From contig NZ_JASGIY010000001.1 in the NCBI RefSeq assembly GCF_047601565.1, forward strand, positions 3,126,999 to 3,190,998: a stretch of 64,000 bases of DNA, written 5' to 3'. A program made the position numbers and the translations under genes. Below the pieces are notes generated by a model. That model searched no databases. It was not told the origin of the DNA and saw only the letters and a program-made list of their open reading frames with translations. Positions 1 to 64,000 of this stretch are shown piece by piece. The stretch comes from Rudaea sp. (lineage in GTDB: Bacteria; Pseudomonadota; Gammaproteobacteria; Xanthomonadales; Rhodanobacteraceae). The first letter of the stretch is position 1. Each line of letters starts with the position of its first letter.

Positions 1-490
1 GTTTCGATTCGGGGTTGCGCACCGGATACACCGGCGGCTCGCCACCACTGCGCGCGCCCGTGCCCGTTGCCCTCGGCGTCAAGGCTTCAAGCACAACCCG
101 GTTTTCACTTGCACGGCACAACTCGCGCAAGTCGCCCTCGTCGAAGCGCGCAGGCCGCAAGCCCTTCTCGTCACGCACCTGCGCCAGCTCGCCCGCCTTC
201 GTCTTGATCGTCAGTTTGTCGCCGTCCATGACGAAGTCGAACTCGGATTCAAGCTCACGCTGGAACGCTACCGCCGCGCCCTTGGCTGCCAGCCGCGCCG
301 ACATTTCAGACAGCGGCGTATCCCGCTGCACTCGCTTGTAATCCGCACGCGCCAAATCCCGCTCACCAGTCAGTGCCGTAATCTGCGCCTGCAATTCTTT
401 CGCCGCCGCTTTCGCTTGTTTCAATTCAGCCAATAATTCGGAATTGTGATTGCGCAAGCTCTCAATCTCTTTTTTCGTTTCGTCAGTCAT
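1..490 (-). CDS. Putative capsid scaffolding/coiled-coil phage protein (3' end outside window)
   Basis: Manual translation MTDETKKEIESLRNHNSELLAELKQAKAAAKELQAQITAL..., open to position 1; GAGG RBS overlapping the terL stop; absent from ORF track because it has no stop in the window. Confidence 0.55.
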   Translation of the reverse strand, partial: MTDETKKEIESLRNHNSELLAELKQAKAAAKELQAQITALTGERDLARADYKRVQRDTPLSEMSARLAAKGAAVAFQRELESEFDFVMDGDKLTIKTKAGELAQVRDEKGLRPARFDEGDLRELCRASENRVVLEALTPRATGTGARSGGEPPVYPVRNPESK

Positions 491-498
491 GTTTCGCC

Positions 499-1929
499 TC
501 ATAAACAAATGGAAAAACCAATCACGTTGCCGTCCAGAAATTGTGACGGGTCACGCCTCGACGCCTTGCACAAAACACCTGCAACCGCGTTCGCCAAGTC
601 GTCATGCGAACCGCGCCTGTGGTCGATACTGTCTTTGCCAGCGCGCGCCGTGCGCCGCTCAAGGCCGATTAGTTGCTGCGCCAGCCGGGGGTTATCCAGC
701 AATCGCGCCTTGCCGCTGTTCAGCAGCGGTAGCAGATTCAGATATAGATCACTGCGCACCATGTCGGCGACGGTGTATACAATGTCGCGTTTTGCAAATT
801 GTTCGCGCGGCCACTCGCCCGCATAACGGTCGCCGTACACCACGCGGATGCCGTACCGCTTCAGGTCATGTGCGAATTCGTCGACCACGGCTTCGGGACT
901 GAAGGGCGGCTTCACTTCGCGCACCATGTCCAAGATGATGCGGTCGTCACGCCTGTGCGCAATCGCCATTGTGAAACTATCCGCACTGCCGCCGCTCGGG
1001 TCGACGAAACCAAAATAACGAATACTCGCCTGCGGCTCGCGTTCGTGGATGCCGGTATCGGTGCAGTCCTTGATGACCTCGCGGCGCACGAACTGCTCAA
1101 CATCCGTGCGGAATAGCGCGCCATACTCTGCCGCTGCACTCTGCGGATCTCGTTCAGTGGCATCGTCAATGACCCGCTGCGGGACGGACGGGTTCATGTC
1201 CCGCGTCGCGGACTGCCACACAAGAACCGGCGCGCCGTCCTTGCCGTGGTACTTGTCGTGCGCGTCCCATAAAGTGCCCTTGCGCGCGTAAGGCGAACTG
1301 GCGCATATCAGCATAGCGCCCGGAATCGTCGCCATGCCCGGACGGATCGCGTTCAATATCTCGCTGTCTGGATCGGCCGCGTCGTCGCCCGTCGGCCAGA
1401 ATGCAATTTCGTCGGCCAATACTGCGCCGAAGGTGTAGCCGCGCGTCGCCCGGCTCGATGCCGTTGTGACTTCGATAACCGTGCCGTTCGTGAACTCGAA
1501 ACCTTCGGCAGTCTCGGACTTCACAATGCGTTTCACCATGGGAATGCCCTGCACCATGCCCGTGACGTAACGCATGATCGTGCGCGCCTGCTTTCGATCC
1601 GCAGCAAGTACTGCGATGGTTGCGACCTCGCCTGGTTGCAGATGTTGGCGGTACGTCCTGAAGCAAGCCAGCCAGACAGCGCACAACGCCATTACAAACG
1701 ATTTACCGGCACGCCTGCCGCACACCAACCACGCCTCGCCGAACGCGCTTGTAGGCGCGCTGGTGCGGCCTGTGTGCCGTTGGTAGATCGCCAGCATGTC
1801 GGCGTCCATTGGCAGGCCGAACAATGCGGCAAGGAACGCACGCCACGCCGTCCAGTCGCCGCGCGCAAACCACGGTCCGAACAGTTTCGGATCGGCGATT
1901 GCGTCAAGGATCGAAACGGATCGCTTCAT
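499..1929 (-). CDS. terL: Terminase large subunit
   Basis: Walker A GRRAGKS, Walker B VLADE, C-terminal nuclease motifs FVDPSGG and HDDLANA. Confidence 0.85.
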   Translation of the reverse strand: MKRSVSILDAIADPKLFGPWFARGDWTAWRAFLAALFGLPMDADMLAIYQRHTGRTSAPTSAFGEAWLVCGRRAGKSFVMALCAVWLACFRTYRQHLQPGEVATIAVLAADRKQARTIMRYVTGMVQGIPMVKRIVKSETAEGFEFTNGTVIEVTTASSRATRGYTFGAVLADEIAFWPTGDDAADPDSEILNAIRPGMATIPGAMLICASSPYARKGTLWDAHDKYHGKDGAPVLVWQSATRDMNPSVPQRVIDDATERDPQSAAAEYGALFRTDVEQFVRREVIKDCTDTGIHEREPQASIRYFGFVDPSGGSADSFTMAIAHRRDDRIILDMVREVKPPFSPEAVVDEFAHDLKRYGIRVVYGDRYAGEWPREQFAKRDIVYTVADMVRSDLYLNLLPLLNSGKARLLDNPRLAQQLIGLERRTARAGKDSIDHRRGSHDDLANAVAGVLCKASRRDPSQFLDGNVIGFSICL

Positions 1930-2333
1930 GCCTCGCCGTTCAAGTATTCGTGCAGGCTCGGCGTCACGTCGCGCGGCACACGATCCACGCCCAGCGTTTC
2001 GAGAAAACGGCGCTGCGCGTTTGCCAGTCGCGCGAACAAGTCCAAGTCAGCAGGATCGGGTTCGCCGCCGCGCTCGCGTGTCTGCGTCAAGCGGCCTTCA
2101 ATGGCGAGTAGTTCAACCTCGAACGCAGTGCAGCGTCGGATCAGCAGGCGTTGCGGCTCGCTGGCCCGATCTTCGCCGCCAACGTGATCCGTCAACGCGC
2201 TGGCCGTGTCGCGGTACAGGCGCGCCCACAACGAACGTCCGTCAATGCCCGGCAAAAGTGCGCGGCCATTGGTAAGGCGCGCGCGCGTTGTGGCGGCTTT
2301 CGGCTTGCGATCAGGTTGCGTCATGCCTGCCAT
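1926..2333 (-). CDS. Putative terminase small subunit
   Basis: ~135 aa helical protein (GIDGRSLWARLYRD...) coupled to terL by an ATGA overlap; start codon uncertain. Confidence 0.55.
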   Translation of the reverse strand: MAGMTQPDRKPKAATTRARLTNGRALLPGIDGRSLWARLYRDTASALTDHVGGEDRASEPQRLLIRRCTAFEVELLAIEGRLTQTRERGGEPDPADLDLFARLANAQRRFLETLGVDRVPRDVTPSLHEYLNGEA

Positions 2334-2685
2334 TGTCCCGGACACATACCCGGACATGAAAGTACATTGCGCGGACAAATGTAATGATATCAATGATATT
2401 TGTGATAATAACAGGGGATTGATCGTCCTTTTTGAAAATCGGACGCCAGCGGCACGGCTGTATACTTTTTAGCGTTTTGCGTCTCAAAATGCGTGAGACA
2501 GCAACCCGTATCCAGCTTCACCGAACACAATGCAGGTGAACCGATCAGGTCGGCGTCCGGTTCGCGGCCAGCGTCACCAGCACCAGCCACCAGCCAGAGC
2601 ACGATCAAGAACACCAGCCAGAGCACAGAAGCCAGAGCGCAGAGCAAGATCAAGAGCGCGCTACGCTTGGTATATATAGAAAGGT

Positions 2686-2809
2686 ACACGGTAGGCGTGT
2701 TAATCGAAGGCCGAAAAAGTGGCTGACTGACACGGCAGGCGTGTTAATTCAGGGGGCGAAGTTCGGCAATTAACACGGTAGGCGTGTCAGATTGACACGG
2801 TAGCCGTGT
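2686..2809. repeat. Four 15-bp ACACGGTAGGCGTGT-type repeats (putative iterons/origin)
   Basis: Copies at 2686, 2730, 2773 and 2795; adjacent TATATATAGA and CCAGCCAGAGCAC repeats. Confidence 0.75.
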
Positions 2810-3236
2810 TGGCGTTCGTGTTTTCGGCTGCGGCGATTCGTGACTTCCATGTGCCGCTCGCGACACGAGTAGCGCGCACGTCCAGCTTGCCGTCGCACTC
2901 GTCGATTGGCAGCCACGTCAACGCGAAAAGGCTGCACTTGTGCAGGCCGCCTTGTCGCGTCGGTTCGATCAGGCCGGACTCCAATAGTTCACGTTGCGCG
3001 CGAAAGAGCGTGTCACGCGAGCGCCAACCCAGCGAGCGCATGATTCGCCAAGCGGTAGCCAGGTCGCCGTTATTGTTGCCTCGGTATTGCGAACCCAGGT
3101 CGCACAACAATTTGACAGCGTGCGCAGACAGGCCGCGATAGGACGGCGCGGCCATGACGGCATGTGGCAGCGCGAAGAATCCGCCGCCGTCAGCACGTCC
3201 CTTGTGCTTGCGGCGGTCGCGTTTCTTGAGGCTCAT
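2787..3236 (-). CDS. Helix-turn-helix protein, putative replication initiator
   Basis: GGFFALPHAVM...LSAHAVKLLCDL...NNGDL pattern resembles phage winged-helix Rep N-termini; lies next to the iterons. Confidence 0.55.
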   Translation of the reverse strand: MSLKKRDRRKHKGRADGGGFFALPHAVMAAPSYRGLSAHAVKLLCDLGSQYRGNNNGDLATAWRIMRSLGWRSRDTLFRAQRELLESGLIEPTRQGGLHKCSLFALTWLPIDECDGKLDVRATRVASGTWKSRIAAAENTNANTATVSI

Positions 3237-4237
3237 TCCATGCCCTCCTCGCCGCCGCCGTTGTCGTCCTCGTCTTGGGTGAGCCACCGTTTTAGTTGGT
3301 CGCGCTCGTCCAGTTCGGCGTCAAGTGCTTGGTGAAAGGCGTCCATATTGATATTCGCCTTGATCGCGTCCGTTACCAGCGCGGCCAACAGGTCAGGCGG
3401 CAGTGCTTCGGCCTGTACCGTCTCGCCGTGAAAGTTGCGGCGGTCGGTATCTTTCGGCGGCGCGGTCAACAACCCGTACTCGGCGATGTGTTCCGGCAGT
3501 ACGGCCACGCGGCGAAACTCCACCGAGCCGCCCATGTCCGAGATGAATGCTCGAATGTCCTCGTCCAGTGAGCCGAACACATGCACGCCGCTCGGATCGT
3601 GGTCGCCGACGTGCAGCACCAGCGCGTTGCCCCATGACGAGAATTTCTCCGCCATGTTGTGCTTGACGGTCACGGAGTCGAAACCGCCGCTCGAATAGAC
3701 GGGGATCGAATACTGGTTGCCGACACGCTCAAGTTGCGGTGCCATGCCTTGCGCTTCGCACCACAAGACAACGCGGCGCGGCTGTCCGCGTTGTCTGTCG
3801 ATCCGGTATTTGCTGGCTGTGTGGATGATCGCTCTACGCGCCTCGTCCACATTGTTCCAACCAACATCATCGGCGACATGAAAGCCGTCGTCGCGGATTG
3901 AAGAAAACGGGATCATTCGTGCGCGGCGAGCACGATTCAGCGTCTCCAGCAAACGATCATAGGCGGCCTCGGTTTTCTCGTAGTCGATTGTTCCGACAAG
4001 CCGGTAAAAAATCTGCCGGGCGGTCAACGGCAGAAAACGTTTGTACTCGATCAGTACGGCTCCGATGCGCTCGACAAGTTCACGGCTTGCCGCTTGTGGA
4101 CGCCAGTCGATAAAACCGCGCGGCCTGCCGTGAATTGCTTTGGGGAGTGCTGTATACTTGTTCGCGCCAGTGTTGAAGTTTGCGGCCTCGGCGTTCGCAG
4201 CGTCGGGGCCGTGCTGTTTCTGGGGATTAGCTGCCAT
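3233..4237 (-). CDS. Spo11/topoisomerase VI-A-like winged-helix plus Toprim protein
   Basis: LTARQIFYRL (TxRxxxY motif), VVLWCE, SSGGF and HVGDHDPSG (Toprim E and DxD). Confidence 0.7.
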   Translation of the reverse strand: MAANPQKQHGPDAANAEAANFNTGANKYTALPKAIHGRPRGFIDWRPQAASRELVERIGAVLIEYKRFLPLTARQIFYRLVGTIDYEKTEAAYDRLLETLNRARRARMIPFSSIRDDGFHVADDVGWNNVDEARRAIIHTASKYRIDRQRGQPRRVVLWCEAQGMAPQLERVGNQYSIPVYSSGGFDSVTVKHNMAEKFSSWGNALVLHVGDHDPSGVHVFGSLDEDIRAFISDMGGSVEFRRVAVLPEHIAEYGLLTAPPKDTDRRNFHGETVQAEALPPDLLAALVTDAIKANINMDAFHQALDAELDERDQLKRWLTQDEDDNGGGEEGME

Positions 4238-4487
4238 CCGCTGCGCCCTCCGTGGCCTTGCTCTCTGTAATCAATGCCGCGGCAAGAGTCAGCGCAAGCC
4301 GTGCGACGCCGTTCAAGCGCGACGCCAGCAATTCCAGCTTGTCCGGCGACGGACGCGAAGCCGCCTCCCAAATCATTCCGGCGACGTGATCGGGCAAATC
4401 TGCGAGTTGGCGGCGCAAAACTTCGAGATCGGGCGCGCAGGGTGCGTGCGTGCCGTACACGCGGCGCATGTGGTCGGCGGCGATCAT
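4227..4487 (-). CDS. Hypothetical protein
   Basis: Overlaps both neighbouring genes in an operon-like arrangement. Confidence 0.5.
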   Translation of the reverse strand: MIAADHMRRVYGTHAPCAPDLEVLRRQLADLPDHVAGMIWEAASRPSPDKLELLASRLNGVARLALTLAAALITESKATEGAADGS

Positions 4488-4699
4488 GCGGCCACCTCGC
4501 GCTGCGAATCGATCCACGCGATAACGTCGGCGCGACGGTACAGGATGCGACCGTGCATGCGGATCGCGGGCGGTGCCGTGCGCTTCCAGCGCCAGCGGCG
4601 GATCGTGCGGGTAGTGACGCCGAGTTCAGCGGCGAGTGCGGCTATCGTGAGATAGTCGGCGAGGATCGGCGTAGCCGATGCGGTGACAGGTTGTGACAT
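4484..4699 (-). CDS. AlpA/excisionase-type HTH protein
   Basis: YLTIAALAAELGVTTRTIRRWR...GRILYRRADVIAWI. Confidence 0.8.
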   Translation of the reverse strand: MSQPVTASATPILADYLTIAALAAELGVTTRTIRRWRWKRTAPPAIRMHGRILYRRADVIAWIDSQREVAA

Positions 4700-4777
4700 T
4701 GTGTGTGCTCCGGTGTAGTACCGGATACGCACACTATGCGCATGGGTTGCCCGTGCCGAGATAGCCTGCGCGCAGCG

Positions 4778-4803
4778 CCTAGACGCTGCGCGCAGCGTCT
4801 AGG
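4778..4803. promoter_or_regulatory. Perfect 26-bp palindrome upstream of alpA/xis
   Basis: CCTAGACGCTGCG-CGCAGCGTCTAGG, with a partial tandem copy at 4766-4782. Confidence 0.5.
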
Positions 4804-5302
4804 CTCCGCGTAGCCATTTGCGGACTGTGCTGAAAGGTCGGTTGACGCGCAGCCCGATCATTTCCGCCGCATTGTCCTTATTCTTGAACTTCGCGCGCTC
4901 GGCTTTGTAGATGCGCAACACGTCGGCTTTGTCCGCTTTATCGGCGGTATGTGATGCGTGAGCGGCATACTTCACTACTTCACTCAACATCTTTTCTGCG
5001 CGCCCAAGCGCGGCGACGTACATCCCTGCGTACAGCACGCACTCGATGGCCGTGTCGTCATTGCCGGCAAGCCAATACTTACGCGCGGAGTCAAGCAAGC
5101 GAAGCGCGCAGCTCGCAACCTCTTTTTGCTCATCAAATGCTACGCCTCGTTTTGTCGCTTTGCCGTCTATCTCACCCACAAGTGTTTCCGACAAACGTAT
5201 GGATAGGGTTTGCAAATGGGCTTTGTCCCATTGCGCCCATGTGCGCGTGCCGGACGCGCCCGAAGGCGCGCCCTTGCTCTTGGTCGTCCGCTTTGTTGCC
5301 AT
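4799..5302 (-). CDS. Hypothetical protein with possible C-terminal HTH
   Basis: 167 aa; C-terminus NAAEMIGLRVNRPFSTVRKWL. Confidence 0.55.
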   Translation of the reverse strand: MATKRTTKSKGAPSGASGTRTWAQWDKAHLQTLSIRLSETLVGEIDGKATKRGVAFDEQKEVASCALRLLDSARKYWLAGNDDTAIECVLYAGMYVAALGRAEKMLSEVVKYAAHASHTADKADKADVLRIYKAERAKFKNKDNAAEMIGLRVNRPFSTVRKWLRGA

Positions 5303-5307
5303 GCGAG

Positions 5308-5559
5308 TTACGCCTGCTCGCGGAAACGAATCAAGTCTGTCGCCTCGAACCCGAATCGTTTAGCGAGGCTTGAACAACGCTCGTTGTCCGTCTCGCTTCC
5401 TATGACAAGGTAGGTTGGGCCGTCTGCGCGCTGCTCGAATCCGCCGGTCTGCGGCCAATTCGCGCCCGTCAGCCGCTTATCGTCGGGTCGGCAAATGAAC
5501 ACTCTGCGATCAGAAAAATCGCCGTCAAACGGCGCGGTGTTACTCTCTTTCGTAGCCAT
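5308..5559 (-). CDS. Hypothetical protein
   Basis: 83 aa with a GAGG RBS, preceded by a 13-bp-stem hairpin at 5588-5620. Confidence 0.5.
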   Translation of the reverse strand: MATKESNTAPFDGDFSDRRVFICRPDDKRLTGANWPQTGGFEQRADGPTYLVIGSETDNERCSSLAKRFGFEATDLIRFREQA

Positions 5560-5645
5560 GATGAAGTCCTCTTCTTCGTTGTGGTGAGGCTCGCCAGCAT
5601 GTAGGAGATGCTGGCGAGCCGCTTACCGGCACATGCCGGATTCGG

Positions 5646-6956
5646 TTACGCCTTGCGCTTGATCGGTGTCACGCTGGCGTCGGTGCCGGTGACGAGCCGG
5701 TGCAGTGCTTCGAGTGCCGCGCGTTTTTCGTCAAGATAGTCGTGCTTGTCATAGTGCCGCACCTGCACGCCGCCCAGTCCGTGCGATTGCAGTTGCCCGC
5801 GTATCTCGCGCGAAACACCAAGCGCGGCGAGCCGAGTTTCTACCGTGCGCCTCAAGTCGCCGATGGTGAACCTGCTTTCGATCTCGCCCGCATCCTGCAT
5901 CGCGGTCACAACCGGACACAGACGGTTGTGTAGCACGTCATAGCCCGCAGGCGTCTTGCCGCCGTCGATACTGAAAAGGTAGTCGCCTTTACCGCGCAGC
6001 GTCTCTAGCGCGTCCTGCGCGGATTCGATCAGCGGCACGATATGGATGCGCGGCTTCTCGCGCTTGCCCTTCGGATCGCGCAGGCGGATCGCCTTCGCGT
6101 CGCGGTCATAGTCGGCGACGGTGACGCGCGCCAGTTGCTGCACGCGCTGCCCGCCGGTCAGAAGGTGAAGCCGCAGCAGCGCACCGTCCGCGCCGTTCAT
6201 GGCCTCGATGCGACGCCAGTAGCTGCGAAGCTCGGCAATGGATAACGCGCGCTCTCGCGTTCCGCCAGTACCGCCGTCAACGGTCGGCAGTTCGGCCATT
6301 GGATTCGATCGCAAACCTAGAACGCGCAAAGACTGCGGCGCGCTCGCGTCCAGTCTCGCACGCACGGCGGCGCTGTATGCGGCCCGCAGGTAGCTTCGCA
6401 GCTTGCCCGCGCTGCGCGCCTTGCCAGCCTGCACCAGCGGCGCAAGGATCGTCACGCCGTCGTCGGGCTGGATATCTGCGGCAGGTGTCGCCCATAGCTC
6501 CGCGTGCGCGCGCATTACGTGATTCTCTGCCACGTCGCGGACGTTGCCCGCAGACACCTTGCCTTGCGCTTCAAGATGATCGGCGTAGGCCAGCAGTAGT
6601 GCACCAAGCGTTTGCGTCGCGACTTTCTGCGCGCGCTGCGCGCGCTCGACCTTCTCTTCGCGCTTGCGCTCCTTGTCGGCAAGCGGGTCGCCACCTAGTG
6701 CGACCTCGGCTTTGAGCTTGTGCGCCCGCTCGCGCGCTGCGGTGATCGAAAGGCCCGGATGCGGCCCGACGGTGATACGCCGCTCCTTGCCGTCGACGAA
6801 GTAATTGATGACGAAAGCCGCAGCGCCGTTCGGCGTCACGCGCAAGCCGAAACCCTTCGGTGCCTTCGCGTGGTCGTCGTAGAAGATGACGTTGCGGTCG
6901 GTGCCCTCGATGATCTTCGCGCGGATGAACGACTCTGTAATTGTATACTTTGCCAT
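5646..6956 (-). CDS. int: Tyrosine integrase with arm-binding domain (P4-like)
   Basis: N-terminal GFGLRV...FVINY arm domain; catalytic GQR, K, DLRRT, HGL and Y (RHYDKHDY). Confidence 0.93.
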   Translation of the reverse strand: MAKYTITESFIRAKIIEGTDRNVIFYDDHAKAPKGFGLRVTPNGAAAFVINYFVDGKERRITVGPHPGLSITAARERAHKLKAEVALGGDPLADKERKREEKVERAQRAQKVATQTLGALLLAYADHLEAQGKVSAGNVRDVAENHVMRAHAELWATPAADIQPDDGVTILAPLVQAGKARSAGKLRSYLRAAYSAAVRARLDASAPQSLRVLGLRSNPMAELPTVDGGTGGTRERALSIAELRSYWRRIEAMNGADGALLRLHLLTGGQRVQQLARVTVADYDRDAKAIRLRDPKGKREKPRIHIVPLIESAQDALETLRGKGDYLFSIDGGKTPAGYDVLHNRLCPVVTAMQDAGEIESRFTIGDLRRTVETRLAALGVSREIRGQLQSHGLGGVQVRHYDKHDYLDEKRAALEALHRLVTGTDASVTPIKRKA

Positions 6957-7081
6957 GTCGCAAGCCCTCGGTTTGAGTCCCGAACCCGGACACGACACGA
7001 ACATGAATCGGCAGGTGATAATCTATCCCTTGCCCGAATCGGCGTGAAAATTTCGCCTCTCGCCGATTAGTCACCTGTTTC

Positions 7082-7148
7082 TGTGTCCGGGTCTGTGTCC
7101 GGGAAATTGTGCGTAATCTGTGTCCGGCATTGTCCGCGCCGTGTCCGG
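7082..7148. repeat. TGTCCGG repeat cluster, probable integrase arm-type sites
   Basis: Copies at 7082, 7094, 7119, 7131 (partial) and 7141; inverted copy at 6986; between int and att. Confidence 0.65.
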
Positions 7149-7230
7149 GATTGTCAACACAAACACCAGATGAAATGCGGACTCTGGCGACATAATTAAG
7201 AAAATACAAGGGATTACGAACTATGAAAAA

Positions 7231-7280
7231 GGTGACTGTTAATCACTTGGTCGGCGGTTCGAGCCCGTCTCGGGGAGCCA
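7231..7280 (+). other. att site: 3' part of tRNA-Asn(GTT), not a full tRNA
   Basis: GGTGA-CTGTTAA-TCACT anticodon arm, T-arm GGTTCGAG and CCA end; acceptor 5' strand and D-arm are absent upstream. Confidence 0.85.
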
Positions 7281-7288
7281 TATGAATC

Positions 7289-7323
7289 AAAGGGCCGTAG
7301 GGGTTTCCTCTACGGCCCTTTTG
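7289..7323 (+). terminator. Rho-independent terminator of the original tRNA-Asn locus
   Basis: AAAGGGCCGTAG/CTACGGCCCTTT stem followed by a T run. Confidence 0.8.
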
Positions 7324-7390
7324 TCATTTTATTGGCGTGATCGTCGAGATAGGCTGCTGAAAAGGCCATTTTGCAACTTGAGAGTAAAGC

Positions 7391-7756
7391 ATGATTCTTG
7401 GACTTCGTACTGCCATCTACCCCGTCAACGACATCGCGGCCGCCAAAGCTTGGTACTCGCAGGCTCTTGGGCTTGCCCCGTACTTCGACGAGCCGTTTTA
7501 CGTTGGCTTCAACGTTGGCGGTTTCGAGCTTGGTTTAATTCCTGACGGACAATCAGGCGTCTCTGGCCCTCAGCCTTTGTGGGGCGTGGCTGACGCATCG
7601 CAAGCATTTACTCGTCTGGTTGAGCTCGGCGCAACGCCGCTGGATGCGGTCACGGACGTTGGCGGTGGCATCAAGACTGGCTCGGTTACTGATCCATTTG
7701 GCAATCGGTTTGGCATCATCGAGAATCCACACTTTGACGTGACCGGCATCCGGTGA
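7391..7756 (+). CDS. VOC/glyoxalase-bleomycin resistance family protein
   Basis: IYPVNDIAAAKAWYSQALG...DPFGNRFGII. Confidence 0.85.
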   Translation: MILGLRTAIYPVNDIAAAKAWYSQALGLAPYFDEPFYVGFNVGGFELGLIPDGQSGVSGPQPLWGVADASQAFTRLVELGATPLDAVTDVGGGIKTGSVTDPFGNRFGIIENPHFDVTGIR

Positions 7757-7774
7757 CGCAGCCTAGCAATTCCG

Positions 7775-8123
7775 TAAGGAGCTTCCCGTCAAACCCCAAG
7801 GTAAATGCCGTCCTCGCCTCGAGCTTTCGGCTTCGCTCTGTCTGATTCTTACTGCGTACTGCTTGGTTGCTTCGCCGGTGCTTTCGGTGTTTCAAGCATT
7901 GCCAGACTGCATTTCCGTAATCGGTCTTGTGGGATCGATGTTGCCGATCCGGACCAGGGTAAAAACCGCACCCGCGGGCCTCTCTCATTCACCGGGTTCG
8001 TCCATGCCGGGAGGATCAGTCCCCGCATGTGCTGACGCCACCTAGTTAGTCAGGCTCTCCGCAGGGCGGTCTGACCGCTCGTTACCGCTTCGCTCCGGCG
8101 AGGGAACTCGAATTTCGTTTGTT
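7775..8123 (-). ncRNA. Candidate IS1111-type non-coding region (possible bridge/seek RNA)
   Basis: ~350 nt without a credible ORF directly downstream of an IS110-family transposase C-terminus. Confidence 0.35.
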
Positions 8124-8417
8124 TTACGCCATCACGGCCTTCCGGCTCGCCGGCCGCTGCACCATCGGATGACGCAGCCACGCCTCGGCGTCGTACTCCT
8201 CTCCTCGCGCCAGCATCGCCCACAGTTGCCGCGCGTGCTTGTTGGCGATCGCCACCAGCACCTTGCCGAACGGCAGTCGGCTCGACAGGTCCTTGATCCA
8301 GCGCTGCTCGGGCGTGGCTTGCCGATCGCCAGCGCTTCGGCCTTGTAGCCCTCGCGCACGCGATGCCACGACAGACGCGCTTGCTGCTCGATCGTCTTCA
8401 CCGACACGAACCGCATG
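8124..8417 (-). pseudogene. IS110-family transposase remnant (5' truncated, internally deleted)
   Basis: MRFVSVKTIEQQARLSWHRVRE joined out of frame to KVLVAIANKHARQLWAMLARG. Confidence 0.75.
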
Positions 8418-8447
8418 TTCCCCTCCCACTCTTGAGAGGATGGAGCA

Positions 8448-9670
<1,223 letters not shown>

Positions 9671-9749
9671 CTCACACCAACCAGCCTCCGACGTTCCCGG
9701 GGCGGTTCAGGCCTTGTCGTTTTCCGGGCGTGCTGTTTGCCGCTAGCCC

Positions 9750-10307
9750 CTACCGGGCCAGCGCCGCGCAAGCGGTGGCGGCGCGTGCGGGGTCGGCCGG
9801 TGCCTCGCGCACGCGGCCCGGATTGCTGACGACGATGGCCGTGGCCTTGTCGACGCCGCGACGGTCGCAGATCGTGTAGGTGAGGTCGGTGCCGCTGGCG
9901 CTGCCGTCGGGGCGAAAGCGCACGAACTTGCGGCCGGTGCTGGTCGCGATCGCGATGCCGGGTTGGGCGGCGACGACCTCGATCAGCGGTTCGTCGTCGT
10001 CGCGGCGGTTGTTCTGGTTGGTGTCTTCGAACACGATCCAGCCGTGCTGCCACCAGAGGTCGCCGGTGCAACTGGAATGGTCGGCGCTCGGGCAGACGAT
10101 CACCTCGCGATAGGTGCTCACCGATGTCATGCGCGCGAGGCTCAGCGAACCGAGCAGAATGCCGCGCGCGCTGCGCGAGTGGGCGCCGTCGATCAGGCTG
10201 CCGAGCGCGGGGGCGCTGACCGACGTGAGCACGGCGAGGATGGCGAGGGTGAAAATCAGTTCGATGAGGGTGAGGCCGGACTGGTTCGTCGAAGGAAAAT
10301 CGCGCAT
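9750..10307 (-). CDS. fimT: GspH/FimT-family minor pilin
   Basis: Prepilin motif GLTLIELIFTLAILAVL. Confidence 0.8.
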   Translation of the reverse strand: MRDFPSTNQSGLTLIELIFTLAILAVLTSVSAPALGSLIDGAHSRSARGILLGSLSLARMTSVSTYREVIVCPSADHSSCTGDLWWQHGWIVFEDTNQNNRRDDDEPLIEVVAAQPGIAIATSTGRKFVRFRPDGSASGTDLTYTICDRRGVDKATAIVVSNPGRVREAPADPARAATACAALAR

Positions 10308-10426
10308 GACCGTATCTCCGCCAAGGTGCAGGTAAGATAGGACGTGCCGGACCGGTGCAATACGCAAGGTCGCCGCGCGATTGTGTAGGAATTCGGCGAC
10401 GCCCGGCGTGCGAGTCGTTGCTTGCG

Positions 10427-11278
10427 CTATTCCGCGGTCAGCCACTCGATGCGATGGCTCGCGCGCGGGCTGCGTGCGAGCAGGCGTGCGAGATCCGGCA
10501 GAAGTTGCGCGAGCCAGGCGTCGAACCGCCACGGCGCGTTGACGATGGCCATGCCGCAGCCGTTGAGGCGCAGCGGCGAGTCGTCGGCGTCGATCATCAG
10601 TTCGACGGCGAGCGTCTTTTTCAGGCCGTGTGCGGCGAACCAGCGATGGAACGGCAGCACCTGCCGACGCAGCTTGATCGGATACCAGACGGCGTAGATG
10701 CCGGTCGGCCAGCGCTCGCAGGCGTCGGCGAGCGCGCCCTCGATCGCGCGGAATTCGGCTTCCTGCGCTTCGAACGGCGGGTCGATCAGAACGAGGCCGC
10801 GGCGCTCCTTCGGCGGCACGAAGCCCGCGAGCGCGGCATAGCCGTCGCGGCGGTGCACGCCGACCCGTTTGTCGCCGGCGAACAGCGTCTTCAGCGCAAT
10901 GGTTTCGGCCTGTTGCATTTCGCAGAGCACGATGCGGTCCTGCGCACGCAGCGCGAGGCTCGCGACCAGCGGCGAGCCGGGATAGACGTGCAGGTGGCCG
11001 TGTTCGTCGTCGGCGTTCGCCGCGCGCAGCAGGTCGAAATAGCGGCGCAGACCGTCGGGCAGGTTCGCGGCGACGAGCAGGCGCTGCACGCCGTCGACGA
11101 ATTCGCCGGTCTTGCGCGCTTCCTCGCCGCGCAGGTCGTAGCGGCCGGCGCCGGCGTGCGTATCGATGTAGCAGAACGGCGCTGGTTTGGCTTCGAGCGC
11201 ATCGATCAGGCCGAGCAGGATCGCATGCTTGAAGACGTCGGCGAAATTGCCGGCGTGGAAGGCGTGGCGATAATTCAC
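10427..11278 (-). CDS. rlmJ: 23S rRNA m6A2030 methyltransferase
   Basis: NYRHAFHAGNFADVFKH, DTHAGAG and IDPPFE; GTG start. Confidence 0.93.
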   Translation of the reverse strand: MNYRHAFHAGNFADVFKHAILLGLIDALEAKPAPFCYIDTHAGAGRYDLRGEEARKTGEFVDGVQRLLVAANLPDGLRRYFDLLRAANADDEHGHLHVYPGSPLVASLALRAQDRIVLCEMQQAETIALKTLFAGDKRVGVHRRDGYAALAGFVPPKERRGLVLIDPPFEAQEAEFRAIEGALADACERWPTGIYAVWYPIKLRRQVLPFHRWFAAHGLKKTLAVELMIDADDSPLRLNGCGMAIVNAPWRFDAWLAQLLPDLARLLARSPRASHRIEWLTAE

Positions 11279-11354
11279 GGCGTCATCGTAGCATCTGGCG
11301 GCGTCCGATTCGGTACGCTTTGCGCGAACGGCGAGAAGGACGCACACTGACCTC

Positions 11355-13103
11355 ATGAATCGATTCCATTCGACAACCACGCTGGCGGACCGCCTCGCGC
11401 TGCCGTCGCGCCGGCGCTTCGTGCGCGACCTGACGCTCGGCGGCCTTTTCGCCGGCCTCGGCGTCGATGCGCATGCGGCGTTCGTTGCGCCGCAGGTTCC
11501 GGTGCTTTCCGGCAGCGAGTTCGATCTCACGATCGGCGCGATGCCGGTCGATTTCAACGGCGCGCGCCGCATCGCCACCGTCGTCAACGGCTCGCTGCCC
11601 GCGCCGACGTTGCGCTGGCGCCAGGGCGACACGGTGACGCTGCGCGTGCGCAACACGCTGCCGACGACGAGTTCGATCCATTGGCACGGCATCGTCCTGC
11701 CGGCCGACATGGACGGTGTTCCGGGCCTCTCGTTCATGGGCATCGCGCCGGGCGAAACGTATATCTACCGTTTCAAGGTCAACCAGAGCGGCACGTATTG
11801 GTACCACGGCCATTCGCGTTTCCAGGAGCAGACCGGATTGTATGGCGCGATCGTGATCGAGCCGCGCGACCCTGCGCGGCGCGCCGACCGCGACCATGTC
11901 GTGCTGCTGTCCGACTGGAGCGACGTCGATCCCGAGCGCATCTACGCGACGCTGAAAAAACAGAGCGACTACTACGATTTCGGCAAGCCCGCGTTCGGCG
12001 ACTTCCTGCGCGACGCGCGCATGCAGGGGCTCGGTGGCGCGCTTGCTGAACGGCGCATGTGGAACGAGATGCGCATGAGCCCGAGCGATCTCGCCGACGT
12101 TTCCGGCCATGCCTACACGTACCTGATGAACGGTGCGTCGCCCGCATCGAACTGGACGGCCCTGTTTTCGCGCGGAGAGAAAGTGCGCCTGCGCTTCATC
12201 AACGGTGCGTCGATGAGCATGTTCGACGTGCGCATTCCGGGGCTGAAGATGCGCGTGGTCGCGGCCGACGGGCAGGATATCGACCCGGTCACGGTCGACG
12301 AGTTCCGCATCGGTACGGCGGAGACGTTCGACGTCATCGTCGAACCCGACGCCGACCGCGCCTATACGATTTTCGCCCAGTCGATGGACCGTTCGGGCTT
12401 CGCGCGGGGTACGCTCGCTCCGCGCGCCGGAATGGGCGCCGAGGTGCCCATGCTCGATCCGCGCCCGTTGCTGACGATGCGCGACATGATGGGCGAGATG
12501 AGTCACGCCGCGATGCCGGGCATGGATCATTCGAAGATGGATCACGGCGCAATGCCGGGCATGAAGGGCATGGAAGGCAGTTGCGGCGCCGGCATGGCCA
12601 CGCCGTTGCGGACCGGACCTGCGATCGACATGCTCGTGGCGACGCCGCGCACGAACCTGGACGATCCCGGCGTCGGCCTGCGCGACAACGGGCGGCGCGT
12701 GCTGACCTATGCCGATCTGCATACGCCCGGCGCGCCGATCAGCGCCGACGCGCAGCGCGACATCGAACTCCACCTGACCGGGCACATGCAGCGCTATGTC
12801 TGGTCGTTCGATGGCAAAAGATTCTCCGATGCCGCGCCGCTCAGGCTCACGCATGGCGAGCGCGTGCGCATCACCCTCGTCAACGAAACGATGATGACGC
12901 ATCCGATCCACCTGCACGGCATGTGGAGCGAACTGGAAACCGCGCAGGGCGAATTCCAGGTCAGGAAACACACCGTCGTCGTGCAGCCCGCGCAGAAGCT
13001 CAGCTATCGCGTCAGCGCCGACGCGATCGGTCAATGGGCCTACCACTGCCACCTGCTCTACCACATGGAAGCGGGCATGTTCCGCGTCGTCGAGGTGGCG
13101 TGA
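11355..13103 (+). CDS. copA: Copper-resistance multicopper oxidase (Tat-exported)
   Basis: SRRRF Tat signal; HWHG, WYHGH, HPIHLHG and HCHLLYHM motifs; Met-rich loop. Confidence 0.92.
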   Translation: MNRFHSTTTLADRLALPSRRRFVRDLTLGGLFAGLGVDAHAAFVAPQVPVLSGSEFDLTIGAMPVDFNGARRIATVVNGSLPAPTLRWRQGDTVTLRVRNTLPTTSSIHWHGIVLPADMDGVPGLSFMGIAPGETYIYRFKVNQSGTYWYHGHSRFQEQTGLYGAIVIEPRDPARRADRDHVVLLSDWSDVDPERIYATLKKQSDYYDFGKPAFGDFLRDARMQGLGGALAERRMWNEMRMSPSDLADVSGHAYTYLMNGASPASNWTALFSRGEKVRLRFINGASMSMFDVRIPGLKMRVVAADGQDIDPVTVDEFRIGTAETFDVIVEPDADRAYTIFAQSMDRSGFARGTLAPRAGMGAEVPMLDPRPLLTMRDMMGEMSHAAMPGMDHSKMDHGAMPGMKGMEGSCGAGMATPLRTGPAIDMLVATPRTNLDDPGVGLRDNGRRVLTYADLHTPGAPISADAQRDIELHLTGHMQRYVWSFDGKRFSDAAPLRLTHGERVRITLVNETMMTHPIHLHGMWSELETAQGEFQVRKHTVVVQPAQKLSYRVSADAIGQWAYHCHLLYHMEAGMFRVVEVA

Positions 13104-13891
13104 TGCGGACCGTCGAGCGAATGCTGTTGGCCGCCGCGCTGGCGTCCGCGTTCGGCGCCCATGCGCAGCAATCCGACGAGCATGTTCCGCCCGATCCGCC
13201 GCAGCACGCCGGTGCGACGATGTCGGACGCGCAGATGGTGCGTGCGATGGAGATGGACGACGCCGCGAGGTTCTTCATGTTCAAGCTCGATACGTTCGAG
13301 CTCGCGCAAGGCGACGATGCGTATTCGTCCGCATGGAATGCGCAGGCCTGGTACGGCGGCGATTTCGACAAGTTGCTGGTGCGCACGCAAGGCGAGCGCG
13401 AAAGCGGCAGGACCGATGCGCGCGCGGAAGCGTTCTGGAACCACGCCTTCGCGAGTTGGTGGGATTGGCAACTCGGGGCGCGCCGCGAGTTCGGCAGCGG
13501 TCCTGCGCGCAACTGGGCCGCGTTCGGCGTGCAGGGTCTCGCGCCGTACTGGTTCGAGATCGAGGCCGCCGCGTATCTCGGCGAAGATGGACGCACCGCG
13601 TTCGGCCTGCGCGCCGAATACGAAATCCTGTTCACGCAACGGCTGATCCTGCAGCCGGAACTCGAGGTCAACCTGTACGGCCGGGACGATCGCCTACGCG
13701 GCGTCGCAGCGGGGTTGTCCGACGCCGAATTCGGCTTGCGCTTGCGTTACGAGATTCAGCGTGGGTTCGCGCCATACGTCGGCGTCGTGCGCCAATACCG
13801 GCGTGGCACGGATGCGGCGGATCCGCGCTTCGGCTTCGAGCGCATCGGCAGCGAGACGCAGGTCGTTGCGGGGCTGCGGTTGTGGTTCTGA
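13103..13891 (+). CDS. copB: Copper resistance outer-membrane protein B
   Basis: Coupled to copA; GLAPYWFE, LILQPELE and FAPYVG motifs; C-terminal WF. Confidence 0.88.
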   Translation: MRTVERMLLAAALASAFGAHAQQSDEHVPPDPPQHAGATMSDAQMVRAMEMDDAARFFMFKLDTFELAQGDDAYSSAWNAQAWYGGDFDKLLVRTQGERESGRTDARAEAFWNHAFASWWDWQLGARREFGSGPARNWAAFGVQGLAPYWFEIEAAAYLGEDGRTAFGLRAEYEILFTQRLILQPELEVNLYGRDDRLRGVAAGLSDAEFGLRLRYEIQRGFAPYVGVVRQYRRGTDAADPRFGFERIGSETQVVAGLRLWF

Positions 13892-14008
13892 CGGATTCTT
13901 CCGGGTCGCGTTCGCGCAGGTACGGTATTCCGCACTCTGCTGTCGCTCGTCACTCCCGCCGAACTCGCGCCATCCCGGCATTCGCCCTTCGGGTCATCGC
14001 GAAAGCGC

Positions 14009-14782
14009 TCAGCCGAGACGTACCGACGTCATCGAAGTTGTGCTGAAGTAGCCGACGTTGTGGAAGGAGGCCGTATCGCCGTCGCGTCGTGCGCCGAGCA
14101 CGTAGAGCAGCGGCAGATAGTGTTCGGGCGTCGGCACTGCCAGCGCGGCCTCGCGGTCCAACGTGCGCCACTGGAGCAGGTCGTCGATGCGGCCGGCGGC
14201 GATGCGCGCGCGCACCGTTTCGTCGAAACGCACGGTCCAGTCGGTCGGACGCGGATCGCGGAAATCCAGCGTGCGCAGGTTGTGCACGATGTTGCCGCTG
14301 CCGAGGATCAGCACACCATCCTCGCGCAGCGCAGCGAGTTCGCGGCCGAGCGCATGGTGGAAAGCGCCCGGCTGCGCGGTGTCGATGCTCAGTTGCAGCG
14401 TCGGCACGTCGGCCTGCGGGTACATGATCCTGAGCACGCTCCATGCGCCGTGGTCGAGGCCCCACTCGGGCGTTAGGTTTACTTTTACGCTTTTCACCAT
14501 TCCTGCAATGCACCTTGCGAGTGCCGGATTGCCCGGCGCCGCATAGCGCACGTCGAACAGCGCCTGCGGGAAACCGTAGAAATCGTGGATCGTCTGCGGC
14601 TGCGCCGCGGAACGGACGAAAACGCCGCGCGTTCCCCAATGCGCGGACACGCAAAGGATGGCCTTGGGCTTCGGCATGCGCGCGGCCAGTTCTTGCCAGC
14701 CGCGCGTGAAGGCGTTGTCCTTGATCGCGTTCATCGGCGAGCCGTGGCCGACGAACAAGGCGGGCATGCGGGTTTCGCACAT
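14009..14782 (-). CDS. ygiD: DODA-type extradiol dioxygenase (LigB family)
   Basis: PALFVGHGSPMNA, SAHW, LDHGAW and PTPEHYLP. Confidence 0.88.
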   Translation of the reverse strand: MCETRMPALFVGHGSPMNAIKDNAFTRGWQELAARMPKPKAILCVSAHWGTRGVFVRSAAQPQTIHDFYGFPQALFDVRYAAPGNPALARCIAGMVKSVKVNLTPEWGLDHGAWSVLRIMYPQADVPTLQLSIDTAQPGAFHHALGRELAALREDGVLILGSGNIVHNLRTLDFRDPRPTDWTVRFDETVRARIAAGRIDDLLQWRTLDREAALAVPTPEHYLPLLYVLGARRDGDTASFHNVGYFSTTSMTSVRLG

Positions 14783-14957
14783 GGCTTCAGTAGACCATCG
14801 GCGCCAGAGCGGTTCAATCTCATCGATGGAACGCTGTGTCCGCACGGGATGACGTTTGTCACGGCGCATTGTTGACGCGCGTGACTGCCGGTGGGTATGG
14901 CATGCCGGGCATGCTGTGTCCACGGCGCGATCGGTTCGCGCGACGACGGAGAGGGGC

Positions 14958-15245
14958 ATGAGCACGGCATTGATGACACTGACCGATACGGTGCGCCGCG
15001 TGCAGGACGGTGTGAAGCGCGACGGCATCGCGGGCGGTTTCGAAGCTGCCCAGGCGGCGTACGAAAGCGCCTCGGCCGGCCAGCGACAGGCCGGCGGCGG
15101 CATGGATTTGAACAAATGGCTGATCGTCATCGCCGCCGTGTTCGGCGCGTTCATGGTCTGGCGCTTCACGCGCAAGCTCGGCCATCTCGCGATCGCGGTA
15201 TTCTGGATCTGGTTCGCCACGCACGGATTCCGTTTCTGGCATTGA
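14958..15245 (+). CDS. Small hypothetical membrane protein
   Basis: GAGG RBS; two hydrophobic C-terminal segments. Confidence 0.5.
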   Translation: MSTALMTLTDTVRRVQDGVKRDGIAGGFEAAQAAYESASAGQRQAGGGMDLNKWLIVIAAVFGAFMVWRFTRKLGHLAIAVFWIWFATHGFRFWH

Positions 15246-15270
15246 GGGTCCCCCGCGCTAAAATCGCGCG

Positions 15271-16521
15271 GTGAAAAATCCCGGAATTGCCATCATCGGC
15301 GGCGGCCCGGCGGGCCTTATGGCCGCGGAAACGGCGCGCGCCGCGGGTGCGACCGTGGACGTGTACGAGCGCATGGGCTCGGTCGGGCGCAAGCTCCTGA
15401 TCGCGGGCAAGGGCGGGCTCAATCTCACTCATTCCGACGCATTCGATCTGTTCGTCTCGCGCTATCGCGGGCGCGAGCGCGAAGTGCGCGCATGGCTGGA
15501 AAAATTCGATGCGCAGGCGCTGCGCGACTGGGCGCGCGGGCTCGGCGTGGACACTTTCGTCGGCACTTCCGGGCGCGTGTTCCCGAACGATCTCAAGGCC
15601 GCGCCGCTGCTGCGCGGCTGGGTGCGGCGGTTGCGTGCGGACGGCGTGAATTTCCACGTGCAGCATCGCTGGCTCGGCTGGGGCGGCGACGGCGTGCTGC
15701 GTTTCGCGCATGGCGACGGGGAAAGCCCCGTGCACGCCGACGCGGTCGTGCTCGCACTCGGCGGCGGCAGTTGGCCCGTGCTCGGTTCGGATGGCGCATG
15801 GACTTCGATCCTGGCCGAACGCGGCGTCGAACTGGCGCCGCTGCGGCCGGCCAATTGCGGCTTCGAGATCGCACGCGGCACGGCCGAGGGCTGGAGCGAA
15901 TTCTTCGCCGGCAAGCATGCGGGCCAGCCGGTCAAGCCGGTCGTCGTCGAATGGCGCGACGAAAGCGGCGATGCGATCCGTCGCCAGGGCGAATTCGTCG
16001 TCACCGCGCACGGCATCGAAGGCAGCCTGATCTATGCGTTGGCAGCGCCTCTGCGCGACGCCATCGGCGCACACGGCCGCACGACGATCCATCTCGACCT
16101 CGCGCCGGGCCGCGACGCGGCGCGACTCGCGCGCGAGCTTGCGCAGCCGCGCGGCAAGCGCACCTTCAGCGAGCACCTGCGTCGCCATGCGGGCATCGAC
16201 GGCGTCAAGGCGGGGCTGCTGTACGAATTGCTCGCGAAAGACCAGATGCGGAATCCCCAGCGACTCGCGCAAGCGATCAAGGCGATGCCGTTGACGCTGG
16301 TCCGCCCGCGACCGTTGGTCGAGGCGATCAGCACCGCGGGCGGCGTGCGTTTCGCCGCGCTCGACGAACGCCTGATGCTGAAGGCGTTGCCCGGGGTGTT
16401 CTGCGCCGGCGAGATGATCGACTGGGAAGCGCCGACCGGCGGCTACCTGCTCACCGCCTGCTTCGCGAGCGGAAGGATCGCGGGACAGGGTGCGGTCGAG
16501 TGGATGCGCCGTCTTCGCTAG
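15271..16521 (+). CDS. HI0933/YhiN-family flavoprotein
   Basis: GGGPAG, GKGGLNLT and TGGYLLTAC. Confidence 0.88.
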   Translation: MKNPGIAIIGGGPAGLMAAETARAAGATVDVYERMGSVGRKLLIAGKGGLNLTHSDAFDLFVSRYRGREREVRAWLEKFDAQALRDWARGLGVDTFVGTSGRVFPNDLKAAPLLRGWVRRLRADGVNFHVQHRWLGWGGDGVLRFAHGDGESPVHADAVVLALGGGSWPVLGSDGAWTSILAERGVELAPLRPANCGFEIARGTAEGWSEFFAGKHAGQPVKPVVVEWRDESGDAIRRQGEFVVTAHGIEGSLIYALAAPLRDAIGAHGRTTIHLDLAPGRDAARLARELAQPRGKRTFSEHLRRHAGIDGVKAGLLYELLAKDQMRNPQRLAQAIKAMPLTLVRPRPLVEAISTAGGVRFAALDERLMLKALPGVFCAGEMIDWEAPTGGYLLTACFASGRIAGQGAVEWMRRLR

Positions 16522-16542
16522 GACGGCAACTTTGCAGTCACG

Positions 16543-17160
16543 ATGGCTTCCGCTATCGTTCCGCGCATGATCGATGTGAAGACGTTCGCCGGCGCGCAGA
16601 TCGCGCCGCATCTGGATGCGGTGGCCGACTTGCGCATCGCGGTGTTCCGCGACTGGCCATACCTGTACGCCGGCGACCGTGACTACGAGAAGCGTTATCT
16701 CGCGACCTACGCGCAATCGCCCGAGAGCCTGTTCGTGCTCGCGACCGACGCTGGGCGCGTGATCGGCGCTTCGACCGGCATTCCGCTGGCCGACGAGAGC
16801 GCGGCTTTCAAGAAACCGTTCCTCGACCGCGGCATCGCGCTCGGCGACGTATTCTATTTCGGCGAGTCGGTGCTGTTGCGCGAGTATCGCGGCCACGGCC
16901 TCGGCCATCGTTTCTTCGACGAGCGCGAAGGCTACGCGCGGCGCCTGGGCCGCTTCGCGCTGACCGCGTTCTGCGCGGTCGAGCACGAAGCCGGCGACCC
17001 GCGCCGGCCGGCAGGGCATCGCGACAACGACGCGTTCTGGATCAAACGCGGCTATATGCGCCAGGACGACATGTTCTGCGAGCTCGAGTGGCAGGAAGTC
17101 GGCGTCGCGCAGGCGAGCATGCATCGGCTGCGGTTCTGGCTGAAACCCCTGTCGCCGTAG
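16543..17160 (+). CDS. GNAT-family acetyltransferase
   Basis: FRDWPYLYAG, GESVLLREYRGHGLG; true start may be 16567. Confidence 0.8.
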   Translation: MASAIVPRMIDVKTFAGAQIAPHLDAVADLRIAVFRDWPYLYAGDRDYEKRYLATYAQSPESLFVLATDAGRVIGASTGIPLADESAAFKKPFLDRGIALGDVFYFGESVLLREYRGHGLGHRFFDEREGYARRLGRFALTAFCAVEHEAGDPRRPAGHRDNDAFWIKRGYMRQDDMFCELEWQEVGVAQASMHRLRFWLKPLSP

Positions 17161-17196
17161 AGACGCGGTTCATGGCGCGGCGAATCGCATCGCGGC

Positions 17197-19257
17197 TTAC
17201 GCCGCGCTGAGGATCTTCTCGGGTTCGTTGAGGTAGTTGCCCTGCACGAAGTTCACTCCGCAGGTGAACAGGAACGACATGCTCGCCGCGTCCTCGACCT
17301 GCTCGGCGATCACGATCTTGCCGGCCTGGTGCGCCTGGTGGCAGAACTCGCGGACGAAGTTCTGGTGTTCCTTGTCCTTCGGCAGGTTCGGCATGTAGCT
17401 GCGGTCGATCTTCAGGTAGGCGGCGTCGATCTGCTTGAGCAACTGGAACGAGTTGACGCCGGAGCCGAACTGCTCGAGCGCGAAGCCGCAATGGAGCTGC
17501 TGCAGGCCGTTGACGAAGGCGCGCGCCGCCTTGAGTTGGGTGACGACCTTGCTTTCCGGCACCTCGAACACGAGCGCGTCGCCGCGCACGCGCGCGGCCT
17601 TGAGCTGCTGCGCGATCCACGGCAACAGGGTTTCGTCGGACAGCGAGGCCGCGGCAAGCTTGACGAAGAACGTGGTGTGCCTGCCGGTTTTTTCGCGTTC
17701 GGCCAGCGTTGCGATGGCGTTCGCCACCACGATGCGGTCGATCGCGGTCACGAAGCCGGCGTCCTCGGCGATCGGGAAGAAGACGTCGGGGGTCACTTCG
17801 CCCTTGTCGTCGACGAGGCGCGCGAGGATCTCGTAGAACTCGCCTTCGACGCCGTGCAGGTTGATGATCGGCTGGCTGTAGAGCGAGAAGCGCTTGTGCT
17901 CGACCGCCGCCTCGATGCGCTCGTGCAGCGCCTGCGCCTCGGCGAGCGCGATCGCGTCGCGCAGGCCGGGGTCGTGGATCGCGACCTGGTTGCCGCCCGC
18001 GTGCTGCAACTGGCGCAGGCCCGCTCCGGCCTGGCTCAATACGGCCTGGGCGTTGGCGTTCTTCTCGCCGATCAGCACGCCGGAGATGCTGACGAACAGG
18101 CTCAGATGGCGCTTGCCGATGTCGAAATCGTGCTCGGCGAACGCGTTGCACAGTTTCTGCGCCAGTTCGGTGGCGGAGGCGATCGGCAACGCGCTGCTCA
18201 GCACGCCGAACGTGTGGTCGCCGAAGCGGAAGGCGATGTGCTCGGTGGCTTCGAGGTTGCGGCGCAGAAGGTTGGCCATGTCGCCGAGCAGCAGGTCGGT
18301 GTTGCCGAGGCCGATCTCGTCGAGATGCGCGCGGAAATTGTCCGCCTCGAGCAGCAGCAGGATCTGGTTCGGAGCGCCTTCGGCGGCCGCGGCGACCATG
18401 CGGTCGAGTTCGGCGAGGCCGTGCTGGCGGTTGTAGAGATCGGTGACGAGATCCTTGGTGCGCAGGGTGTCGATCTGGCGCGCGAGTTCGGGGTTGGCGA
18501 GCGGCTGGCGCAGCACGATCTGCTGACACGGCTCGCCGGCGACGCTGGCCGGGGCGAATTCCATCACCGTGTCGAGCGTGGAGCCATCGGCGCGGCGCAT
18601 CTTGATCGGCAGGCTCGCCGGCGGCTTCTCGCCGCGCGAGAGGTTCTTGAGCAGCGTCTTGAAATCGCCGGTCGCCTCGGGCGCGATCAGGTCGAGCACG
18701 GAAACCCCCTGCAGTTCCTCGAAATCGGCGTAGCCGAACGTTTCGAGCCACGCGTGGTTCGCGCGCACGTGCGCGCCCTCGTGCACGTAGGCGATCGGAT
18801 CGCGCGCCGATTCGAGCAGCGAGTCGCAGCGGCGTTCGGATTCGGCGAGGCTCGTTTCGAGCCGGCGCACGTTGCGGCGCAGGTTGAGCGCGTCGAACTC
18901 GCGCTGCACGACGGTGACGAACAGTTCCGGATGCTCGCGCGTCGCCACCGCGACGACGCCGCGGCGGAACGCCTCGGTGACCGTTTCGCCGGTGAACTCC
19001 GCCAGGATCGCGATCACGGCGACGTCCTTGCCGCCGCGGTTGCCCGCTTGCACCACTTCGCCGAGCTCGACCGCCGGGCCGGAAAGGATCAGGTCGGGGA
19101 ACTGCGCCTGCAACTGCGCGTCGAGCTCGTCGGCGTCGCGCGCCTGGACGGCGCGCACGGCGATGCCGGCGTTGCGCAGCATGCTGGTCAGGCGCTCGGC
19201 GTCCTCGACCGAGTCCTCGACCAGCAGGAGTTTGATGATGTCCGTGGGTTTGATCAT
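17197..19257 (-). CDS. fimX: FimX-like REC-PAS-GGDEF-EAL c-di-GMP receptor
   Basis: LLLVEDS receiver start, degenerate GGDEF (FGDHTF), EILARL and FALEQFG. Confidence 0.8.
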   Translation of the reverse strand: MIKPTDIIKLLLVEDSVEDAERLTSMLRNAGIAVRAVQARDADELDAQLQAQFPDLILSGPAVELGEVVQAGNRGGKDVAVIAILAEFTGETVTEAFRRGVVAVATREHPELFVTVVQREFDALNLRRNVRRLETSLAESERRCDSLLESARDPIAYVHEGAHVRANHAWLETFGYADFEELQGVSVLDLIAPEATGDFKTLLKNLSRGEKPPASLPIKMRRADGSTLDTVMEFAPASVAGEPCQQIVLRQPLANPELARQIDTLRTKDLVTDLYNRQHGLAELDRMVAAAAEGAPNQILLLLEADNFRAHLDEIGLGNTDLLLGDMANLLRRNLEATEHIAFRFGDHTFGVLSSALPIASATELAQKLCNAFAEHDFDIGKRHLSLFVSISGVLIGEKNANAQAVLSQAGAGLRQLQHAGGNQVAIHDPGLRDAIALAEAQALHERIEAAVEHKRFSLYSQPIINLHGVEGEFYEILARLVDDKGEVTPDVFFPIAEDAGFVTAIDRIVVANAIATLAEREKTGRHTTFFVKLAAASLSDETLLPWIAQQLKAARVRGDALVFEVPESKVVTQLKAARAFVNGLQQLHCGFALEQFGSGVNSFQLLKQIDAAYLKIDRSYMPNLPKDKEHQNFVREFCHQAHQAGKIVIAEQVEDAASMSFLFTCGVNFVQGNYLNEPEKILSAA

Positions 19258-19330
19258 GATGCGAATTGGGCCCGGGCCCCCGACAGCGCCGATGGTGCGT
19301 TGTACTCGATTCGCCCCCTGCGCGCCAGCG

Positions 19331-20377
19331 TCACAGGGGGGTCTTGTGGGCCTCGCCGGCGATCTCGCGCACGAGCCGCGGCACGAGATAGCCGGGCAGG
19401 CGCGCGCGCAGCGCCGCGACGAGGGCGCAGGCCTCGTCGTCGCCGACGGCGAAATGCGCCGTGCCGGCGACGCGATCGAGCTGGTGCAGGTAGTAGGGCA
19501 GCACGCCGCAGTCGAACAGGCGCGACGACAGCCCGGCCAGCGCGTCGGCGCTGTCGTTGACCGCGCGCAGCAGCACGCTCTGGTTGAGCAGGTTCGCGCC
19601 GGCGTCGCGCAGGCGCGCGCAGGCCGCGGCCACGCTTCCATCGAGTTCGTTGGCGTGGTTGGCGTGCAGTACGAGCGCGACCGACCAGGGCAGCGCGCGC
19701 AGCCAGGCGACGAATTCCGTATCGACGCGCTCGGGCAGCACGATAGGCAGGCGCGTGTGCAGGCGCAGGCGGCAGATGTGGGGGACCGACGCGAGCGCAT
19801 CGGTCAGTTCGCCGAGCTTGGCCGTGGACAGCGACAGCGGATCGCCGCCGGACAGGATCACCTCGTCGATCGATTCGTCGGCGCGCAGATGTTCGATCGC
19901 ATCGCGCCAACGGTTGGCCGCGGCGGTTTCCTCGGCGTAGGGAAAGTGGCGGCGGAAGCAATAGCGGCAGTTCACCGCACACGAGCCGGTCGCGACCAGC
20001 AGCGCGCGGCCTTGGTACTTGTGCAGCACGCCGCGCGCGGCACGCGCGTTAAGATCGCCGACCGCATCGAAGCCGAAACCCTCGACCGAGGCGAGTTCGG
20101 CCGCTTGCGGCAGCACCTGCAAAAGCAGCGGATCGCGCGCGTCGCCGCGGCGCATGCGCGCGACGAAGGCGCGCGGCACGCGCAGTGCGAAGCCAGTGTC
20201 GGCGCTCGGCGGCAGCAGTTCGCCGGCGCGGTGGCCGAGATCGAGCAGCGCGAGCAGTTCGTGAGGATCGGTCACGGCATCGCGCCACAGGCGGCGCCAG
20301 TCCGGCGTCGCCACCGCGCGACCCCGATGCGCGGCCGTCGCGTTCCCGGTTACAATTGCGGCTTCCATTTTTCCCAT
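19331..20377 (-). CDS. epmB: EF-P beta-lysylation radical SAM protein
   Basis: CAVNCRYC motif, ILSGGDPL; divergent from efp. Confidence 0.9.
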   Translation of the reverse strand: MGKMEAAIVTGNATAAHRGRAVATPDWRRLWRDAVTDPHELLALLDLGHRAGELLPPSADTGFALRVPRAFVARMRRGDARDPLLLQVLPQAAELASVEGFGFDAVGDLNARAARGVLHKYQGRALLVATGSCAVNCRYCFRRHFPYAEETAAANRWRDAIEHLRADESIDEVILSGGDPLSLSTAKLGELTDALASVPHICRLRLHTRLPIVLPERVDTEFVAWLRALPWSVALVLHANHANELDGSVAAACARLRDAGANLLNQSVLLRAVNDSADALAGLSSRLFDCGVLPYYLHQLDRVAGTAHFAVGDDEACALVAALRARLPGYLVPRLVREIAGEAHKTPL

Positions 20378-20432
20378 GTGCCCATTTTAGCCGCAATCGA
20401 CCGCGGCTCGTTGTGCAACGGAGCATCCGAGT

Positions 20433-21002
20433 ATGGCCAGCTATGGCATGAACGACGTCAAGAACGGCATGAAGATCATCGTGGACGGCTATCCGTGCTC
20501 GATCGTCGACACCGAGTACGTGAAACCGGGCAAGGGCCAGGCGTTCACGCGCGTCAAATACCGCAACATCAAGACCGGCCGCGTCGTCGAACTGACGATG
20601 AAGTCGACCGATTCGCTCGAGCCGGCCGACGTGCTCGACCAGGACATGGAATATCTCTACAGCGACGGCGAGTTCTGGCATTTCATGCACCCGGACACGC
20701 ACGAGCAGATCGCCGCCGACAAGTCGGCGATGGCCGATGCCGAGAAGTGGCTCAAGGGCAACGAGACCTGCATCGTCACGCTATGGAACGGTGCGCCGCT
20801 GACCGTGTCGCCGCCGAACTTCGTCGAATTGCAGATCACCGAGACCGATCCGGGCGTCAAGGGCGACACCGCAGGCTCCGGCGGCAAGCCAGCCAAGCTC
20901 GAAACCGGCGCCACCGTGCGCGTGCCGCTGTTCGTGCCGAACGGCGAGGTGATCCGGGTCGATACGCGCACGGGCGAGTACGTCGGCCGCGTCAAGGGCT
21001 GA
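20433..21002 (+). CDS. efp: Elongation factor P
   Basis: VKPGKGQAF and PGVKGDT. Confidence 0.97.
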
Positions 21003-21040
21003 TTCTGTTGAAAGGGCGCGATTCAGCGGCCTAGTTTTGC

Positions 21041-21129
21041 TCGTCATCTCAGCGAAAGCTGGGATCCAGCTTTTGATCACGTCTACGAATTCCAGAAAAG
21101 CTGGATTCCAGCTTTCGCTGAAATGACGA
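21041..21129. repeat. REP-like doublet (GTCAT...GGATCCAG class)
   Basis: Inverted pair of short hairpins. Confidence 0.8.
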
Positions 21130-21137
21130 TACTGGCC

Positions 21138-22457
21138 ATGAATCCTGTCGATCAGCTACTCGAAGCGCGCTGGGTCATTCCCGTCGAACCGCACGGCGTC
21201 GTGCTCGACCATCACGCCGTCGCGCTCGCGGGCGACACGATCGCCGAGGTGCTGCCGATCGAGACCGCGCGCGGGAAATATCCGAACGCCGCGCGCATCG
21301 AATTGAACGAACATGCGCTGATCCCCGGCCTCGTCAACGCGCACACGCACAACCCGATGGTGCTGATGCGCGGCCTAGCCGACGACCTGCCGCTGATGAC
21401 CTGGCTCAACGAGCACATCTGGCCGGCGGAAGGGCGCGTGATGGGGCCCGAGTTCGTGCGCGACGGCATCGAACTCGCGATCGCCGAGATGCTGCGCGGT
21501 GGTACCACCTGCTGCAACGAGAACTACCTGTTTCCCGATGCGCAGGCGGCGACTTACCTGAAGCACGGGTTCCGCGCCGTCGTCGGCCTGCCGTTCATCG
21601 AATTCCCGACCGCCTGGGCGAAGAGCCGCGACGAGTATTTCGACAAGAATCTCGCCGTGCATGACGAACTACGCGCCGAGGCGCTGGTGACGACCACGCT
21701 GGCGCCGCACGCGCCGTACACGGTCGCGAACGAGACCTTCGAGCGTATCCGCCTGATGAGCGATCAACTCGACGTTCCCGTCCATCTGCATCTGCACGAG
21801 ACGGCGCAAGAGGTCGAAGACGGCAAACGCGACCATGGCATGCGTCCGATCGCGCGCATGGCCGCGCTCGGGCTGGTCAACGATCATCTGATCGCGATCC
21901 ACATGACGCAGTTGACCGACGGCGAGATCGCACAGATGGCCGAGGCCGGCGCATCGGTCGCGTATTGTCCCGAATCGAACCTCAAGCTCGCCAGCGGCTT
22001 CTGCCCGGCGGAGAAGCTGCGCCGTGCCGGCGTCAACATCGCGATCGGCACCGACGGCGCGGCGAGCAACAACGACCTCGACATGTTCGGCGAGATGCGC
22101 ACCGCCGCCTTGCTCGCCAAGGCCGTGGCCAACGACGCGAGCGCGTTCGATGCCGCGTTCGCGCTGCAGGCGGCGACGTTCAACGGCGCACGCGCGCTGG
22201 GCCTCGGCGACCGCATCGGCTCGATCGTGCCCGGCAAGCAGGCCGATCTCGCCGCCGTGCGCCTCGACGCGATCGAGACGCAGCCGATCTATCACGTCGC
22301 TTCGCAACTCGTATATGCGACCGGCCGCCAGCAGGTCAGCGACGTGTGGATCGCCGGCAAGCGCAAGCTTGACAACCGTACACTGATCGGCATGGACCTC
22401 GATGCCCTGCGCGCCAAGGCGGGCGAATGGCACGAACGCATTGCCTTTGCGCAGTAG
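21138..22457 (+). CDS. TRZ/ATZ-family amidohydrolase (MTA/SAH deaminase-like)
   Basis: NAHTH, HLHLHET and GTDGAASNN. Confidence 0.85.
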   Translation: MNPVDQLLEARWVIPVEPHGVVLDHHAVALAGDTIAEVLPIETARGKYPNAARIELNEHALIPGLVNAHTHNPMVLMRGLADDLPLMTWLNEHIWPAEGRVMGPEFVRDGIELAIAEMLRGGTTCCNENYLFPDAQAATYLKHGFRAVVGLPFIEFPTAWAKSRDEYFDKNLAVHDELRAEALVTTTLAPHAPYTVANETFERIRLMSDQLDVPVHLHLHETAQEVEDGKRDHGMRPIARMAALGLVNDHLIAIHMTQLTDGEIAQMAEAGASVAYCPESNLKLASGFCPAEKLRRAGVNIAIGTDGAASNNDLDMFGEMRTAALLAKAVANDASAFDAAFALQAATFNGARALGLGDRIGSIVPGKQADLAAVRLDAIETQPIYHVASQLVYATGRQQVSDVWIAGKRKLDNRTLIGMDLDALRAKAGEWHERIAFAQ

Positions 22458-22477
22458 CACGACCGCCAGGTAATCCT

Positions 22478-23182
22478 ATGAATGCAACCAACGTCAATCT
22501 GGCCGAAACCGGCAAATTCGACAAGCTCGCCGCGAGCTGGTGGGACACCGAAGGCGATTCGCGCCCGCTGCACGACCTCAATCCGGTGCGTCTCAACTAT
22601 GTCGCCGAGCGCGTTGTGCTCAAGGGGGCGCGCGTGCTCGACGTCGGCTGCGGCGGTGGCATTCTGAGCGAATCGCTGGCCGCGGCGGGCGCGCAGGTCA
22701 CCGGCATCGATCTCGCGCCGCGCGTACTCGACGTGGCACGGTTGCATCTGCATGAGTCGAATTTGCAGGTCGATTACCGTGAGATCAGCGTGGAAGCGCT
22801 CGCGCTGGAGTCGCCTGGCACATTCGACGCCGTCACCTGCATGGAAATGCTCGAGCACGTGCCCGATCCAGGCAGCGTGATCGCGGCCTGCGCGACGCTG
22901 CTCAAACCGGGCGGCCGCTTGTTCCTGTCGACGCTGAACCGCACGCCGCTCGCGTTCGGCGCGGCGATCGTCGGTGCCGAGTATGCGTTGAACTTGCTGC
23001 CGCGCGGCACGCATCACTACGCGCAATTCATCCGCCCGTCGGAAATGGCCGCGGGGCTGCGCGATGCCGGCCTCGATCTCGAGGATCTGAGCGGCCTGGC
23101 CTACAACCCGTTGTCGCGGCGCGCGTGGATCGTGAACAACACACAGGTCAATTATCTCGCTTGCGCGGTGAAGCCTGCGTGA
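22478..23182 (+). CDS. ubiG: Ubiquinone biosynthesis O-methyltransferase
   Basis: VLDVGCGGGILSE, CMEMLEHVPDP. Confidence 0.93.
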   Translation: MNATNVNLAETGKFDKLAASWWDTEGDSRPLHDLNPVRLNYVAERVVLKGARVLDVGCGGGILSESLAAAGAQVTGIDLAPRVLDVARLHLHESNLQVDYREISVEALALESPGTFDAVTCMEMLEHVPDPGSVIAACATLLKPGGRLFLSTLNRTPLAFGAAIVGAEYALNLLPRGTHHYAQFIRPSEMAAGLRDAGLDLEDLSGLAYNPLSRRAWIVNNTQVNYLACAVKPA

Positions 23183-23847
23183 GCCCGAACGGCACGTCCA
23201 TCTGCGCGATTTTTTTCGACCTCGACGGCACGCTGATCGACTCCGCTCCCGATCTGATCGACGCAATGCGGCGCCTGCGCGCGGAACTCGGCGAGCCGAT
23301 CATCGCGATGGATAAGGTCGGCGCGGTCGTGTCGAAAGGTGGTCGCGCGATGCTGCGTGCGGGTTTTCCGGGCATCGACGAGGCGCGTGTCGAGACGCTG
23401 CTGCCGCGCTATCTCGATCTCTACGCCGAGCGCATCGCCGCGCATACGCGCACGTTCGATGGCATCGACGCCCTGCTGGCGCAGCTCGACGCGCGCGCAC
23501 TGGCGTGGGGCATCGTCACCAACAAGCCCGAAGGCTTGGCGCGTTCGGTCGTCGCCGAACTCGGCCTGGTCGTGTGCAGCACCGCCCTGGTCGGCGGCGA
23601 TACGCTGGCGACGCGCAAGCCCGATCCGGAGCCGCTGCTGCACGCGGCACGGCTGGCGAACGTCGATGCCGCGCGCAGCGTCTACGTCGGTGACGACGCG
23701 CGCGACATCGAGGCCGGCCGCGCCGCGGGCATGCGCACGGTCGCGGCGGGGTGGGGCTATCTCGACGGCGAGAATCCGCACGATTGGGGCGCCGATATCG
23801 TGATCGCGCATCCGCGCGAGTTGCTGCCCGCGCTGGGCCTGGATTGA
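23179..23847 (+). CDS. gph: Phosphoglycolate phosphatase-like HAD hydrolase
   Basis: FDLDGTLID, KPDPEP and VGDDARD. Confidence 0.85.
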   Translation: MSPNGTSICAIFFDLDGTLIDSAPDLIDAMRRLRAELGEPIIAMDKVGAVVSKGGRAMLRAGFPGIDEARVETLLPRYLDLYAERIAAHTRTFDGIDALLAQLDARALAWGIVTNKPEGLARSVVAELGLVVCSTALVGGDTLATRKPDPEPLLHAARLANVDAARSVYVGDDARDIEAGRAAGMRTVAAGWGYLDGENPHDWGADIVIAHPRELLPALGLD

Positions 23848-23854
23848 GCCGCGC

Positions 23855-24688
23855 ATGTCCGAACCGGACGACAGCGCCTTCGCCAGCTTCGAGCAGAAAT
23901 GGCTGGCGGCCAATCCCGAACAGGCCACCGTCGCGCTGTTCCTCGCGCCGGATGCGCGCCTGCGCGCGTCGGCCTTCGGCTGCCTGATCCACGAAATCGA
24001 ACAGGCCGCATTCGGGCTGCGCGAGGCGCACGTGGCCGAGGTGAAGCTCCAGTGGTGGCGGCAGGAATTGTCGGCTGCGGCCTCGGGCAGTCCGCGCCAT
24101 CCGGTCAGCGCCGTGCTGTTTTCCGATCCGCGCGCGGCGGGCGTAGGCGCGGCGGACTGGAACGCCCTGATCGACGGCGCGCTGGCCATGCTGCATCTCG
24201 GTACCGCGTCGGATCTCGATGCGTTGTTGACGGATTATTCGGCATTCTTCATGCCGGTGGCGCACATCGAAGCCAAGTTGTCCGACGCGCCGTCCGGGCA
24301 GGTTGCCGCTGCCGCGAAACTCGCGACGATTTCGCATCTGTTGCTCGCGTTGCGCCATCTGCGCGATGCGCAGGAGCGCTTTCCCGTTCCGCTGGCGCTG
24401 CTCGCGCGCCATGGACTCGCCCGTGGCGATCTGACCGGGAACGATGCGAAACGCGGCGAACTGCTGCGCGATTTTCTCGGCCCGCTATCGGCGGCGTTGC
24501 AAGCGGCGCTTGCCGACGCGCGGCGAGCGCCGCTCGGACGGCGCGTGCGCGCCCGGCTCGATTTGGCGTTGATGCGCAAGGCGCAACGTACCGACGATCC
24601 GTTGCGCGCCTTGATGGCCCAGCCGGGCGACGCACGTTGGAAATCCGTGTGGTGGTCGTGGCGCGAGGCGCGCCGCGGCTTCCAATAA
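23855..24688 (+). CDS. Squalene/phytoene synthase-family protein
   Basis: VKLQWWRQEL...PRHPV; conserved position after gph. Confidence 0.65.
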   Translation: MSEPDDSAFASFEQKWLAANPEQATVALFLAPDARLRASAFGCLIHEIEQAAFGLREAHVAEVKLQWWRQELSAAASGSPRHPVSAVLFSDPRAAGVGAADWNALIDGALAMLHLGTASDLDALLTDYSAFFMPVAHIEAKLSDAPSGQVAAAAKLATISHLLLALRHLRDAQERFPVPLALLARHGLARGDLTGNDAKRGELLRDFLGPLSAALQAALADARRAPLGRRVRARLDLALMRKAQRTDDPLRALMAQPGDARWKSVWWSWREARRGFQ

Positions 24689-24692
24689 CTCA

Positions 24693-24776
24693 GTCATCCC
24701 GGCGAAAGCCGGGATCCAGTGCATTTGGTTTTTGACAAGTTGAAAGTCGCTGGATTCCGGCATTCGCCGGAATGAC
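24693..24776. repeat. REP-like doublet
   Basis: GTCATCCCGGCGAAAGCCGGGATCCAG ... CTGGATTCCGGCATTCGCCGGAATGAC. Confidence 0.85.
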
Positions 24777-24793
24777 GAATATGGGGCGACGCG

Positions 24794-25275
24794 CTACAGG
24801 AATCGGTGCATCACGTAGGTATCGACGAGGCCCAGCGCAGCGTGGCGGAATCCTTGCGGCACCGTGCCGACGATGCGGAAGCCGTATTTCTGCCACAGCT
24901 TCACCGCCACCTCGTTCGTACTGACGACGAAGTTGAACTGCATCGCGAGAAAACCGGCCGCGCGCGCGGTCGCGAGCGAATGCTCGCACAGCTTGCCGGC
25001 AAGTCCGCGGCCGCGTGCGTGCGCGGCGACCATGTAGCCCGCGTTGGCGACGTGGCTGCCGAGCCCGGGTTGGTTCGGCTTGAGCATGTAGCAGCCTGCG
25101 GGCTGGTCGACGGCCAGGGCGACGAAGCAGCGCGTCGGCGCCGTCGTCCACATCGCGCGCGCTTCCTCGAAACCCGTATCGGGCGCGTAGGCGTAGGTAT
25201 CGCCCCGACCTCGCGGAAGATCGGCCAGACGAGATCGAATTCGTCGGCGCCGATTTCGCGGATATCGACGCTCAC
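24794..25275 (-). pseudogene. GNAT acetyltransferase, frameshifted near 25207
   Basis: MSVDIREIGADEFDLVWPIFREV in one frame; DTYAYAPD...HARGRGLAG...QFNFVVSTN in another. Confidence 0.7.
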
Positions 25276-26189
25276 GGTGCCTTTGCGAAATCGGCTTGCT
25301 TGGGCAGCAGCGCGGGGTCGATCGGCACGTCGAACCAGTTCGCGGCCCAGTGCACGTGCGGACCGGTGGCGCGTCCGGTCGCGCCGGCGAGGCCGACGAT
25401 GTCTCCCTGCTTCACCTTCTGTCCGGGCTTCACGTCGATGCGGCTCATGTGGATCGTCGTCGTGCTGACGCCGTGGCCGTGGTCGAGCACGACGATGCCG
25501 CCGTTGAGCACCATGCCCATCTCGGCGAGCGTGACGACGCCCGGGGCGGTCGCGCGGATCGGCGTGCCGTTCGGCACGGCGAAATCGAGGCCGAAATGCG
25601 GCGCCATCGGTTTGCCGTTGTCGATGCGCTGGCGACCCCAGTGGCCGCTGATGCGCGCGTTCTCGACGGGGTCGATGAAACCGGATTCGAAATCCTCGCG
25701 CGCATCGTCGCGATGGCGTGTTTCGGCGACGCGCTTGCGCTCGCGTTCGATGCGCTTGACGAGTTCCGGATTCGGCGTCACGGTCTGCTGCGGCAGGCCG
25801 TTGACGCGCTCGGTATCGTATTCGCGCCTGGCGATGCGCAGCGGAATGTCGGTCGCCTTGCCGTTCGAGTAGCGGATGTGCAGCTTGGCCGTGGCCGGCG
25901 CGTCGCGGCCGATGCCGAAAACGAAGATGCCGTCTTCGCCGACGAGCAGGCGGTGCCCCTCAAACTGGAGACTGACGCCTTTCGGCGCGTGGCCGATCAC
26001 GAGCTGGCCCTGCTCGATCTTGTCCGGCAGTTGCAGCTCGCGGTCGGCCGCCAAGCAAGTTTGGAGAAAGAACGAAAAAAGAGTGGCTGTCATTCCAGCG
26101 AAAGCCGGAATCCAGCTCTTGCTCCGAGAAGCATGAAAAGAAAAAGCCGGATTCCGGCTTTCGCTGGAATGACGAGCAAAAAAATTCAT
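25272..26189 (-). CDS. M23-family peptidase with an in-frame REP in its 5' end (alternative start 26093)
   Basis: HFGLDF and ATGPHVHW; ATG at 26189 overlaps the pyrC TGA. Confidence 0.8.
   Translation of the reverse strand: MNFFARHSSESRNPAFSFHASRSKSWIPAFAGMTATLFSFFLQTCLAADRELQLPDKIEQGQLVIGHAPKGVSLQFEGHRLLVGEDGIFVFGIGRDAPATAKLHIRYSNGKATDIPLRIARREYDTERVNGLPQQTVTPNPELVKRIERERKRVAETRHRDDAREDFESGFIDPVENARISGHWGRQRIDNGKPMAPHFGLDFAVPNGTPIRATAPGVVTLAEMGMVLNGGIVVLDHGHGVSTTTIHMSRIDVKPGQKVKQGDIVGLAGATGRATGPHVHWAANWFDVPIDPALLPKQADFAKAP
26089..26173. repeat. REP-like doublet inside the M23 reading frame
   Basis: GTCATTCCAGCGAAAGCCGGAATCC ... GGATTCCGGCTTTCGCTGGAATGAC. Confidence 0.85.
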
Positions 26190-27520
26190 CGATCGAACTC
26201 CAAGCGCTTGCCCAATTGCGAATCGTCGAGCCTGCCGTCGTGCCAGGCGAGATGGCCGTTGACCCAGGTCGCGGCGATCGTCGAACGGAACGTCGTGCCT
26301 TCGAACGGCGACCAACCGCATTTGGACAGCGTTTCTTCGCGGGTCACCGTGTGCGGCAGATTCGCGTCGATCAGCACGAGGTCCGCCCAATAACCTTCGC
26401 GGATGTAGCCGCGCTCGCGCACGTCGAACAATCGCGCCGGCGCGTGCGCGGTTTTTTCGACGATCAATTCGAGCGGAATCTGGCCGTCGAACCAGCGTTC
26501 GAGCGCGCATTGCAACACCGACTGCGCGAGCGGCAGACCGGACGGCGCTTTCTCGTAGCTCTGCTGCTTCTCCTCCCAGGTGTGCGGCGCGTGGTCGGTG
26601 GCGAGGATGTCGATGCGACCGTCGTTGATCGCGCGGATGATCGCGGCACGGTCGGACGGCAGCTTGATCGCCGGATTGCACTTGATCAGATTGCCCTTGG
26701 TCGCGTAGTCCTCGTTGCTGAAATGCAGGAAGTGCACGCAGGTTTCGGCGGTGATGCGCTTGCCGTCGACAGGGCCGGGCGCGAACAGTTCGAGTTCCTC
26801 GGCGGTAGTGACGTGCAACGCGTGCAGGCGCGAATCATGGCGGCGCGCCAGTTCCATCGCGAGCCGGGTCGACTTGATGCAGGCTTCGCGCGAGCGGATG
26901 AACGGATGCTCCTCGAACGGGATCGCATCGCCGTATTTCGCGCGCGCGGCGGCGAGATTGGCTTCGATCGTCGGCGTGTCCTCGCAGTGCGTCGCGATCA
27001 AAGTCGGCGCATCGCGGAAGATCGCATCGAGCGTCGTGGGATCGTCGACCAGCATATTGCCGGTCGAAGCACCCATGAAGATCTTGATGCCGCAGGCGGC
27101 GCGCGGGTCGAGGCGCTGGATTTCCTCGATGTTGTCGTTGCCGGCGCCGAGGTAGAACGCGTGATTGGCGAGCGATTTCTTCGCGGCACGCGCGTATTTG
27201 TCCTCGAGCGCCGCACGGTTCGTCGTGGTCGGCTTGGAGTTCGGCATTTCCATGAAGCTGGTGATGCCGCCGGCGACCGCCGCGCGCGATTCGGTGAAGA
27301 AATCGCCCTTGTGCTCGAGGCCCGGTTCGCGGAAATGCGCCTGGTCGTCGATCATGCCGGGCAGCAGCAGGCGTCCGCGCGCGTCGAACACGCGTTCGTT
27401 CGCCTGCGCCTTGATCTGGCCGGCGACGGTTTCGATGCGCCCGCCGCGCACGCGCACGTCGGCGTGGAGGCGGCGACCGTCGTCGACGATGTCGGCATTG
27501 ACGATCAGGACATCATTCAT
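26186..27520 (-). CDS. pyrC: Dihydroorotase
   Basis: PGMIDDQAHFREPG, KCNPAIK and ATDHAPH. Confidence 0.9.
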   Translation of the reverse strand: MNDVLIVNADIVDDGRRLHADVRVRGGRIETVAGQIKAQANERVFDARGRLLLPGMIDDQAHFREPGLEHKGDFFTESRAAVAGGITSFMEMPNSKPTTTNRAALEDKYARAAKKSLANHAFYLGAGNDNIEEIQRLDPRAACGIKIFMGASTGNMLVDDPTTLDAIFRDAPTLIATHCEDTPTIEANLAAARAKYGDAIPFEEHPFIRSREACIKSTRLAMELARRHDSRLHALHVTTAEELELFAPGPVDGKRITAETCVHFLHFSNEDYATKGNLIKCNPAIKLPSDRAAIIRAINDGRIDILATDHAPHTWEEKQQSYEKAPSGLPLAQSVLQCALERWFDGQIPLELIVEKTAHAPARLFDVRERGYIREGYWADLVLIDANLPHTVTREETLSKCGWSPFEGTTFRSTIAATWVNGHLAWHDGRLDDSQLGKRLEFDR

Positions 27521-27535
27521 GGCGTGGCGGCTCGT

Positions 27536-27772
27536 TCAGCGATTTCGGCGAAGTGTAAAGGTTTGCGGCACCTCGTCGATACCGCCTTCGCTGAACGGCT
27601 GGCAGCGCAGGATGCGCCGGATCGCGAGCGCGCCGCCGCGCACGGCGCCGAAGCGCGCGACCGCGGTGCGTGCGTACTCCGAGCAATTCGGATGGAAACG
27701 GCAGCGCGAGCCGAGCAGGGGGCTCAGCAGGCGCTGGTAAAGGCGGATCAGGGTGAGCAGCAACCGGGTCAT
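27536..27772 (-). CDS. yidD: Membrane protein insertion efficiency factor
   Basis: [22 protein letters not shown]...RCQPF. Confidence 0.92.
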
Positions 27773-27947
27773 CGAGGTTTTGGGCATCTGCCGTCCGTTG
27801 CGTTGGGTCCCCAGCCGATCCGTGGCCGGGATGACGGTGGACGTCGTTGCCATGCCGCCTGGCGGCAGAGGCGGCATCGGCAATGGTTGCCGCGAGGGGG
27901 CGATTGGGCTATAAAACGCGACCGCCGAGCGACAATGGTGAAGGATT

Positions 27948-28799
27948 ATGGCGACATCGAAGCGTAAACCCGCAAGTCCCGCGAAGAAGAAGGCGGGACC
28001 GGCCAAGGCCGGCGCAACGAAGAAACCGGCGCCGAAAAAGGCAGCGCCGAAGAAAGCCCCGGCCAAGAAGCCGGCGAAGGCCGCGGCGACGAAGCGCGCG
28101 ACCGGAAAAGCCGTTGCGTCGAAAAAGCCTGTCGCGAAGAAAACGCACGCCAAGCCTGTCGTCAAACCGCAACGCCCGGCCAGGAAACTGGTCGCCGCGA
28201 AAAAACCGGCGTCGAAGAGCGCCGCCGCGAAACCGGCGCGTCCCGCCAGGCCAGCCCCGAAGCCGGCGACGAAAAAGCCGGCGTCCCCGAAGCCCGCAGC
28301 ACCCACGAAAGGCAAAATGTCCGCAGTAGCACCCGTTCCAGATACCGTTACGCGCGAAGATGGACGCTACGCGCTTCCCAGCACCGTCGTCATCGATCTA
28401 CCGGCCAACTATCGTCCTTCGGCGAAAGAAGAGTACATGGGGCCGCGCCATCTGGCGTACTTCCGCGCGAAGCTGCAGAAGTGGCGCGAGGACCTGGTCG
28501 AGGAATCCAAGCAGACCATCGACAACCTGCGCGACGAAGTGCGCGACGTCGGCGACGAGGCCGAGCGCGCCACGCGCGAGACCGAGAACTCGCTCGAACT
28601 GCGCACGCGCGACCGCTACCGCAAACTGATCGGCAAGATCGACAAAGCGCTCAAGCGCATCGAGGAAGGCCGCTACGGCTACTGCGAGGAAACCGACGAG
28701 GAGATCGGCATCGAGCGCCTCGAGGCGCGCCCGATCGCGACGCTCTCGCTCGACGCGCAGGAACGCTGGGAGCATCGCCAGAAGCAGATGGGCGACTGA
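27948..28799 (+). CDS. dksA: RNA polymerase-binding factor DksA with a Lys/Ala/Pro-rich N-terminal extension
   Basis: EEYM..., DEAERAT and [20 protein letters not shown]. Confidence 0.88.
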
Positions 28800-28838
28800 C
28801 GGCGGCCCGGGCCGCCGTACGCATCGGGTTTGCCGGCC

Positions 28839-29387
28839 GTGGATCCCTTCAGTTACCTCTCGGTTCTGATTTCGATCATCCTCGGCCTTGCGATCACCCA
28901 GATACTGCAAAGCCTGCGCGGCCTCGTGCTCGCGCGCGAGCGCGTCGTGCCCGTTCGTCTTCACCGGGCTGCTGCTGGCGGTCGACGTGCAGATCTGGTG
29001 GTCGCTGTTCGGAATGCGCGACATCCCGGCCTCGGCGTGGACGTTCGGGCTGTTCGCGCTGGTCCTGCTGCAGACGGTGGTCTGGTACCTGCTTGCTGCG
29101 CTGGTGCTGCCGGACTTCTCCGGCGCCGAGCCGGTCGACCTGCGCGCCCATTACTTCGCCCATCGCAAGCTGTTTTTCGGCTTGTTCGTGGCCGCCATCC
29201 TGATCAGCCTGACTCGCAACGTCTCGCACGGAGACATCGTCACCGACCGCCTCGACATCGGCTTCCAACTCGTGTTTCTCGCTATGTCGGTCGCTTGCAT
29301 GTCCGTCGCTCGCGACCGTTTCCACAAGGCGATGTGCGTGATCGTCGCCGCGTTTACGTCGCCTTGCTCTACGCGCGCCTGCGCTAG
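28839..29387 (+). pseudogene. Membrane protein gene with two apparent compensating frameshifts
   Basis: Hydrophobic N- and C-termini in one frame; TM-rich middle (IWWSLFGM...VLPD) in another. Confidence 0.6.
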
Positions 29388-29594
29388 GATGCTTCTGAAA
29401 AAGGGGAAGGGCGCACCAACGAATGTCTCCGCGAATCCGGGTGGTGCATCGGCGCAATCGGCCGCCGGTGACGACGACCGCTTCGCAATGAAGTTCCAGA
29501 TCGATCCGGCCGCAGATCTTCATAAGAGAGACAAGATGCACATGAATGAGGTTGTTTTCTTTTGCTGTCGTGGGGCGAATGCAGAAGGTTGGGC

Positions 29595-31968
29595 ATGAAC
29601 CGTCTCCCGGACATGGAATCCGTGGCCTCGCTGGATCTCTCGCGTCGCCGCTTCCTGCAGTGGAACGCATTGGCGGTCGCCGCCGGATTCTTGCATTTCC
29701 CTCGGGAGGCGGCTGCGTCCACGCCGGGCGCAGTCGCAGCGCTGCCGTTGCAGGCGGTCAAGCTCAAGCCGTCATTGTTCCTCGATTCGCTGCTGACCAA
29801 CCAGCGCTATTTGTTCGAACTGGAGCCGGATCGGCTGCTGTGCAACTTCCTCAAATACGCCGGTCTTGAGCCGAAGGGCGCGAGCTACGGCGGTTGGGAG
29901 GGAGACACCATTTCCGGGCACACGCTCGGGCATTACCTGAGCGCATTGTCCAAGCTGCATGCGCAGACTGGTGAAGCCGAAGCCGGGCACCGCATCGATT
30001 ACATCGTCGCCGAACTGGCGCGTGCGCAGGCCGCGGACAAGGATGGCTACGTCGGCGGCTTCACCCGCAAGAACGACAAGGGCGGGATCGAGAGCGGGAA
30101 GTTGGTCATGGAGGAACTGCGTCGCGGCATCATCAACGGCAGCGCGTTCAATCTCAACGGTAGCTGGTCGCCGCTATACACCCAACACAAGCTGTTTGCC
30201 GGGCTGCTCGATGCCAATGCCCTCGCCGGCAATCAGCAGGCGATGACGGTGCTGTTGCCGGTGGCCGGCTACTTCGCCGGTGTGTTCGATACACTGGATC
30301 ATGCACAGGTGCAGAAGTTGCTGGATACCGAATTCGGCGGCCTCAACGAATCCTACATCGAGCTTGGCGCGCGCACCGGCGATGCGCGCTGGATCGCCGT
30401 CGGCAAGCGCTTGCGCCACGAGAAGGTGATCGACCCGGCTGCCGCCGGCCACGACCGATTGCCGCACATCCATGCCAACACGCAGGTGCCGAAGTTCATC
30501 GGCGAGGCGCGCCAGTTCGAGGTCGCCGGCGATGCCGACGCCGCAGCAGCGGCACGCTTTTTCTGGGAAACGGTGACCACGCATTACAGCTACGTGATCG
30601 GCGGCAACGCCGACCGCGAGTATTTCCAGGAGCCGGACACGATCGCCAAGTTCCTGACCGAGCAGACCTGTGAGCACTGCAACAGCTACAACATGCTCAA
30701 GCTCACCCGCCACCTTTACCAGTGGACGCCACAGGCACGTTATTTCGATTACTACGAACGTACCCTGCACAACCATACAATGGCCGCGCAGCACCCGGCC
30801 ACCGGCATGTTCACTTACATGACGCCGATGATCGATGGCGGCGAACGCGACTGGTCGGACAAATTCGATTCGTTCTGGTGCTGCGTCGGCACCGGCATGG
30901 AAGCGCATGCGCAGTTCGGGGATTCGATCTATTTGGAGCGATGCGCAAACGTTGTATGTCAATCTCTATATCCCCTCGAAACTGGACTGGACCGAACGCG
31001 GACTGGCGTTGGAGCTGGACAGCGGCGTCCCGGACAACGGCAAGGTTCGCTTGTCGTTCTCTCGTGTCGGCAATGCTGCGCCGAAGCGACTCGCGCTGCG
31101 CGTGCCCGCTTGGTGCGAAGGCCGCTTCACGAATGGCAAGACGCAGGCCGTGCGCGTGGGAGACGGCGGTTATGCCGTACTCGAACGCAGTTGGAGGACC
31201 GGCGATGTGGTCGAGGTCGACTTCGCCACGCCGCTGCGGCTGGAACACGCGGCCGGTGACGAGAACACCGTGGTGGTAATGCGCGGTCCGCTGGCACTGG
31301 CTGCCGATCTTGGTTCTGTCGAGCAGGAATACGATGCGCCGGATCCGGCGCTGGTGGCCGATGACTCGCCGCTGGCGGGTTTCGGCGAGTTGCCGAAGCC
31401 GGGCACGTTCCTGGCTTCGACCACACGCCCGCCAGGCCTGACCTTCGTGCCGTTCCATGCGCAATATGATCGTCGCAGCGCGTTGTACTTCAAGCGCATG
31501 AATTCAGTTCAATGGGCGCAGGAATCGGAGCGGCTCAGGAAGGACAAGGCCGACTTCGACGCGATGCAGGCCAGTGCGGTGGACATGATCCAGTTCGGCG
31601 ACGAGGTTTCCGAGAAGGCACACGCACTGGGCAGCGATACCTCGTTCGGTGGCAAGTACCGCCGGCAAAAGTGCCGCGACGTGCGCGGCAAGGGCTTCGT
31701 CGAATTCCGCATGAAGGGCAGCGACCAACTGTTGGCGCTGCGTCTGCGTTTCTGGGGCAGCGACAAGGGCCGTTTCAATATTCTGGTCAACGGCAAGCTT
31801 GCGGTGGAAGTGCAGGTTGAGCGGGGACAGGTGATCGACTTTGTGAATCGCGATTACAAACTGCCGTACGAATTGACCCGCAGCCGCAAGGAACTGGTGT
31901 TCCGTTTCGAGCCGCAGCACGGCGACACCGCCGGGCCGTTTTTCGGCGGCTGGTTGGTTCCGGCTTGA
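29595..31968 (+). pseudogene. Tat-exported GH127 (beta-L-arabinofuranosidase-like) glycoside hydrolase, +1 frameshift near 30933
   Basis: SRRRFL Tat motif, YGGWE, EHCNSYNMLKL and WCCVGTG; TATTTGGAGC breaks the expected IY-WSD frame. Confidence 0.8.
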
Positions 31969-31985
31969 GCCGTCGTCTCCAATCG

Positions 31986-32441
31986 TTATCGGGGATGCAA
32001 TGCGGCGCGCGCGTGGGCCTTGATCGTTTGCAACATGGACGCGAGGCCGTTGCTGCGCGTCGGCGAGAGGTGTTTGGCGAGGCCGATCGCTTCGATGTAG
32101 CGCGGTTCGGTATCGAGGATTTCCTGCGCGGGGCGACCCGAGTAAACGCGCAGCAGCAGCGCGATCAGGCCGGAAACGATGGCCGAGTCGCTGATCGCCT
32201 GGAAGTCCAGCCGCTGCGCATCGCCGCCGGCGATGAGCCAGACCTGTGATTGGCAGCCCTGCACCTTGTGCTCCTCGGTCTTCAGCGCATCGGGGAACGG
32301 CGGCAGCTTGCGGCCGAGGTCGATCAGGTATTGATAACGCTCGGTCCAGTCGCCGAAGAAGGCGAATTCCTCGGCGATCGCATCCTGCGCGGCTTGCGCG
32401 TTCGGTTCGGCGGGAAGGCGGATGTCGGGCTTTGCGGTCAT
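31986..32441 (-). CDS. sufE: Fe-S sulfur acceptor SufE
   Basis: YQYLIDLG, VQGCQSQVW and SPTRSNGL. Confidence 0.92.
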   Translation of the reverse strand: MTAKPDIRLPAEPNAQAAQDAIAEEFAFFGDWTERYQYLIDLGRKLPPFPDALKTEEHKVQGCQSQVWLIAGGDAQRLDFQAISDSAIVSGLIALLLRVYSGRPAQEILDTEPRYIEAIGLAKHLSPTRSNGLASMLQTIKAHARAALHPR

Positions 32442-32451
32442 GGCGACGGCT

Positions 32452-33846
32452 TCACGCGGCGCGCTTCCAGCGCGGCCCTTGCGGCGTGTCTTCGACGACG
32501 ATGCCGAGCTCGAGCAATTGCGCGCGCAGGCGATCGGCTTCGGTGAAATTCTTCGCTTTCTTCGCTGCCTGACGCGCGTCGACGAGCTGTTGGACCTGTG
32601 CCTCGTCGAGCGAGGAATCCGCGGTGGCGCCCTGGAACCACGACTCGGGATCTGCTTGCAGCAGGCCGAGGAAATTTCCCGCGGCGAGCAGCGCATCGAC
32701 CGCTGCGTCGCGCGCTTCCGGCGTCTGCGCCTTGCGTGCCGCATCGGCAAGCCGCGACAGAATCGCCAGAGCTTCGGGCGTATTCAGATCGTCCATCAAG
32801 GCGGCAAGGAATTCTTCGGGCAATTCATGCGCGGCGGATGCACCGCTTTTCCGGGCCCCGGCATGCAAATCGCGCAACGTCGTATACCACCCGTCCAGCG
32901 TGCGCCGCGCCTGTTCGAGCGCCGAGGCCGACCAGTCGAGCGGCTGGCGGTAGTGCGCCTTCATCAGCATGTAGCGCAGCAGTTCGGCCGGATGCTGTTC
33001 GAGCAGCTCGTGCAGCCTGAAGGTGTTGCCGAGCGATTTCGACATCTTCCTGCCTTCGAGGCTGAGCATGCCGTTGTGCAGCCAGTAGCGCGCGAAGATT
33101 TTGCCGCCGTGCGCGCAGGTCGATTGCGCGACTTCGTTTTCGTGGTGCGGGAATAGCAGGTCGTTGCCGCCGGCGTGGATGTCGATGGTCTCGCCGAGAT
33201 GCGCCTCGCTCATCGCCGAGCATTCGATGTGCCAGCCCGGCCGGCCGCGGCCCCAGGGGCTGTCCCAGCCGGGCAACTCGGGCGTCGAGGGCTTCCACAG
33301 CACGAAGTCGGCGGGATTTTTCTTGTACGGCGCGACTTCGACGCGCGCGCCGGCGATCATTTCATCAGTGGAGCGGCCGGACAATTTGCCGTAGTCGGGA
33401 AACGAGGCGACGTCGAACAGCACATGACCCTCCGCCGCGTAGGCGTGGCCGCTCGCGATCAGCTGCTCGATCATCGCGATGATGTGCGAGATATGCGCCG
33501 TCGCATGCGGTTCCACGTCGGGCGCATCGACGCCGAGCCTGGCCATGTCGGCGCGAAAGTCGGCGGCGTAGCGGTCGGTGATCGTCGCGATCGGCACGCC
33601 GGCCTCGGCGGCGGCGGCGTTGATCTTGTCGTCAACGTCGGTGATGTTGCGCGCATAGATCACGTTCGGATAAAGCCGCCGCAGCAGGCGCGCGAGCAGG
33701 CCGAAAACCACGTAGGGCCGCGCATTGCCGATGTGCACGTAGTTGTAGACGGTCGGCCCGCAGACGTACATGGTCACGCGATTCGGATCGAGCGGGACGA
33801 AGTCTTCGACGCGGCGGGTCAGGGAGTTGTGCAGGCGCAGTTTCAT
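32452..33846 (-). CDS. cysS: Cysteine-tRNA ligase
   Basis: [19 protein letters not shown] and KMSKS. Confidence 0.97.
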
Positions 33847-34092
33847 GCGCGGATTGTAGCGCAACCGCCTCGTATTCAGGTTCGGAAATGGGGCTAAACC
33901 CTTGGCCGAACGCCGTTTCGCGGGGAGTTTTCCTTAGTCCGCATTCAGCCTGCCCATGCTGTAATGCAGCCTAGTTAAACGCATCGCGCGATGCTTGCCG
34001 GGGGGAACCGGCGGCGCGTATCCGATGCGAATTCGCCGGTTCGGCTTCGCGGGTGCGAATGATCAAACCGTGCCGTTTGGAGTCGCCACAAG

Positions 34093-34740
34093 ATGAAGCT
34101 GTCCGGCATCCTCGCTGTGAGCATGCTGCTGTTTGCGGGTTTCTGCCACGCGCAGGACCGCGCACCTGCACACCCGCCGCCGATCGCGGCGGAAGCGACC
34201 CGCTATGGCTGGGCCGACGTGTTGCGCGTGGATCCGGTCTACGAAACGCCGCCCGATGCCGCCGAACAGACCGGCGAGGAAAACCCGCCGCCGCAACCCG
34301 ATTGCGCCGATACGTCTGCGCCGCCGCCGCAAGAGAACGATCAAGCCGATCACCGCGCCGCCGGCACGGTGATCGGGGCATTGATCGGTGGCGTGATCGG
34401 TCACGCGTTCGGCCACGGCGACGGCGGCAACAAGGCGTCGACCGCGGCGGGCGCGGTCGCCGGCGGCGTCGCCGGCAACCGCATCGCCGCCGCACAGGAT
34501 CAGGCCGCCAATGCCGGCGCGGCGCAGCAGGCCGACGCCGAACGCGACGCCGTCAGCGCCTCGCTGCGCGACTGCCGCGATCCGCAGCGCGGCACGCTGC
34601 GCCATTCCTCGCAGCCCGAGCGCCGCATCGTCGGCTACGACGTCGAGTACCGCTACAAGGGCGAGATCTACATGGCGCGCCTGCCGTTCGATCCGGGCGA
34701 CCGCATGCGCGTGAAGATCACCGTGGTGCCGGTCGAATAG
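34093..34740 (+). CDS. Glycine-zipper 2TM exported protein
   Basis: GTVIGALIGGVIGH...GAVAGGVAGN; C-terminal GYDVEYRYKG. Confidence 0.8.
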   Translation: MKLSGILAVSMLLFAGFCHAQDRAPAHPPPIAAEATRYGWADVLRVDPVYETPPDAAEQTGEENPPPQPDCADTSAPPPQENDQADHRAAGTVIGALIGGVIGHAFGHGDGGNKASTAAGAVAGGVAGNRIAAAQDQAANAGAAQQADAERDAVSASLRDCRDPQRGTLRHSSQPERRIVGYDVEYRYKGEIYMARLPFDPGDRMRVKITVVPVE

Positions 34741-34853
34741 GTCTCGTCGTTTCCGACAAAAGGTTGCGCGCCAGACCCTGGGCGACTATCATACGCGGCT
34801 CGCTGCGGAAGTGCGCTGATCGCGCATCCCGGTAACGCAGCCGAGACCCGAAT

Positions 34854-34930
<77 letters not shown>

Positions 34931-34977
34931 ACAAAAACAATAGCTTACGTGTTTTCGCCTTAATAGCCATGCCGCGC

Positions 34978-35002
34978 GTAAGTGCACTGTAAGTGCGGTA
35001 AG
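34978..35002. repeat. GTAAGTGC repeats (arm-type sites, left end of element 2)
   Basis: Copies at 34978 and 34989; the same motif occurs at 43522, 43547 and 43558. Confidence 0.7.
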
Positions 35003-35170
35003 AAACCGCATATAGCCTGTCAAGGTCGGCGTGCGCCGACGCGGGGCTCACGAAAAGCAAACCCCCGCATTTCGCGGGGGCTCGATCGAATCGCTGCCGC
35101 TGGAATCTTGGGGTCGTCAGCTTCGATTGCCGGGGTTGTTGCGGACACTGGCCGGCTTGTCCGGCCGTAC

Positions 35171-37057
35171 TCAGGATGCCGACAAAGTCGCCTTGACGAT
35201 GCCGCGAAAATCCGTGAAGCCCGCCGCGAAGGCGTGTCGTACTTTCCAACTCAGAGCGTCTTGCCGCGGCTCGATGATTTCCTCGAAACTTGGAGAGTCG
35301 TCGACAATCGCGATTTCGCCCGTGCCGATCGCCTCCGAATCCGCGACGAGATAGAACACGTCGGGATCGCTCAGGCGTGGTTCGGCGATGACAGTGAGGG
35401 CGGACAGCCAAGCGGGCGTTGCGGCTTCGGCGCCAGCAATCGCCGTGTGCGTGGTCGAACTGGCAACGAGGATTTCCGCCTCGGTCTCGCGTTCGGGCGC
35501 AACGATCAGCGTGCGCGGCGTCAGGTTCAGCAGACCGCCCCCGACGTTGACCTGTCGACGCAGCTTCGCGCGTGCCGCCCCGAGTGCCGCCGCAGTCAGT
35601 GGCTTGCCTGTGCCAGTGACGGCAGTGACTGTATTGTTCCTCGTCGAGTCGAACAATGCGATGCCATCCGCCAAATTCGGACCCGCCAGAGAAGCCGACT
35701 TGAGAGAGCCATAAATCGAATCGGCTTCAACGCGCATCGCAGCCTGCCCGAGGCTACGGCCAAGGCCCACGAATGCCCCCAGGTTATCGGCGAGCGTGCT
35801 TTCCCAGGAAAGGGACACGATGCGACCGAATTTCACGGGCACGAGTGTGGTCTTGTCTTCGGCCAAAACACCGTTTGTGTACTCCCCAAGTTCGGCAACC
35901 TGCTCCAGGTCGGGAGCGCTGCCAAGAATCACGCGCGACTGTGCGCGGAAATCACTGGCCGCCGACACAACACACCATTGGCGATGCGTTGCCTGCTCGT
36001 TCTCCATGCCGTTCCGCAGTGCCTTGTTCAAGGTGTCGCCCAGCAGCGCGGGAAAGTCGCTCGTGCTCATCGCTGCCCGAAATACCGCGTGCGGCAATTC
36101 GCCAACGTGCGTTCTGCCGCTTTGACTCAGGCAGGCGCGCGCCATGTCCAGCACCGTCATGCCGCGCAAATCGCGCGCCGCGGCGTGTGGCTTGCGCAAC
36201 GTCAACCCTGCGCGCAACAGAAGCGCATCGCTCGCGGCTTGGATGAAGTCGCGCGACCGGCCAACGCGCGGCCACTCGGTGACGTCCATGCTGCGGTGGT
36301 TGAGATGGCCGCCTGCGGCGCGATCGGCCGCCGCAAGCAAGTTGAGCAAGTTCGTCCGGAAATCTTCGACGGCCACGCCATCGGCGATGGCTTGCAGTGC
36401 GATATCGTCGACGTTCGCGACGTTGCTGCGATAGCGCGCCGCAAGGGCTTGAATAGCGGCCCCGCGCGAACGCTCAGCGGAAACTTCCGGTGATGCGTTC
36501 GCGGTGAGCGCCGGCGCGGGTGCTGCCGCGGGTGCTTCGACAGCGGTAGTGTTTTGGTCGGTCATGGTGATACTCCTGTAGAGGCTTGCGCCGGGATCGG
36601 CGGGAACGGAAACGACGCTGGTCTCGAACGGCTCCCAGCGAGTGACGAGAACGGCCGGGCCGCCCTCATATGCGATGGCGGATTGTTCGTGCGCGACATA
36701 CCCGACTGACAGGCTCCGCACGATGCCCGCACGAATGTCCGGCCACAATTCGCACGCGCGGGCACTCTGGCCTAGCACGACGTCACCACGCAGGGCAGCG
36801 CCGTCCAAGCGCAGGTTTTCCACAATGCCGATGTTCAGCGCCCCGGCATCGTGCTGCTCGAGCAGCGGCAACGGGGCACGCGCTAAGTCGACGGCATCGG
36901 GCGTGTGCGCCAGAATTTCCAGATACCCGTCGCGTGCCACGGGATATTCCGTGGAGATAATGGCGGGGATTCGCTGCGCCACGTCATCGCCAGCCGCCGT
37001 GTCCAGAGTCAGCGTGCGGTGAAGCAATGCGGGCCGGTGCGCTTGGTTCGTGCTCAT
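35171..37057 (-). CDS. Prohead protease-major capsid protein fusion
   Basis: N-terminal PLLEQHD...RSLSVGY...ETSVVSVPAD protease; capsid part with STSDFPALLGD and FGRIVSLSWE. Confidence 0.82.
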   Translation of the reverse strand: MSTNQAHRPALLHRTLTLDTAAGDDVAQRIPAIISTEYPVARDGYLEILAHTPDAVDLARAPLPLLEQHDAGALNIGIVENLRLDGAALRGDVVLGQSARACELWPDIRAGIVRSLSVGYVAHEQSAIAYEGGPAVLVTRWEPFETSVVSVPADPGASLYRSITMTDQNTTAVEAPAAAPAPALTANASPEVSAERSRGAAIQALAARYRSNVANVDDIALQAIADGVAVEDFRTNLLNLLAAADRAAGGHLNHRSMDVTEWPRVGRSRDFIQAASDALLLRAGLTLRKPHAAARDLRGMTVLDMARACLSQSGRTHVGELPHAVFRAAMSTSDFPALLGDTLNKALRNGMENEQATHRQWCVVSAASDFRAQSRVILGSAPDLEQVAELGEYTNGVLAEDKTTLVPVKFGRIVSLSWESTLADNLGAFVGLGRSLGQAAMRVEADSIYGSLKSASLAGPNLADGIALFDSTRNNTVTAVTGTGKPLTAAALGAARAKLRRQVNVGGGLLNLTPRTLIVAPERETEAEILVASSTTHTAIAGAEAATPAWLSALTVIAEPRLSDPDVFYLVADSEAIGTGEIAIVDDSPSFEEIIEPRQDALSWKVRHAFAAGFTDFRGIVKATLSAS

Positions 37058-37472
37058 GCTCGAACTGTGCGCCGGAAGAATTGGCAATGTGTAGGCTTTC
37101 GACTGCCAACTTTCCCGCTGACGACGAGGCGAGGATTTCCCGCAATTGGCGATCGGCTGGAATCGGCCACAGCCCGCGAGCGTGGAGCACCAGGCCTCCC
37201 GCCAGGCCAAGCCTGCGCGGCGCTTGGCCGCGGGCGGACAACCGCGAGAGCATCGCATCGATGCGCAGGATTTCATGGGCACGCGTCCGGATTGTGCCGC
37301 CGATCAGCCGCCCGGCCGCGCACAGGTTCGCATCGCGTTGCTGGCGCAACCCGGCGCCGCCGGAAAGCGAAGCTATCCGCTCGATGGTCCATACGCCGAC
37401 ATCCAACGGAAGTGGCTGGCGGCCTTCGACGTGCGCGCGAAGGCGTGCGAGCATGGAATCGAATTCGCCCAT
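36984..37472 (-). CDS. Hypothetical satellite protein
   Basis: 162 aa ORF co-oriented with and directly upstream of the capsid gene. Confidence 0.5.
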   Translation of the reverse strand: MGEFDSMLARLRAHVEGRQPLPLDVGVWTIERIASLSGGAGLRQQRDANLCAAGRLIGGTIRTRAHEILRIDAMLSRLSARGQAPRRLGLAGGLVLHARGLWPIPADRQLREILASSSAGKLAVESLHIANSSGAQFEHEHEPSAPARIASPHADSGHGGWR

Positions 37473-37772
37473 TCAGTGCGATAGCATTCCGGTGCGCTTG
37501 GCGCCGATTGCATCAAGCCACGTCCGTAAATCCGCGCCATCCAGCAGTGCAATGCCGGCCCCGGCAAGAATGCTGACGAGAAGGTCGGGAGTGATTGGAC
37601 AATACATCGACCAGACGCAATCCGGGATGCGGTAGAACGCGCCGCAGCGATTGACTGGGCAGTATGTGATAAGCGTGTTTCCGTCCGCGCTGCGAATCGT
37701 GCGCGCCGGGCTCACCAGTGTTTCATGGCTTGGCGCCTTCGGTTCGTAGATTTTCATCGTTTGGTCAGACAT
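37473..37772 (-). CDS. Hypothetical protein
   Basis: 99 aa with a GGAGG RBS. Confidence 0.55.
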   Translation of the reverse strand: MSDQTMKIYEPKAPSHETLVSPARTIRSADGNTLITYCPVNRCGAFYRIPDCVWSMYCPITPDLLVSILAGAGIALLDGADLRTWLDAIGAKRTGMLSH

Positions 37773-38039
37773 TTTGTTTCCTCCAATTCAGTGCACGCCC
37801 GCGCCCGCGTTGTTGAAGTGGAAAGCACGCAAAATGCTCGACGCCAAGCTCTCCGGCGTGATGCTCGACGAAAACCAGCATGCGCCAATCCCGGAATCGA
37901 AGACAGATATAACCCCCTGGGCGCCAATCCGTGACTGCGGACAGAATGAGGTCGTCTTCCCCGCAACCTCCGCCGCCGAAAAGGACCCGTCCCGCACCAA
38001 GGCCGCCCGCGTCCAATTCCACCGCGACCTCGCCGAGGC

Positions 38040-38251
38040 TGTGACTGACCGCTTGTGACGACTTGTTCCAGCACAGAAGGGATATTTCCTTGCGCGCGCG
38101 GGGGCGCACGCCCGTCCATGCGTGCGGGTGCGCACACGTAAGGAAATGGGCAAAAATGCCGTCACATCCTGTACAAGCCCCATGGCACAAGGGTTTGCGG
38201 CCTGTTTTGCTGTCGTCACAGCATCCGTCACAGCCATCACAGCCGTCACAG
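38040..38251. repeat. GTCACAG iteron-like array (putative origin of element 2)
   Basis: Copies at 38161, 38215, 38227, 38236 and 38245; inverted TGTGAC copies at 38040-38060. Confidence 0.6.
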
Positions 38252-38272
38252 GATAGATTGGCCGCCCGGCGA

Positions 38273-40576
38273 TCATGCCGCCTCCGCAAGATATTGTTCG
38301 GAGGCGGTCTGCCAAGCCTCGACGCACTCTCCCAGCCATATCGTTTCCTGAGCGCCGGGCGGCATCCGATGCGCATCGAACAGCACGATCGAACGCATGG
38401 TATGCGCCGCGCGGGCGACGTATCGCTTGCGCTGCACTTCGATACGATGCCGGCGCCTCAGCACGGCGCGCGTCTTCGGCAGCGTCGTCGACCGCAAGCC
38501 GTTCTGTGCGCAGAATGCTTTGTATACTTTGTACACTTCTTCCATCGGCGCCGGAACCAGCTTGAGCGCCCCGAGTTCCTGCGCTTGCAGCGCGTAGTAG
38601 AAGCGCGAAACGGTGTCCAGAGAGTCGTCGACCAGGTCGGCCTTCGCGTTCGTGTACGGCGGTGGCGTCGCTTCGTTGAAGTCGCCGAGGTCGAGGGTCA
38701 GCAGGTAGTCGTGCAAGGCCTCGACGCCGCCGGCTTGAATCTCCGCGGCGACCTCGCGGTAAAACTGCGGCTCGCGCTTCTCTGGCGTGAAGATCACGCA
38801 ATGCCGGCGGTCGTCCTCGTCGATCGCAACGGGTGTGCCTTCGTTCGACAGGAACACCATGTTCACGTGGTTGCGCTCGACGTAGGCCGGCATGCCCTTG
38901 GGATTGATGCGGATGGTCGATCCGGTGATGAAGGCCTTCAGCCGGTTCTTGACGTGAAACACCTCGGTTCGTGCGATGACCTCGTCCGCGATCAGGAACA
39001 GCATGCGCGAAGCCCAATCGTTGAACTTGTCCTCGATCGCGAGCTGGTCGAGCACGCGCCCATAAGGGCCGTAGATCGATAGCACGGCCTCGAAGAAAAG
39101 GTTCTTGCCGGTACCCTGCGGGCCGTGCACGACGAGTGCGGTTTTCATCTTCGCGCCCGGATGTTGAATCGGGAACGCGAGCCAGCGCAGCACCCATGCG
39201 AAGAGGTCATTCGGCCGCAAGTCGCCGCTGGTCATGTGCCGCAGCACGTCGAGCAGCTTTTCGCAGGCCCCTGCGTGCGGCGACGTCGGCCAGCCTGCCC
39301 ACAGGTTGCAGGTGATGGCGGCATCGTGGCCGGTCGGATCGAAGCCGACCTCTTCGGGGCGCACCATCTTCCGCTCGGGCGATTCCATCCAACTGCGGAA
39401 AAGCTCGCGATGCGCGCAGGCGTCGCGCAGATCGGAAAGCGCAAGGCGTCGGCGCTGCGCATGATCGAAGGCGATGCCTTGGCCGCCGTAGACCAACGAG
39501 AACCGCGGCAGCAACTCGTCGACCGTCTGGAACGGTCGCATCGCATCATCGGCGCCGGCCTTCGCCTTGACCATCAAGGTCTGCGACCATTTCAGTGCGG
39601 CAAGCTTGGCATAGATCTGGACGCGCACGGCTTGCAGGCCTTCGGCCAGGTGCAAATCGTTGAAGTCGGTCAGCTTGACCTTGCGCTTGTCGAACGCCTC
39701 GCGTCGCGCCGCCTCGTCGGCGAAGATCGGCTTGATCCAAGCGCCGCCCGACTCCGCGGCGGCGGTGCTGGCTGCGGTAACGCCCGGATTGCCTTCGGTG
39801 AAAGCGTCGTCGTCAGCGCAGATCAGCAGGCGCACGTTCCGATATCGCTTGCGCAAGGCGGCGGTGACCGGCGCCAGATTGCCTGCGTCGAAGGCGACGG
39901 CCGTCGGAATCTGCGTCGCCTCGTACAGGCTCGCCGCGGTCGCGTAGCCTTCGGCGATCAGGACCAAGCCGCCCGGCGCCGGCATGCCGAGAAGATGGAA
40001 GCGTTCTTTTTTCACCAAGCCGCGCGGCCAGAATTCTTTTTCGGGCCGATGGTCCGCCTTCGCCCGCTTGCGCGACCGGATCACTTGCAGACCCCAAATT
40101 TTCCCGTGCACGTCGAGCATCGGCACGACGAGCGCGCCGGACGGAGAGAATCGCACGCCATGCGCGCCGATGCCCTTGCGCGCCAAGTATTCGCTGTCGC
40201 CGGACTCGCTGCACTTTGTCCATGCCGCGCGTGCGCGCTCCGCGGCGCGCTTGGCCTCGCCGGCGCGGACGCGTTCGGCGGCTTCGCGATCCTCACGCGT
40301 CCGCGCCTTGATCGCCGCGCGTTGTTCCTGCGTCAAATCGAACTTCTTCAGTTCGATTTTCTGCGCGCCGTTGTCGGCCCCATGCCAGACGCCGAACGAG
40401 CCGAAAATCAGCGTGTCGCCGCGCGACGTGACGACCTCATGCAGCGAGTACCAGCCGCGCCGCTCGCGGTCGCCCTCGACCTTGCAACGCACGAGCCGGC
40501 CGGTTTCGAGTGTGTCGACGAGCAGGCCGGCGCCGCGCAACTGGTCGAGCACGCTGGCATGGTTCGCCGCCGTCAT
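38273..40576 (-). CDS. Toprim primase fused to an SF3-type (DUF5906-like) helicase
   Basis: IAEGYATA, ICADDD, TDFNDL; Walker A GPQGTGKN and LIADE. Confidence 0.88.
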   Translation of the reverse strand: MTAANHASVLDQLRGAGLLVDTLETGRLVRCKVEGDRERRGWYSLHEVVTSRGDTLIFGSFGVWHGADNGAQKIELKKFDLTQEQRAAIKARTREDREAAERVRAGEAKRAAERARAAWTKCSESGDSEYLARKGIGAHGVRFSPSGALVVPMLDVHGKIWGLQVIRSRKRAKADHRPEKEFWPRGLVKKERFHLLGMPAPGGLVLIAEGYATAASLYEATQIPTAVAFDAGNLAPVTAALRKRYRNVRLLICADDDAFTEGNPGVTAASTAAAESGGAWIKPIFADEAARREAFDKRKVKLTDFNDLHLAEGLQAVRVQIYAKLAALKWSQTLMVKAKAGADDAMRPFQTVDELLPRFSLVYGGQGIAFDHAQRRRLALSDLRDACAHRELFRSWMESPERKMVRPEEVGFDPTGHDAAITCNLWAGWPTSPHAGACEKLLDVLRHMTSGDLRPNDLFAWVLRWLAFPIQHPGAKMKTALVVHGPQGTGKNLFFEAVLSIYGPYGRVLDQLAIEDKFNDWASRMLFLIADEVIARTEVFHVKNRLKAFITGSTIRINPKGMPAYVERNHVNMVFLSNEGTPVAIDEDDRRHCVIFTPEKREPQFYREVAAEIQAGGVEALHDYLLTLDLGDFNEATPPPYTNAKADLVDDSLDTVSRFYYALQAQELGALKLVPAPMEEVYKVYKAFCAQNGLRSTTLPKTRAVLRRRHRIEVQRKRYVARAAHTMRSIVLFDAHRMPPGAQETIWLGECVEAWQTASEQYLAEAA

Positions 40577-40721
40577 TTCACTAACTCCGGGCCGCACTGA
40601 CTACGCGGAAAATGCGGCTTTTTTACCCGCGAGGGTACTCGCCAAAAAGAACCTAAGCGCCGGCTAACTGAAATGGAAACTGCGCGTCGTCGCGTCGGCT
40701 TTGCAATCGCGGGGAGCGGGG

Positions 40722-41102
40722 TCATGCCATCGGTTCCGCTTCATCAAGTTCGATGCCAGCGGACAAATCGCGCAGGCAATCGGCGCGTTTTTCGAGTAGC
40801 GTCAGCGGCTCGTCAAGATCGGCCGCGGCTTTGCGGCCCAAGTAACTCATGCATTCGGCCAAGCGCTCGATGCGGTCGGTGAGCGCCGCACATTCCGGAC
40901 TGTCGCAACTGCCAGTACCATGCACCCGCTGCGCAGCGTCGCAAATGCTGTCCGCGATGGCGGCTGTCCAGTTGACCAGCCCAATCGTTGCGCGCAGATC
41001 GTCGCACGCGCGATCCATGACGCGCGCGGCCATTACGATAGCGCCGCCTTTGAGGTCGTCGTTCGTGGTTGGCGCATGTGCGCCAGTCGTGGTAAATTTC
41101 AT
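40722..41102 (-). CDS. Hypothetical protein
   Basis: Preceded by the hairpin AAGCCCGCGCA...TGCGCGGGCTT and a GGAG RBS. Confidence 0.5.
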   Translation of the reverse strand: MKFTTTGAHAPTTNDDLKGGAIVMAARVMDRACDDLRATIGLVNWTAAIADSICDAAQRVHGTGSCDSPECAALTDRIERLAECMSYLGRKAAADLDEPLTLLEKRADCLRDLSAGIELDEAEPMA

Positions 41103-41171
41103 TTCGTTGTACTCCAAGCCCGCGCACACGGTCGCCAAACCTGCGCGGGCTTTTTCGTTGGCGGGAAAGGG

Positions 41172-41438
41172 TCAGGCCGCGATGGGTTCGCGGCGCTCGA
41201 AGCGGCGAGCTTGTTCGTATTCGCGCGAGCGATAGACGACGGGCCTGCCCGAATCGCTTTGCTTTTCGAGGAGATCGATCCAAGCCTCGACGGCGCTGTA
41301 CCGCGCGAAGCGGCGGCGGCCGACCAGGAACGTTTTGAGATGCCCTTCTTCGATTGCCCGGTAAATGACCGGAATGGACTCGCCGGAGATGTCGGCGATT
41401 TGCTGAAGGCTCACCTTCAGCGCAGTGTGGGATTTCAT
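41172..41438 (-). CDS. AlpA/excisionase-like DNA-binding protein
   Basis: VSLQQIADISGESIPVIYRAIEEGHL...VGRRRF...VEAWI. Confidence 0.72.
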   Translation of the reverse strand: MKSHTALKVSLQQIADISGESIPVIYRAIEEGHLKTFLVGRRRFARYSAVEAWIDLLEKQSDSGRPVVYRSREYEQARRFERREPIAA

Positions 41439-41529
41439 GGGAGCCCCGCGTTATGCCGCGGAATGCGGCGCGGGACGGATACTAGACAAGCGCGCTATTG
41501 GCTGTCTGTATAGATAAATCTGGATTAAG

Positions 41530-42060
41530 TTACACAGCAACGAACAGCTTGTAGCAGCGGATTGCTTCCTCGACACTGACGTGTCTGGCGGTCGCTACTG
41601 TACGGGCCGCATTCCGTTGCGATTTACCTTCTGCAACGAGCCCGGCCATATGCTGTCCAATAAGCCATTGCTTTGTGAGTCCGGCAAAGTCTTGTCCCGC
41701 AGCCGGCGCCCCCTTTCTCACCCGATTCCAGCCAAACGCTACATTGGGTTCCTGCCCCTCCGCAATCAAGGACAGGACATGCTCCAAATACAAATGGATA
41801 TCAGGGAACGCCTGCGCGCTTTCCACGACAGACACCCCCATATCGGCCAGCGCTTTAATGCAATTGCGGTCGCCTCCCAGCGCAGCTTGTGCAATTCCAT
41901 CGTTAGCACCGCGCTTCTTCATCTCGTGCTCAAACCGCTCACGTAGCGATGGCCCATCCTTTCTTTTTATACTTTTACACATTGCAATTATCCGGTAAAA
42001 TTTTGCGAACCGTTCTTTGACCAACTTTGTATTTTCTCCGAATGCTGCGAATGGACTCAC
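41530..42060 (-). CDS. Hypothetical protein, AT-richer than its surroundings, possible C-terminal HTH
   Basis: 176 aa; ends EGKSQRNAARTVATARHVSVEEAIRCYK; start uncertain. Confidence 0.55.
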   Translation of the reverse strand: MSPFAAFGENTKLVKERFAKFYRIIAMCKSIKRKDGPSLRERFEHEMKKRGANDGIAQAALGGDRNCIKALADMGVSVVESAQAFPDIHLYLEHVLSLIAEGQEPNVAFGWNRVRKGAPAAGQDFAGLTKQWLIGQHMAGLVAEGKSQRNAARTVATARHVSVEEAIRCYKLFVAV

Positions 42061-42283
42061 CTGCCGCGAGGGCTGCGCGTATCTCTGCTACGGGCAGATC
42101 GCGCACGCGTGCGAAGATGTAGATGTCGGTCGACGAGTATTCTTCGGTCAGGTAGGCAATCACGGCGTCTACAACTTGGCGGATGCCGTTCCTGTCGGTA
42201 TTGAGTCGAGCTGCAGCACCGCGCGTCAATTCTTCTGCAAGCTCTTCTTTGTGGAAACGCTTGCGCGGCGTGTTGCGGCTCAC
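41975..42283 (-). CDS. Mor/C-like transcription activator
   Basis: GTG start overlapping the int TGA; EEYSSTDIYI...GESIRSIRRKYKVGQRTVRKIL. Confidence 0.55.
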   Translation of the reverse strand: MSRNTPRKRFHKEELAEELTRGAAARLNTDRNGIRQVVDAVIAYLTEEYSSTDIYIFARVRDLPVAEIRAALAAGESIRSIRRKYKVGQRTVRKILPDNCNV

Positions 42284-43497
42284 GGCTTCCCCTTTGCTTT
42301 CGTCAGCGTGGCAACTGCCGCGGCCTTGTGCTCCGGCGCCAAGTGCGCGTAGCGCTGCGTCATCTCGAAATCGGAATGCCCCAACAGTTCCTTGACGGTA
42401 TACAAATCCACTCCGGCCATGACGAGCTTGCTCGCGAAGTGATGCCGAAGATCGTGGAACCGGAAATTGTCGAGCTTCGCCAGTTCGACCAGTGTCGCCC
42501 AACTGCGATTGACATTGGTCATGCGCTCGCCGGTCGGGCCGGGAAAGACCAGGCCGGTTCCTTGGCCCGATTTGCGCCAACGCCTCAGCACGTCGAGCGC
42601 ATCCGCATTCAACGGCACGTAGCGCGTCTTGCCGGACTTCGCGGTATCGAACCGGACCGTGAGCAGGTTGCGCGCCAGGTCGACCGCTTCCCACGTCAGG
42701 GAGAACAGTTCGCCGCGGCGCAGGCCGGTGTTCATCGCGAGCAGCACCAGCGGCTGCAGGTGGTCGCAGAATTCATCCTTGTCCCACATGCGCCGGCCAT
42801 CGCCGCCGCGCTCTCTGCACCATGCGTTGCCGCTCAAACGGTGCGTGCGCATCGCCGTCTCGCGATTCTTCAGCGCGGACAGCAAGGCCTTTTCCTCGTC
42901 CGGTGACAAAAACCGCACGCGACCGTTGTCTTCACCCTTGGCGCGCTTCACGCCGACCAATGGATGCGTTGCCAGCATGCCCCATTCGACCGCCTTTGCG
43001 ATCGACGCCTTGATGCGGATCAGGTCTCGGTTCACCGTCGCGGGCTTGATGCCGGCTTTGAGCCGCTCGACCTTGGTTTTCTCCACTGCCCAAGCTGTCA
43101 CGTCACCCAAGGGTCGCGCATAGAAGTGCCCCCACACGGATTTGATCGCCGCCACGGTTGCGGCGCCGGCCTTGCGCTCGACCTTGGCCCAAGGCGCGTA
43201 GTGCTTGTCCATGAACTCGCCGAACGTCGCCGCCCTGGCCTTCGGCTTCGTGCGCTCCCCCGTCTTTGCGTAATGCCCGAGCTTTACCTTGGCTTGCGTC
43301 CGTGCACTTTCGACAGTAGTAACCGGGTATGGGCCGATGCGCTCGCGTACACCTCGCCGCAGATCGATGTAGAACGTCTTCACGCCGCTGGGCTGCACGC
43401 GCAGCAGCAAGCCGATTATCTCGGTGTCGCGGATTTCGTATGGCGACGCGAACGGCACGGCGCCCCCGACCATCTTCGCAGTGAGTTTCGCCTTCAT
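42280..43497 (-). CDS. int: Tyrosine integrase
   Basis: Arm domain GLLLRVQPSG; TGLRRGEL, AKSGK, FHDLRH, LLGH and TQRYAH. Confidence 0.94.
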   Translation of the reverse strand: MKAKLTAKMVGGAVPFASPYEIRDTEIIGLLLRVQPSGVKTFYIDLRRGVRERIGPYPVTTVESARTQAKVKLGHYAKTGERTKPKARAATFGEFMDKHYAPWAKVERKAGAATVAAIKSVWGHFYARPLGDVTAWAVEKTKVERLKAGIKPATVNRDLIRIKASIAKAVEWGMLATHPLVGVKRAKGEDNGRVRFLSPDEEKALLSALKNRETAMRTHRLSGNAWCRERGGDGRRMWDKDEFCDHLQPLVLLAMNTGLRRGELFSLTWEAVDLARNLLTVRFDTAKSGKTRYVPLNADALDVLRRWRKSGQGTGLVFPGPTGERMTNVNRSWATLVELAKLDNFRFHDLRHHFASKLVMAGVDLYTVKELLGHSDFEMTQRYAHLAPEHKAAAVATLTKAKGKP

Positions 43498-43690
43498 CGC
43501 GTAAATGCTCCCGTCAGTACGGTAAGTGCGGATGCCCATGCACGCCGTAAGTGCGTGGTAAGTGCATCAGGAGCTATTTTGCGATGTAACGCGGCATAAC
43601 GCAAGTTTGGGAAAATTCTTATAACTATTTGATTTTATTAGTATATATTTGATTCTGTTAGAAATTTTCCAGACGGGAAAATTAAGTTCT

Positions 43691-43731
43691 GGAGGTAGAA
43701 GTCGGATGTTCGAATCCTCTCACCCCGACCA
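43691..43731 (+). other. attR: duplicated 3' end of tRNA-Pro
   Basis: 41 bp with one mismatch to 34890-34930. Confidence 0.9.
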
Positions 43732-43747
43732 GCAACGGGAACGCGGA

Positions 43748-44911
43748 TCAACGTTCCGCGACGGAATGCCGGGCGTACGGAGAGTGCGCCATCAATTCCC
43801 TGCGGTATTCCTCCAGCGCTTCGGCCTCGCGCGCGAGCGCGGCGCGCACGGCTGCGCGGAAGCGCGGTTCGGCGATGTAGTGGTACGAGGCCGTCCTGGT
43901 CGGCAGAAAGCCGCGCGCGATCTTGTGTTCGCCCTGCGCGCCGGGTTCGAACGCGGTCAATCCTTCGCGCAGGCAATATTCGATGCCCTGGTAGTAGCAG
44001 GCTTCGAAATGCAGGCCCGGCACGTTGGCGGTGCTGCCCCAGTAGCGGCCGTAGAGCGTATCGGCGGAGCGCAGCATGAAGGCCATCGCGATAATCTCCC
44101 CCGCGCGCCGGCAGAGCACGGCGACGACCTGTTTCGGCATGGTCGCGCCGAGATGGCGGAAAAAAGCTTCCGTCAGCGCGGCGTGATTGCCGCGTTCGTC
44201 GAAGGTATGCAGATAGAGCCGGTGGATCGCGCGCCACTCGCGCTCGTCGAGTTCGTCGCCGTGGCGCAACTCGCAGACGATGCCGGCGCGCGCGACCTGC
44301 GCGCGTTCGGCGCGGATGTTCTTGCGCTTCTTGTGGTTTAGCGCCGCGAGGAAGTCGTCGAAGGTGCTCCAGCCGCCATCGTCCGCGCAGCGATTCGTCC
44401 AATGGAACTGCCAGTCGAAACGCGCGAGCCAACCCGCTCGTTCCAACGCCTGCGCATCGCTCTCGACGACGAAATTGACGTGCGCCGAGGATAGGCCGTG
44501 GCGCTCGACTTCGCCGGCGATCGCTTCGATCAGCGCTGCGCGCAGCGTTGCGCCGTCGTCGCCTGGACGCGCCAGCAGGCGCGCGCCGGTGGCGGGTGAG
44601 TAGGGCACCGCAGCCAGCAGCTTGGGGTAGTAATCCAGTCCGGCGCGTTCGTAAGCCGCGGCCCACGACCAGTCGAAGACGAATTCGCCGTGCGAGTTGC
44701 CTTTGAGGTACAGCGGTGCGGCGGCAACCAATTCTCCACTTTTATACAAAGCGAGATGGTGCGCGCGCCAGCCGTATTCGGCGCGCAGGCAGTCGGTTTC
44801 TTCGAGGCCGGAAAGGAATTCGTGACGAAGGAACGGATTGTCGCCGGGAAGCAGCGCGTTCCATGCGGCGGCGTCGATGTCGTCGAGACGGGAGTGGAAA
44901 CGAGCCTGCAT
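43748..44911 (-). CDS. FemAB-like/DUF482 GNAT-fold protein
   Basis: NSHGEFVFDWSWA, LYGRYWG and FEPGAQGEHK. Confidence 0.88.
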   Translation of the reverse strand: MQARFHSRLDDIDAAAWNALLPGDNPFLRHEFLSGLEETDCLRAEYGWRAHHLALYKSGELVAAAPLYLKGNSHGEFVFDWSWAAAYERAGLDYYPKLLAAVPYSPATGARLLARPGDDGATLRAALIEAIAGEVERHGLSSAHVNFVVESDAQALERAGWLARFDWQFHWTNRCADDGGWSTFDDFLAALNHKKRKNIRAERAQVARAGIVCELRHGDELDEREWRAIHRLYLHTFDERGNHAALTEAFFRHLGATMPKQVVAVLCRRAGEIIAMAFMLRSADTLYGRYWGSTANVPGLHFEACYYQGIEYCLREGLTAFEPGAQGEHKIARGFLPTRTASYHYIAEPRFRAAVRAALAREAEALEEYRRELMAHSPYARHSVAER

Positions 44912-44921
44912 TCTTTATGTC

Positions 44922-45014
44922 GTCATTCCCGCGCAGTGGGAATCCAGTTCCTGTTTTTCATCACGAGCAAAACGTCAAAAGAAAGAACCGGATTCCCGCC
45001 TGCACGGGAATGAC
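44922..45014. repeat. REP-like doublet
   Basis: GTCATTCCCGCGCAGTGGGAATCCAG ... GGATTCCCGCCTGCACGGGAATGAC. Confidence 0.85.
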
Positions 45015-45041
45015 GAGCCAAAGAAAACGCTGCCCTCGTTG

Positions 45042-46181
<1,140 letters not shown>

Positions 46182-46312
46182 TCAAGCCGGCATTCCCGAT
46201 TCGGCGAGGCTTTCCATGAAGCCGTATTCGCGATGCCAAATGGTCGGTGTACGCACGCAGAACAGACGAAAAAACAATTCGTTAATGGATTAACTTAAGG
46301 TAGACTCACGCG

Positions 46313-48646
46313 GTGCCGCGCGAATCCAGAAAACCATCGAACAAGACCGCCGGTGCGACGCCGGTCATGCCGCGCGTCGTGCGCGAAGTCGCGATCATCG
46401 CGCTGCTCACCGTGGTCGTGTACCTGATTGCGTGCTTGGCGAGCTACAGCCCGGCCGACCCGGCTTGGTCGCACGCGACTTCCGATCCCGCCAGGCTCCA
46501 CAACATCGGCGGCAAGATCGGCGCGTACCTGGCCGACGTCACGTTCTGGTTCTTCGGCTATCTCGCCTACGCATTCCCGCTGCTGCTGCTCGGCGTGGGC
46601 TGGGCGCTGTTCCGCGACCGCGAGGAGGAATCCGACTCGGCGCTCGAACCCGCGCTGCGACTGATCGGTGGCGTGGCGTTCTTCGTCGCGGGTTGCGGCC
46701 TCGCCTACCTGCAATACGGCCGCCGTGGGGACTTGCCGGCCAATGCCGGCGGCATTCTCGGCACGGCCATCGGCGATGCGCTGCAACGCGGGTTTTCGTT
46801 TCCGGGCGCGACGCTGTTCCTGCTGGCGCTGTTCCTGATCGCGGTCACGCTCGCGACCGGCCTGTCGTGGTTCAAGCTGATGGATGCGATCGGCCGCGGC
46901 ATCTTCCGCGCGCTGGACTGGCTCGGCGCCGGCGCGAAGAAGGTCGAGGACGTGCGCGTGGCGCGTGCGGCGCGCGTCGAGCGCGAGGAAGTGCGCAAGG
47001 TCGAGACGATCCGGCAGACGAAACGCGAGCCGGTCAAAATCGAAGCGCGCGACACCGCGCCGATCGAGCGCAGCAAGCGCGCCGAGGCCGAGGCGCAGAT
47101 TCCGCTGTTCGCCGGCGGCGCCAATCAGGAGTTGCCGCCAATGTCGCTGCTCGACCTGCCCAAGCAGCAGGTCAAGGGCTATTCCGACGAAACGCTCGAA
47201 GCGCTGTCGCGCCAGGTCGAGTTCAAGCTCAAGGATTTTCGCATCGACGCGCAAGTCGTCGGCGTCTATCCGGGGCCGGTGATCACGCGCTTCGAGCTGC
47301 AGCCCGCGCCGGGCATCAAGGGCAGCCAGATTTCCAATCTCGACAAGGACATCGCGCGCGGGCTTTCGGTGATCAGCGTGCGCGTGGTCGACGTGATTCC
47401 GGGCAAGTCGGTCATTGGCCTGGAGATTCCGAATCAGGCCAAGGAGATCGTCTACCTTTCGGAAATCTTGAGTTCCGAACGCTACGATTCGGTGAAATCG
47501 CCGCTCGCGCTCGCGCTCGGCAAGGACATCGGCGGCAAGCCCGTCGTCGCCGACCTCGCCAAGATGCCGCATCTGCTCGTCGCCGGCACCACGGGTTCGG
47601 GCAAGTCGGTCGCGGTCAACGCGATGGTGCTGAGCCTGCTCTACAAGGCGACGGCCAAGGAAGTGCGCCTGCTGATGGTCGATCCGAAGATGCTGGAACT
47701 GTCCGTGTACGAGGGCATTCCGCATCTGCTTACGCCGGTCATCACCGACATGAAGGACGCTGCCAACGGCCTGCGCTGGTGCGTGGCCGAGATGGAGCGG
47801 CGCTACAAGCTCATGGCCGCGGTCGGCGTGCGCAACCTCGCCGGCTTCAACAAGAAGGTGAAGGATGCCGCCGACGCCGGCCAACCCCTGCTCGATCCGC
47901 TGTTCGTGCCGAAACTCGATCTGATGCCGAACGCCGTTGCGAAGCCGCTCGAACCGCTGCCGTTCATCGTCATCATCATCGACGAATTCGCCGACATGAT
48001 GATGATCGTCGGCAAGAAGGTCGAGGAACTGATCGCGCGCCTCGCGCAGAAGGCGCGCGCGGCGGGCGTGCACCTGATCCTCGCCACGCAGCGCCCGTCG
48101 GTCGACGTCATCACCGGCCTGATCAAGGCCAACATCCCCACGCGCATCGCGTTCCAGGTATCGAGCAAGATCGACTCGCGCACGATCCTCGACCAGTCCG
48201 GCGCGGAAGCGCTGCTCGGCCACGGCGACATGCTCTACCTGCCGCCCGGCACCGCGCAGCCCGAGCGCGTGCACGGCGCCTTCGTCAGCGACGACGAAGT
48301 GCACCGCGTCGTCGAACATCTGCGTGCGCAGGGCCGGCCCGAGTACATCGACGGCGTGGTCAACGACGTGCAATCGCTCGGCGACGGCAAGGTCATCGGC
48401 GAATCGGGCCTGCCCGAGGAGGCCGAAGACGGCGAGGGCGGCGACAACGACGAGTTGTACGACAAGGCCGTCGCCATCGTCACCGAAAGCCGCCGCGCCT
48501 CGATCAGCGGCGTGCAGCGCCGCCTCAAGATCGGCTACAACCGCGCCGCGCGCCTGATCGAATTGATGGAAGCGCAAGGCATCGTCAGCGCGCCGCAGCA
48601 CAACGGCAACCGCGAGGTGCTCGCGCCGCCGCCGCCGGAGGTGTGA
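46313..48646 (+). CDS. ftsK: DNA translocase FtsK
   Basis: N-terminal TM domain, [19 protein letters not shown] and gamma domain ([12 protein letters not shown]). Confidence 0.96.
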
Positions 48647-48651
48647 CAATT

Positions 48652-50014
48652 ATGCGCGGTGATCCCGTAATGCATATTTTCGCGATAGGGGTTGCTCTCG
48701 CTTGCATCGTTGCTGTCGTGGCTTTCGGTCGCCCTATATGTCCGTATTGCAGGAGGCGGGGTGGGCGTTATCTACGCCAAACGCAATATGGGCAACCAGA
48801 TAGACGATACAAGACCAACCCGTTCATTTGCCCGCATTGTGATCGTGCTGAGTCGCGAAAGGTTACTGCACTCGATCGGGCTGAATTTTCCGCGGCGGTC
48901 GCCAGTAAGGTTGAGGCGATTAAACAAGCCAAGCGTGGGCCGGCCAAGATCGAGATACTCGATCCTGTGGCGATCAAGCACAGCAAGCGTGCCGAGGTCG
49001 AAGCGCAAATTCCGCTGTTGGCCGGTGGTGCGCAGTTGGAACTCCCACCGATATCTCTACTCGATTTGCCGAAAGAAGAAGGGAAGGTTCCCCTCTCTGA
49101 GATTTTGAGTTCCGAGCGTTACGACTCGATGAAGTCGCCGCTCACACTCGCGTTGGGCAAAGATGTCGACGGCTGCGCCATCGTCGCAGACTTGGCGAAG
49201 ATGCCGCACCTGCTTGTCACCGGCGCCGTGGGCTCGGGCAAGTCCGTCGCAGTCAACGCGATGGTGTTGAGCCTGCTCTACAAGGCGACGGCCAAGTGAA
49301 GTGCGCCTGCTGATGGTCGATCCGAAGATGCTGGAACTGTCCGTGTACGAGGGCATCCCGCATCTGCTCACGCCGGTCATCACCGACATGAAGGACGCCG
49401 CCAACGGTTTGAGATGGTGCGTGGCCGAGATGGAGCGGCGCTACAAGCTCATGTCCGCGGTTGGCGTGCGCAACCTCGCCGGCTTCAACAAGAAGGTCAA
49501 GGACGTGGCCGATGCGGGTCAGCCGCTTCTCGATCCGCTGTTCGCGCCCAAGTCAGACCTGATGCCGAACGCGCATCAGCAACTGCTCGAGCCGCTGCCG
49601 TTCATTGTCATCATCATCGACGAATTTGCCGACATGATGATGATGGTCGGCAAGAAGGTCGAAGAGCTCATCGCGCGTCTGGTGCAGAAAGCGCACGCTG
49701 CCGGTATCCATGTGGTTTTGACAACAGCGCGGCCATCCAAAGACGTTTTTCCCCTCCAAATTGAATCCTTCGTTCATTCGAGGCTGATTTTTCATCTTCC
49801 CGAGCGAAGTGGGTATGCCGCCGCAGTTTTAGGGCTCCATTCGGAATCGTTATTGGAGTTTGGGGACGCCTTTTTTGTGGAGCAACGAAATACCCAAGAG
49901 ATTCGCGTTCACGGCGTTTTCGTCGATGATGCAGAAGTGCGTCGGGTGGCCGACCATTTGCGTGCGCAGTGCAGGCATATCTCGGATACTGCATGGCAAA
50001 GCGAGTCGAAGTGA
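48652..50014 (+). pseudogene. Chimeric FtsK paralogue split into two ORFs (48652-49299 and 49301-50014)
   Basis: Novel TM + CPYC...CPHC N-terminus, then FtsK linker and RecA fold; 1-nt insertion at 49297 creates TGA; alpha and gamma domains absent. Confidence 0.8.
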
Positions 50015-50047
50015 CGGAAATCGATGTGCCATTGGCGGAGGCATGAA

Positions 50048-50251
50048 ATGAGCAAACGCAGGAAAGACGATCCATTTCGAACGTTCCGGGAATGGGAAGG
50101 GGACAAGGATCGTCACGCCTACGAGAAACTTTCCGTGTCGATGCACATCTATACCGATGAAGAAATCGCCGAGTGGGCACGGCTCGATGCGTTCGCGGAA
50201 GGCGAGCGAGAGGCGCTTGAAAAGAAACTCAAAGACAAGACTTGGGAATAA
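50048..50251 (+). CDS. Small charged hypothetical protein
   Basis: 67 aa; GGAGG upstream. Confidence 0.55.
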   Translation: MSKRRKDDPFRTFREWEGDKDRHAYEKLSVSMHIYTDEEIAEWARLDAFAEGEREALEKKLKDKTWE

Positions 50252-50263
50252 CGCTTGCCGCAA

Positions 50264-50917
50264 ATGATGGAAAAGTGGACTCTGATTTTCGCTCTGACTT
50301 TCTGCGGCAATCTGTTCGCCGCCGACACCGCGCGCGCGCGCCTCGATGCGTTTTCCAAAGGCATGACCTCCGTCTCGGCGAACTTCGAGCAGCAGGTCAG
50401 CGATGCGAACAGCGGCAAGACCAAGGCCAGTAGCGGTACGCTGTCGCTGAAGGCTCCGCGCCAGTTTCGCTGGGACACGACCGCGCCGTACAAGCAGCTC
50501 ATCGTTGCCGATGGCGAGAAGGTGTGGATCTACGATCCCGACCTCGAACAGGTCACCGTGCGTGCGCAGGGCACCGAGGAAGCGCACAGCCCGCTGACCG
50601 TATTGACCGACCTGTCCCAGCTCGATCGCGATTTCGCCACGAGCGAGCAGGGCGAGCACGACGGCCAGATCTGGCTGCGCCTCAAGTCGAAGGACAAGGA
50701 GCCGCAGTTCGAATATGCCGACCTCGGCTTCGATTCGTCGGGGCTGGCGAGCATGACGTTCCGCGACACGTTCGGCAATGGCACGCAGATCCATTTTTCG
50801 GCGTGGCAGCGCAATGCGAAGCTGGCGCCCGAGCAATTCAAGTTCGTGCCGCCGAAGGGCGTCGACGTCGTCGGCGATCCGACGCCGGCCGCGGAAGCGC
50901 ATCCGCTCAAGCCGTAG
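50264..50917 (+). CDS. lolA: Lipoprotein chaperone LolA
   Basis: ANFEQ, PRQFRW, VADGEKVWIYDPDLEQVT and FKFVPPKGVDV. Confidence 0.93.
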   Translation: MMEKWTLIFALTFCGNLFAADTARARLDAFSKGMTSVSANFEQQVSDANSGKTKASSGTLSLKAPRQFRWDTTAPYKQLIVADGEKVWIYDPDLEQVTVRAQGTEEAHSPLTVLTDLSQLDRDFATSEQGEHDGQIWLRLKSKDKEPQFEYADLGFDSSGLASMTFRDTFGNGTQIHFSAWQRNAKLAPEQFKFVPPKGVDVVGDPTPAAEAHPLKP

Positions 50918-50923
50918 CTTTTG

Positions 50924-51066
50924 CTTCCCTTCCCCCGCCGGGGGAAGGTGGCGCGAAGCGCCGGATGAGGGAAAAGCGCTGCACGAATGTGAAGGTATCG
51001 CGAATCGTCACGCCTCTCCCTCATCCGCCCTTCGGGCACCTTCTCCCGGTGGGAGAAGGGAGGAAG
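50924..51066. repeat. Second class of palindromic repeat doublet
   Basis: CCTTCCCCCGCCGGGGGAAGG...GGATGAGGG / CCCTCATCC...CCTTCTCCCGGTGGGAGAAGG. Confidence 0.8.
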
Positions 51067-51068
51067 CG

Positions 51069-52937
51069 TCAGAGCGGTCTTGCGGCGCGCAGCCGGCGCA
51101 GCACGTCGGCGAAATGTTCGACTTCCTCGCGCGTGTTGTAGAACGCGAGCGAGGCGCGCACGGTGGCTTCGACGCCGAAGCGGCGCAGGATCGGTTGCGC
51201 GCAATGATGCCCCGCGCGCACGGCGATGCCTTCCTCGTTGAGCGCCTTGCCGACTTCCTCGGGCGCGTAGCCGGCGAGCAGGAACGAAAGCACGCTGGCC
51301 TTGTCCGGCGCGGTGCCGATCAGGCGCAGGCCCGGAATGTCGGCGATCAGGGCGGTCGCGCATTCGAGCAGTTCGTGCTCGTAGGCGGCGATGTTCTCGA
51401 TGCCGATGCGTTCGACGTACTGCAACGCGGCGCCGAGTCCGGCCGCGTCGGCGATGTTGCCGGTGCCGGCCTCGAAGCGCGCGGGCGGGCCGTGGAACAG
51501 CGCGCGCTCGAAGGTGACGTCGGTGATCATGTTGCCGCCGCCCTGCCAGGCGGGCATGTCCTCGAGGATCGCACGCTTGCCGTAGACCGCGCCGATGCCG
51601 GTCGGCGCGAACACCTTGTGCCCGGAGAAGACGAAGAAATCCGCATCGAGCGCCTGCACGTCCACGCGCATATGCGAGACGGACTGCGCGCCATCGACGA
51701 TCGCCTTCGCGCCCGCACGATGCGCAAGGTCGACGATGTCCTTGATCGGCACGACGCTGCCGAGCGCGTTCGACACCTGCGTGACCGACACGAGTTTGGT
51801 GCGCGGCGACAATAGGCGCTGGTATTCGTCAAGGCGCACCTGGCCCGCATCGTCGACCGGGATCACGCGCAGCTTCGCGCCGGTTTCCTGCACGAGTTGC
51901 AGCCACGGCACGATGTTGGCGTGGTGTTCGAGATGCGAGACGACGATTTCGTCGCCGGCGCCGATGTACTTGCGGCCCCAGGTCTTGGCGATCAGGTTGA
52001 TGCCTTCGGTCGCGCCGCGCACGAAGATGATCTCATCGGGCGAACTTGCGCCGATGAAACGCGCGACGGTCTTGCGCGCGTCCTCGTAGGCGTCGGTCGC
52101 GCGCGCGGCGAGTTCGTGCGCGGCGCGGTGGATGTTGGAGTTTTCGTGCGCGTAGAAATGGGCGAGGCGGTCGATCACCGCCTGCGGTTTCTGCGTGGTC
52201 GCGGCATTGTCGAACCAGACCAGCGGGCGGCCGTTGACCTGTTCGGCGAGGATCGGGAAATCGCGGCGGATCGTGGCCACGTCGAACACGACGCGGCGCG
52301 CGGGTTCCGCCGACGGCGCGGCTTTCGCGGCGAGCGGCGAGAGTTCGGCGGCAGCCGGCGCGTCGGCGAGAAAGTAGTAGTTCGATGCGGTCGTGGCCGG
52401 CGCATCGGCTTCGCGCGGTTCGTTCGGAACGAGACCGACCAATTCATTCGCATCGGGGAAAGCGAAGGCGCTCGCGCCGGGCACGCTGCGCACGGACTGC
52501 GGCGGCTCGATTGCGGGTGCGTCGAGGAAATAGAACGGCGAAGCGGCCGGCGCGCGATCGATCAAGGGTGCGCTTTCGGCGCCATAGCCTTGCGGCACGG
52601 CCTGCGCGGAGTGCGCGCGGCTGCCGGCATAGCCGGGCGCGCGCGTGGCGACGAGATCGGGCACGCCGTTGCGAGCCTGCGCATCGGGCGTCAGCGACGG
52701 CGCCGCGGAGGCATATGCGAGCGCATCGGGCAGCGACTGCGGCACGACGCCGGCCGGCGACTCGTGCGGCAGCGGCGAGGTCACGCCGGGCGGATCGGGC
52801 GGCGTCAACGCCTGCGCCTGCGCGCCGTTCGGCAGCGCGTTGAAGAACTCGCCGGCCCAGCGCGCGAGTTCCAGCGCGTCGGGCAGGCCGGCCGGCGCCT
52901 CGGGCGCGAGCGGAAGGGATGGCGTGGGAATGGCCAT
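51069..52937 (-). CDS. Family 2A encapsulin cargo cysteine desulfurase (SufS-like)
   Basis: ~200 aa Pro/Ala-rich N-terminus with LARWAGEFF; DNAATTQKP, FSGHK and RAGHHCAQP. Confidence 0.9.
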   Translation of the reverse strand: MAIPTPSLPLAPEAPAGLPDALELARWAGEFFNALPNGAQAQALTPPDPPGVTSPLPHESPAGVVPQSLPDALAYASAAPSLTPDAQARNGVPDLVATRAPGYAGSRAHSAQAVPQGYGAESAPLIDRAPAASPFYFLDAPAIEPPQSVRSVPGASAFAFPDANELVGLVPNEPREADAPATTASNYYFLADAPAAAELSPLAAKAAPSAEPARRVVFDVATIRRDFPILAEQVNGRPLVWFDNAATTQKPQAVIDRLAHFYAHENSNIHRAAHELAARATDAYEDARKTVARFIGASSPDEIIFVRGATEGINLIAKTWGRKYIGAGDEIVVSHLEHHANIVPWLQLVQETGAKLRVIPVDDAGQVRLDEYQRLLSPRTKLVSVTQVSNALGSVVPIKDIVDLAHRAGAKAIVDGAQSVSHMRVDVQALDADFFVFSGHKVFAPTGIGAVYGKRAILEDMPAWQGGGNMITDVTFERALFHGPPARFEAGTGNIADAAGLGAALQYVERIGIENIAAYEHELLECATALIADIPGLRLIGTAPDKASVLSFLLAGYAPEEVGKALNEEGIAVRAGHHCAQPILRRFGVEATVRASLAFYNTREEVEHFADVLRRLRAARPL

Positions 52938-52941
52938 CGGG

Positions 52942-53874
52942 TCAGCTCACGTAGGTATGCGCGTACTCGTGGTACTTGTCGATCTCGACGTCGTCGAGCA
53001 CGGCCAGCGCATCGTCGGTCTGCACCGCGAGCGAGCAGTACAGCGAGACGAGGTAGGAGGCGATCGCGTTGCGCTCGATGCCCATGAAGCGCACCGACAG
53101 GCCCGGACTCTGTTCGCCCGGCAGGCCCGGCTGGAACAGGCCGACCACGCCCTGGCGTTTGTCGCCGACGCGCAGCAGCAGGATCTTCGACTTGCCGTCC
53201 TCGACCGCGATCTTGTCCGAGGGAACCAGGGGAATTCCGCGCCAGGTGAGGAACTGCGCGCCGAACAGGCTTACCGTCGGCGGAGGGACGCCTCTGCGCG
53301 TGCATTCGCGGCCGAACGCGGCGATCGCGAGCGGATGGGCGAGGAAGAAGGCCGGCTCCTTCCACACCTTCGTCAGCAGTTCGTCGAGATCGTCCGGCGT
53401 CGGCGCGCCGCCGAGCGGCTGGATGCGCTGCGACTCGGCGACCTGCGAGAACAGGCCGTAGTCGGGGTTGTTGATCAGTTCGTTTTCCTGTTTTTCCTTG
53501 ATCGTCTCGATGGTCAGGCGCAGTTGCTCCTTGACCTGGTCGAACGGACTCGAATACAGATCGGAAATGCGCGTATTGACTTCGAGCACGGTGGCGCAGG
53601 CGCTGAGCACGTATTCGCGCGGCTTCGCCTCGTAGTCGACGAAGGTCTGCGGCAGGTCGGATTCGTCGCGGCGCGCGCAGGCGAAATCGATGCCCTGCGG
53701 ATTCTTCACCTTGTTGAGCCGGTACACGCCCGCTTCGACCGGCAGCCATTGCAGCAGGTGCGTGAGCCAGCGCGGCGAGATGAGGTCGAGTTTCGGCGCG
53801 GACTTGGTGGTGTTCGCAAGCTGGCGCGCGGCGGCGTCGCCGAGCGAGAGTTGCGCGGGTTTCTTGTCAACCAT
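52942..53874 (-). CDS. Family 2A encapsulin shell protein (SrpI-like)
   Basis: AARQLANTTK, PRWLTHLLQW, PTPDDLDELL, GLSVRFMG and YCSLAV. Confidence 0.9.
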   Translation of the reverse strand: MVDKKPAQLSLGDAAARQLANTTKSAPKLDLISPRWLTHLLQWLPVEAGVYRLNKVKNPQGIDFACARRDESDLPQTFVDYEAKPREYVLSACATVLEVNTRISDLYSSPFDQVKEQLRLTIETIKEKQENELINNPDYGLFSQVAESQRIQPLGGAPTPDDLDELLTKVWKEPAFFLAHPLAIAAFGRECTRRGVPPPTVSLFGAQFLTWRGIPLVPSDKIAVEDGKSKILLLRVGDKRQGVVGLFQPGLPGEQSPGLSVRFMGIERNAIASYLVSLYCSLAVQTDDALAVLDDVEIDKYHEYAHTYVS

Positions 53875-53958
53875 GATGCGTCCTTGGGGCAGTGGCCAAA
53901 GCGATGGCGATACGGGTCATGTTAGGCGTGAGGCAATCGAGCGGCAATGGGGGTTTGC

Positions 53959-53992
53959 AAAAAAGCCGCGACGGATGCGCGGCTTTTTTTTT
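53959..53992. terminator. Bidirectional terminator between rhodanese and encapsulin genes
   Basis: AAAAAAGCCGCG-loop-CGCGGCTTTTTTTTT. Confidence 0.75.
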
Positions 53993-54035
53993 GCGGCGGC
54001 GGCGAGCGCGACGCCCGGCATCGAACGTGCCGGCG

Positions 54036-54491
54036 TCAGTCCTGCATCCACGGCAGCCCGGCCGCGCGCCAGCCGTTGCGCGTGCCGCGACGACGCTGCT
54101 CGTCGAGATCGCCTTCGAAACCTTCGGCGATCGCGTGCACGCTGTCGAATCCCGCCGCGCGCGCCGCGGCCGCGGCCACTTCCGCGCGCGCGCCGCTGCG
54201 ACAGAGCAGGAGCACGGTCGCGTCCTTGCCGGTCTTCGCCTCGAGTTCGCGCACGAAGCGCGGATTGCGCGTCAGCCGCGTGCCGGTGGCCCAGGGCACG
54301 TGGATCGAATCGGGCACGTAGCCGACGAAGGTACGCTCCTCGAGCGTGCGCACGTCGACCAGTTTCGCCGCGCCCGAGGCGAACAGGCGCCAGGCTTCGC
54401 GTGCCGATACCGTGTCGGTGAGAGCCGCGGCCGGATAAGTACGATTATCGGCCGATTCGACGGCGGCGCCGTGGTCGAGCAGAAGGGTCAT
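54036..54491 (-). CDS. Rhodanese-domain sulfurtransferase
   Basis: LVDVRTLEE, LLLCRSGAR and GWRAAGLPW. Confidence 0.9.
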   Translation of the reverse strand: MTLLLDHGAAVESADNRTYPAAALTDTVSAREAWRLFASGAAKLVDVRTLEERTFVGYVPDSIHVPWATGTRLTRNPRFVRELEAKTGKDATVLLLCRSGARAEVAAAAARAAGFDSVHAIAEGFEGDLDEQRRRGTRNGWRAAGLPWMQD

Positions 54492-54571
54492 GGGCCTTGC
54501 CTCGCTAGGCGGCAAAAGAGCCGCGAAGTGCAAGTTAGGGCGATTCCCGGGTCAGGAAAAAGGACGAAAAC

Positions 54572-54593
54572 CGGTTTGGTTAGAACCAAACCG
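54572..54593. promoter_or_regulatory. Operator-like palindrome upstream of rhodanese
   Basis: CGGTTTGGTT-AG-AACCAAACCG. Confidence 0.5.
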
Positions 54594-54605
54594 CATAAGC
54601 GGCGA

Positions 54606-56306
54606 TCAAGCCGCCGGCATCGCCCTGGCCAGCGTCAGCGCCGCGGCGAAATCGGGGGCGAAGCGCAGCCGCTCGCCGTCGGCATGGACGTCCATCTGCG
54701 CGAGTATGCGCCGCGGCTGTTCCTGCAGGCCCGACAGGATCACGCGCGTGCCCTGACGTCCGCAGCGGCCGAGGAACTGGCGCAGCGCGGTGACGCCGCT
54801 CGCATCGATCAGCGGCACGAGGCGCATGCGCAGGATGAACACGCGCGGCGGCGCGGGGAACTGGTTGAGCACGTCGTCGAGGCGGTTGGCGACGGCGAAG
54901 AACAGCGGGCCGGAAATCTGGAACGCTTCGACGCCCGCGGGCAGCAGCGCGCGCTGGTTCGGCTCGCTGCCGTCGGGGTTGTCGGCATCGGCGTCCTCGT
55001 CGGCAAGCGAAATGTTCGACTGCATCGCGACCACTTCGCTCATGCGATGCATGAACAGGAACGCGGCGAGCACGAGGCCGACCTCGATCGCGACGGTGAG
55101 GTCGAACATCGCCGTCAACGCGAAGGTCAGGATCAGCACGATGCGATCGCCGACCGGACCGCGCATCAGGTGCTTGAAGCTTTCGATCTCGGCCATGTTC
55201 CAGGCGACGACGAGCAGCACGGCGGCGAGCGTGGCCAGCGGCACGTAGCGCATCAGCGGCGCGAGCACGAGCATGAAGACGAGCAGGAACACGGCGTGCA
55301 GCATGCCCGCGACCGGCGTGCTGCCGCCCGAGCGGATGTTCGTCGCGGTGCGCGCGATCGCGCCCGTCGCGGGCAGGCCGCCGAACAGCGCCGAGGCGAT
55401 GTTGGCGACGCCCTGCGCCACGAGTTCGGCGTTCGAGCGATGGCGGCCGCCTATCATGCCGTCGGCGACGACGGCCGACAGCAGCGATTCGACGCCGGCG
55501 AGGAAGGCGATCGTGAACGAGCTCGGGAACAGTTCGAGCGTGCGCTCGAGCGGGATGTGCGGAATCGCGAACCGAGGCAGCGCCGCCGGAATGCCGCCGA
55601 AGCGCGAGCCGATCGTTTCCGCGGGCATCGACAGCAGCGAGCAGGCGAGCGTGCCGAGCACGACGGCGATCAGAAATCCCGGCCAGTTCGGGCGCAGGCG
55701 GCGCAAGCCGGCGATCATGGCGACGCTGGCGACCGACAGCAGCAATGCGGCTGGAGTGAAATCGGGCAGATGCTGGAAGTAGGCCTGCCAGCGCGCGAAG
55801 AACTCCGCCGGCACCGCGCCCATGCGCAGGCCGAACAGATCCTTCACCTGGCTGGCGAAGATGCTCACCGCGATGCCGGCGGTGAAGCCCGTCACCACCG
55901 GCTTCGGAATGTACTTGAGCAGCGTGCCGATGCGCAGCACGCCCGCGGCGATCAGCATGAAGCCGGCCAGCAGCGTACACAGGATCAGTCCGCCGTAGCC
56001 GAATTTCTCGATCACGTTGAACACGACCGGGATGAACGCGGCCGTCGGCCCGCCGATCTGTACGCGCGAGCCGCCGAGGAACGAAATCAGGAAGCCCGCG
56101 ACGATCGCGGTATGCAGGCCCTTTTCCGGCGTCGTGCCCGAGGCGATCGCCAGCGCCATCGCCAGCGGCAGAGCGACGACCGCGACGGTGAGTCCGGCGA
56201 CCGCGTCGCGACGGAACGTGTCGAGGCTGTACCCGCGCCGCAGCACGGTCCACAGCTTCGGTTCGTAGATCGTCCAGTTCGGCGAAGCGGCGGCGGTATG
56301 CGGCAT
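54606..56306 (-). CDS. SulP/SLC26 anion permease with STAS domain
   Basis: GLTVAVVALPLAMALA, QIGGPTAA, GPLFFA and IDASG. Confidence 0.9.
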   Translation of the reverse strand: MPHTAAASPNWTIYEPKLWTVLRRGYSLDTFRRDAVAGLTVAVVALPLAMALAIASGTTPEKGLHTAIVAGFLISFLGGSRVQIGGPTAAFIPVVFNVIEKFGYGGLILCTLLAGFMLIAAGVLRIGTLLKYIPKPVVTGFTAGIAVSIFASQVKDLFGLRMGAVPAEFFARWQAYFQHLPDFTPAALLLSVASVAMIAGLRRLRPNWPGFLIAVVLGTLACSLLSMPAETIGSRFGGIPAALPRFAIPHIPLERTLELFPSSFTIAFLAGVESLLSAVVADGMIGGRHRSNAELVAQGVANIASALFGGLPATGAIARTATNIRSGGSTPVAGMLHAVFLLVFMLVLAPLMRYVPLATLAAVLLVVAWNMAEIESFKHLMRGPVGDRIVLILTFALTAMFDLTVAIEVGLVLAAFLFMHRMSEVVAMQSNISLADEDADADNPDGSEPNQRALLPAGVEAFQISGPLFFAVANRLDDVLNQFPAPPRVFILRMRLVPLIDASGVTALRQFLGRCGRQGTRVILSGLQEQPRRILAQMDVHADGERLRFAPDFAAALTLARAMPAA

Positions 56307-56339
56307 GGTTGCGAAGTATACCGCTGGATGCTTTTGCCC

Positions 56340-56439
56340 GTCATTCCCGCATGCTCCTGGCGGGAATCCAGCGTCTTTACTTTTCGCTCTCCAGAAATCA
56401 AGAGCAAAGGCGCTGGATTCCCGCCTTCGCGGGAATGAC
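56340..56439. repeat. REP-like doublet
   Basis: GTCATTCCCGC...GCGGGAATCCAG ... CTGGATTCCCGCCTTCGCGGGAATGAC. Confidence 0.85.
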
Positions 56440-56467
56440 GAGCAAGAGCATCGCGTATCATGCCGGC

Positions 56468-57817
56468 ATGCCACGCAGAAAAGCCGATGCAAGCGCTCAG
56501 TTGTTCGCCGAACCGGAAGGGTTGAAGCCGCTGGCCGAACGCATGCGTCCGCGCACGCTCGACGAAATCGTCGGCCAGGTGCGCCTGCTCGGTCCGGGCA
56601 CGGCGCTGCGCCGGGCGATCGAGGCGGGCCACGTGCACTCGATGGTGCTCTGGGGGCCGCCCGGCTGCGGCAAGACCACGCTGGCCCTGCTGCTCGCGAA
56701 ATATGCGAATGCGCGCTTCCGCGCGATCTCGGCCGTACTGTCCGGCCTCGCCGACGTGCGTGTGGCGTTGGCCGAGGCAGAGACCGCCTTCGCGCAGGGC
56801 GAGCGCAGCGTGCTGTTCGTCGACGAGGTGCATCGCTTCAACAAGGCGCAGCAGGATGCGTTCCTGCCGCACATCGAGAAGGGCGTGATCCTGTTCGTCG
56901 GCGCGACGACGGAGAATCCCTCGTTCGAGCTGAATTCCGCGCTGCTCTCGCGCTGTCGCGTGCACGTGATGGACACGGTGTCGGTCGAGGCGATCGTCGA
57001 GGCGCTGCAGCGCGCGCTACGCGACGAAGAGCGCGGGCTCGGCGAATTGCACCTCCAGGTCGCCGATGCTTCGCTGCACCTGATCGCGCAAGCCGCTGAC
57101 GGCGACGTGCGCCGCGCGCTGACCCTGCTCGAAATCGCCGCCGACGTGGCCCACGACGGCGTCATCGACGAGGCGACGCTCGGCCAGGTGCTCGCCGACC
57201 GCACGCGCCGTTTCGACAAGGGCGGCGAGCAGTTCTACGACCAGATCTCGGCGCTGCACAAGTCGGTGCGCTCGTCCGACGCCGACGCGGCGCTGTACTG
57301 GTGCACGCGCATTCTCGACGGCGGCGTCGATCCGGCCTATCTCGCGCGCCGGCTTACGCGCATGGCGATCGAGGACGTCGGCCTAGCCGACCCGCGCGCG
57401 CTCACGTTCGCGCTTGAGGCTTGGGACACGTTCGACCGGCTCGGCTCGCCCGAGGGCGAACTCGCGCTCGCCGAAGTCGCGATCTACCTCGCGATCGCGG
57501 CCAAGAGCAACGCCGCCTACGCCGCGTTCGGCGAAGTGAAAGGCCTGATCGCCCAGACCGGCACGCTCGACGTGCCGATGCACCTGCGCAACGCGCCGAC
57601 CAAGCTGATGAAAGGGCTCGGTTACGGCAAGGGCTACCAGTACGATCCCGACGTCGAAGGCGGCATCGCGTTCGACCAGCAGTGCCTGCCCGACGCGCTC
57701 GTCGGCCGCGAGTTCTACCGGCCGACCGAACGCGGCCTCGAAGCGAAGATCCGCGAAAAGCTCGACACGGTACGCGCGGCGCGCGCTGCGGCGCTTGCCA
57801 GGCAACGGGAGCGCTGA
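56468..57817 (+). CDS. rarA: Replication-associated recombination protein A
   Basis: PLAERMRP, GPPGCGKTT, DEVHRF and HLRNAPT. Confidence 0.93.
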   Translation: MPRRKADASAQLFAEPEGLKPLAERMRPRTLDEIVGQVRLLGPGTALRRAIEAGHVHSMVLWGPPGCGKTTLALLLAKYANARFRAISAVLSGLADVRVALAEAETAFAQGERSVLFVDEVHRFNKAQQDAFLPHIEKGVILFVGATTENPSFELNSALLSRCRVHVMDTVSVEAIVEALQRALRDEERGLGELHLQVADASLHLIAQAADGDVRRALTLLEIAADVAHDGVIDEATLGQVLADRTRRFDKGGEQFYDQISALHKSVRSSDADAALYWCTRILDGGVDPAYLARRLTRMAIEDVGLADPRALTFALEAWDTFDRLGSPEGELALAEVAIYLAIAAKSNAAYAAFGEVKGLIAQTGTLDVPMHLRNAPTKLMKGLGYGKGYQYDPDVEGGIAFDQQCLPDALVGREFYRPTERGLEAKIREKLDTVRAARAAALARQRER

Positions 57818-57908
57818 CGCATCGCCCGCAAACGAATTCTGGCTGCGCCGATTCGCTCGCGCGGGAACACGGGCCGAAGCCCGGCTCCCGCGCGAGCGGC
57901 GTGATGCT

Positions 57909-58610
57909 TCAGTTCTTGCCCGCGCTGCCGAACAATGCCTTGTAGGCGAAGCCGCCGAGTGCGCCGCCGACGATCGGCGCCACCCAGAACAGCCACAACT
58001 GCGACAGCGCCGCCGTCGTCGCGAAGAACGCCACGCCGGTCGAGCGCGCCGGGTTCACCGAGGTATTGGTGACCGGGATGCTGATGAGATGGATCAGCGT
58101 CAGCGCGAGGCCGATCGCGATCGGCGCGAAGCCGGCCGGCGCGCGCGCGTCGGTCGAGCCCATGATGACCATGACGAAGAAGAACGTCAGCACCACTTCG
58201 ATGACGAGCGCGGACTGCAGCGAATAGTGCCCCGGCGAAAGATCGCCGTAGCCGTTCGTGGCGAAGCCGCCGGCGGCGAAATCGGGCTTGCCGCTGGCGA
58301 TCAGATAGAGCACCGCGGCCGCAGCGACCGCGCCGAGCACCTGGGCGACGACGTACGGCACAAGATCGGCGGCGGCGAAGCGGCCGCCGGCGACGAGTCC
58401 GACCGACACTGCCGGATTGAAGTGGCCGCCCGAGATGTGGCCGATCGCGTAGGCCATCGTCAGCACCGTGAGGCCGAACGCCAGCGCTACGCCTGCGAAG
58501 CCGATACCCAACTGCGGGAACGCCGCCGCCAACACCGCGCTGCCGCACCCTCCGAACACGAGCCAGAACGTGCCGAAGAATTCGGCACCCAAACGTTTGC
58601 CAAGCGACAT
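57909..58610 (-). CDS. aqpZ: Aquaporin Z
   Basis: HFNPAV and SVNPARS. Confidence 0.93.
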
Positions 58611-58845
58611 TGCCCTCTCCTTCTTCGTTGTGGGAAAACCTCGCCGCATCGCGCCGCGCGGCACGCCATCCTAACGCATCGGCGATCGAGCGAATGGCTT
58701 GAGTATCGAGTTTCGCGATCATCCTTTGAAGGATGACCCGGACACTCGCCTCGCTTCAGGCTCATGTCTCATTGGACATGACTCCCGATCGGGCGACGCT
58801 TCGTATTCCGGTATCATTGCGGTTTCCATCTTGCCCGATACCGCC

Positions 58846-59145
58846 ATGTGGTACGCCATCACCGCCCTCGATCATCCCGGCAGCCTGGACAAGCGCCTCG
58901 CCGCGCGCCCGGCGCATTTGCAGCGCTTGCACGATTTGCTGAACGCCGGTCGCCTGCTGCTGGCCGGTCCGTTTCCGTCGATCGACAGCGAGGACCCGGG
59001 GCCTGCCGGGTTCAGCGGCAGCCTGATCGTCGCCGAGTTCGCCGATCTCGATGCGGCGAAAGAATGGGCCGCGGCCGATCCGTTCGTGGCAGCCGGTGTC
59101 TATCGCGACGTGGACGTGCGCCCGTTCCGCAAGTCGCTGCCGTGA
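58846..59145 (+). CDS. yciI: YciI-family protein
   Basis: RPAHL, LAGPF and ADPFV. Confidence 0.9.
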
Positions 59146-59432
59146 CGGGTACCGCCGAACTCAATACGGCGCGAATCGTGCGCATGCGCGAGTTGCTTGG
59201 CGCCGAATTCGCTCCGGCCCAGCTCGACATCGTTGACGAGAGCCATCGGCACGTGGGCCACGCCGGCGCGCGCGACGGGCGCGGGCACTTCCGCGTGCGC
59301 ATCGTTTCGCCCGTGTTCGGGGGATTGGCGCAGGTCCGGCGTCATCAGCGCGTCTATGCGGCATTGGGCGACATGATGCGCACCGATATCCACGCGCTGA
59401 CGCTGGAAACGCGGGCGCCGGGCGAAGATTGA
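59142..59432 (+). CDS. bolA: BolA-family protein
   Basis: [15 protein letters not shown] and IHAL. Confidence 0.9.
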
Positions 59433-59509
59433 ACGTGCTGCGGGAATCGACAGGCGTCATTCCGGCAGGGAATGACGGGACGCAAATATTGCCATCCGAG
59501 GAAATTTTC

Positions 59510-60358
59510 ATGCGCAAAACCCTTTTCATTTCCCTCTGCCTCGCGCTCGCTGCTTGCTCCGGCACCGGCTCGGGCGAACGCACGGTGCAGATGCCGGCGA
59601 ACCTGCCGGTCGCCGAAACCGTCGACGGCGTCGCCGTGCCGCAGGAACTCGTCGACGCCTTCGTGCGCGTGAAGGCGCCGAAGGCCGACATGAGCCGGCC
59701 GGAGCAGCGCGCCGAAATCCTGCGCGTGCTGGCCGACTACGTGCTGCTCGCCGGGCAGGCGCAGCGCGACAAGCTGGCGGACGATCCGAAGTTCGCGGCC
59801 AACGTCGAAGTGGCGCGCCTGGCCGCGCTCGCCAACGAAACGATGATCCGGTTGCAGGAGCAGACGCCGATCACCGACGAGGCGCTCAAGGCCCAGTATG
59901 ACGCGAAGGTTGCGGGCATGGGCAAGTTCGAATACGACCTCGGCAGCGTGTTGTTCGCGAGCGAGGACGATGCGCTCAAGGCTGCCGGCGAACTCGTTTC
60001 CGGCACGCCGTTCGCCAAGGTCTACGACGAATGGAAGGGCAAGGCGCAGGCCAAGGCGCTTTCGCACGTCAACACGGAAAACATGCCCAAGCCGGTGACG
60101 GATGCGTTGGCGTCGATGAAGGCCGGCGACTTCACGCGCATGCCGCTGAAGTTGCCGCAGGGCTGGCTCGTTTTCCAGGTGCAGGCGGTCAATCCGCTGG
60201 CGCCGCCCGAGTTCGACAAGGTCAAGGAGAACATCCGCCGCGACCTGCAGAAGAAGATCGGCGAGGAGCGGCTGGCCCGGATCAAGAATCAGGCGAAGAT
60301 CGAATACCCGGCGGGCGCGGCGCCGGCGGCTCCTGCTACGCCCGGAAAAAAAGGCTGA
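59510..60358 (+). CDS. PpiC/PrsA-like lipoprotein foldase
   Basis: Lipobox LAAC; position after yciI-bolA; parvulin motifs look degenerate. Confidence 0.7.
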   Translation: MRKTLFISLCLALAACSGTGSGERTVQMPANLPVAETVDGVAVPQELVDAFVRVKAPKADMSRPEQRAEILRVLADYVLLAGQAQRDKLADDPKFAANVEVARLAALANETMIRLQEQTPITDEALKAQYDAKVAGMGKFEYDLGSVLFASEDDALKAAGELVSGTPFAKVYDEWKGKAQAKALSHVNTENMPKPVTDALASMKAGDFTRMPLKLPQGWLVFQVQAVNPLAPPEFDKVKENIRRDLQKKIGEERLARIKNQAKIEYPAGAAPAAPATPGKKG

Positions 60359-60369
60359 AGCAACACGAA

Positions 60370-60460
60370 GGACGCGAAGGACGCAAAGGAAAAGCGAAGG
60401 AAGATTATTTGTTGCCTGAATCTTCCTTGCTTCTTCTTTTTCTTTGCGTCCTTCGCGTCC
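60370..60460. repeat. Long inverted repeat between convergent genes
   Basis: GGACGCGAAGGACGCAAAG ... CTTTGCGTCCTTCGCGTCC (19-bp arms). Confidence 0.75.
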
Positions 60461-60485
60461 TGCCCCTGCTTTTCGCGGTTGTTCT

Positions 60486-60875
60486 TTACGGCAGGACGAC
60501 GATGCCCGGCGCCTTCCAGCCCTTCTTGCGGTGCTCGGCGACGACGGTGGTGCAGATGCCGCCGCGCACGCCGAATTCCGCGGTCAGGCGCATGAAACGC
60601 GGCTTCGTCGCCTTGACCAGATCGTCGAGGATGCGATTGGTCACGTCCTCGTGGAAATGGCCTTCGTCGCGGAAGCTCCAGATGTAGAGCTTGAGCGACT
60701 TCAACTCGACGCAGGTCTTGTCGGCCACGTATTCCAGACGTATCTCGGCGAAGTCCGGCTGGCCGGTTTTCGGGCACAGGCAGGTGAACTCGGGGATGCG
60801 CATGCGGATGGTATAATCGCGCTCCGGCTGCGGATTCGGAAAGGTCTCCAGTGCTTTGCTGGGCTGGGTGGACAT
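60486..60875 (-). CDS. queF: PreQ0 reductase (short type)
   Basis: [24 protein letters not shown] and FHED. Confidence 0.93.
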
Positions 60876-60924
60876 GCTGTTGACTCCTGAAAACTTGCGG
60901 CGAGGAAAAATTTCTTCTCTTGCC

Positions 60925-61008
60925 GTCATTCCCGCGCAAGCGGGAATCCAGTGTCTTTGCTCTCCGTAGGGCAAGATCAAGATGGATTCCCGCTTGCGCG
61001 GGAATGAC
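60925..61008. repeat. REP-like doublet
   Basis: GTCATTCCCGCGCAAGCGGGAATCCAG ... TGGATTCCCGCTTGCGCGGGAATGAC. Confidence 0.85.
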
Positions 61009-61135
61009 GAGCAAAAAAGCCGCTTCTGCGGGATGTCGCCTTCTCATCGGCGAGGGCGCGCACCTTAGCTCAAGCGCTCGCTCACTACAACGCGGGCAAT
61101 CTTGCGCGCGGCAAAGGGACTTTCAAGAACACACG

Positions 61136-64000
61136 ATGCGCCTTACCACGATCAAACTCTCCGGATTCAAATCTTTCGTCGATCCGACTGTCCTGCACCT
61201 GCCCACGAACATGACCGGCGTGGTCGGCCCGAACGGCTGCGGCAAGTCCAACATCATCGATGCGATCCGCTGGGTGATGGGCGAGAGCGCGGCGAGCCGC
61301 CTGCGCGGCGACGCGCTGAGCGACGTGATCTTCTCCGGCTCGACCGGGCGCAAGCCGGTCGGCACGGCACAGGTGGAGTTGATCTTCGACAATTCCGACG
61401 GCCTCGTCGTCGGCGAGTACGCCAAGTACAACGAAATCTCGGTCAAGCGCGTGGCCAGCCGCGACGGCCAGTCGCAGTATTTCCTCAACGGCGCGCGCTG
61501 TCGCCGCCGCGACATCACCGACCTGTTCCTCGGCACCGGCCTCGGCGCGCGCAGCTACTCGATCATCGAGCAGGGCATGATCTCCGAGATCATCTCCGCG
61601 CATCCGGACGAACTGCGCGGGCACCTCGAAGAAGCCGCCGGCATTTCCAAGTACAAGGAACGGCGCAAGGAAACCGAGAGCCGCATCAAATCCACGCGCG
61701 AGAACCTCGAACGCCTGAACGACGTACGCGAGGAAGTCGACAAGCAGCTCGAACACTTGAATCGCCAGGCCAAGGCCGCCGCGCGCTGGCAGGAACTGAA
61801 AGCCGAACAGGCGAAGAAGGAATCCGAACTGCGCGGCCTGTACTACCGCGCGATCGCGACTGAACTCGAAGGCCACGGCGACGCGTTGCGCGAGGCCGAA
61901 ACCGGCATCGAGAAGCTCGTCGCCGACCAGCGCGGAATCGAGGCGCAACTCGAAACGCTGCGCGAGACGCATCAGGGCGCGACCGATCATTTGAACGGCG
62001 TGCAGGGCGAGGTCTACCGCGTCGGCGGCGACATCGCCCGCGTCGAGCAGCAGATCCAGCACAACAAGGAACTCGGCGAGCGCCTCGAACGCGCGCGCGT
62101 CGAAACCGAGAACGCCTATGCCGAACTCGGCGAGCACATCGCCGCCGACCGCGAGCAGATCGAAGCGCTGCGCGCCGCGCTGCTTGATGGCGAGCCGAAA
62201 CTCGAAGCGCAGCGTGAAGCCGCCGGGCAGACCGCCGAGGCCCAACAGGCAGCGGAAGCCGCGCTCGCCGAATGGCAGTCGCAATGGGACGAGCACGCCA
62301 AGGCCAGCGCCAATTCGGGCCAGGCCGCCGAGGTGGAACGCACGCGCTTGGACTACCTCGACCGCCAGTCGATGGAAACCGGCCGCCGCCTTGAAGCGCT
62401 GCGCGCGGAAAAACGGGCCGCCGATTTCGCCGCGCTCAGCGCGGCGGCGGAAAAACTCGCGGCCGACCACGACGAGCACAAAGAGAAGGTCGAAACCTTC
62501 ACAGCGATGCTCGACGAGCGCAAGGCCAAGTACGAAGAACTCGCCGGCGAGGAACATCAGGCCAGCGCGTGGCTCGGCGAGGGCCGCACGCAGTTGCAGG
62601 CGATGCGTGGCCGGCTCGCTTCGCTCGAAGCCTTGCAGCACGCGGCGCTCGGTCAGGAGAGGTCGCCTGCGCACGAGTGGCTGGAACGGCTCGGGTTCGA
62701 CAAGGCGCCGCGCCTGGGTGAAGCGCTCGATGTCGAAGCCGGTTGGGAAACCGCAGTCGAGACGGTGTTGTCGGGCCTGTTCGACGGCGTGCTTGTCGAT
62801 GCGCCGTTCGATTTCCTCGGCGAACTCGCGCAGGCGAACAGCGTGGACATCGTGCTGGTCGCGGCGGAGCAGGGTGGTGCCGCGCGCGCGGGCACGCTTG
62901 CCGCGCACGTGCGGGGACCCGCGGCCGCACTGCACATTCTCGACAGCGTCTACACAGCCGATTCGATCGGCGCCGCACACGAACGCGCGCGCAACCTCGC
63001 GCCGCACGAATCGGTCATCACGCCGGCCGGCGAATGGCTCGGTGCCGGCTTCGCACGTGTGCGCCGGCGCGGCGACGCGCAGGCGGGCGTCATCGCGCGC
63101 GAAAAGGAAATCCACGTGCTCAAGGACGAAATCGCCGCCTCCGAGCAGCGCATTTCCTCGCTAGGCATGCGCTTCGACGAGATCAAGGCCCAGCGCGCCG
63201 ACGCCGAACGCGCGCGCGACGACGCGCAGCGCGAACTCTACGTAGCCCATCGCCGCGTCGCCGAACTTGCCGGGCAGTTGCAGAGCCATCGCGGCAAGCT
63301 CGAAACCGCGCAGGCACGCATCGCGAGAGTCGACGGCGAGATCGCCGAACTCGAAATCAAGCTCGCCGCCGACGACACCGCCACGCGCGAGGCGCGCGCG
63401 CGGCTCGAAGAGGCCGTCTCGCACATGGGCGACCAGGAACAGCGCCGCCAGCATCTCGACGGCGAGCGTCGCCGTCTGCTCGAAGCGCGCGAGGAAGCGC
63501 GCATGAACGCGCGCGAGGCGTCCGAACAGATGCACCGGCTCGCGCTCGACATCGAATCCAAGCGCACAGGCGTCACCGCGCTCGAACAGGCGCTGCTGCG
63601 CATGCACGGCCAGCTTTCCCAGCTCGAAGCGCGCAAGGCCGAAATCGTGCAGCAACTGGCATCGGGACAGACGCCGCTCGCCGATCTCGAAGCCGAGCGC
63701 CAGATCTACCTCGACCAGCGCCTGCTGGTCGACAAGCAACTCGTCGAGGCGAGAAAGGCGCTCGAGACGCACGACCACGAATTCCGCGGCCACGAGCAGG
63801 AGCGCCACCGCATCGAACATCTGTTGCAGCAGGCGCGCGAGGCGTTGTCGGAGAAACGTCTCGCCGAGCACGGCCTGAAGATGCGCGCGCAGCAGTTGCA
63901 GGATGCGATCGTCGCCGCGGGCCACGAATTCGCCACGCTGGTCGAGGCGTTGCCGCAAGGCGCCGATCCGCAGGAGTGGCAGAACGACATCAACGAACTC
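61136..64000 (+). CDS. smc: Chromosome segregation protein SMC (3' end outside window)
   Basis: Manual translation MRLTTIKLSGFKSFVDP...GPNGCGKSN...IIEQGMIS; long coiled coil. Confidence 0.93.
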   Translation, partial: MRLTTIKLSGFKSFVDPTVLHLPTNMTGVVGPNGCGKSNIIDAIRWVMGESAASRLRGDALSDVIFSGSTGRKPVGTAQVELIFDNSDGLVVGEYAKYNEISVKRVASRDGQSQYFLNGARCRRRDITDLFLGTGLGARSYSIIEQGMISEIISAHPDELRGHLEEAAGISKYKERRKETESRIKSTRENLERLNDVREEVDKQLEHLNRQAKAAARWQELKAEQAKKESELRGLYYRAIATELEGHGDALREAETGIEKLVADQRGIEAQLETLRETHQGATDHLNGVQGEVYRVGGDIARVEQQIQHNKELGERLERARVETENAYAELGEHIAADREQIEALRAALLDGEPKLEAQREAAGQTAEAQQAAEAALAEWQSQWDEHAKASANSGQAAEVERTRLDYLDRQSMETGRRLEALRAEKRAADFAALSAAAEKLAADHDEHKEKVETFTAMLDERKAKYEELAGEEHQASAWLGEGRTQLQAMRGRLASLEALQHAALGQERSPAHEWLERLGFDKAPRLGEALDVEAGWETAVETVLSGLFDGVLVDAPFDFLGELAQANSVDIVLVAAEQGGAARAGTLAAHVRGPAAALHILDSVYTADSIGAAHERARNLAPHESVITPAGEWLGAGFARVRRRGDAQAGVIAREKEIHVLKDEIAASEQRISSLGMRFDEIKAQRADAERARDDAQRELYVAHRRVAELAGQLQSHRGKLETAQARIARVDGEIAELEIKLAADDTATREARARLEEAVSHMGDQEQRRQHLDGERRRLLEAREEARMNAREASEQMHRLALDIESKRTGVTALEQALLRMHGQLSQLEARKAEIVQQLASGQTPLADLEAERQIYLDQRLLVDKQLVEARKALETHDHEFRGHEQERHRIEHLLQQAREALSEKRLAEHGLKMRAQQLQDAIVAAGHEFATLVEALPQGADPQEWQNDINEL

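Follow-up and report, generated by a model that had tools for sequence, protein, structure and literature searches.

An open reading frame at 3233-4237 on the minus strand encodes, judging from its sequence, a divergent-clade member of the published Topo Mini-A family, stand-alone homologues of the type IIB topoisomerase A subunit found in viruses and proviruses (Takahashi et al. 2019, PMC7671362). The gene belongs to a 9.15-kb island that reaches into the window, by which we mean the whole stretch of 64,000 nucleotides analysed here (Rudaea sp., assembly GCF_047601565.1, contig NZ_JASGIY010000001.1, positions 3,126,999 to 3,190,998). Taking the evidence together, we modestly favour the reading that this Mini-A is catalytically intact, sits in a four-gene operon and would act as an optional break-and-rejoin accessory, with a winged-helix protein and its iterons recognising the origin. 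That Mini-As stand alone and are carried by mobile elements was already known (PMC7671362), and a role for Mini-A as replication initiator has already been proposed for the archaeal skuldviruses, in which it is the only replication gene (bioRxiv 10.1101/2021.07.29.453957). The initial annotation spoke of a possibly undescribed module; the protein itself is of a described kind, as its family membership shows: PHROG 6247 ‘DNA topoisomerase’ matches it at E 7e-38, and hhalign against the Mini-As of phages PaMx25 (gp51), JWF (gp109) and RDJL Phi 2 (gp23) returns a probability of 100% (E 2.3e-42, 269 columns).

By its gene content the island is a tRNA-Asn-integrated, capsid- and terminase-encoding, satellite-like element, in agreement with the earlier assignment to a satellite. 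It is bounded by a 49-nt copy of the tRNA-Asn 3’ end, located at -1919 to -1871 relative to the window and at 7232-7280. Its features within and around the window are as follows.

1-508, minus strand: coiled-coil scaffold-like gene, 178 aa, extending 28 nt beyond the window
499-1929, minus strand: large terminase, TerL (PHROG 2, E 4.9e-27; Pfam Terminase_6N)
1926-2393, minus strand: orf155, putative small terminase by position only, directly upstream of TerL with a 4-nt overlap
2588-2640: second repeat set, CACCAGCCAGAGCAC, in three copies between origin and packaging genes (repeat search)
2666-2683: AT-rich palindrome GGTATATATAGAAAG, candidate unwinding element (inverted-repeat search)
2686-2813: four semi-palindromic iterons, ACACG(C/G)CT(A/G)CCGTGT, start-to-start distances 22, 43 and 44 nt, putative origin (repeat search)
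2787-3236, minus strand: 149-aa winged-helix gene, putative RepA_N/DnaD-N-like origin-binding initiator (AF2, Foldseek, PHROG)
3233-4237, minus strand: Topo Mini-A gene, 334 aa, with 5Y-CAP winged helix, Toprim domain and C-terminal T2BI-type box
4227-4517, minus strand: orf96, no recognisable family, 86 aa when read from the ATG at 4485-4487
4484-4732, minus strand: HTH_17/excisionase-like DNA-binding gene (Pfam HTH_17, E 6.7e-12; PHROG 66 excisionase)
4799-5302, minus strand: orf167, no assigned function, with a homologue of 34% identity in the same position in the genome’s third Mini-A island
5646-7004, minus strand: tyrosine integrase (Pfam Arm-DNA-bind_3 and Phage_integrase; PHROG 1)
7232-7280, plus strand: attR, the 49-nt tRNA-Asn 3’-end copy with one mismatch; attL is the intact tRNA, outside the window and 1.9 kb to its left

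Beyond the window, the scaffold-like gene is followed by a 368-aa HK97-type major capsid gene (PHROG 247, E 1e-85). For orf155 there is no family match in Pfam, PHROG or NCBIfam. In its layout the island resembles PICIs and cfPICIs, being about 9 kb long, integrated at a tRNA with att sites, and arranged in a single orientation from integrase and excisionase/AlpA-type regulator through a replication module with origin to packaging and capsid genes. It differs from cfPICIs in that TerL, scaffold and major capsid protein are present, but portal, protease and head-tail adaptors were not found in the 9.15 kb. Furthermore, its replication module is made up of Mini-A and a RepA_N-like protein instead of a primase-helicase (Pri-Rep). 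Neither primase, helicase nor GHKL/Topo VI-B was detected among the scanned island ORFs (Pfam, PHROG, NCBIfam and PADLOC, where orf155 and an 86-aa left-end ORF were not run against every library), which upholds the earlier remark that no Topo VI-B or primase is visible, and a reading with a Topo VI-B partner was rejected on the same result. The replication candidates of the island are limited to Mini-A, the 149-aa initiator-like protein and the 130-bp iteron array. A second element of the window does carry a primase-helicase, as had been noted (Toprim_3 and DUF5906, 38273-40597, minus strand), together with an integrase (42280-43539), adjoining tRNA-Pro.

Mini-A is the third member of a chain of four overlapping ORFs, in which the stop of the HTH_17 gene overlaps orf96 by an ATGA, orf96 overlaps the start of Mini-A by 11 nt, and Mini-A is joined to the winged-helix gene by a second ATGA, with the TGA of Mini-A at 3233-3235 and the ATG of the downstream gene at 3234-3236. 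The translational coupling to an HTH gene ending in iterons, recognised in the initial annotation, is thus found as described.

The assignment to the Mini-A family is carried by the catalytic motifs and by profile comparison. The catalytic-tyrosine stretch, LPLTARQIFYRL, contains R74, F77 and Y78 in the arrangement R-x-x-F-Y (R74-Q-I-F77-Y78; the Y78 codon is at 4004-4006), the Toprim glutamate is E161 within WCE (codon 3755-3757), and the DxDxxG motif reads GDHDPSG, with D212, D214 and G217 (3587-3607). In alignments, the catalytic-motif residues are invariant across 37 close homologues, which share a conserved core of 290 of the 334 aa, and also in phage Mini-As that are just 23-29% identical; R74, Y78, E161, D212 and D214 are kept without exception from 76% down to 23% identity. 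Because this invariance extends to such distant phage proteins, the motifs are family signatures and not chance resemblances, and the Spo11/Topo VI-A-type tyrosine, Toprim glutamate and DxD noticed in the initial annotation are confirmed. Searching sequenced phages with tblastn gave E values as low as 1e-21, with all matches below 60% identity. One of the phages compared above, PaMx25, shares its genus with NP1, which serves as a representative in the paper that defined the family (PMC7671362). The window protein shares with published Mini-As the core of about 300 aa, the 5Y-CAP and Toprim domains, the RxxF/YY, E and DxDxxG motifs, the lack of a B subunit near the gene, and carriage by a mobile element, here the island between its att sites, which encodes an integrase, TerL and a major capsid protein. 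It differs from them in being coupled to a RepA_N-like initiator gene.

A further difference lies in the C-terminal T2BI box, which is proposed to gate the catalytic tyrosine and in which xWELDAL is said to define Mini-A (PMC7671362). The window protein has this box at the aligned position, but with the sequence T273-VQAEAL-279, compared to SWELDAL in phage members; only A and L are common to both, and the acidic position is changed (D to E; E to Q). We take TVQAEAL to be a clade-level variant of the Mini-A signature. This clade gave 401 matches in species-representative genomes. Its members are carried for the most part by small integrase islands and by Streptomyces plasmids. That a whole clade of Mini-A carries a C-terminal box unlike the family-defining one was not found stated in the literature searched.

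At the level of structure, an AF2 model of Mini-A (pLDDT 86.8) has as its best Foldseek match in the PDB the Topo VI A subunit of M. mazei (9o0g_A), at E 6.7e-4 and probability 0.99 over 271 aligned columns, in line with the Spo11-like fold that had been suggested. The global superposition of the model on Topo VI-A is poor, at a TM-score of 0.27 and an rmsd of 16 Å, and the fold assignment is based on the local 3Di alignment and on sequence profiles. Sequence similarity to Topo VI A is not significant: a PDB profile search reaches Topo VI A (1d3y_A) at E 0.53 only, and direct searches of Pfam, NCBIfam and PDB sequences with the ORF gave no significant match. Foldseek against the viral BFVD library returned nothing informative. 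Compared to Topo VI A and Spo11, the window protein is shorter and has no B or TOPOVIBL partner, but its catalytic tyrosine and the metal ligands of its Toprim domain are those of these enzymes. We conclude that it is predicted to be a Topo VI-A/Spo11-type 5Y-CAP and Toprim enzyme with intact catalytic residues. A link to JetD of Wadjet, also put forward in the initial annotation, was rejected, as PADLOC gave no JetD or JetABC match and its single match was the non-significant DruE (E 0.02), no JetD chain was among the top 50 Foldseek matches, and the island has no SMC-like genes; the likeness is limited to the general idea of a Toprim domain plus a CAP domain. In longer homologues of Mini-A, the search for domain fusions yielded one sub-threshold PcrA/UvrD Tudor-like match only (P0383, E 2e-4).

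Origin recognition most likely belongs to the 149-aa winged-helix protein and its four iterons. In an AF2 model (pLDDT 83), this protein looks like a RepA_N/DnaD-N-type initiator such as that of the Vibrio PLE satellite. The top four Foldseek matches are RepA N-terminal domains, including the staphylococcal plasmid entries 4pt7, 4pql and 5kbj, which are weak at E 0.02-0.05 and probability 0.77-0.93; DnaD-N, RctB domain 1 and the PLE RepA (4ro3) are further matches, and we identified the matched entries as RepA-type from PMC7145576. PHROG gives a DnaD-like match at E 3.5e-3. Pfam gives none, with the RepA_N model below threshold, and one homologue, P0156, has a precomputed RepA_N label (PF06970) that did not reappear at E ≤ 0.001. 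Of the four iterons, the first falls inside the winged-helix gene, at its 3’ end, and the second overlaps the stop codon of that gene; the array is followed by the AT-rich TATATATA at 2666-2683. Four divergent relatives of the winged-helix protein also have iterons at the 3’ end of their gene, where the repeat sequences differ and the spacing of about 22 and 44 nt is conserved. This layout is seen in loci L074, L043 and L091, and in L074 and L043 the iterons take the form of inverted repeats with a poly-A tract between the arms, an arrangement described for RepA_N replicons (PMC7145576). With RepA_N initiators such as the RepA of pSK41/pTZ2162 and of Vibrio PLE (Barth et al. 2019/2020, PMC7145576), the window system shares a winged-helix fold that weakly resembles their N-terminal domain, semi-palindromic iterons in or adjoining the initiator’s own gene, the lack of a primase and helicase, and use by a phage satellite. 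It differs in that the protein is just 149 aa long, with a short conserved tail instead of a C-terminal domain and weak fold matches (E 0.02), and in that PLE has no Mini-A.

Are Mini-A and the winged-helix gene one module? The surrounding genomes show that they are separable. Mini-A is upstream in only 2 of 54 related winged-helix replicon loci, and this winged-helix family is nearby in about 4-5 of 80 Mini-A loci. Most Mini-A genes accompany replication modules of other kinds, those with both primase and helicase among them. Moreover, islands exist that carry the winged-helix gene alone, and these too are without primase and helicase. Since the winged-helix replicon evidently works without Mini-A in most of its relatives, Mini-A is not needed for initiation there, and the missing primase would be a property of RepA_N-type replicons and not something for which Mini-A compensates. 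The initial annotation had placed Mini-A in a primase-helicase slot; the replication region without a primase-helicase is real, but the winged-helix-only islands speak against substitution. The proposed two-gene replication module likewise does not hold as an obligate unit. By BLAST, orf96 has no similarity to the small ORFs found ahead of the winged-helix gene where an island has no Mini-A, a homology that would have shown insertion.

The family as a whole is large, with 5,455 clusters at 50% identity matching at E ≤ 0.001, and its carriers include virulent phages, Streptomyces plasmids and archaeal viruses. Virulent phages have Mini-A among their replication and recombination genes: in PaMx25 it is flanked by DNA ligase and Sak4, with a Cas4-type exonuclease, a helicase and a primase close by, and in RDJL Phi 2 it adjoins DNA polymerase. 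A tblastn search of the other island proteins against 80 bacterial Mini-A loci gave almost no shared neighbours, and we therefore built HMMs from clusters, of which the tallies are lower bounds: within 6 kb, 47 of these loci have an integrase, 40 an AlpA, and at least 28 a primase and/or helicase. This last count, together with the 2 of 54, is why Mini-A is best read as an optional accessory and not as a substitute for a primase-helicase. In L085-L087 a Prim-Pol gene overlaps the start of Mini-A. Within the genome studied here, a 71%-identical paralogue on a second contig follows a primase and helicase, and a 26%-identical Mini-A in a second island is paired with the same winged-helix initiator family, without primase or helicase. 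The pair is also present in L074, a cfPICI-like alphaproteobacterial element with the full cfPICI head set and no primase or helicase. As to iteron-like repeats beside Mini-A genes in general, at least three copies of a 12-mer just downstream of Mini-A are found in 18% of windows versus 3% and 12% in two control windows, an enrichment too weak to claim a general association with iteron arrays. That Mini-A genes are common in small satellite-type integrase/AlpA islands was, as a separate observation, not found stated in the literature searched.

How might such an enzyme serve the island? Like Vibrio PLE, a winged-helix/iteron replicon without its own primase and helicase presumably borrows the replisome of its helper or host. 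By homology, Mini-A would act as a dimer, with Tyr78 attacking the DNA backbone and Mg2+ held by E161, D212 and D214, leaving a 5’-phosphotyrosyl link and a free 3’-OH in a break that could be resealed. Its most likely job would be a programmed, reversible break in the element’s own replicating DNA, which may offer an entry point for the borrowed replisome, or may serve to switch replication from the circle-to-circle mode to rolling-circle or break-induced synthesis, providing concatemers for the island’s own terminase. Topo VI-A by itself is not known to cut DNA unless its B subunit and ATP are present, and activity of a stand-alone Mini-A is for that reason an assumption. A stronger version appears doubtful to us, in which Mini-A, the winged-helix protein and the iterons would suffice as a replicon with neither primase nor helicase, and in which a tyrosine-linked break of the Spo11 type, made at the origin or close to it, would give the 3’-OH or a broken intermediate on which the borrowed replisome loads. 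The skuldvirus proposal offers it a precedent, itself hypothetical. If true, Mini-A would join the HUH and Rep_trans enzymes as a third chemical class among initiators of break-primed replication, whether rolling-circle or break-induced. It would be a bacterial counterpart of the skuldvirus hypothesis, and this would be the first function assigned to the family.

A general topological role fits at least as well as break initiation with the presence of Mini-A next to complete primase-helicase modules and, in archaeal viruses, an HUH Rep. It is possible, albeit on the unlikely side, that Mini-A is a true ATP-independent topoisomerase or decatenase for small circular replicons and phage replication intermediates, with no part in starting synthesis. 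This would suit its homology to type IIB topoisomerase A subunits, the retention of all cleavage and religation residues and the conserved box that may gate the tyrosine. Furthermore, Mini-A is found beside every kind of initiator, whether P4-type primase-helicase, RepA_N-like protein, Prim-Pol, phage replisome or the HUH Rep of WyrdV4 (bioRxiv 10.1101/2021.07.29.453957), which suggests a role independent of how replication starts. However, an ATPase or gate subunit is missing, as is the N-terminal part that binds B (PMC7671362), host gyrase and Topo IV already supply such functions, and the literature from the naming of the family in 2019 onwards records no biochemical activity or biological role for any Mini-A.

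The strong form of the initial proposal, an obligate two-gene initiator in which Mini-A is guided to the iterons by the winged-helix protein and primes rolling-circle replication by a nick there, in place of a primase-helicase, is likewise doubtful. The ATGA coupling in the window, the overlapping or adjoining genes in L074, L091 and L108, the lack of any other replication gene in elements carrying the pair, the 3’-OH that a 5’-tyrosyl link would leave as HUH Rep proteins do, and the skuldvirus precedent all speak for it. The partners are nevertheless mostly found apart, in the proportions given above, and winged-helix-only islands are equally without primase and helicase. Satellites do carry anti-helper nucleases, such as NixI of PLE, and Mini-A is optional among related winged-helix replicons, both of which would agree with a nuclease that interferes with helper-phage or other invading DNA in the manner of NixI or JetD. 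We nonetheless deem this role, offered as one option in the initial annotation, decidedly improbable. The family also resides in virulent phages, Streptomyces plasmids and archaeal viruses, Mini-A is conserved far better than the neighbouring genes (40-76% identity across phyla), and among defence models PADLOC offered nothing beyond the DruE match.

The reading of Mini-A as an optional break-and-rejoin accessory to a winged-helix/iteron replicon makes this island an unusually small test bed for the function of the family, at 9 kb and with natural controls in the same genome, namely the paralogue behind a primase and helicase and the more distant one that shares the initiator family. Moreover, as one scenario has a stand-alone viral A subunit as their ancestor, Mini-A bears on the origin of type IIB topoisomerases and Spo11.

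By its sequence, the 334-aa protein encoded at 3233-4237 (minus strand) is a member of a known, uncharacterised family; the initial annotation had thought of a possibly undescribed two-gene module. Takahashi et al. 2019 gave the name Mini-A to Topo VI A-subunit homologues of ~300 aa that come without a B subunit, are carried by viruses and proviruses, and share the motifs RxxY/FY, E and DxDxxG together with a C-terminal 'T2BI' box, xWELDAL (PMC7671362). The catalytic-tyrosine motif, WCE and GDHD that had been read in the ORF were all correct: the tyrosine region reads LPLTARQIFYRL and provides R74, F77 and Y78, E161 lies in WCE, and D212, D214 and G217 in GDHDPSG. A profile of 37 close homologues aligned over 269 columns (probability 100%, E 2.3e-42) with phage Mini-As, the comparison set being PaMx25 gp51, JWF gp109, RDJL Phi 2 gp23 and a second copy from this genome; R74, Y78, E161, D212 and D214 stay the same even where identity falls to 23%. 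PaMx25 belongs to the genus Nipunavirus, as does NP1, a Mini-A representative in PMC7671362. Furthermore, PHROG 6247, annotated 'DNA topoisomerase', matches residues 42-322 (E 7e-38), and tblastn matched 76 phage records, many of which annotate the gene as DNA topoisomerase, while Pfam and NCBIfam gave zero matches and a PDB sequence search no significant one.

The T2BI box reads TVQAEAL in the window's clade versus SWELDAL in the phage proteins, pointing to a clade-level variant. This clade has 401 matches in species-representative genomes, counted with patterns that include the TVQAEAL-type box, and the whole family comprises 5,455 clusters at 50% identity (E <= 0.001). One homologue, P0383, carries an N-terminal extension with a sub-threshold match to the PcrA/UvrD Tudor domain (E 2e-4); in other long homologues no domain could be recognised in the extension, and the start may be mis-called.

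The Spo11/TopoVI-A-like fold that had been proposed was recovered from an AlphaFold2 model (pLDDT 86.8), for which the M. mazei Topo VI A subunit (9o0g_A) was the only Foldseek PDB match below E 1e-3 (E 6.7e-4, probability 0.99, 271 columns). Global superposition was poor (TM 0.27), which may be due to a different relative placement of the two domains. Judged by its residues, Mini-A retains an intact Topo VI-A-type active site.

The gene lies in island 1 of the 4.26 Mb assembly, in which the window spans C1:3126999-3190998. The final 49 nt of a tRNA-Asn located 1.9 kb left of the window are repeated, with one mismatch, at 7232-7280, which gives this satellite-like element an extent of 9.15 kb (window -1870 to 7280, the left part being L002:18129-19999), its left boundary at the tRNA-Asn and its capsid gene falling outside the window. 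Read on the minus strand, integrase first, the gene order is:

5646-7004, minus: integrase
between integrase and HTH_17 gene, minus: orf83, then orf167
4484-4732, minus: HTH_17/excisionase-like gene
after the HTH_17 gene, minus: orf96, then Mini-A, then the 149-aa winged-helix gene, then iterons
after the iterons, before TerL: orf155, putative TerS by position only
499-1929, minus: TerL
after TerL, minus: coiled-coil scaffold-like gene
beyond the window's left edge: HK97-type major capsid protein, 368 aa (PHROG 247, E 1e-85)
beyond the window's left edge, after the capsid gene: 86-aa ORF

The ATGA coupling of Mini-A to an HTH gene ending in iterons, as first annotated, proved to be the last link of a four-gene overlap chain: the HTH_17 gene overlaps orf96 by ATGA, orf96 overlaps Mini-A by 11 nt, and the TGA of Mini-A (3233-3235) overlaps the ATG of the 149-aa ORF (3234-3236). 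Mini-A is predicted to be co-transcribed and translationally coupled with an initiator-like protein, beside a putative iteron origin. In agreement with the earlier remark that no TopoVI-B or primase was visible, the scanned island 1 ORFs gave no match to a primase, helicase, GHKL ATPase, portal or protease; the primase-helicase ascribed to element 2, the separate island further right, is indeed there (Toprim_3 and DUF5906 at 38273-40597, with tRNA-Pro at 34854-34930 and an integrase at 42280-43539). Island 1 has no head-tail adaptors, although TerL, putative TerS, scaffold-like and major capsid genes are present. Since tblastn found no other TerL or capsid homologue in this genome, no resident helper is evident. 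Some 1.2 kb right of attR, there are two overlapping plus-strand ORFs (8448-9670) of 106 and 301 aa, which by sequence alone resemble the transposase ORF pair of an IS3-family element.

The 149-aa protein, with 207 homologues, is modelled as a winged helix (pLDDT 83). Its best four PDB matches are 4pt7, 4pql and two 5kbj chains, followed by DnaD-N (2v79), RctB domain 1 and 4ro3, the whole list being weak (E 0.02-0.5), as is the match to the PHROG 'DnaD-like helicase loader' (E 3.5e-3). 4PT7 and 4PTA are N-terminal domains of staphylococcal plasmid RepA, 5KBJ is a RepA-iteron complex and 4RO3 the N-terminal RepA domain from PLE, a Vibrio satellite (Barth et al., PMC7145576). A stronger argument comes from comparing iterons. 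The sequence ACACG(C/G)CT(A/G)CCGTGT occurs four times at 2686-2813; copy one falls inside the 3' end of the 149-aa gene, copy two overlaps its stop codon, and the AT-rich TATATATA follows the array at 2666-2683. Iterons, 4-5 per array, likewise sit in or just past the gene's 3' end in three divergent relatives, from Alkalilacustris (L074), Tabrizicola (L043) and this genome's second island (L091); spacings of ~22-23 and 44-45 nt are common to all, and the repeat sequences differ. Because of these 3'-end iterons with common spacing, we read the 149-aa protein as a putative origin-binding initiator. In L074 and L043 each iteron is an inverted repeat with a poly-A tract at its centre, as has been described of RepA_N replicons (PMC7145576). 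The arrays of these two alphaproteobacterial elements (L074:6029-6172, L043:3210-3358) have the repeat form TGTC-N-AAAA-N-GACA and identical spacing (23, 32, 22, 44 nt), but the repeats themselves differ in sequence. In the window, CACCAGCCAGAGCAC occurs three times at 2588-2640, separating the origin from orf155/TerL; its candidate functions are those of a pac site, operator or second origin element.

The winged-helix family also marks widespread tiny integrase islands of ~3-6 kb (L093 of Rhodanobacter sp. C03, L094/L095, L096 and most of L097-L176), which hold, besides the integrase and the winged-helix gene, one to three small ORFs and sometimes a capsid or DUF5681 gene, and no other replication genes. 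RepA_N is considered rare in Proteobacteria, where these islands are candidate minimal RepA_N-type satellites.

Elsewhere, Mini-A keeps varied company. Of 80 genomic loci, 47 have an integrase within 6 kb, 40 have AlpA, and at least 28 have a primase and/or helicase nearby (Toprim_3/DUF7146, DUF3987, AAA_25 or Prim-Pol types); in 37, a downstream ORF of varying family overlaps the Mini-A stop by 1-14 nt. This genome has three copies of Mini-A, each in a small integrase island of its own, the first being the window's. The second (C1:3079700-3086800; L091:7700-14800) is 26% identical and has the canonical WELDAL box; after it come a 234-aa winged-helix-family protein, with iterons inside the gene's 3' end, and then a DUF5681 TerS-like gene. 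The third (C2:100000-107400; L092:8000-15400) is 71% identical and comes immediately after genes for a Toprim_3 protein and an AAA_25/DnaB-like helicase. Streptomyces, whose Mini-A genes lie in plasmids and adjoin FtsK-like genes, accounts for 31 of the 40 plasmid records with the window's clade. Neighbours of the chromosomal copies (L040, L053, L056, L073) are an FtsK/SpoIIIE-like gene and the gene for a conserved 490-aa protein without known family, which suggests AICE-like conjugative elements. In virulent phages Mini-A sits among replication and recombination genes: ligase, Sak4, Cas4-type exonuclease, helicase and primase in PaMx25, DNA polymerase in RDJL Phi 2.

Do Mini-A and the winged-helix gene then form one module? 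As in the two-gene module first proposed, an adjacent, coupled pair occurs in four places, namely the window, the cfPICI-like element L074 (which has TerS, TerL, a portal and a protease-capsid fusion), the second C1 island and L108, a metagenomic relative, none of which shows a primase or helicase. However, Mini-A is upstream in only 2 of the 54 metagenomic winged-helix loci with at least 1.1 kb of upstream sequence, and the winged-helix family is near Mini-A in only ~4-5 of the 80 loci. Relatives sharing 65-69% identity with the window's winged-helix protein occur without Mini-A; three islands checked individually contain nothing beyond an integrase, small genes and the winged-helix gene, except for a capsid gene in one. 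The two genes are separable; that Mini-A is an obligate nickase targeted by the winged-helix protein is among the less likely readings. Here we show a replicon type without its own primase and helicase, with Mini-A present or absent, resembling in this respect that of PLE RepA, whose replication depends on the helper phage (PMC7145576). This replicon is mostly found without Mini-A, and Mini-A turns up alongside initiators of every kind; we therefore regard Mini-A as accessory to replication modules.

Judging by Topo VI-A/Spo11 fold chemistry, a Mini-A dimer would make reversible, Tyr78-linked 5' breaks that leave 3'-OH ends, with Mg2+ held at E161, D212 and D214. The role we favour, tentatively, is that Mini-A breaks the element's own DNA in a programmed way, which might ease loading of a borrowed replisome or, alternatively, switch replication to making concatemers for the island's terminase; this would extend the published skuldvirus hypothesis of a replication-initiator role (bioRxiv 10.1101/2021.07.29.453957). 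An ATP-independent topoisomerase or decatenase is nearly as likely, and in the literature searched we found no report of activity for any Mini-A. An anti-helper nuclease is less likely than either; a PADLOC scan gave a single, non-significant match, and the suggested likeness to JetD was not borne out, with zero JetD chains among the top 50 Foldseek PDB matches. What was first observed in this DNA is confirmed, and its interpretation partly supported. Mini-A in a satellite-type island with a RepA_N-like replicon is a context not described before, and island 1 is mainly valuable as a compact, well-controlled system for assigning Mini-A function.

Follow-up and report, generated by a model that had tools for sequence, protein, structure and literature searches.

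A putative PICI-type satellite at a tRNA-Pro(CGG) gene of Rudaea sp. with a protease-capsid fusion as its only virion gene

Introduction

The Gram-negative PICIs follow a general plan of integration genes with an inward int, regulators, a replication module plus ori, and then a late region (PMC10111431; PMC6092414). Their commonest late gene encodes the major capsid protein (MCP), present in 21 of 29 reference islands with an unknown role (PMC10111431). EcCICFT073 is the sole Gram-negative model in which deletion of the capsid gene was tested; the deletion left the interference with lambda unrelieved, and DNA was packaged at phage size (PMC6092414). In SaPIbov5, the formation of small capsids goes along with Ccm, a protein homologous to the capsid protein of the helper (PMC8569155). 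The cf-PICIs steal only tails (Alqurainy et al. 2023; SatelliteFinder model PMC10085698), and in the tycheposons "either terS or MCP" is the sole phage-packaging gene, with sequences recovered from viral-fraction metagenomes (Hackl et al., bioRxiv 10.1101/2020.12.28.424599). Here we describe an element in Rudaea sp. that resembles these systems to different degrees.

Results

Boundaries of the element

Within the 64-kb window, meaning the whole stretch of DNA that was analysed, an element of 8.8 kb is inserted in a tRNA-Pro(CGG) gene and flanked by a 49-nt direct repeat. The two copies found by repeat search (34886-34934 and 43687-43735, plus strand) are identical at 46 of 49 positions and spaced by 8801 nt. 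The left copy, attL, coincides with the 3′ part of the intact tRNA-Pro(CGG), the integration target (34854..34930, plus strand; ARAGORN; 65 bits with the Rfam tRNA model), and attR is a displaced partial tRNA 3′ end with three mismatches. An arm-type repeat, GTAAGTGC, occurs five times in the window, always within the ends of the element: two copies 11 nt apart lie at the left end (34978..34996, plus strand, starting at 34978 and 34989) and three at the int end (43522..43565, plus strand, starting at 43522, 43547 and 43558). The chance expectation is 0.67 copies, and five were reached in none of 100 shuffles.

Integration, regulation and replication genes

The genes for the integrase, the AlpA-like protein, the primase-helicase and the protease::MCP fusion are all on the minus strand. 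The tyrosine integrase of 419 aa (42280..43539, minus strand) faces into the element, carries Arm-DNA-bind_3 and Phage_integrase domains, matches phrog_1 and is 49% identical to the integrase of a relative, locus L003, that likewise sits at tRNA-Pro(CGG). Its stop codon overlaps the GTG start (GTGA) of a 102-aa ORF (41975..42283, minus strand) encoding a small helix-turn-helix (HTH) protein. This protein is weakly Mor-like, with 13.8 bits (E=0.059) under the Pfam cut-off; the ORF at this position in L003 reaches 25.1 bits. Then follows an ORF (41530..42060, minus strand) that would encode 176 aa, or only 150 aa should translation begin at the ATG at 41982; it has no match in Pfam or among PDB sequences. 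The AlpA-like HTH regulator or excisionase of 88 aa (41172..41438, minus strand) was assigned by phrog_66 (excisionase/regulator), with HTH_17 at 23 bits (cut-off 27) and a weak TIGR01764 match; it also matches weakly the positional HTH_17 protein of L003 (31.6% over 38 aa, E 2.7e-05). Next to it, orf138 (40722..41138, minus strand) gave no match in Pfam or PHROG family searches.

The primase-helicase of 774 aa (38273..40597, minus strand) combines Toprim_3 and DUF5906 (D5-like) domains and matches phrog_2249 over its full length (5.7e-152). Directly 3′ of its gene lies an iteron array of four CTGTGAYGR copies (38213..38251, minus strand; TRF and pattern search), a putative replication origin; the motif was found nowhere else in the window. 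Between this array and the late genes there is a possible but uncertain ORFan of 74 aa on the opposite strand (37834..38058, plus strand). It has a coding-like codon-position GC (0.61/0.48/0.75) and was called as a protein in the source genome, and a search for homologues returned none.

The late cassette

The late cassette consists of orf99, orf162 and the protease::MCP gene, in this order. The last one (35171..37057, minus strand), the only virion gene in the element, is intact and encodes 628 aa comprising a prohead protease of the S78/HK97 type, a scaffold linker and the MCP. It matches Phage_capsid_4 (1.7e-38) and Peptidase_S78 (1e-4) in Pfam, phrog_4523 "major head and protease" (2e-120) and, with 427 bits and thus under the cut-off of 525, NF045541. 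All of 34 homologues share H69 and S117, the catalytic residues. For the capsid gene dN/dS is 0.1-0.3 with saturated dS, and we regard the gene as being under purifying selection.

Both upstream genes encode satellite-specific proteins, for which AlphaFold2 gave confident models. The alpha/beta protein Orf99 (37473..37772, minus strand; pLDDT 92) has 70 homologues of ~100 aa among 1.84 billion representative proteins, and its model found no match in the PDB. The stop of orf99 overlaps the start of orf162 (TGAATG), which it also adjoins in relatives. The gene of the six-helix protein Orf162 (36984..37472, minus strand; pLDDT 85) immediately precedes that of the MCP in every member of the clade, and here its 3′ end overlaps the start of the capsid gene by 74 nt. 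The predicted structure of Orf162 has no counterpart in PDB or BFVD, and profile comparison revealed no relation to TerS, TerL or portal. About 90 nt past the capsid gene stop, the promoter/terminator scan detected a strong terminator-like hairpin with a 12-bp stem and a T-run (35058..35084, minus strand), likely the end of the late operon.

Searches of the element with Pfam, PHROG and NCBIfam gave no match for portal, TerL, TerS or tail proteins, and purpose-built HMMs for TerS, TerL and portal made from related loci found nothing in it. The best hit of a six-frame, filter-off TerS HMM search (E=0.1) fell on the AlpA HTH.

The initial annotation of this DNA, made from the letters alone, had named both att sites, the arm repeats at both ends, the integrase, alpA, the primase-helicase, the iteron array, a single 628-aa protease-MCP fusion and the lack of portal, TerL, tail and clear TerS genes; all of these were recovered, alpA as an AlpA-like HTH gene below the curated HTH_17 cut-off. 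For its Mor-like gene, the small HTH ORF stands and the Mor identity is weak. Its comparison to Gifsy-2-like fusions needs correcting as to the protease, which is of the S78/HK97 type here and ClpP in Gifsy-2.

Related loci

We compared 78 loci with a fusion MCP. Forty are phage-type with contiguous terS-terL-portal-MCP genes, and in 31 terL and portal are absent within at least 5 kb upstream. The genes orf99 and orf162 are confined to these 31 loci and occur in none of the 40 phage-type loci. The late cassette is common to more than 15 independent elements with differing tRNA or tmRNA sites and swapped front modules. The order int, regulators, replication genes, late cassette recurs in L001, L003, L085/86, L087, L088, L089, L090 and L176/177, located at tmRNA, tRNA-Pro, tRNA-Leu and other sites and with non-homologous front modules. 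The closest relatives have a replication protein of 515-546 aa to which that of the Rudaea element bears no relation. Some relatives carry tape-measure homologues, and about half possess a lambda Nu1-type TerS gene just upstream of the cassette. This gene lies directly upstream of orf99 in L001, L003, L085/86, L087, L005/L091, L006, L007, L044 and L010; L088, L089, L090, L008, L176 and L180 lack TerS like the copy studied here.

The MCP phylogeny placed the element's MCP in a clade of 18 with 100% support, of which 15 are satellite-type, without portal or TerL, two phage-type and one undetermined. All homologues above 40% identity with inspected context are satellite-type. Locus L180 is a contig of 10,492 bp with a 141-bp terminal repeat, encoding int, RecT, orf99, orf162 and ClpP::MCP, on which no tRNA, terL or portal was found. 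We read it as a circular or concatemeric free form, its circularity resting on a terminal repeat of assembler length. The lineage with the orf99-orf162-protease::MCP cassette is widespread and environmental; a literature search found no description of it.

Comparison with described systems

Like the Gram-negative PICIs (EcCICFT073, PmCI172; Fillol-Salom et al. 2018; Tommasini, Mageeney & Williams 2023), which measure ~9-20 kb, the element is small, sits at a specific att site such as a tRNA gene and has at one end an int that points inward. Further common features are an AlpA/HTH_17 regulator, a DUF5906 primase followed directly by an iteron ori, and a terminal late zone. Almost every gene lies on the same strand, and lysis genes are missing, as are tail genes in the typical short forms. 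The match is architectural, because BLAST matched none of the proteins of the element, primase and MCP included, to the compared EcCICFT073 stretch (early small genes, primase, MCP and late ORFs, without int and alpA). The capsid protein of EcCICFT073 is of the lambda-E type with 351 aa and a separate decoration protein, whereas here it is the S78 protease-scaffold-MCP fusion. Further unlike those islands, two clade-specific genes precede the capsid gene, there is no TerS, Rpp, Bro-type gene or C4/isrK RNA, and the capsid gene belongs to a deep, almost exclusively satellite clade instead of being a recent capture from a helper.

SaPIbov5, a cos-type SaPI with Ccm, likewise lacks TerS and has a capsid homologue as its single structural gene (PMC8569155), but it belongs to a Gram-positive host, has an Stl-regulated backbone and a Ccm without fused protease, and for the Rudaea element a link to capsid size is conjectural. 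The cf-PICIs (Alqurainy et al. 2023; PMC10085698) have a PICI-like front half and their own HK97-fold capsid protein and prohead protease; they also encode portal, head-tail adaptor, connector, TerS, TerL and HNH (11 core components), none of which is present here. The PICI-like tycheposons of Prochlorococcus and other marine bacteria are similar in size (~10 kb), location at tRNA genes, tyrosine recombinase and primase/helicase; they differ in integrase lineage and hosts, and the comparison concerns gene content. The phage fusions (NF045541, NF045540), such as gp9 of Rhodobacter phage RcKemmy, Pseudomonas phage LPPA33 and the lambdoid mEp460 and Gifsy-2 types, join protease, scaffold linker and HK97-fold coat in the same way at 25-34% identity, but their gene always follows terS-terL-W-portal.

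Discussion

We interpret the locus as a PICI-type satellite of a conserved lineage and not a remnant, with a probability of roughly 0.7; an intact, helper-dependent satellite of the Gram-negative PICI type best explains its gene content and its position at tRNA-Pro(CGG). The initial annotation had also proposed a complete satellite, which the recurrence of the cassette in independent elements and its absence from the phage-type loci support; "possibly a distinct satellite family" was an overstatement because the layout fits the published plan of Gram-negative PICIs, most of whose reference islands have a capsid gene. The notion that a small ORF might be a canonical TerS failed for this copy, yet close relatives do carry one in about half of the cases, which for the lineage as a whole speaks in part against a distinct family.

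That a full prophage decayed until only int, replication genes and a single head gene were left seems very improbable. The capsid gene does stem from phages, in which it stands behind terS-terL-W-portal; but the compact layout recurs with differing integrases, att sites and hosts, none of the phage-type loci has orf99 or orf162, int has the inward direction of PICIs and not that of prophages, and the element contains neither pseudogenes nor head, tail or lysis fragments. We give just as little credit to an autonomous, helper-free HK97-fold mini-virus without portal and tail, or an encapsulin-like particle-former, comparable to the "twilight" HK97 elements, even though small int, rep and MCP elements lacking portal and terminase occur in metagenomes (bioRxiv 10.1101/2025.06.18.659913) and circular contigs of 9-10 kb exist. 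The MCP matches Phage_capsid_4, gpT and fused phage proteins and not encapsulin families, genes for lysis or entry are missing, and the TerS and tape-measure homologues of relatives presuppose a helper's TerL, portal and tail.

Two other readings accept a satellite. The cassette might mainly serve interference or defence, the fusion, Orf99 and Orf162 co-assembling with or sequestering helper head proteins; helper capsid assembly would be poisoned, and the element would spread inside normal helper capsids, perhaps in multimeric form, with 4-5 copies of the 8.8-kb genome filling a head of ~40 kb. EcCICFT073 is packaged as phage-sized DNA despite its capsid gene (PMC6092414), PICI capsid genes are stated to be dispensable for helper-assisted transfer (PMC10111431), and long-term purifying selection suits defence as well as structure. 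We nevertheless consider this unlikely: the EcCICFT073 deletion did not relieve interference (PMC6092414), an active protease, scaffold linker and full HK97-fold domain kept across a deep clade exceed the needs of a decoy, and in SaPIbov5 (Ccm) and PmCI172 satellite capsid homologues accompany small-capsid formation. This TerS-less copy could also be packaging-defective, if a swap of the replication module (rep-terS to primase-helicase plus ori) removed TerS and left it stranded or rarely mobile. The unrelated replication protein and the complete lack of a TerS remnant where relatives have the gene would fit. We rate this as less probable again, since TerS-less forms recur (L088, L089, L090, L008, L176), L180 is apparently a free circle, the ORFs, att sites, arm sites and iterons are all intact, and TerS-less cos-type satellites such as SaPIbov5 are functional (PMC8569155).

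For a helper-dependent satellite, the following life cycle may be proposed. Excision would depend on the integrase, the two HTH proteins (AlpA-like and Mor-like) and the arm sites, and the primase-helicase would replicate the element from the neighbouring iteron origin. The late cassette, with its overlapping genes and terminal hairpin, would form a single unit of expression with translational coupling. That the satellite's fusion then builds a shell, as the initial annotation proposed, is a tentative step and to our mind somewhat short of even odds. The fusion would process itself via its conserved His/Ser protease and assemble, alone or mixed with helper coat protein, on the portal of a presumably lambda-like helper with a terS-terL-W-portal-protease::MCP head module, the heads probably being satellite-sized. 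Helper TerL would package the DNA, steered in relatives by their own Nu1-type TerS; this element lacks TerS and would therefore need a site recognized by the helper terminase, as in cos-type satellites. More speculatively, Orf99 and Orf162 might be satellite-specific partners of the capsid protein that determine head size or adapt portal and coat to each other.

Structure of the element

The element is bounded by a 49-nt direct repeat, which a repeat search of the window placed at 34886-34934 and 43687-43735 (46 of 49 positions identical, spacing 8801 nt). On the left, the repeat forms the 3′ portion of an intact tRNA-Pro(CGG) gene (34854-34930); on the right, it is a partial tRNA end that has been displaced. 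Within the repeat, the segment from the T-arm through the 3′ end makes up a 24-nt core without mismatch, the likely site of crossover. Five copies of the octamer GTAAGTGC are present in the 64 kb, all just inside the element ends (left: 34978, 34989; right: 43522, 43547, 43558), compared with 0.67 copies expected by chance; none of 100 shuffles reached five. These octamers are credible candidates for arm-type integrase sites.

All convincing genes between the att repeats lie on the minus strand. The tyrosine integrase gene (42280-43539) points into the element and keeps the HxxR and catalytic Tyr motifs. Its stop codon is overlapped by the GTG start of an ORF for a 102-aa HTH protein (41975-42283), after which follow an ORF of 150-176 aa without assigned function, the gene of an 88-aa AlpA-like HTH_17 protein (41172-41438), orf138 and a gene encoding a 774-aa primase-helicase with Toprim_3 and DUF5906 domains that matches phrog_2249 (38273-40597). 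Four CTGTGAYGR iterons, found nowhere else in the window, begin 22 nt beyond the primase stop codon (38213-38251). The late cassette consists of orf99 (37473-37772), orf162 (36984-37472) and the gene for a 628-aa prohead-protease::capsid fusion (35171-37057), with a strong hairpin terminator predicted 3′ of the capsid gene. Searches with Pfam, PHROGs, NCBIfam and HMMs built from related loci detected no portal, TerL, TerS, tail or lysis genes in the element. The initial annotation had listed a Mor-like gene; such a signal is present and weak (Pfam Mor 13.8 bits, E = 0.059, under the cut-off), and it sits in the 102-aa ORF rather than in orf176.

An ORFan of 74 aa occupies the opposite strand between the iterons and the late cassette (37834-38058, plus). 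It is called in the source genome and has coding-like codon-position GC, and no homologue was found among 5.8 billion clustered proteins. Across the stop codon of the capsid gene, an Rfam match to the Proteo-phage-1 sRNA (35125-35188, minus; 23.7 bits compared with a cut-off of 42, E = 0.81) is probably due to chance.

The capsid fusion belongs to a diverged and conserved lineage

The fusion protein aligns end to end (3-630 of 634) with NF045541, the prohead protease/major capsid protein fusion family, at 427.4 bits, below the cut-off of 525. From this alignment we infer that it is the NF045541 architecture in a diverged lineage. The earlier assignment to the Gifsy-2-like fusion type was not borne out, since the protease is of the S78/HK97 type and Gifsy-2 has the ClpP type. 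Homologues with 58-68% identity were found in metagenome assemblies, and a search of the species-representative genome collection found no relative above 42%. A search for a close phage source of the capsid gene was unsuccessful, the best phage records being only 25-34% identical.

We read the genomic contexts of the 58-68% homologues on every contig long enough (L001, L003, L085/86, L087, L088), of homologues with 41-49% identity (L089, L090, L091, L005-L007, L044) and of ClpP-type fusions with 49-57% identity (L176, L177). In these relatives the capsid gene marks the end of a small element without portal or TerL, and wherever the contig reaches far enough upstream, the element starts with a tyrosine integrase adjoining a tRNA or tmRNA gene. 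The front halves are non-homologous, with different integrases, regulators and replication proteins, and with RecT instead in one relative. Homologues of orf99 (31-36% identity) and orf162 (40-43%) directly precede the capsid gene throughout the set. The metagenomic relative L003, whose integrase is 49% identical to that of the window, likewise targets tRNA-Pro(CGG) and is oriented in the same way (L003 12742-12818); an extra 201-aa cargo ORF separates its capsid gene from the att site. Two different satellites of the clade described below, L006 and L007, occur in one deltaproteobacterial MAG, CAVRIC01. Their MCPs are 42% and 39% identical to that of the window, and each has TerS and orf162.

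We then tabulated 94 loci using home-made HMMs for TerS, TerL, portal, int, primase, orf99, orf162 and MCP. Loci with contiguous terS-terL-portal-MCP were labeled phage-type, and those with no TerL or portal in a visible flank of at least 5 kb upstream satellite-type. The annotated phages RcKemmy and LPPA33 and a lambdoid E. coli phage have the same gene order as the phage-type loci. Among the surveyed loci, orf99 and orf162 are confined to the satellite-type group, to which the ClpP::MCP homologues (49-57% identity) also belong. The MCP phylogeny that the initial annotation had proposed was computed by maximum likelihood for 78 MCPs, representing 40 phage-type, 31 satellite-type and 7 undetermined loci. 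It placed the window protein in an almost satellite-only clade of 18 with 100% support (15 satellite-type, two phage-type and one undetermined). Over the whole tree the satellite label requires at least seven changes, suggesting that capsid-only elements repeatedly arose or swapped capsid genes and that the clade of the window protein is old. Within the clade, the capsid gene has a dN/dS of 0.1-0.3, with dS saturated, and H69 and S117 of the protease do not vary among 34 sequences, a pattern indicating that the gene is kept under purifying selection.

orf99 and orf162 accompany the capsid gene

AlphaFold2 models from family alignments gave orf99 a four-stranded sheet with helices (pLDDT 92) and orf162 a six-helix domain over residues 1-122 (pLDDT 85), followed by a disordered tail over the overlap with the capsid gene. 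Foldseek gave no hit with E < 0.1 for either model in the PDB, nor for orf162 in BFVD, and hhalign found no relation of the two families to TerS, TerL, portal or MCP profiles. An origin of orf99 and orf162 as decayed TerL, gpW or portal fragments is rejected on the basis of these family, fold and hhalign searches. Both genes are conserved, keep their place beside the capsid gene and are translationally coupled to it, which suggests that orf99 and orf162 function together with the capsid protein.

A small terminase in part of the lineage

In about half of the relatives, a gene of ~200 aa directly upstream of orf99 encodes a small terminase. An HMM of these proteins matches the annotated RcKemmy TerS (2e-43), the first LPPA33 gene and the lambda-type TerS of a CFT073 prophage, and the proteins match phrog_57 at 2e-7 in PHROGs. 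With TerS present, those relatives have all five SatelliteFinder PICI core functions. In the window element, neither Pfam, PHROG and NCBIfam searches nor a six-frame search with the relatives' TerS HMM detected a TerS or even a remnant of one. The possibility, raised earlier, that one of the small ORFs is a canonical TerS does not apply to this copy: none of them matches the family, the six-frame search was empty, and the models of orf99 and orf162 match no TerS, Rpp, gpW or scaffold structure, with hhalign likewise negative. The replication module of the window element shows no relationship to the one in its closest relatives, which makes it probable that TerS was lost through a module swap.

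Placement among known satellites

Gram-negative PICIs are organized into Integration, Bro, Replication and Late zones, with an inward-facing int and an origin downstream of the primase (PMC10111431). The element has an inward-facing int at one end with flanking att repeats, as this scheme specifies (PMC10111431), and a primase-replicase with iterons immediately 3′. Its 88-aa HTH_17 protein occupies the position expected of an AlpA, MerR or Stl-type regulator downstream of int but scores a sub-threshold 23 bits (cut-off 27), with phrog_66 at 9e-4. A capsid homologue lies in the late zone, as assigned with Pfam, PHROG and NCBIfam. Consistent with a PICI, tail, holin, portal and head-tail connector genes are missing; a small terminase or Rpp for packaging redirection, which a PICI would be expected to have, is absent. 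PICIs are further characterised by induction, replication and high-frequency transfer that depend on a helper phage, for which the apparently circular relative L180 (described below) offers at most indirect support. SatelliteFinder counts 'capsid morphogenesis' among the PICI core components and terms elements with four of the five 'Type B' (PMC10085698).

Other satellite types fit less well. P4-like satellites carry psu, delta, sid and epsilon together with the alpha primase, whereas Sid, Psu and Delta have no match in the element; its match to the P4-family primase C-terminus (TIGR01613) reaches 23.9 bits compared with a cut-off of 108.7, and a P4-type immunity RNA (C4/isrK) gave only sub-threshold chance matches in Rfam. 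Cf-PICIs bring their own portal, head-tail adaptor, connector, TerL and TerS besides capsid and protease, and none of these five was found here.

EcCICFT073, the E. coli model of Gram-negative PICIs, has a 351-aa capsid gene and a decoration gene after the primase in the part that was fetched. No element protein, including primase and MCP, has a BLAST-level match to this stretch, which excludes the island's int and alpA. PmCI172 combines small capsids with a capsid homologue (PMC6092414), Ccm of SaPIbov5 is the sole capsid homologue shown to redirect capsid size (PMC8569155), and PICI-like tycheposons have been described with 'terS or MCP' (bioRxiv 10.1101/2020.12.28.424599). A satellite with the capsid as its only structural gene is therefore an established idea. 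The literature searched contained no specific description of a satellite family that carries a protease fused to its capsid protein, either in Lysobacterales or in environmental Proteobacteria. The host of the present element is itself a gammaproteobacterium of Lysobacterales-like affinity. What appears to be undescribed is the deep, almost satellite-only capsid clade, the constant orf99-orf162 partners of the capsid gene and the spread of this clade in environmental Proteobacteria.

Interpretation and alternatives

We consider the element to be an intact PICI-type satellite of a conserved lineage, with a probability of roughly 0.7. That it is instead a deletion remnant of a full prophage, an alternative considered in the initial annotation, was ruled out as far as the locus survey and the MCP tree allow, and we give it very little weight. 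A helper-independent mini-virus is just as improbable. The missing TerS could mean that the window holds a packaging-defective copy. TerS-less members recur within the clade (L088, L089, L090, L008, L176 and the terminally repeated L180), so the copy is not obviously defective, and we regard this explanation as quite unlikely. As an intact satellite, a TerS-less copy would rely on a packaging site recognised by the helper, like cos-type satellites.

For the capsid gene itself, the fusion protein may assemble on a helper portal and thus yield satellite-sized heads. This step is plausible, at somewhat less than even odds, and is inferred from a polypeptide that unites protease, scaffold and coat and has been conserved in this form. 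The main rival, in which the cassette acts chiefly in interference, is unlikely in our view without being negligible. Deletion of the EcCICFT073 capsid gene did not relieve lambda interference, and DNA was packaged at phage size (PMC6092414); the capsid gene of this E. coli model is also reported to be dispensable for transfer. More tentatively than the assembly on a helper portal, we propose that orf99, orf162 and the fusion might form a satellite-specific 'shell kit' long kept apart from any phage, in which a single polypeptide that scaffolds and processes itself would form a small shell on a portal taken from the helper, with orf99 and orf162, whose folds have no known relative, as adaptors or size determinants.

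Most Gram-negative PICIs have a capsid gene, and the present lineage offers a cleaner test case for its role because the capsid gene here is a complete protease-scaffold-coat unit, has stayed under purifying selection in an almost satellite-only clade and is always accompanied by two satellite-specific proteins. If such satellites do assemble shells of their own on the portals of helpers, they would occupy the gap that separates capsid-stealing from capsid-forming satellites, and two new protein folds would join the known capsid-redirection factors. The cassette as a shell kit would further mark a 'shell-only' stage, intermediate between classical PICIs that take everything from the helper and cf-PICIs that take nothing but its tails, and would account for capsid genes being more frequent than any other late gene in Gram-negative satellites. 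If own shells are not built, the element is a further catalogue entry of a known satellite type from an under-sampled host group.

Other elements in the window and among the relatives

A second integrative element occupies window positions 1-7100 and runs off the left end. It encodes an integrase (5646-7004), a topoisomerase-like protein (3233-4237, phrog_6247), small ORFs and a large terminase of 476 aa (499-1929, phrog_2/phrog_9). This terminase is shorter than the TerL of ~600-700 aa in phage-type loci with similar capsid genes, and the second element is therefore not an obvious helper for the satellite.

Possible free forms were found among IMG/VR contigs. L180 (IMGVR_UViG_3300028430_000815; 10,492 bp) has a 141-bp terminal repeat and contains int, RecT, orf99, orf162 and ClpP::MCP, with no tRNA gene, terL or portal. 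An excised copy, circular or concatemeric, would yield just such a contig on assembly; the circularity of L180 rests on a terminal repeat of assembler-k-mer length. Terminal repeats of 127-141 bp are present in three IMG/VR contigs (L180, L182 and L221), which suggests that these are circular assemblies. L182 (9.5 kb) has int and MCP only. L221 (11.5 kb) combines int, terS, terL, portal and MCP as a minimal capsid-forming element, a gene set also seen on many other contigs of 9.5-12.6 kb.

Several relatives have a large tape-measure homologue directly 3′ of the capsid gene, without any other tail gene (L088 7522-9945, L008 11890-14277, L176 12178-14640, L177 7280-10570 and L090 10710-12332). 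The assignment is based on matches to phrog_2335 (8e-48) and Pfam TMP_2/TMP_3 and on homology with tape-measure proteins from the phage-type loci L025 and L038. A second orf99-like paralogue adjoins the tape-measure gene in L088, L008 and L176, and L090 also has a Phage_cement_2 decoration gene.

Follow-up and report, generated by a model that had tools for sequence, protein, structure and literature searches.

FtsK is usually regarded as a single-copy, highly conserved motor. The window analysed here, a stretch of 64,000 nucleotides from a Rudaea sp. genome (GCF_047601565.1), raises the question of what a second FtsK-derived gene is doing directly behind the resident ftsK, whether it is a real gene, and whether it works or once worked. 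A preliminary description made from the sequence alone had read it as a chimeric paralogue with mosaic identity and a split ATPase, and its sequence statements were all reproduced, apart from the extent of the near-identical core. The second gene, here called FtsK2, is real and not an artefact; on balance, it is probably a formerly functional, ATPase-dead FtsK paralogue that has become a very young pseudogene. Coordinates are counted from the first letter of the window and are collected in Table 1.

Structure of the locus and of the paralogue

The host genome is assembled in two contigs (4.26 Mb, 98.5% complete), and the paralogue lies inside the contig of 4.09 Mb. By its FtsK matches the genome belongs to Rhodanobacteraceae. 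A 1.6-kb insert of lower GC separates ftsK from lolA, with GC falling from about 0.65 to 0.51–0.60 across 48650-50330. The gene order is ftsK, ORF1, ORF2, an orphan small ORF and lolA, and the ATG of ORF1 (48652) stands five bases past the ftsK stop. In the close relatives L017 and L068, lolA follows ftsK directly, with a spacer of 72–78 nt.

ORF1 (48652-49299, 215 aa) ends in TGA, and ORF2 (49301-50014, 237 aa) starts with a GTG 1 nt past that stop. Read together they form an FtsK-derived gene with an orphan N-terminus, a diverged linker, a lost alpha domain, a mosaic beta domain and no gamma domain. The ORFs, blastn and Pfam thus bear out that the gene is chimeric, derives from FtsK and lies in tandem with ftsK. 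PF01580 was matched by ORF1 (66 bits, profile positions 2-69, E 4e-18) and by ORF2 (144.6 bits, positions 73-220, E 4e-42), the curated cut-off being 24 bits. FtsK_alpha, FtsK_gamma and the 4TM domain were found by Pfam in the resident gene only, and no PF13491, PF17854 or PF09397 match was obtained for the paralogue. The defence-system, phage and NCBIfam libraries returned generic FtsK-like matches only.

Table 1. Positions of the features discussed in the text, in window coordinates.
Feature	Start	End	Strand	Description
Resident ftsK	46313	48646	+	777 aa, complete; Pfam PF13491 (4TM), PF17854 (alpha), PF01580 (beta), PF09397 (gamma)
GGAGG	48637	48641	+	Within the final ftsK codons; the ORF1 ATG follows after 10 nt
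Orphan N-terminal region of ORF1	48652	48906	+	Hydrophobic helix aa 8-26; CPYC 48739-48750; CPHC 48829-48840; GC3 0.48
Diverged FtsK linker copy	48907	49073	+	71% nt identity to ftsK nt 685-851
Alpha-domain deletion junction	49074	49091	+	91 codons (273 nt) of FtsK alpha missing in frame; no PF17854 match
Start of beta (RecA-like) domain	49092	49296	+	Walker A GAVGSGKS 49222-49245
Longest tract identical to ftsK	49268	49356	+	88 nt without the inserted T; centre of the homogenised core 49243-49400
Inserted T creating a TGA stop	49297	49299	+	Sole frame-breaking lesion in the paralogue
First part of ORF2, remaining beta through and past Walker B	49301	49678	+	DEFAD 49619-49633; Arg548 equivalent kept; GC3 0.80-0.91 (host-like)
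Diverged cassette	49679	49924	+	82 codons after Walker B; length as in FtsK; GC3 0.52
ORF2 tail	49925	50014	+	FtsK-like, then a short end (RHISDTAW...) aligning with P0011; no gamma
Orphan small ORF	50048	50251	+	67 aa from ATG; 75 aa from 50024; same low-GC insert
lolA signal-peptide codons	50264	50320	+	Low GC, unlike the codons of close relatives; mature LolA conserved

The orphan N-terminal region comprises 85 codons, with the arrangement CPYC-x26-CPHC and a hydrophobic stretch of 19 residues, the sole one in the paralogue; together they make it a putative zinc-ribbon membrane anchor. The N-terminal 88 residues of ORF1 had no homologue among 5.8 billion proteins, and the N-terminus gave no match in 40 relatives and none in Pfam or NCBIfam. 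An AlphaFold single-sequence model of ORF1 had a mean pLDDT of 36. An origin of this N-terminus from FtsK TM1 or from the LolA signal peptide was considered and rejected, only insignificant matches being obtained. As an orphan with atypical codon usage the N-terminus could be a fortuitous reading frame, which counts against the pseudogene reading.

The linker differs from that of ftsK with a pS of 0.71 (saturated), a pN of 0.16 and an omega of ~0.09; at the amino acid level it is 65–70% identical to the FtsK linkers of the same genus, compared with 52–54% for those of other genera. The offset from ftsK to the paralogue changes from 1910 nt in the linker to 1637/1638 nt once the beta domain begins, and stays so to the end. 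The alpha domain has therefore lost exactly 273 nt in frame, and the constancy of the second offset shows that the diverged C-terminal stretch equals its FtsK counterpart in length. Near the 3' end, 49904-49976 is 75% identical to ftsK at the nucleotide level, and a sensitive tblastn search of 49950-50330 for the FtsK C-terminus recovered nothing past HLRAQ. The tail and the small ORF were also considered as a decayed gamma domain, which was rejected on insignificant matches only.

The small ORF had no family match in Pfam, NCBIfam or the defence-system and phage libraries, and no plasmid match, and 300 genomes of the order contained no relative. The sequence on either side of the insert carries neither an integrase nor repeats nor other signs of a mobile element. 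The divergent part of lolA is confined to its first ~20 codons, which probably mark where the inserted or replaced tract ends on the right; since these signal-peptide codons differ while mature LolA is conserved, the foreign or diverged tract would begin at the ftsK stop and end near 50320. Two histories of the insert agree with its compositional strata, with the replaced codons in lolA and with its extreme rarity. It may be a recombined segment from a related, lower-GC source with the same ftsK-X-lolA order, or a long-lived tandem copy, the unconverted parts of which have drifted to low GC.

Mosaic identity and the frameshift

Positions 49092-49704 of the paralogue were aligned by blastn to ftsK nt 1143-1754 with 86% identity over 613 nt, unevenly distributed: 96% (151/157) in 49243-49400, 93% in 49401-49500, 77% in 49501-49612 and 91% in 49613-49678. 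The core described earlier as nearly identical across ~49240-49680 is thus real in 49243-49400 and narrower than proposed, with 49501-49612 reaching only 77%. Upstream of it, identity to ftsK is 78% in 49092-49242, a segment no nearer to one same-genus orthologue than to another (70–79% to every one of them, the orthologues being 81–91% identical among themselves). Within 49243-49400 the paralogue is as close to the resident gene as the resident gene is to its nearest orthologue, L007 (151/157 in both comparisons), other same-genus orthologues scoring 136-142/157, and the paralogue core falls inside the resident/L007 clade.

Permutation tests on identical runs show that the mosaic is not due to chance, both for the longest run of 88 nt (p = 5e-5) and for third codon positions, where the longest run is 34 (p = 4.5e-4). 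GC3 is 0.84-0.89 in host genes and 0.80-1.0 in the converted parts of the paralogue, that is, the core and its neighbours; it is 0.62 in the linker, 0.57 in the tail and 0.60 in the small ORF, with the values for the N-terminus and the cassette given in Table 1. From the identity blocks and the permutation tests we infer gene conversion as the mechanism, and this part of the preliminary description stands as the best explanation of the mosaic. The divergence strata indicate that conversion was probably repeated. The simplest account would be an old, compositionally different copy, the middle of which was overwritten from the bona fide ftsK of the same or a very close species in at least two events at different times. 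The cassette would then be the oldest stratum, the linker and outer beta domain intermediate, and the core recent.

The single gap in the blastn alignment sets AAG-GAAGTG in ftsK against AAGTGAAGTG in the paralogue and places an extra T at 49297, supporting the single recent frame-breaking insertion that had been noted. The resulting TGA lies 6 codons past the Walker A helix and splits the gene within the RecA core, after the P-loop helix and ahead of the strand that follows. All offsets to ftsK are multiples of three except at this T, which is therefore the only frame-breaking lesion; no other stops or indels occur in 452 codons. If the T at 49297 were a sequencing error the gene would be intact, a possibility that tells against its being a pseudogene.

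No Shine-Dalgarno sequence is seen upstream of the ORF2 GTG, and no terminator-like site lies between ftsK and ORF1 on the + strand. The GGAGG in the last ftsK codons could permit translation of ORF1 coupled to that of ftsK, and ORF1 may be translated as a truncated product in this genome. Programmed +1 frameshifting was considered and rejected, as AAG-UGA-A gives no re-pairing; AAG-UGA is, to our knowledge, no known +1 slippery site.

The diverged cassette and its other carriers

The 82-codon cassette has no detectable nucleotide similarity to any ftsK, is colinear with it without indels, and encodes a stretch 37% identical to FtsK. ORF2 was aligned to P. aeruginosa FtsK (2IUU/6T8B; E 4e-73 for 2IUU) in order to map its residues. 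In that protein Arg620 is the trans-acting arginine finger, Thr630-Gln631 form the phosphosensor and Arg632 grips the DNA (PMC9410874). The cassette has His (49694-49696) in place of Arg620 and, within TTARP at 49721-49735, Ala in place of Gln631 (T-A-R for T-Q-R). Glu596 and Asp599 of Walker B, Thr630, Arg632 and Arg548 are kept, and the resident ftsK has a normal arginine finger (QKAR) and ATQRP. Set beside an active FtsK-type translocase, the paralogue has Walker A (GxxGxGK[ST]) and Walker B (hhhhDE, here as IIIDEFAD, 49610-49633), lacks both the arginine finger and the phosphosensor, and is interrupted in its reading frame through the RecA core. The motifs TTARPS, SRLIF and GDAFF, which had been taken as FtsK motifs preserved in a diverged C-terminus, turned out to be cassette-specific and derived, and not the catalytic motifs of FtsK. 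An origin of the cassette by DGR-type or deaminase-type hypermutation was rejected, the differences being saturated at all positions and including many transversions and whole-codon changes, with derived residues recurring in three carriers.

The two other carriers, P0001 and P0011, are full-length FtsK-like proteins from other assemblies with a related cassette segment. P0001 comes from ENA contig L017 (ERZ27251952), with the order trxB-ftsK-lolA-sulP-rarA, and P0011 from NCBI assembly GCA_015689235.1, on a contig with ftsK-GGDEF-lolA. The three cassettes are 45–48% identical in pairs and have in common derived blocks that are absent in FtsK, namely AH.AGIH, [AT]TARP, SRL[IV]F[HR]LPE (SRLIFHLPE in the window) and E[SN]LLE.GDA. 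Both P0001 and P0011 carry the His and the Ala of the window cassette, and the RHISDTAW of the window tail aligns with RNVSDTTY of P0011. Between the window and L017 cassettes pN is 0.40 against a pS of 0.94, with no indel in 82 codons. With the finger and phosphosensor replaced, the Walker motifs kept and this state common to P0001 and P0011, the cassette would represent a conserved ATP-binding, hydrolysis-incompetent version of the FtsK motor half and not random decay.

L017 and its near-orthologue L068 are 94% identical, with an omega of 0.012 in the part that precedes the cassette (92 synonymous and 4 non-synonymous differences). Relative to L068 the L017 cassette has been replaced (GC3 0.38 vs 0.87), and in the 70 codons after it pN is 0.113, compared with 0.003 before it, with changes at otherwise invariant gamma-domain residues. 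Given this shift in constraint across the cassette, the L017 gene resembles a fusion in which a true ftsK supplies the 5' two-thirds and a diverged copy the 3' third. Such a recombinant may truly exist, or a k-mer assembler may have collapsed a tandem pair; on either reading, to judge from the contig, a cassette-bearing copy with a gamma domain adjoins lolA in a related species. Both carriers lie on single short metagenomic or MAG contigs and are possibly collapsed assemblies.

The substitution pattern of the paralogue is of coding type, with an omega of 0.14 against the resident ftsK in the N-terminal part of beta in addition to the low value for the linker; low omega is partly inherited from constraint on ftsK and from conversion, and it is the cassette and the linker that carry information. 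A long coding history is indicated by the low dN/dS, by a colinearity that is strictly in frame and by the conservation of cassette motifs, since a neutral sequence so old would have lost its 45–48% amino acid identity, identical length and open frame.

Sequences of this kind proved to be extremely rare. No unsplit homologue with the architecture of the paralogue was found anywhere searched, and that the intact, uninterrupted architecture has never been seen in any homologue speaks against the pseudogene reading. A search with the whole read-through protein returned ordinary FtsKs with P0001 and P0011 only, and a search restricted to the cassette region returned four ordinary FtsKs. Across the genomes of about 1,250 different species no further cassette turned up: the matches in 54 further species of the genus were all ordinary FtsKs (37–41% identity), and sets of 400 genomes from the family, the order and the class yielded no cassette either. 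Its profile (A3) scored 151 bits on the host genome against ≤60 bits for ordinary FtsKs in the order-level search, and in the family and class searches no other genome passed the stricter E-value limits. An exhaustive phmmer search of 1.84 billion representatives with the cassette gave a best identity of 47%, the matches having ordinary ATQRP/STQRP at the aligned position, apart from incidental motif matches elsewhere. Back-translated patterns gave none in JGI metagenomes or IMG/VR, and a looser pattern gave 26 chance matches. A GTDB scan, for which the patterns were uninformative, returned normal TTQRP-type FtsKs, and in phage and plasmid collections identity was ≤44%, all matches being ordinary FtsK genes. 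Weak same-genus matches (G001, G042, G062, G066) were considered as paralogues and rejected: they are normal ftsK genes that run into contig ends or carry the many frameshifts of poor assemblies.

Explanations weighed and their significance

Former function, present inactivity and any effect on FtsK are inferred from the sequence. The gene product would have begun with one hydrophobic helix and a Cys4 motif, followed by a linker of FtsK type and a RecA-like beta domain, with neither alpha nor gamma. The degenerate beta subunit would bind ATP without triggering hydrolysis in the neighbouring subunit, and its own nucleotide state would be uncoupled from its grip on DNA. The cassette would belong to an old lineage under purifying selection, with flanks repeatedly overwritten by conversion from a neighbouring bona fide ftsK; in the host genome the inserted T now splits the gene behind Walker A. 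If intact, the product would be a membrane-tethered FtsK-like subunit, dead or braking in a mixed ring and unable to translocate DNA alone; it would offer the adjoining subunit no arginine finger and would not detect its own gamma-phosphate. The role of FtsK modulator or dominant-negative partner suggested in the preliminary description is mechanistically plausible and gains a concrete basis from the changes Arg620 to His and Gln631 to Ala with Walker A, Walker B and Arg632 kept; the missing alpha domain argues against efficient entry into the ring.

That the second copy or its mosaic arose from misjoined reads is extremely unlikely: identical repeats of 88 bases can mislead short-read assemblers, and L017 may itself be a collapsed tandem, but the copy is 14% diverged overall from ftsK, unique sequence flanks the shared part on both sides (255 nt and ~580 nt), and the copy lies in the 4.09-Mb contig of a two-contig assembly, so that an artefact is improbable for the paralogue as a whole. 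More serious, though still doubtful, is the possibility that the gene is functional today, either with the T at 49297 a sequencing error or with both halves made, ORF2 re-initiating at its GTG, and cooperating; a membrane-tethered ATPase-dead subunit would then enter or cap FtsK rings and brake translocation or XerCD activation. The single lesion in an otherwise open frame, the stop and GTG 1 nt apart, the GGAGG before ORF1 with no terminator after ftsK, and the conservation of the cassette in three lineages are in keeping with this, and the loss of the finger with ATP-binding motifs retained is the expected look of a poison or regulatory subunit. The split, however, falls within the RecA core, the GTG has no Shine-Dalgarno sequence, AAG-UGA is not a slippery site known to us, and the T stands outside any homopolymer, where a random insertion error is not expected in an assembly of this completeness and contiguity. 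The domain that is missing, alpha, moreover contributes to the FtsK ring and its DNA contacts (PMC9410874).

The copy might also never have had a function. It would then have arisen as a partial tandem duplication, or as a foreign ftsK fragment acquired by illegitimate recombination, and would only have decayed since, with its apparent constraint borrowed from ftsK through conversion. Truncation at both ends, the frameshift, orphan flanks, extreme rarity and the fall of GC3 in the unconverted parts toward the expectation under AT-biased mutation would agree with such a relic. It is nevertheless unlikely, as cassette and linker are synonymously saturated yet retain 45–48% and ~67% amino acid identity without indels, the cassette motifs including the His and Ala are common to three distant carriers, and neutral decay so old would have left stops and indels. 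Very unlikely is a silent donor cassette, conversion of which into ftsK would toggle the translocase to an arginine-finger-less inactive form, with P0001 and P0011 as the switched state. In its favour, the cassette has identical boundaries in two full-length FtsKs, both at the native trxB-ftsK-lolA locus, sequence exchange between paralogue and ftsK is demonstrable, and the truncation and lost frame of the copy are frequent traits of silent cassettes; on the other side, the relaxed post-cassette codons of L017 fit a hybrid or collapsed tandem better than a clean swap, a single donor is present, the level of identity among the carriers' cassettes means that none is a recent copy of another, and there is no known benefit of switching the FtsK motor off. 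Distinctly unlikely, too, is a rare arginine-finger-less FtsK lineage kept beside ftsK, with the cassette alone shielded from homogenisation, that supplies brake or poison subunits of the FtsK ring, or a reservoir from which recombination could exchange the catalytic half of the motor and turn translocation off, the full-length carriers being the switched state. Against the pseudogene reading itself stands the absence of the cassette from the genus, family, order and class sets, since long-term vertical maintenance would need many losses or horizontal spread.

Degenerate FtsK/SpoIIIE-type ATPase domains are known from D2 and D3 of EssC/EccC in type VII secretion, where they are regulatory and not catalytic. 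The likeness lies in an FtsK-like P-loop domain with nucleotide-binding motifs kept and hydrolysis residues lost, and suggests by analogy a ring component that is regulatory or structural. Those domains are fused to an active domain within a secretion system, whereas the paralogue is separate, truncated and beside ftsK with no secretion genes nearby, and its matches to TIGR03928/TIGR03924 (the EssC/EccC family) are weak. B. subtilis has two FtsK-family genes, SpoIIIE and SftA, one of them without a multi-span membrane domain, which recalls the present pair; unlike the paralogue, both are active translocases with a gamma domain, are not in tandem and show no exchange of sequence between them. 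Bacterial paralogues that undergo gene conversion include tufA/tufB and the silent pilS cassettes that feed pilE in Neisseria, with the same patchwork identity of a recently homogenised core and old unconverted segments. By contrast, the paralogue has a single partner, and its diverged segment inactivates an enzyme instead of varying an antigen. With FtsK itself (P. aeruginosa 2IUU/6T8B; E. coli) it has in common the homologous beta domain, Walker A and B, Arg548, Thr630, Arg632 and a linker of same-genus type, and it differs in the absence of 4TM, alpha and gamma (the winged-helix domain for KOPS reading and XerD activation), in the His and Ala at positions 620 and 631, in its new N-terminus and in its broken frame.

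With the copy broken and the lineage very rare, the immediate biological weight of the locus is modest. It clearly illustrates how gene conversion between an essential gene and its neighbour can build up in layers, and it carries a warning for annotation, as short-read assemblies may report hybrid FtsKs, for example P0001 and P0011, in which translocation is dead on paper. A paralogue with ATP binding but without finger or phosphosensor would be a natural 'dead subunit', a state kept across three diverged carriers, and such a subunit could serve to probe the number of active subunits that an FtsK ring needs. Whether dead subunits ever serve cells or mobile elements to control chromosome translocation and Xer recombination is a question that such a paralogue would raise.

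The interval between ftsK and lolA

The end of ftsK forms a Shine-Dalgarno-like motif, and an ORF that begins within a few bases after the gene would share translational coupling with it. Beyond the paralogue, the small orphan ORF had no relatives among 300 genomes of the order, and neither a family assignment nor a plasmid match was found for it. The signal peptide of the window LolA showed no kinship to that of close relatives (MRVTVLASLLLC...), whereas the mature protein was 83-85% identical to theirs; the 5' end of lolA seems to have been replaced by the inserted tract.

Features around the paralogue in the window
Feature	Position	Description
GGAGGTG, Shine-Dalgarno-like	48637-48651	Formed by last ftsK codons, CCG GAG GTG TGA
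Orphan ORF	50048-50251	67 aa, acidic/basic; between paralogue and lolA
LolA signal peptide	50264-50320	MMEKWTLIFALTFCGNLFA; low GC

Cassette-bearing FtsK and assembly accuracy

The cassette without the arginine finger was located in the motor half of a full-length 'FtsK' encoded on an ENA contig (ERZ27251952 k141_11360, L017:2232-4568), with a GC content of 41% vs 63% for the gene around it, and likewise in the full-length 'FtsK' P0011 (GCA_015689235.1). Both occupy the native trxB-ftsK-lolA locus. Both probably represent either hybrid genes or collapsed tandem copies; the sequences as they stand would be translocation-dead.

In some few-contig assemblies of the same genus, ftsK was broken by several frameshifts (loci L060, G066:C3:742500-748500, and L063, G062:C1), probably uncorrected long-read errors; contig number alone is therefore no warrant of base accuracy in the genus.

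Second FtsK-like genes in the family

A second FtsK-like gene, larger and with an open frame of 800-980 aa, is present in several of the family's genera (g19, g23, g27; e.g. G215:C1:13289-13534 and G422:C1:1082998-1083243). Its motor half is ordinary, and the gene is unrelated to the cassette lineage.
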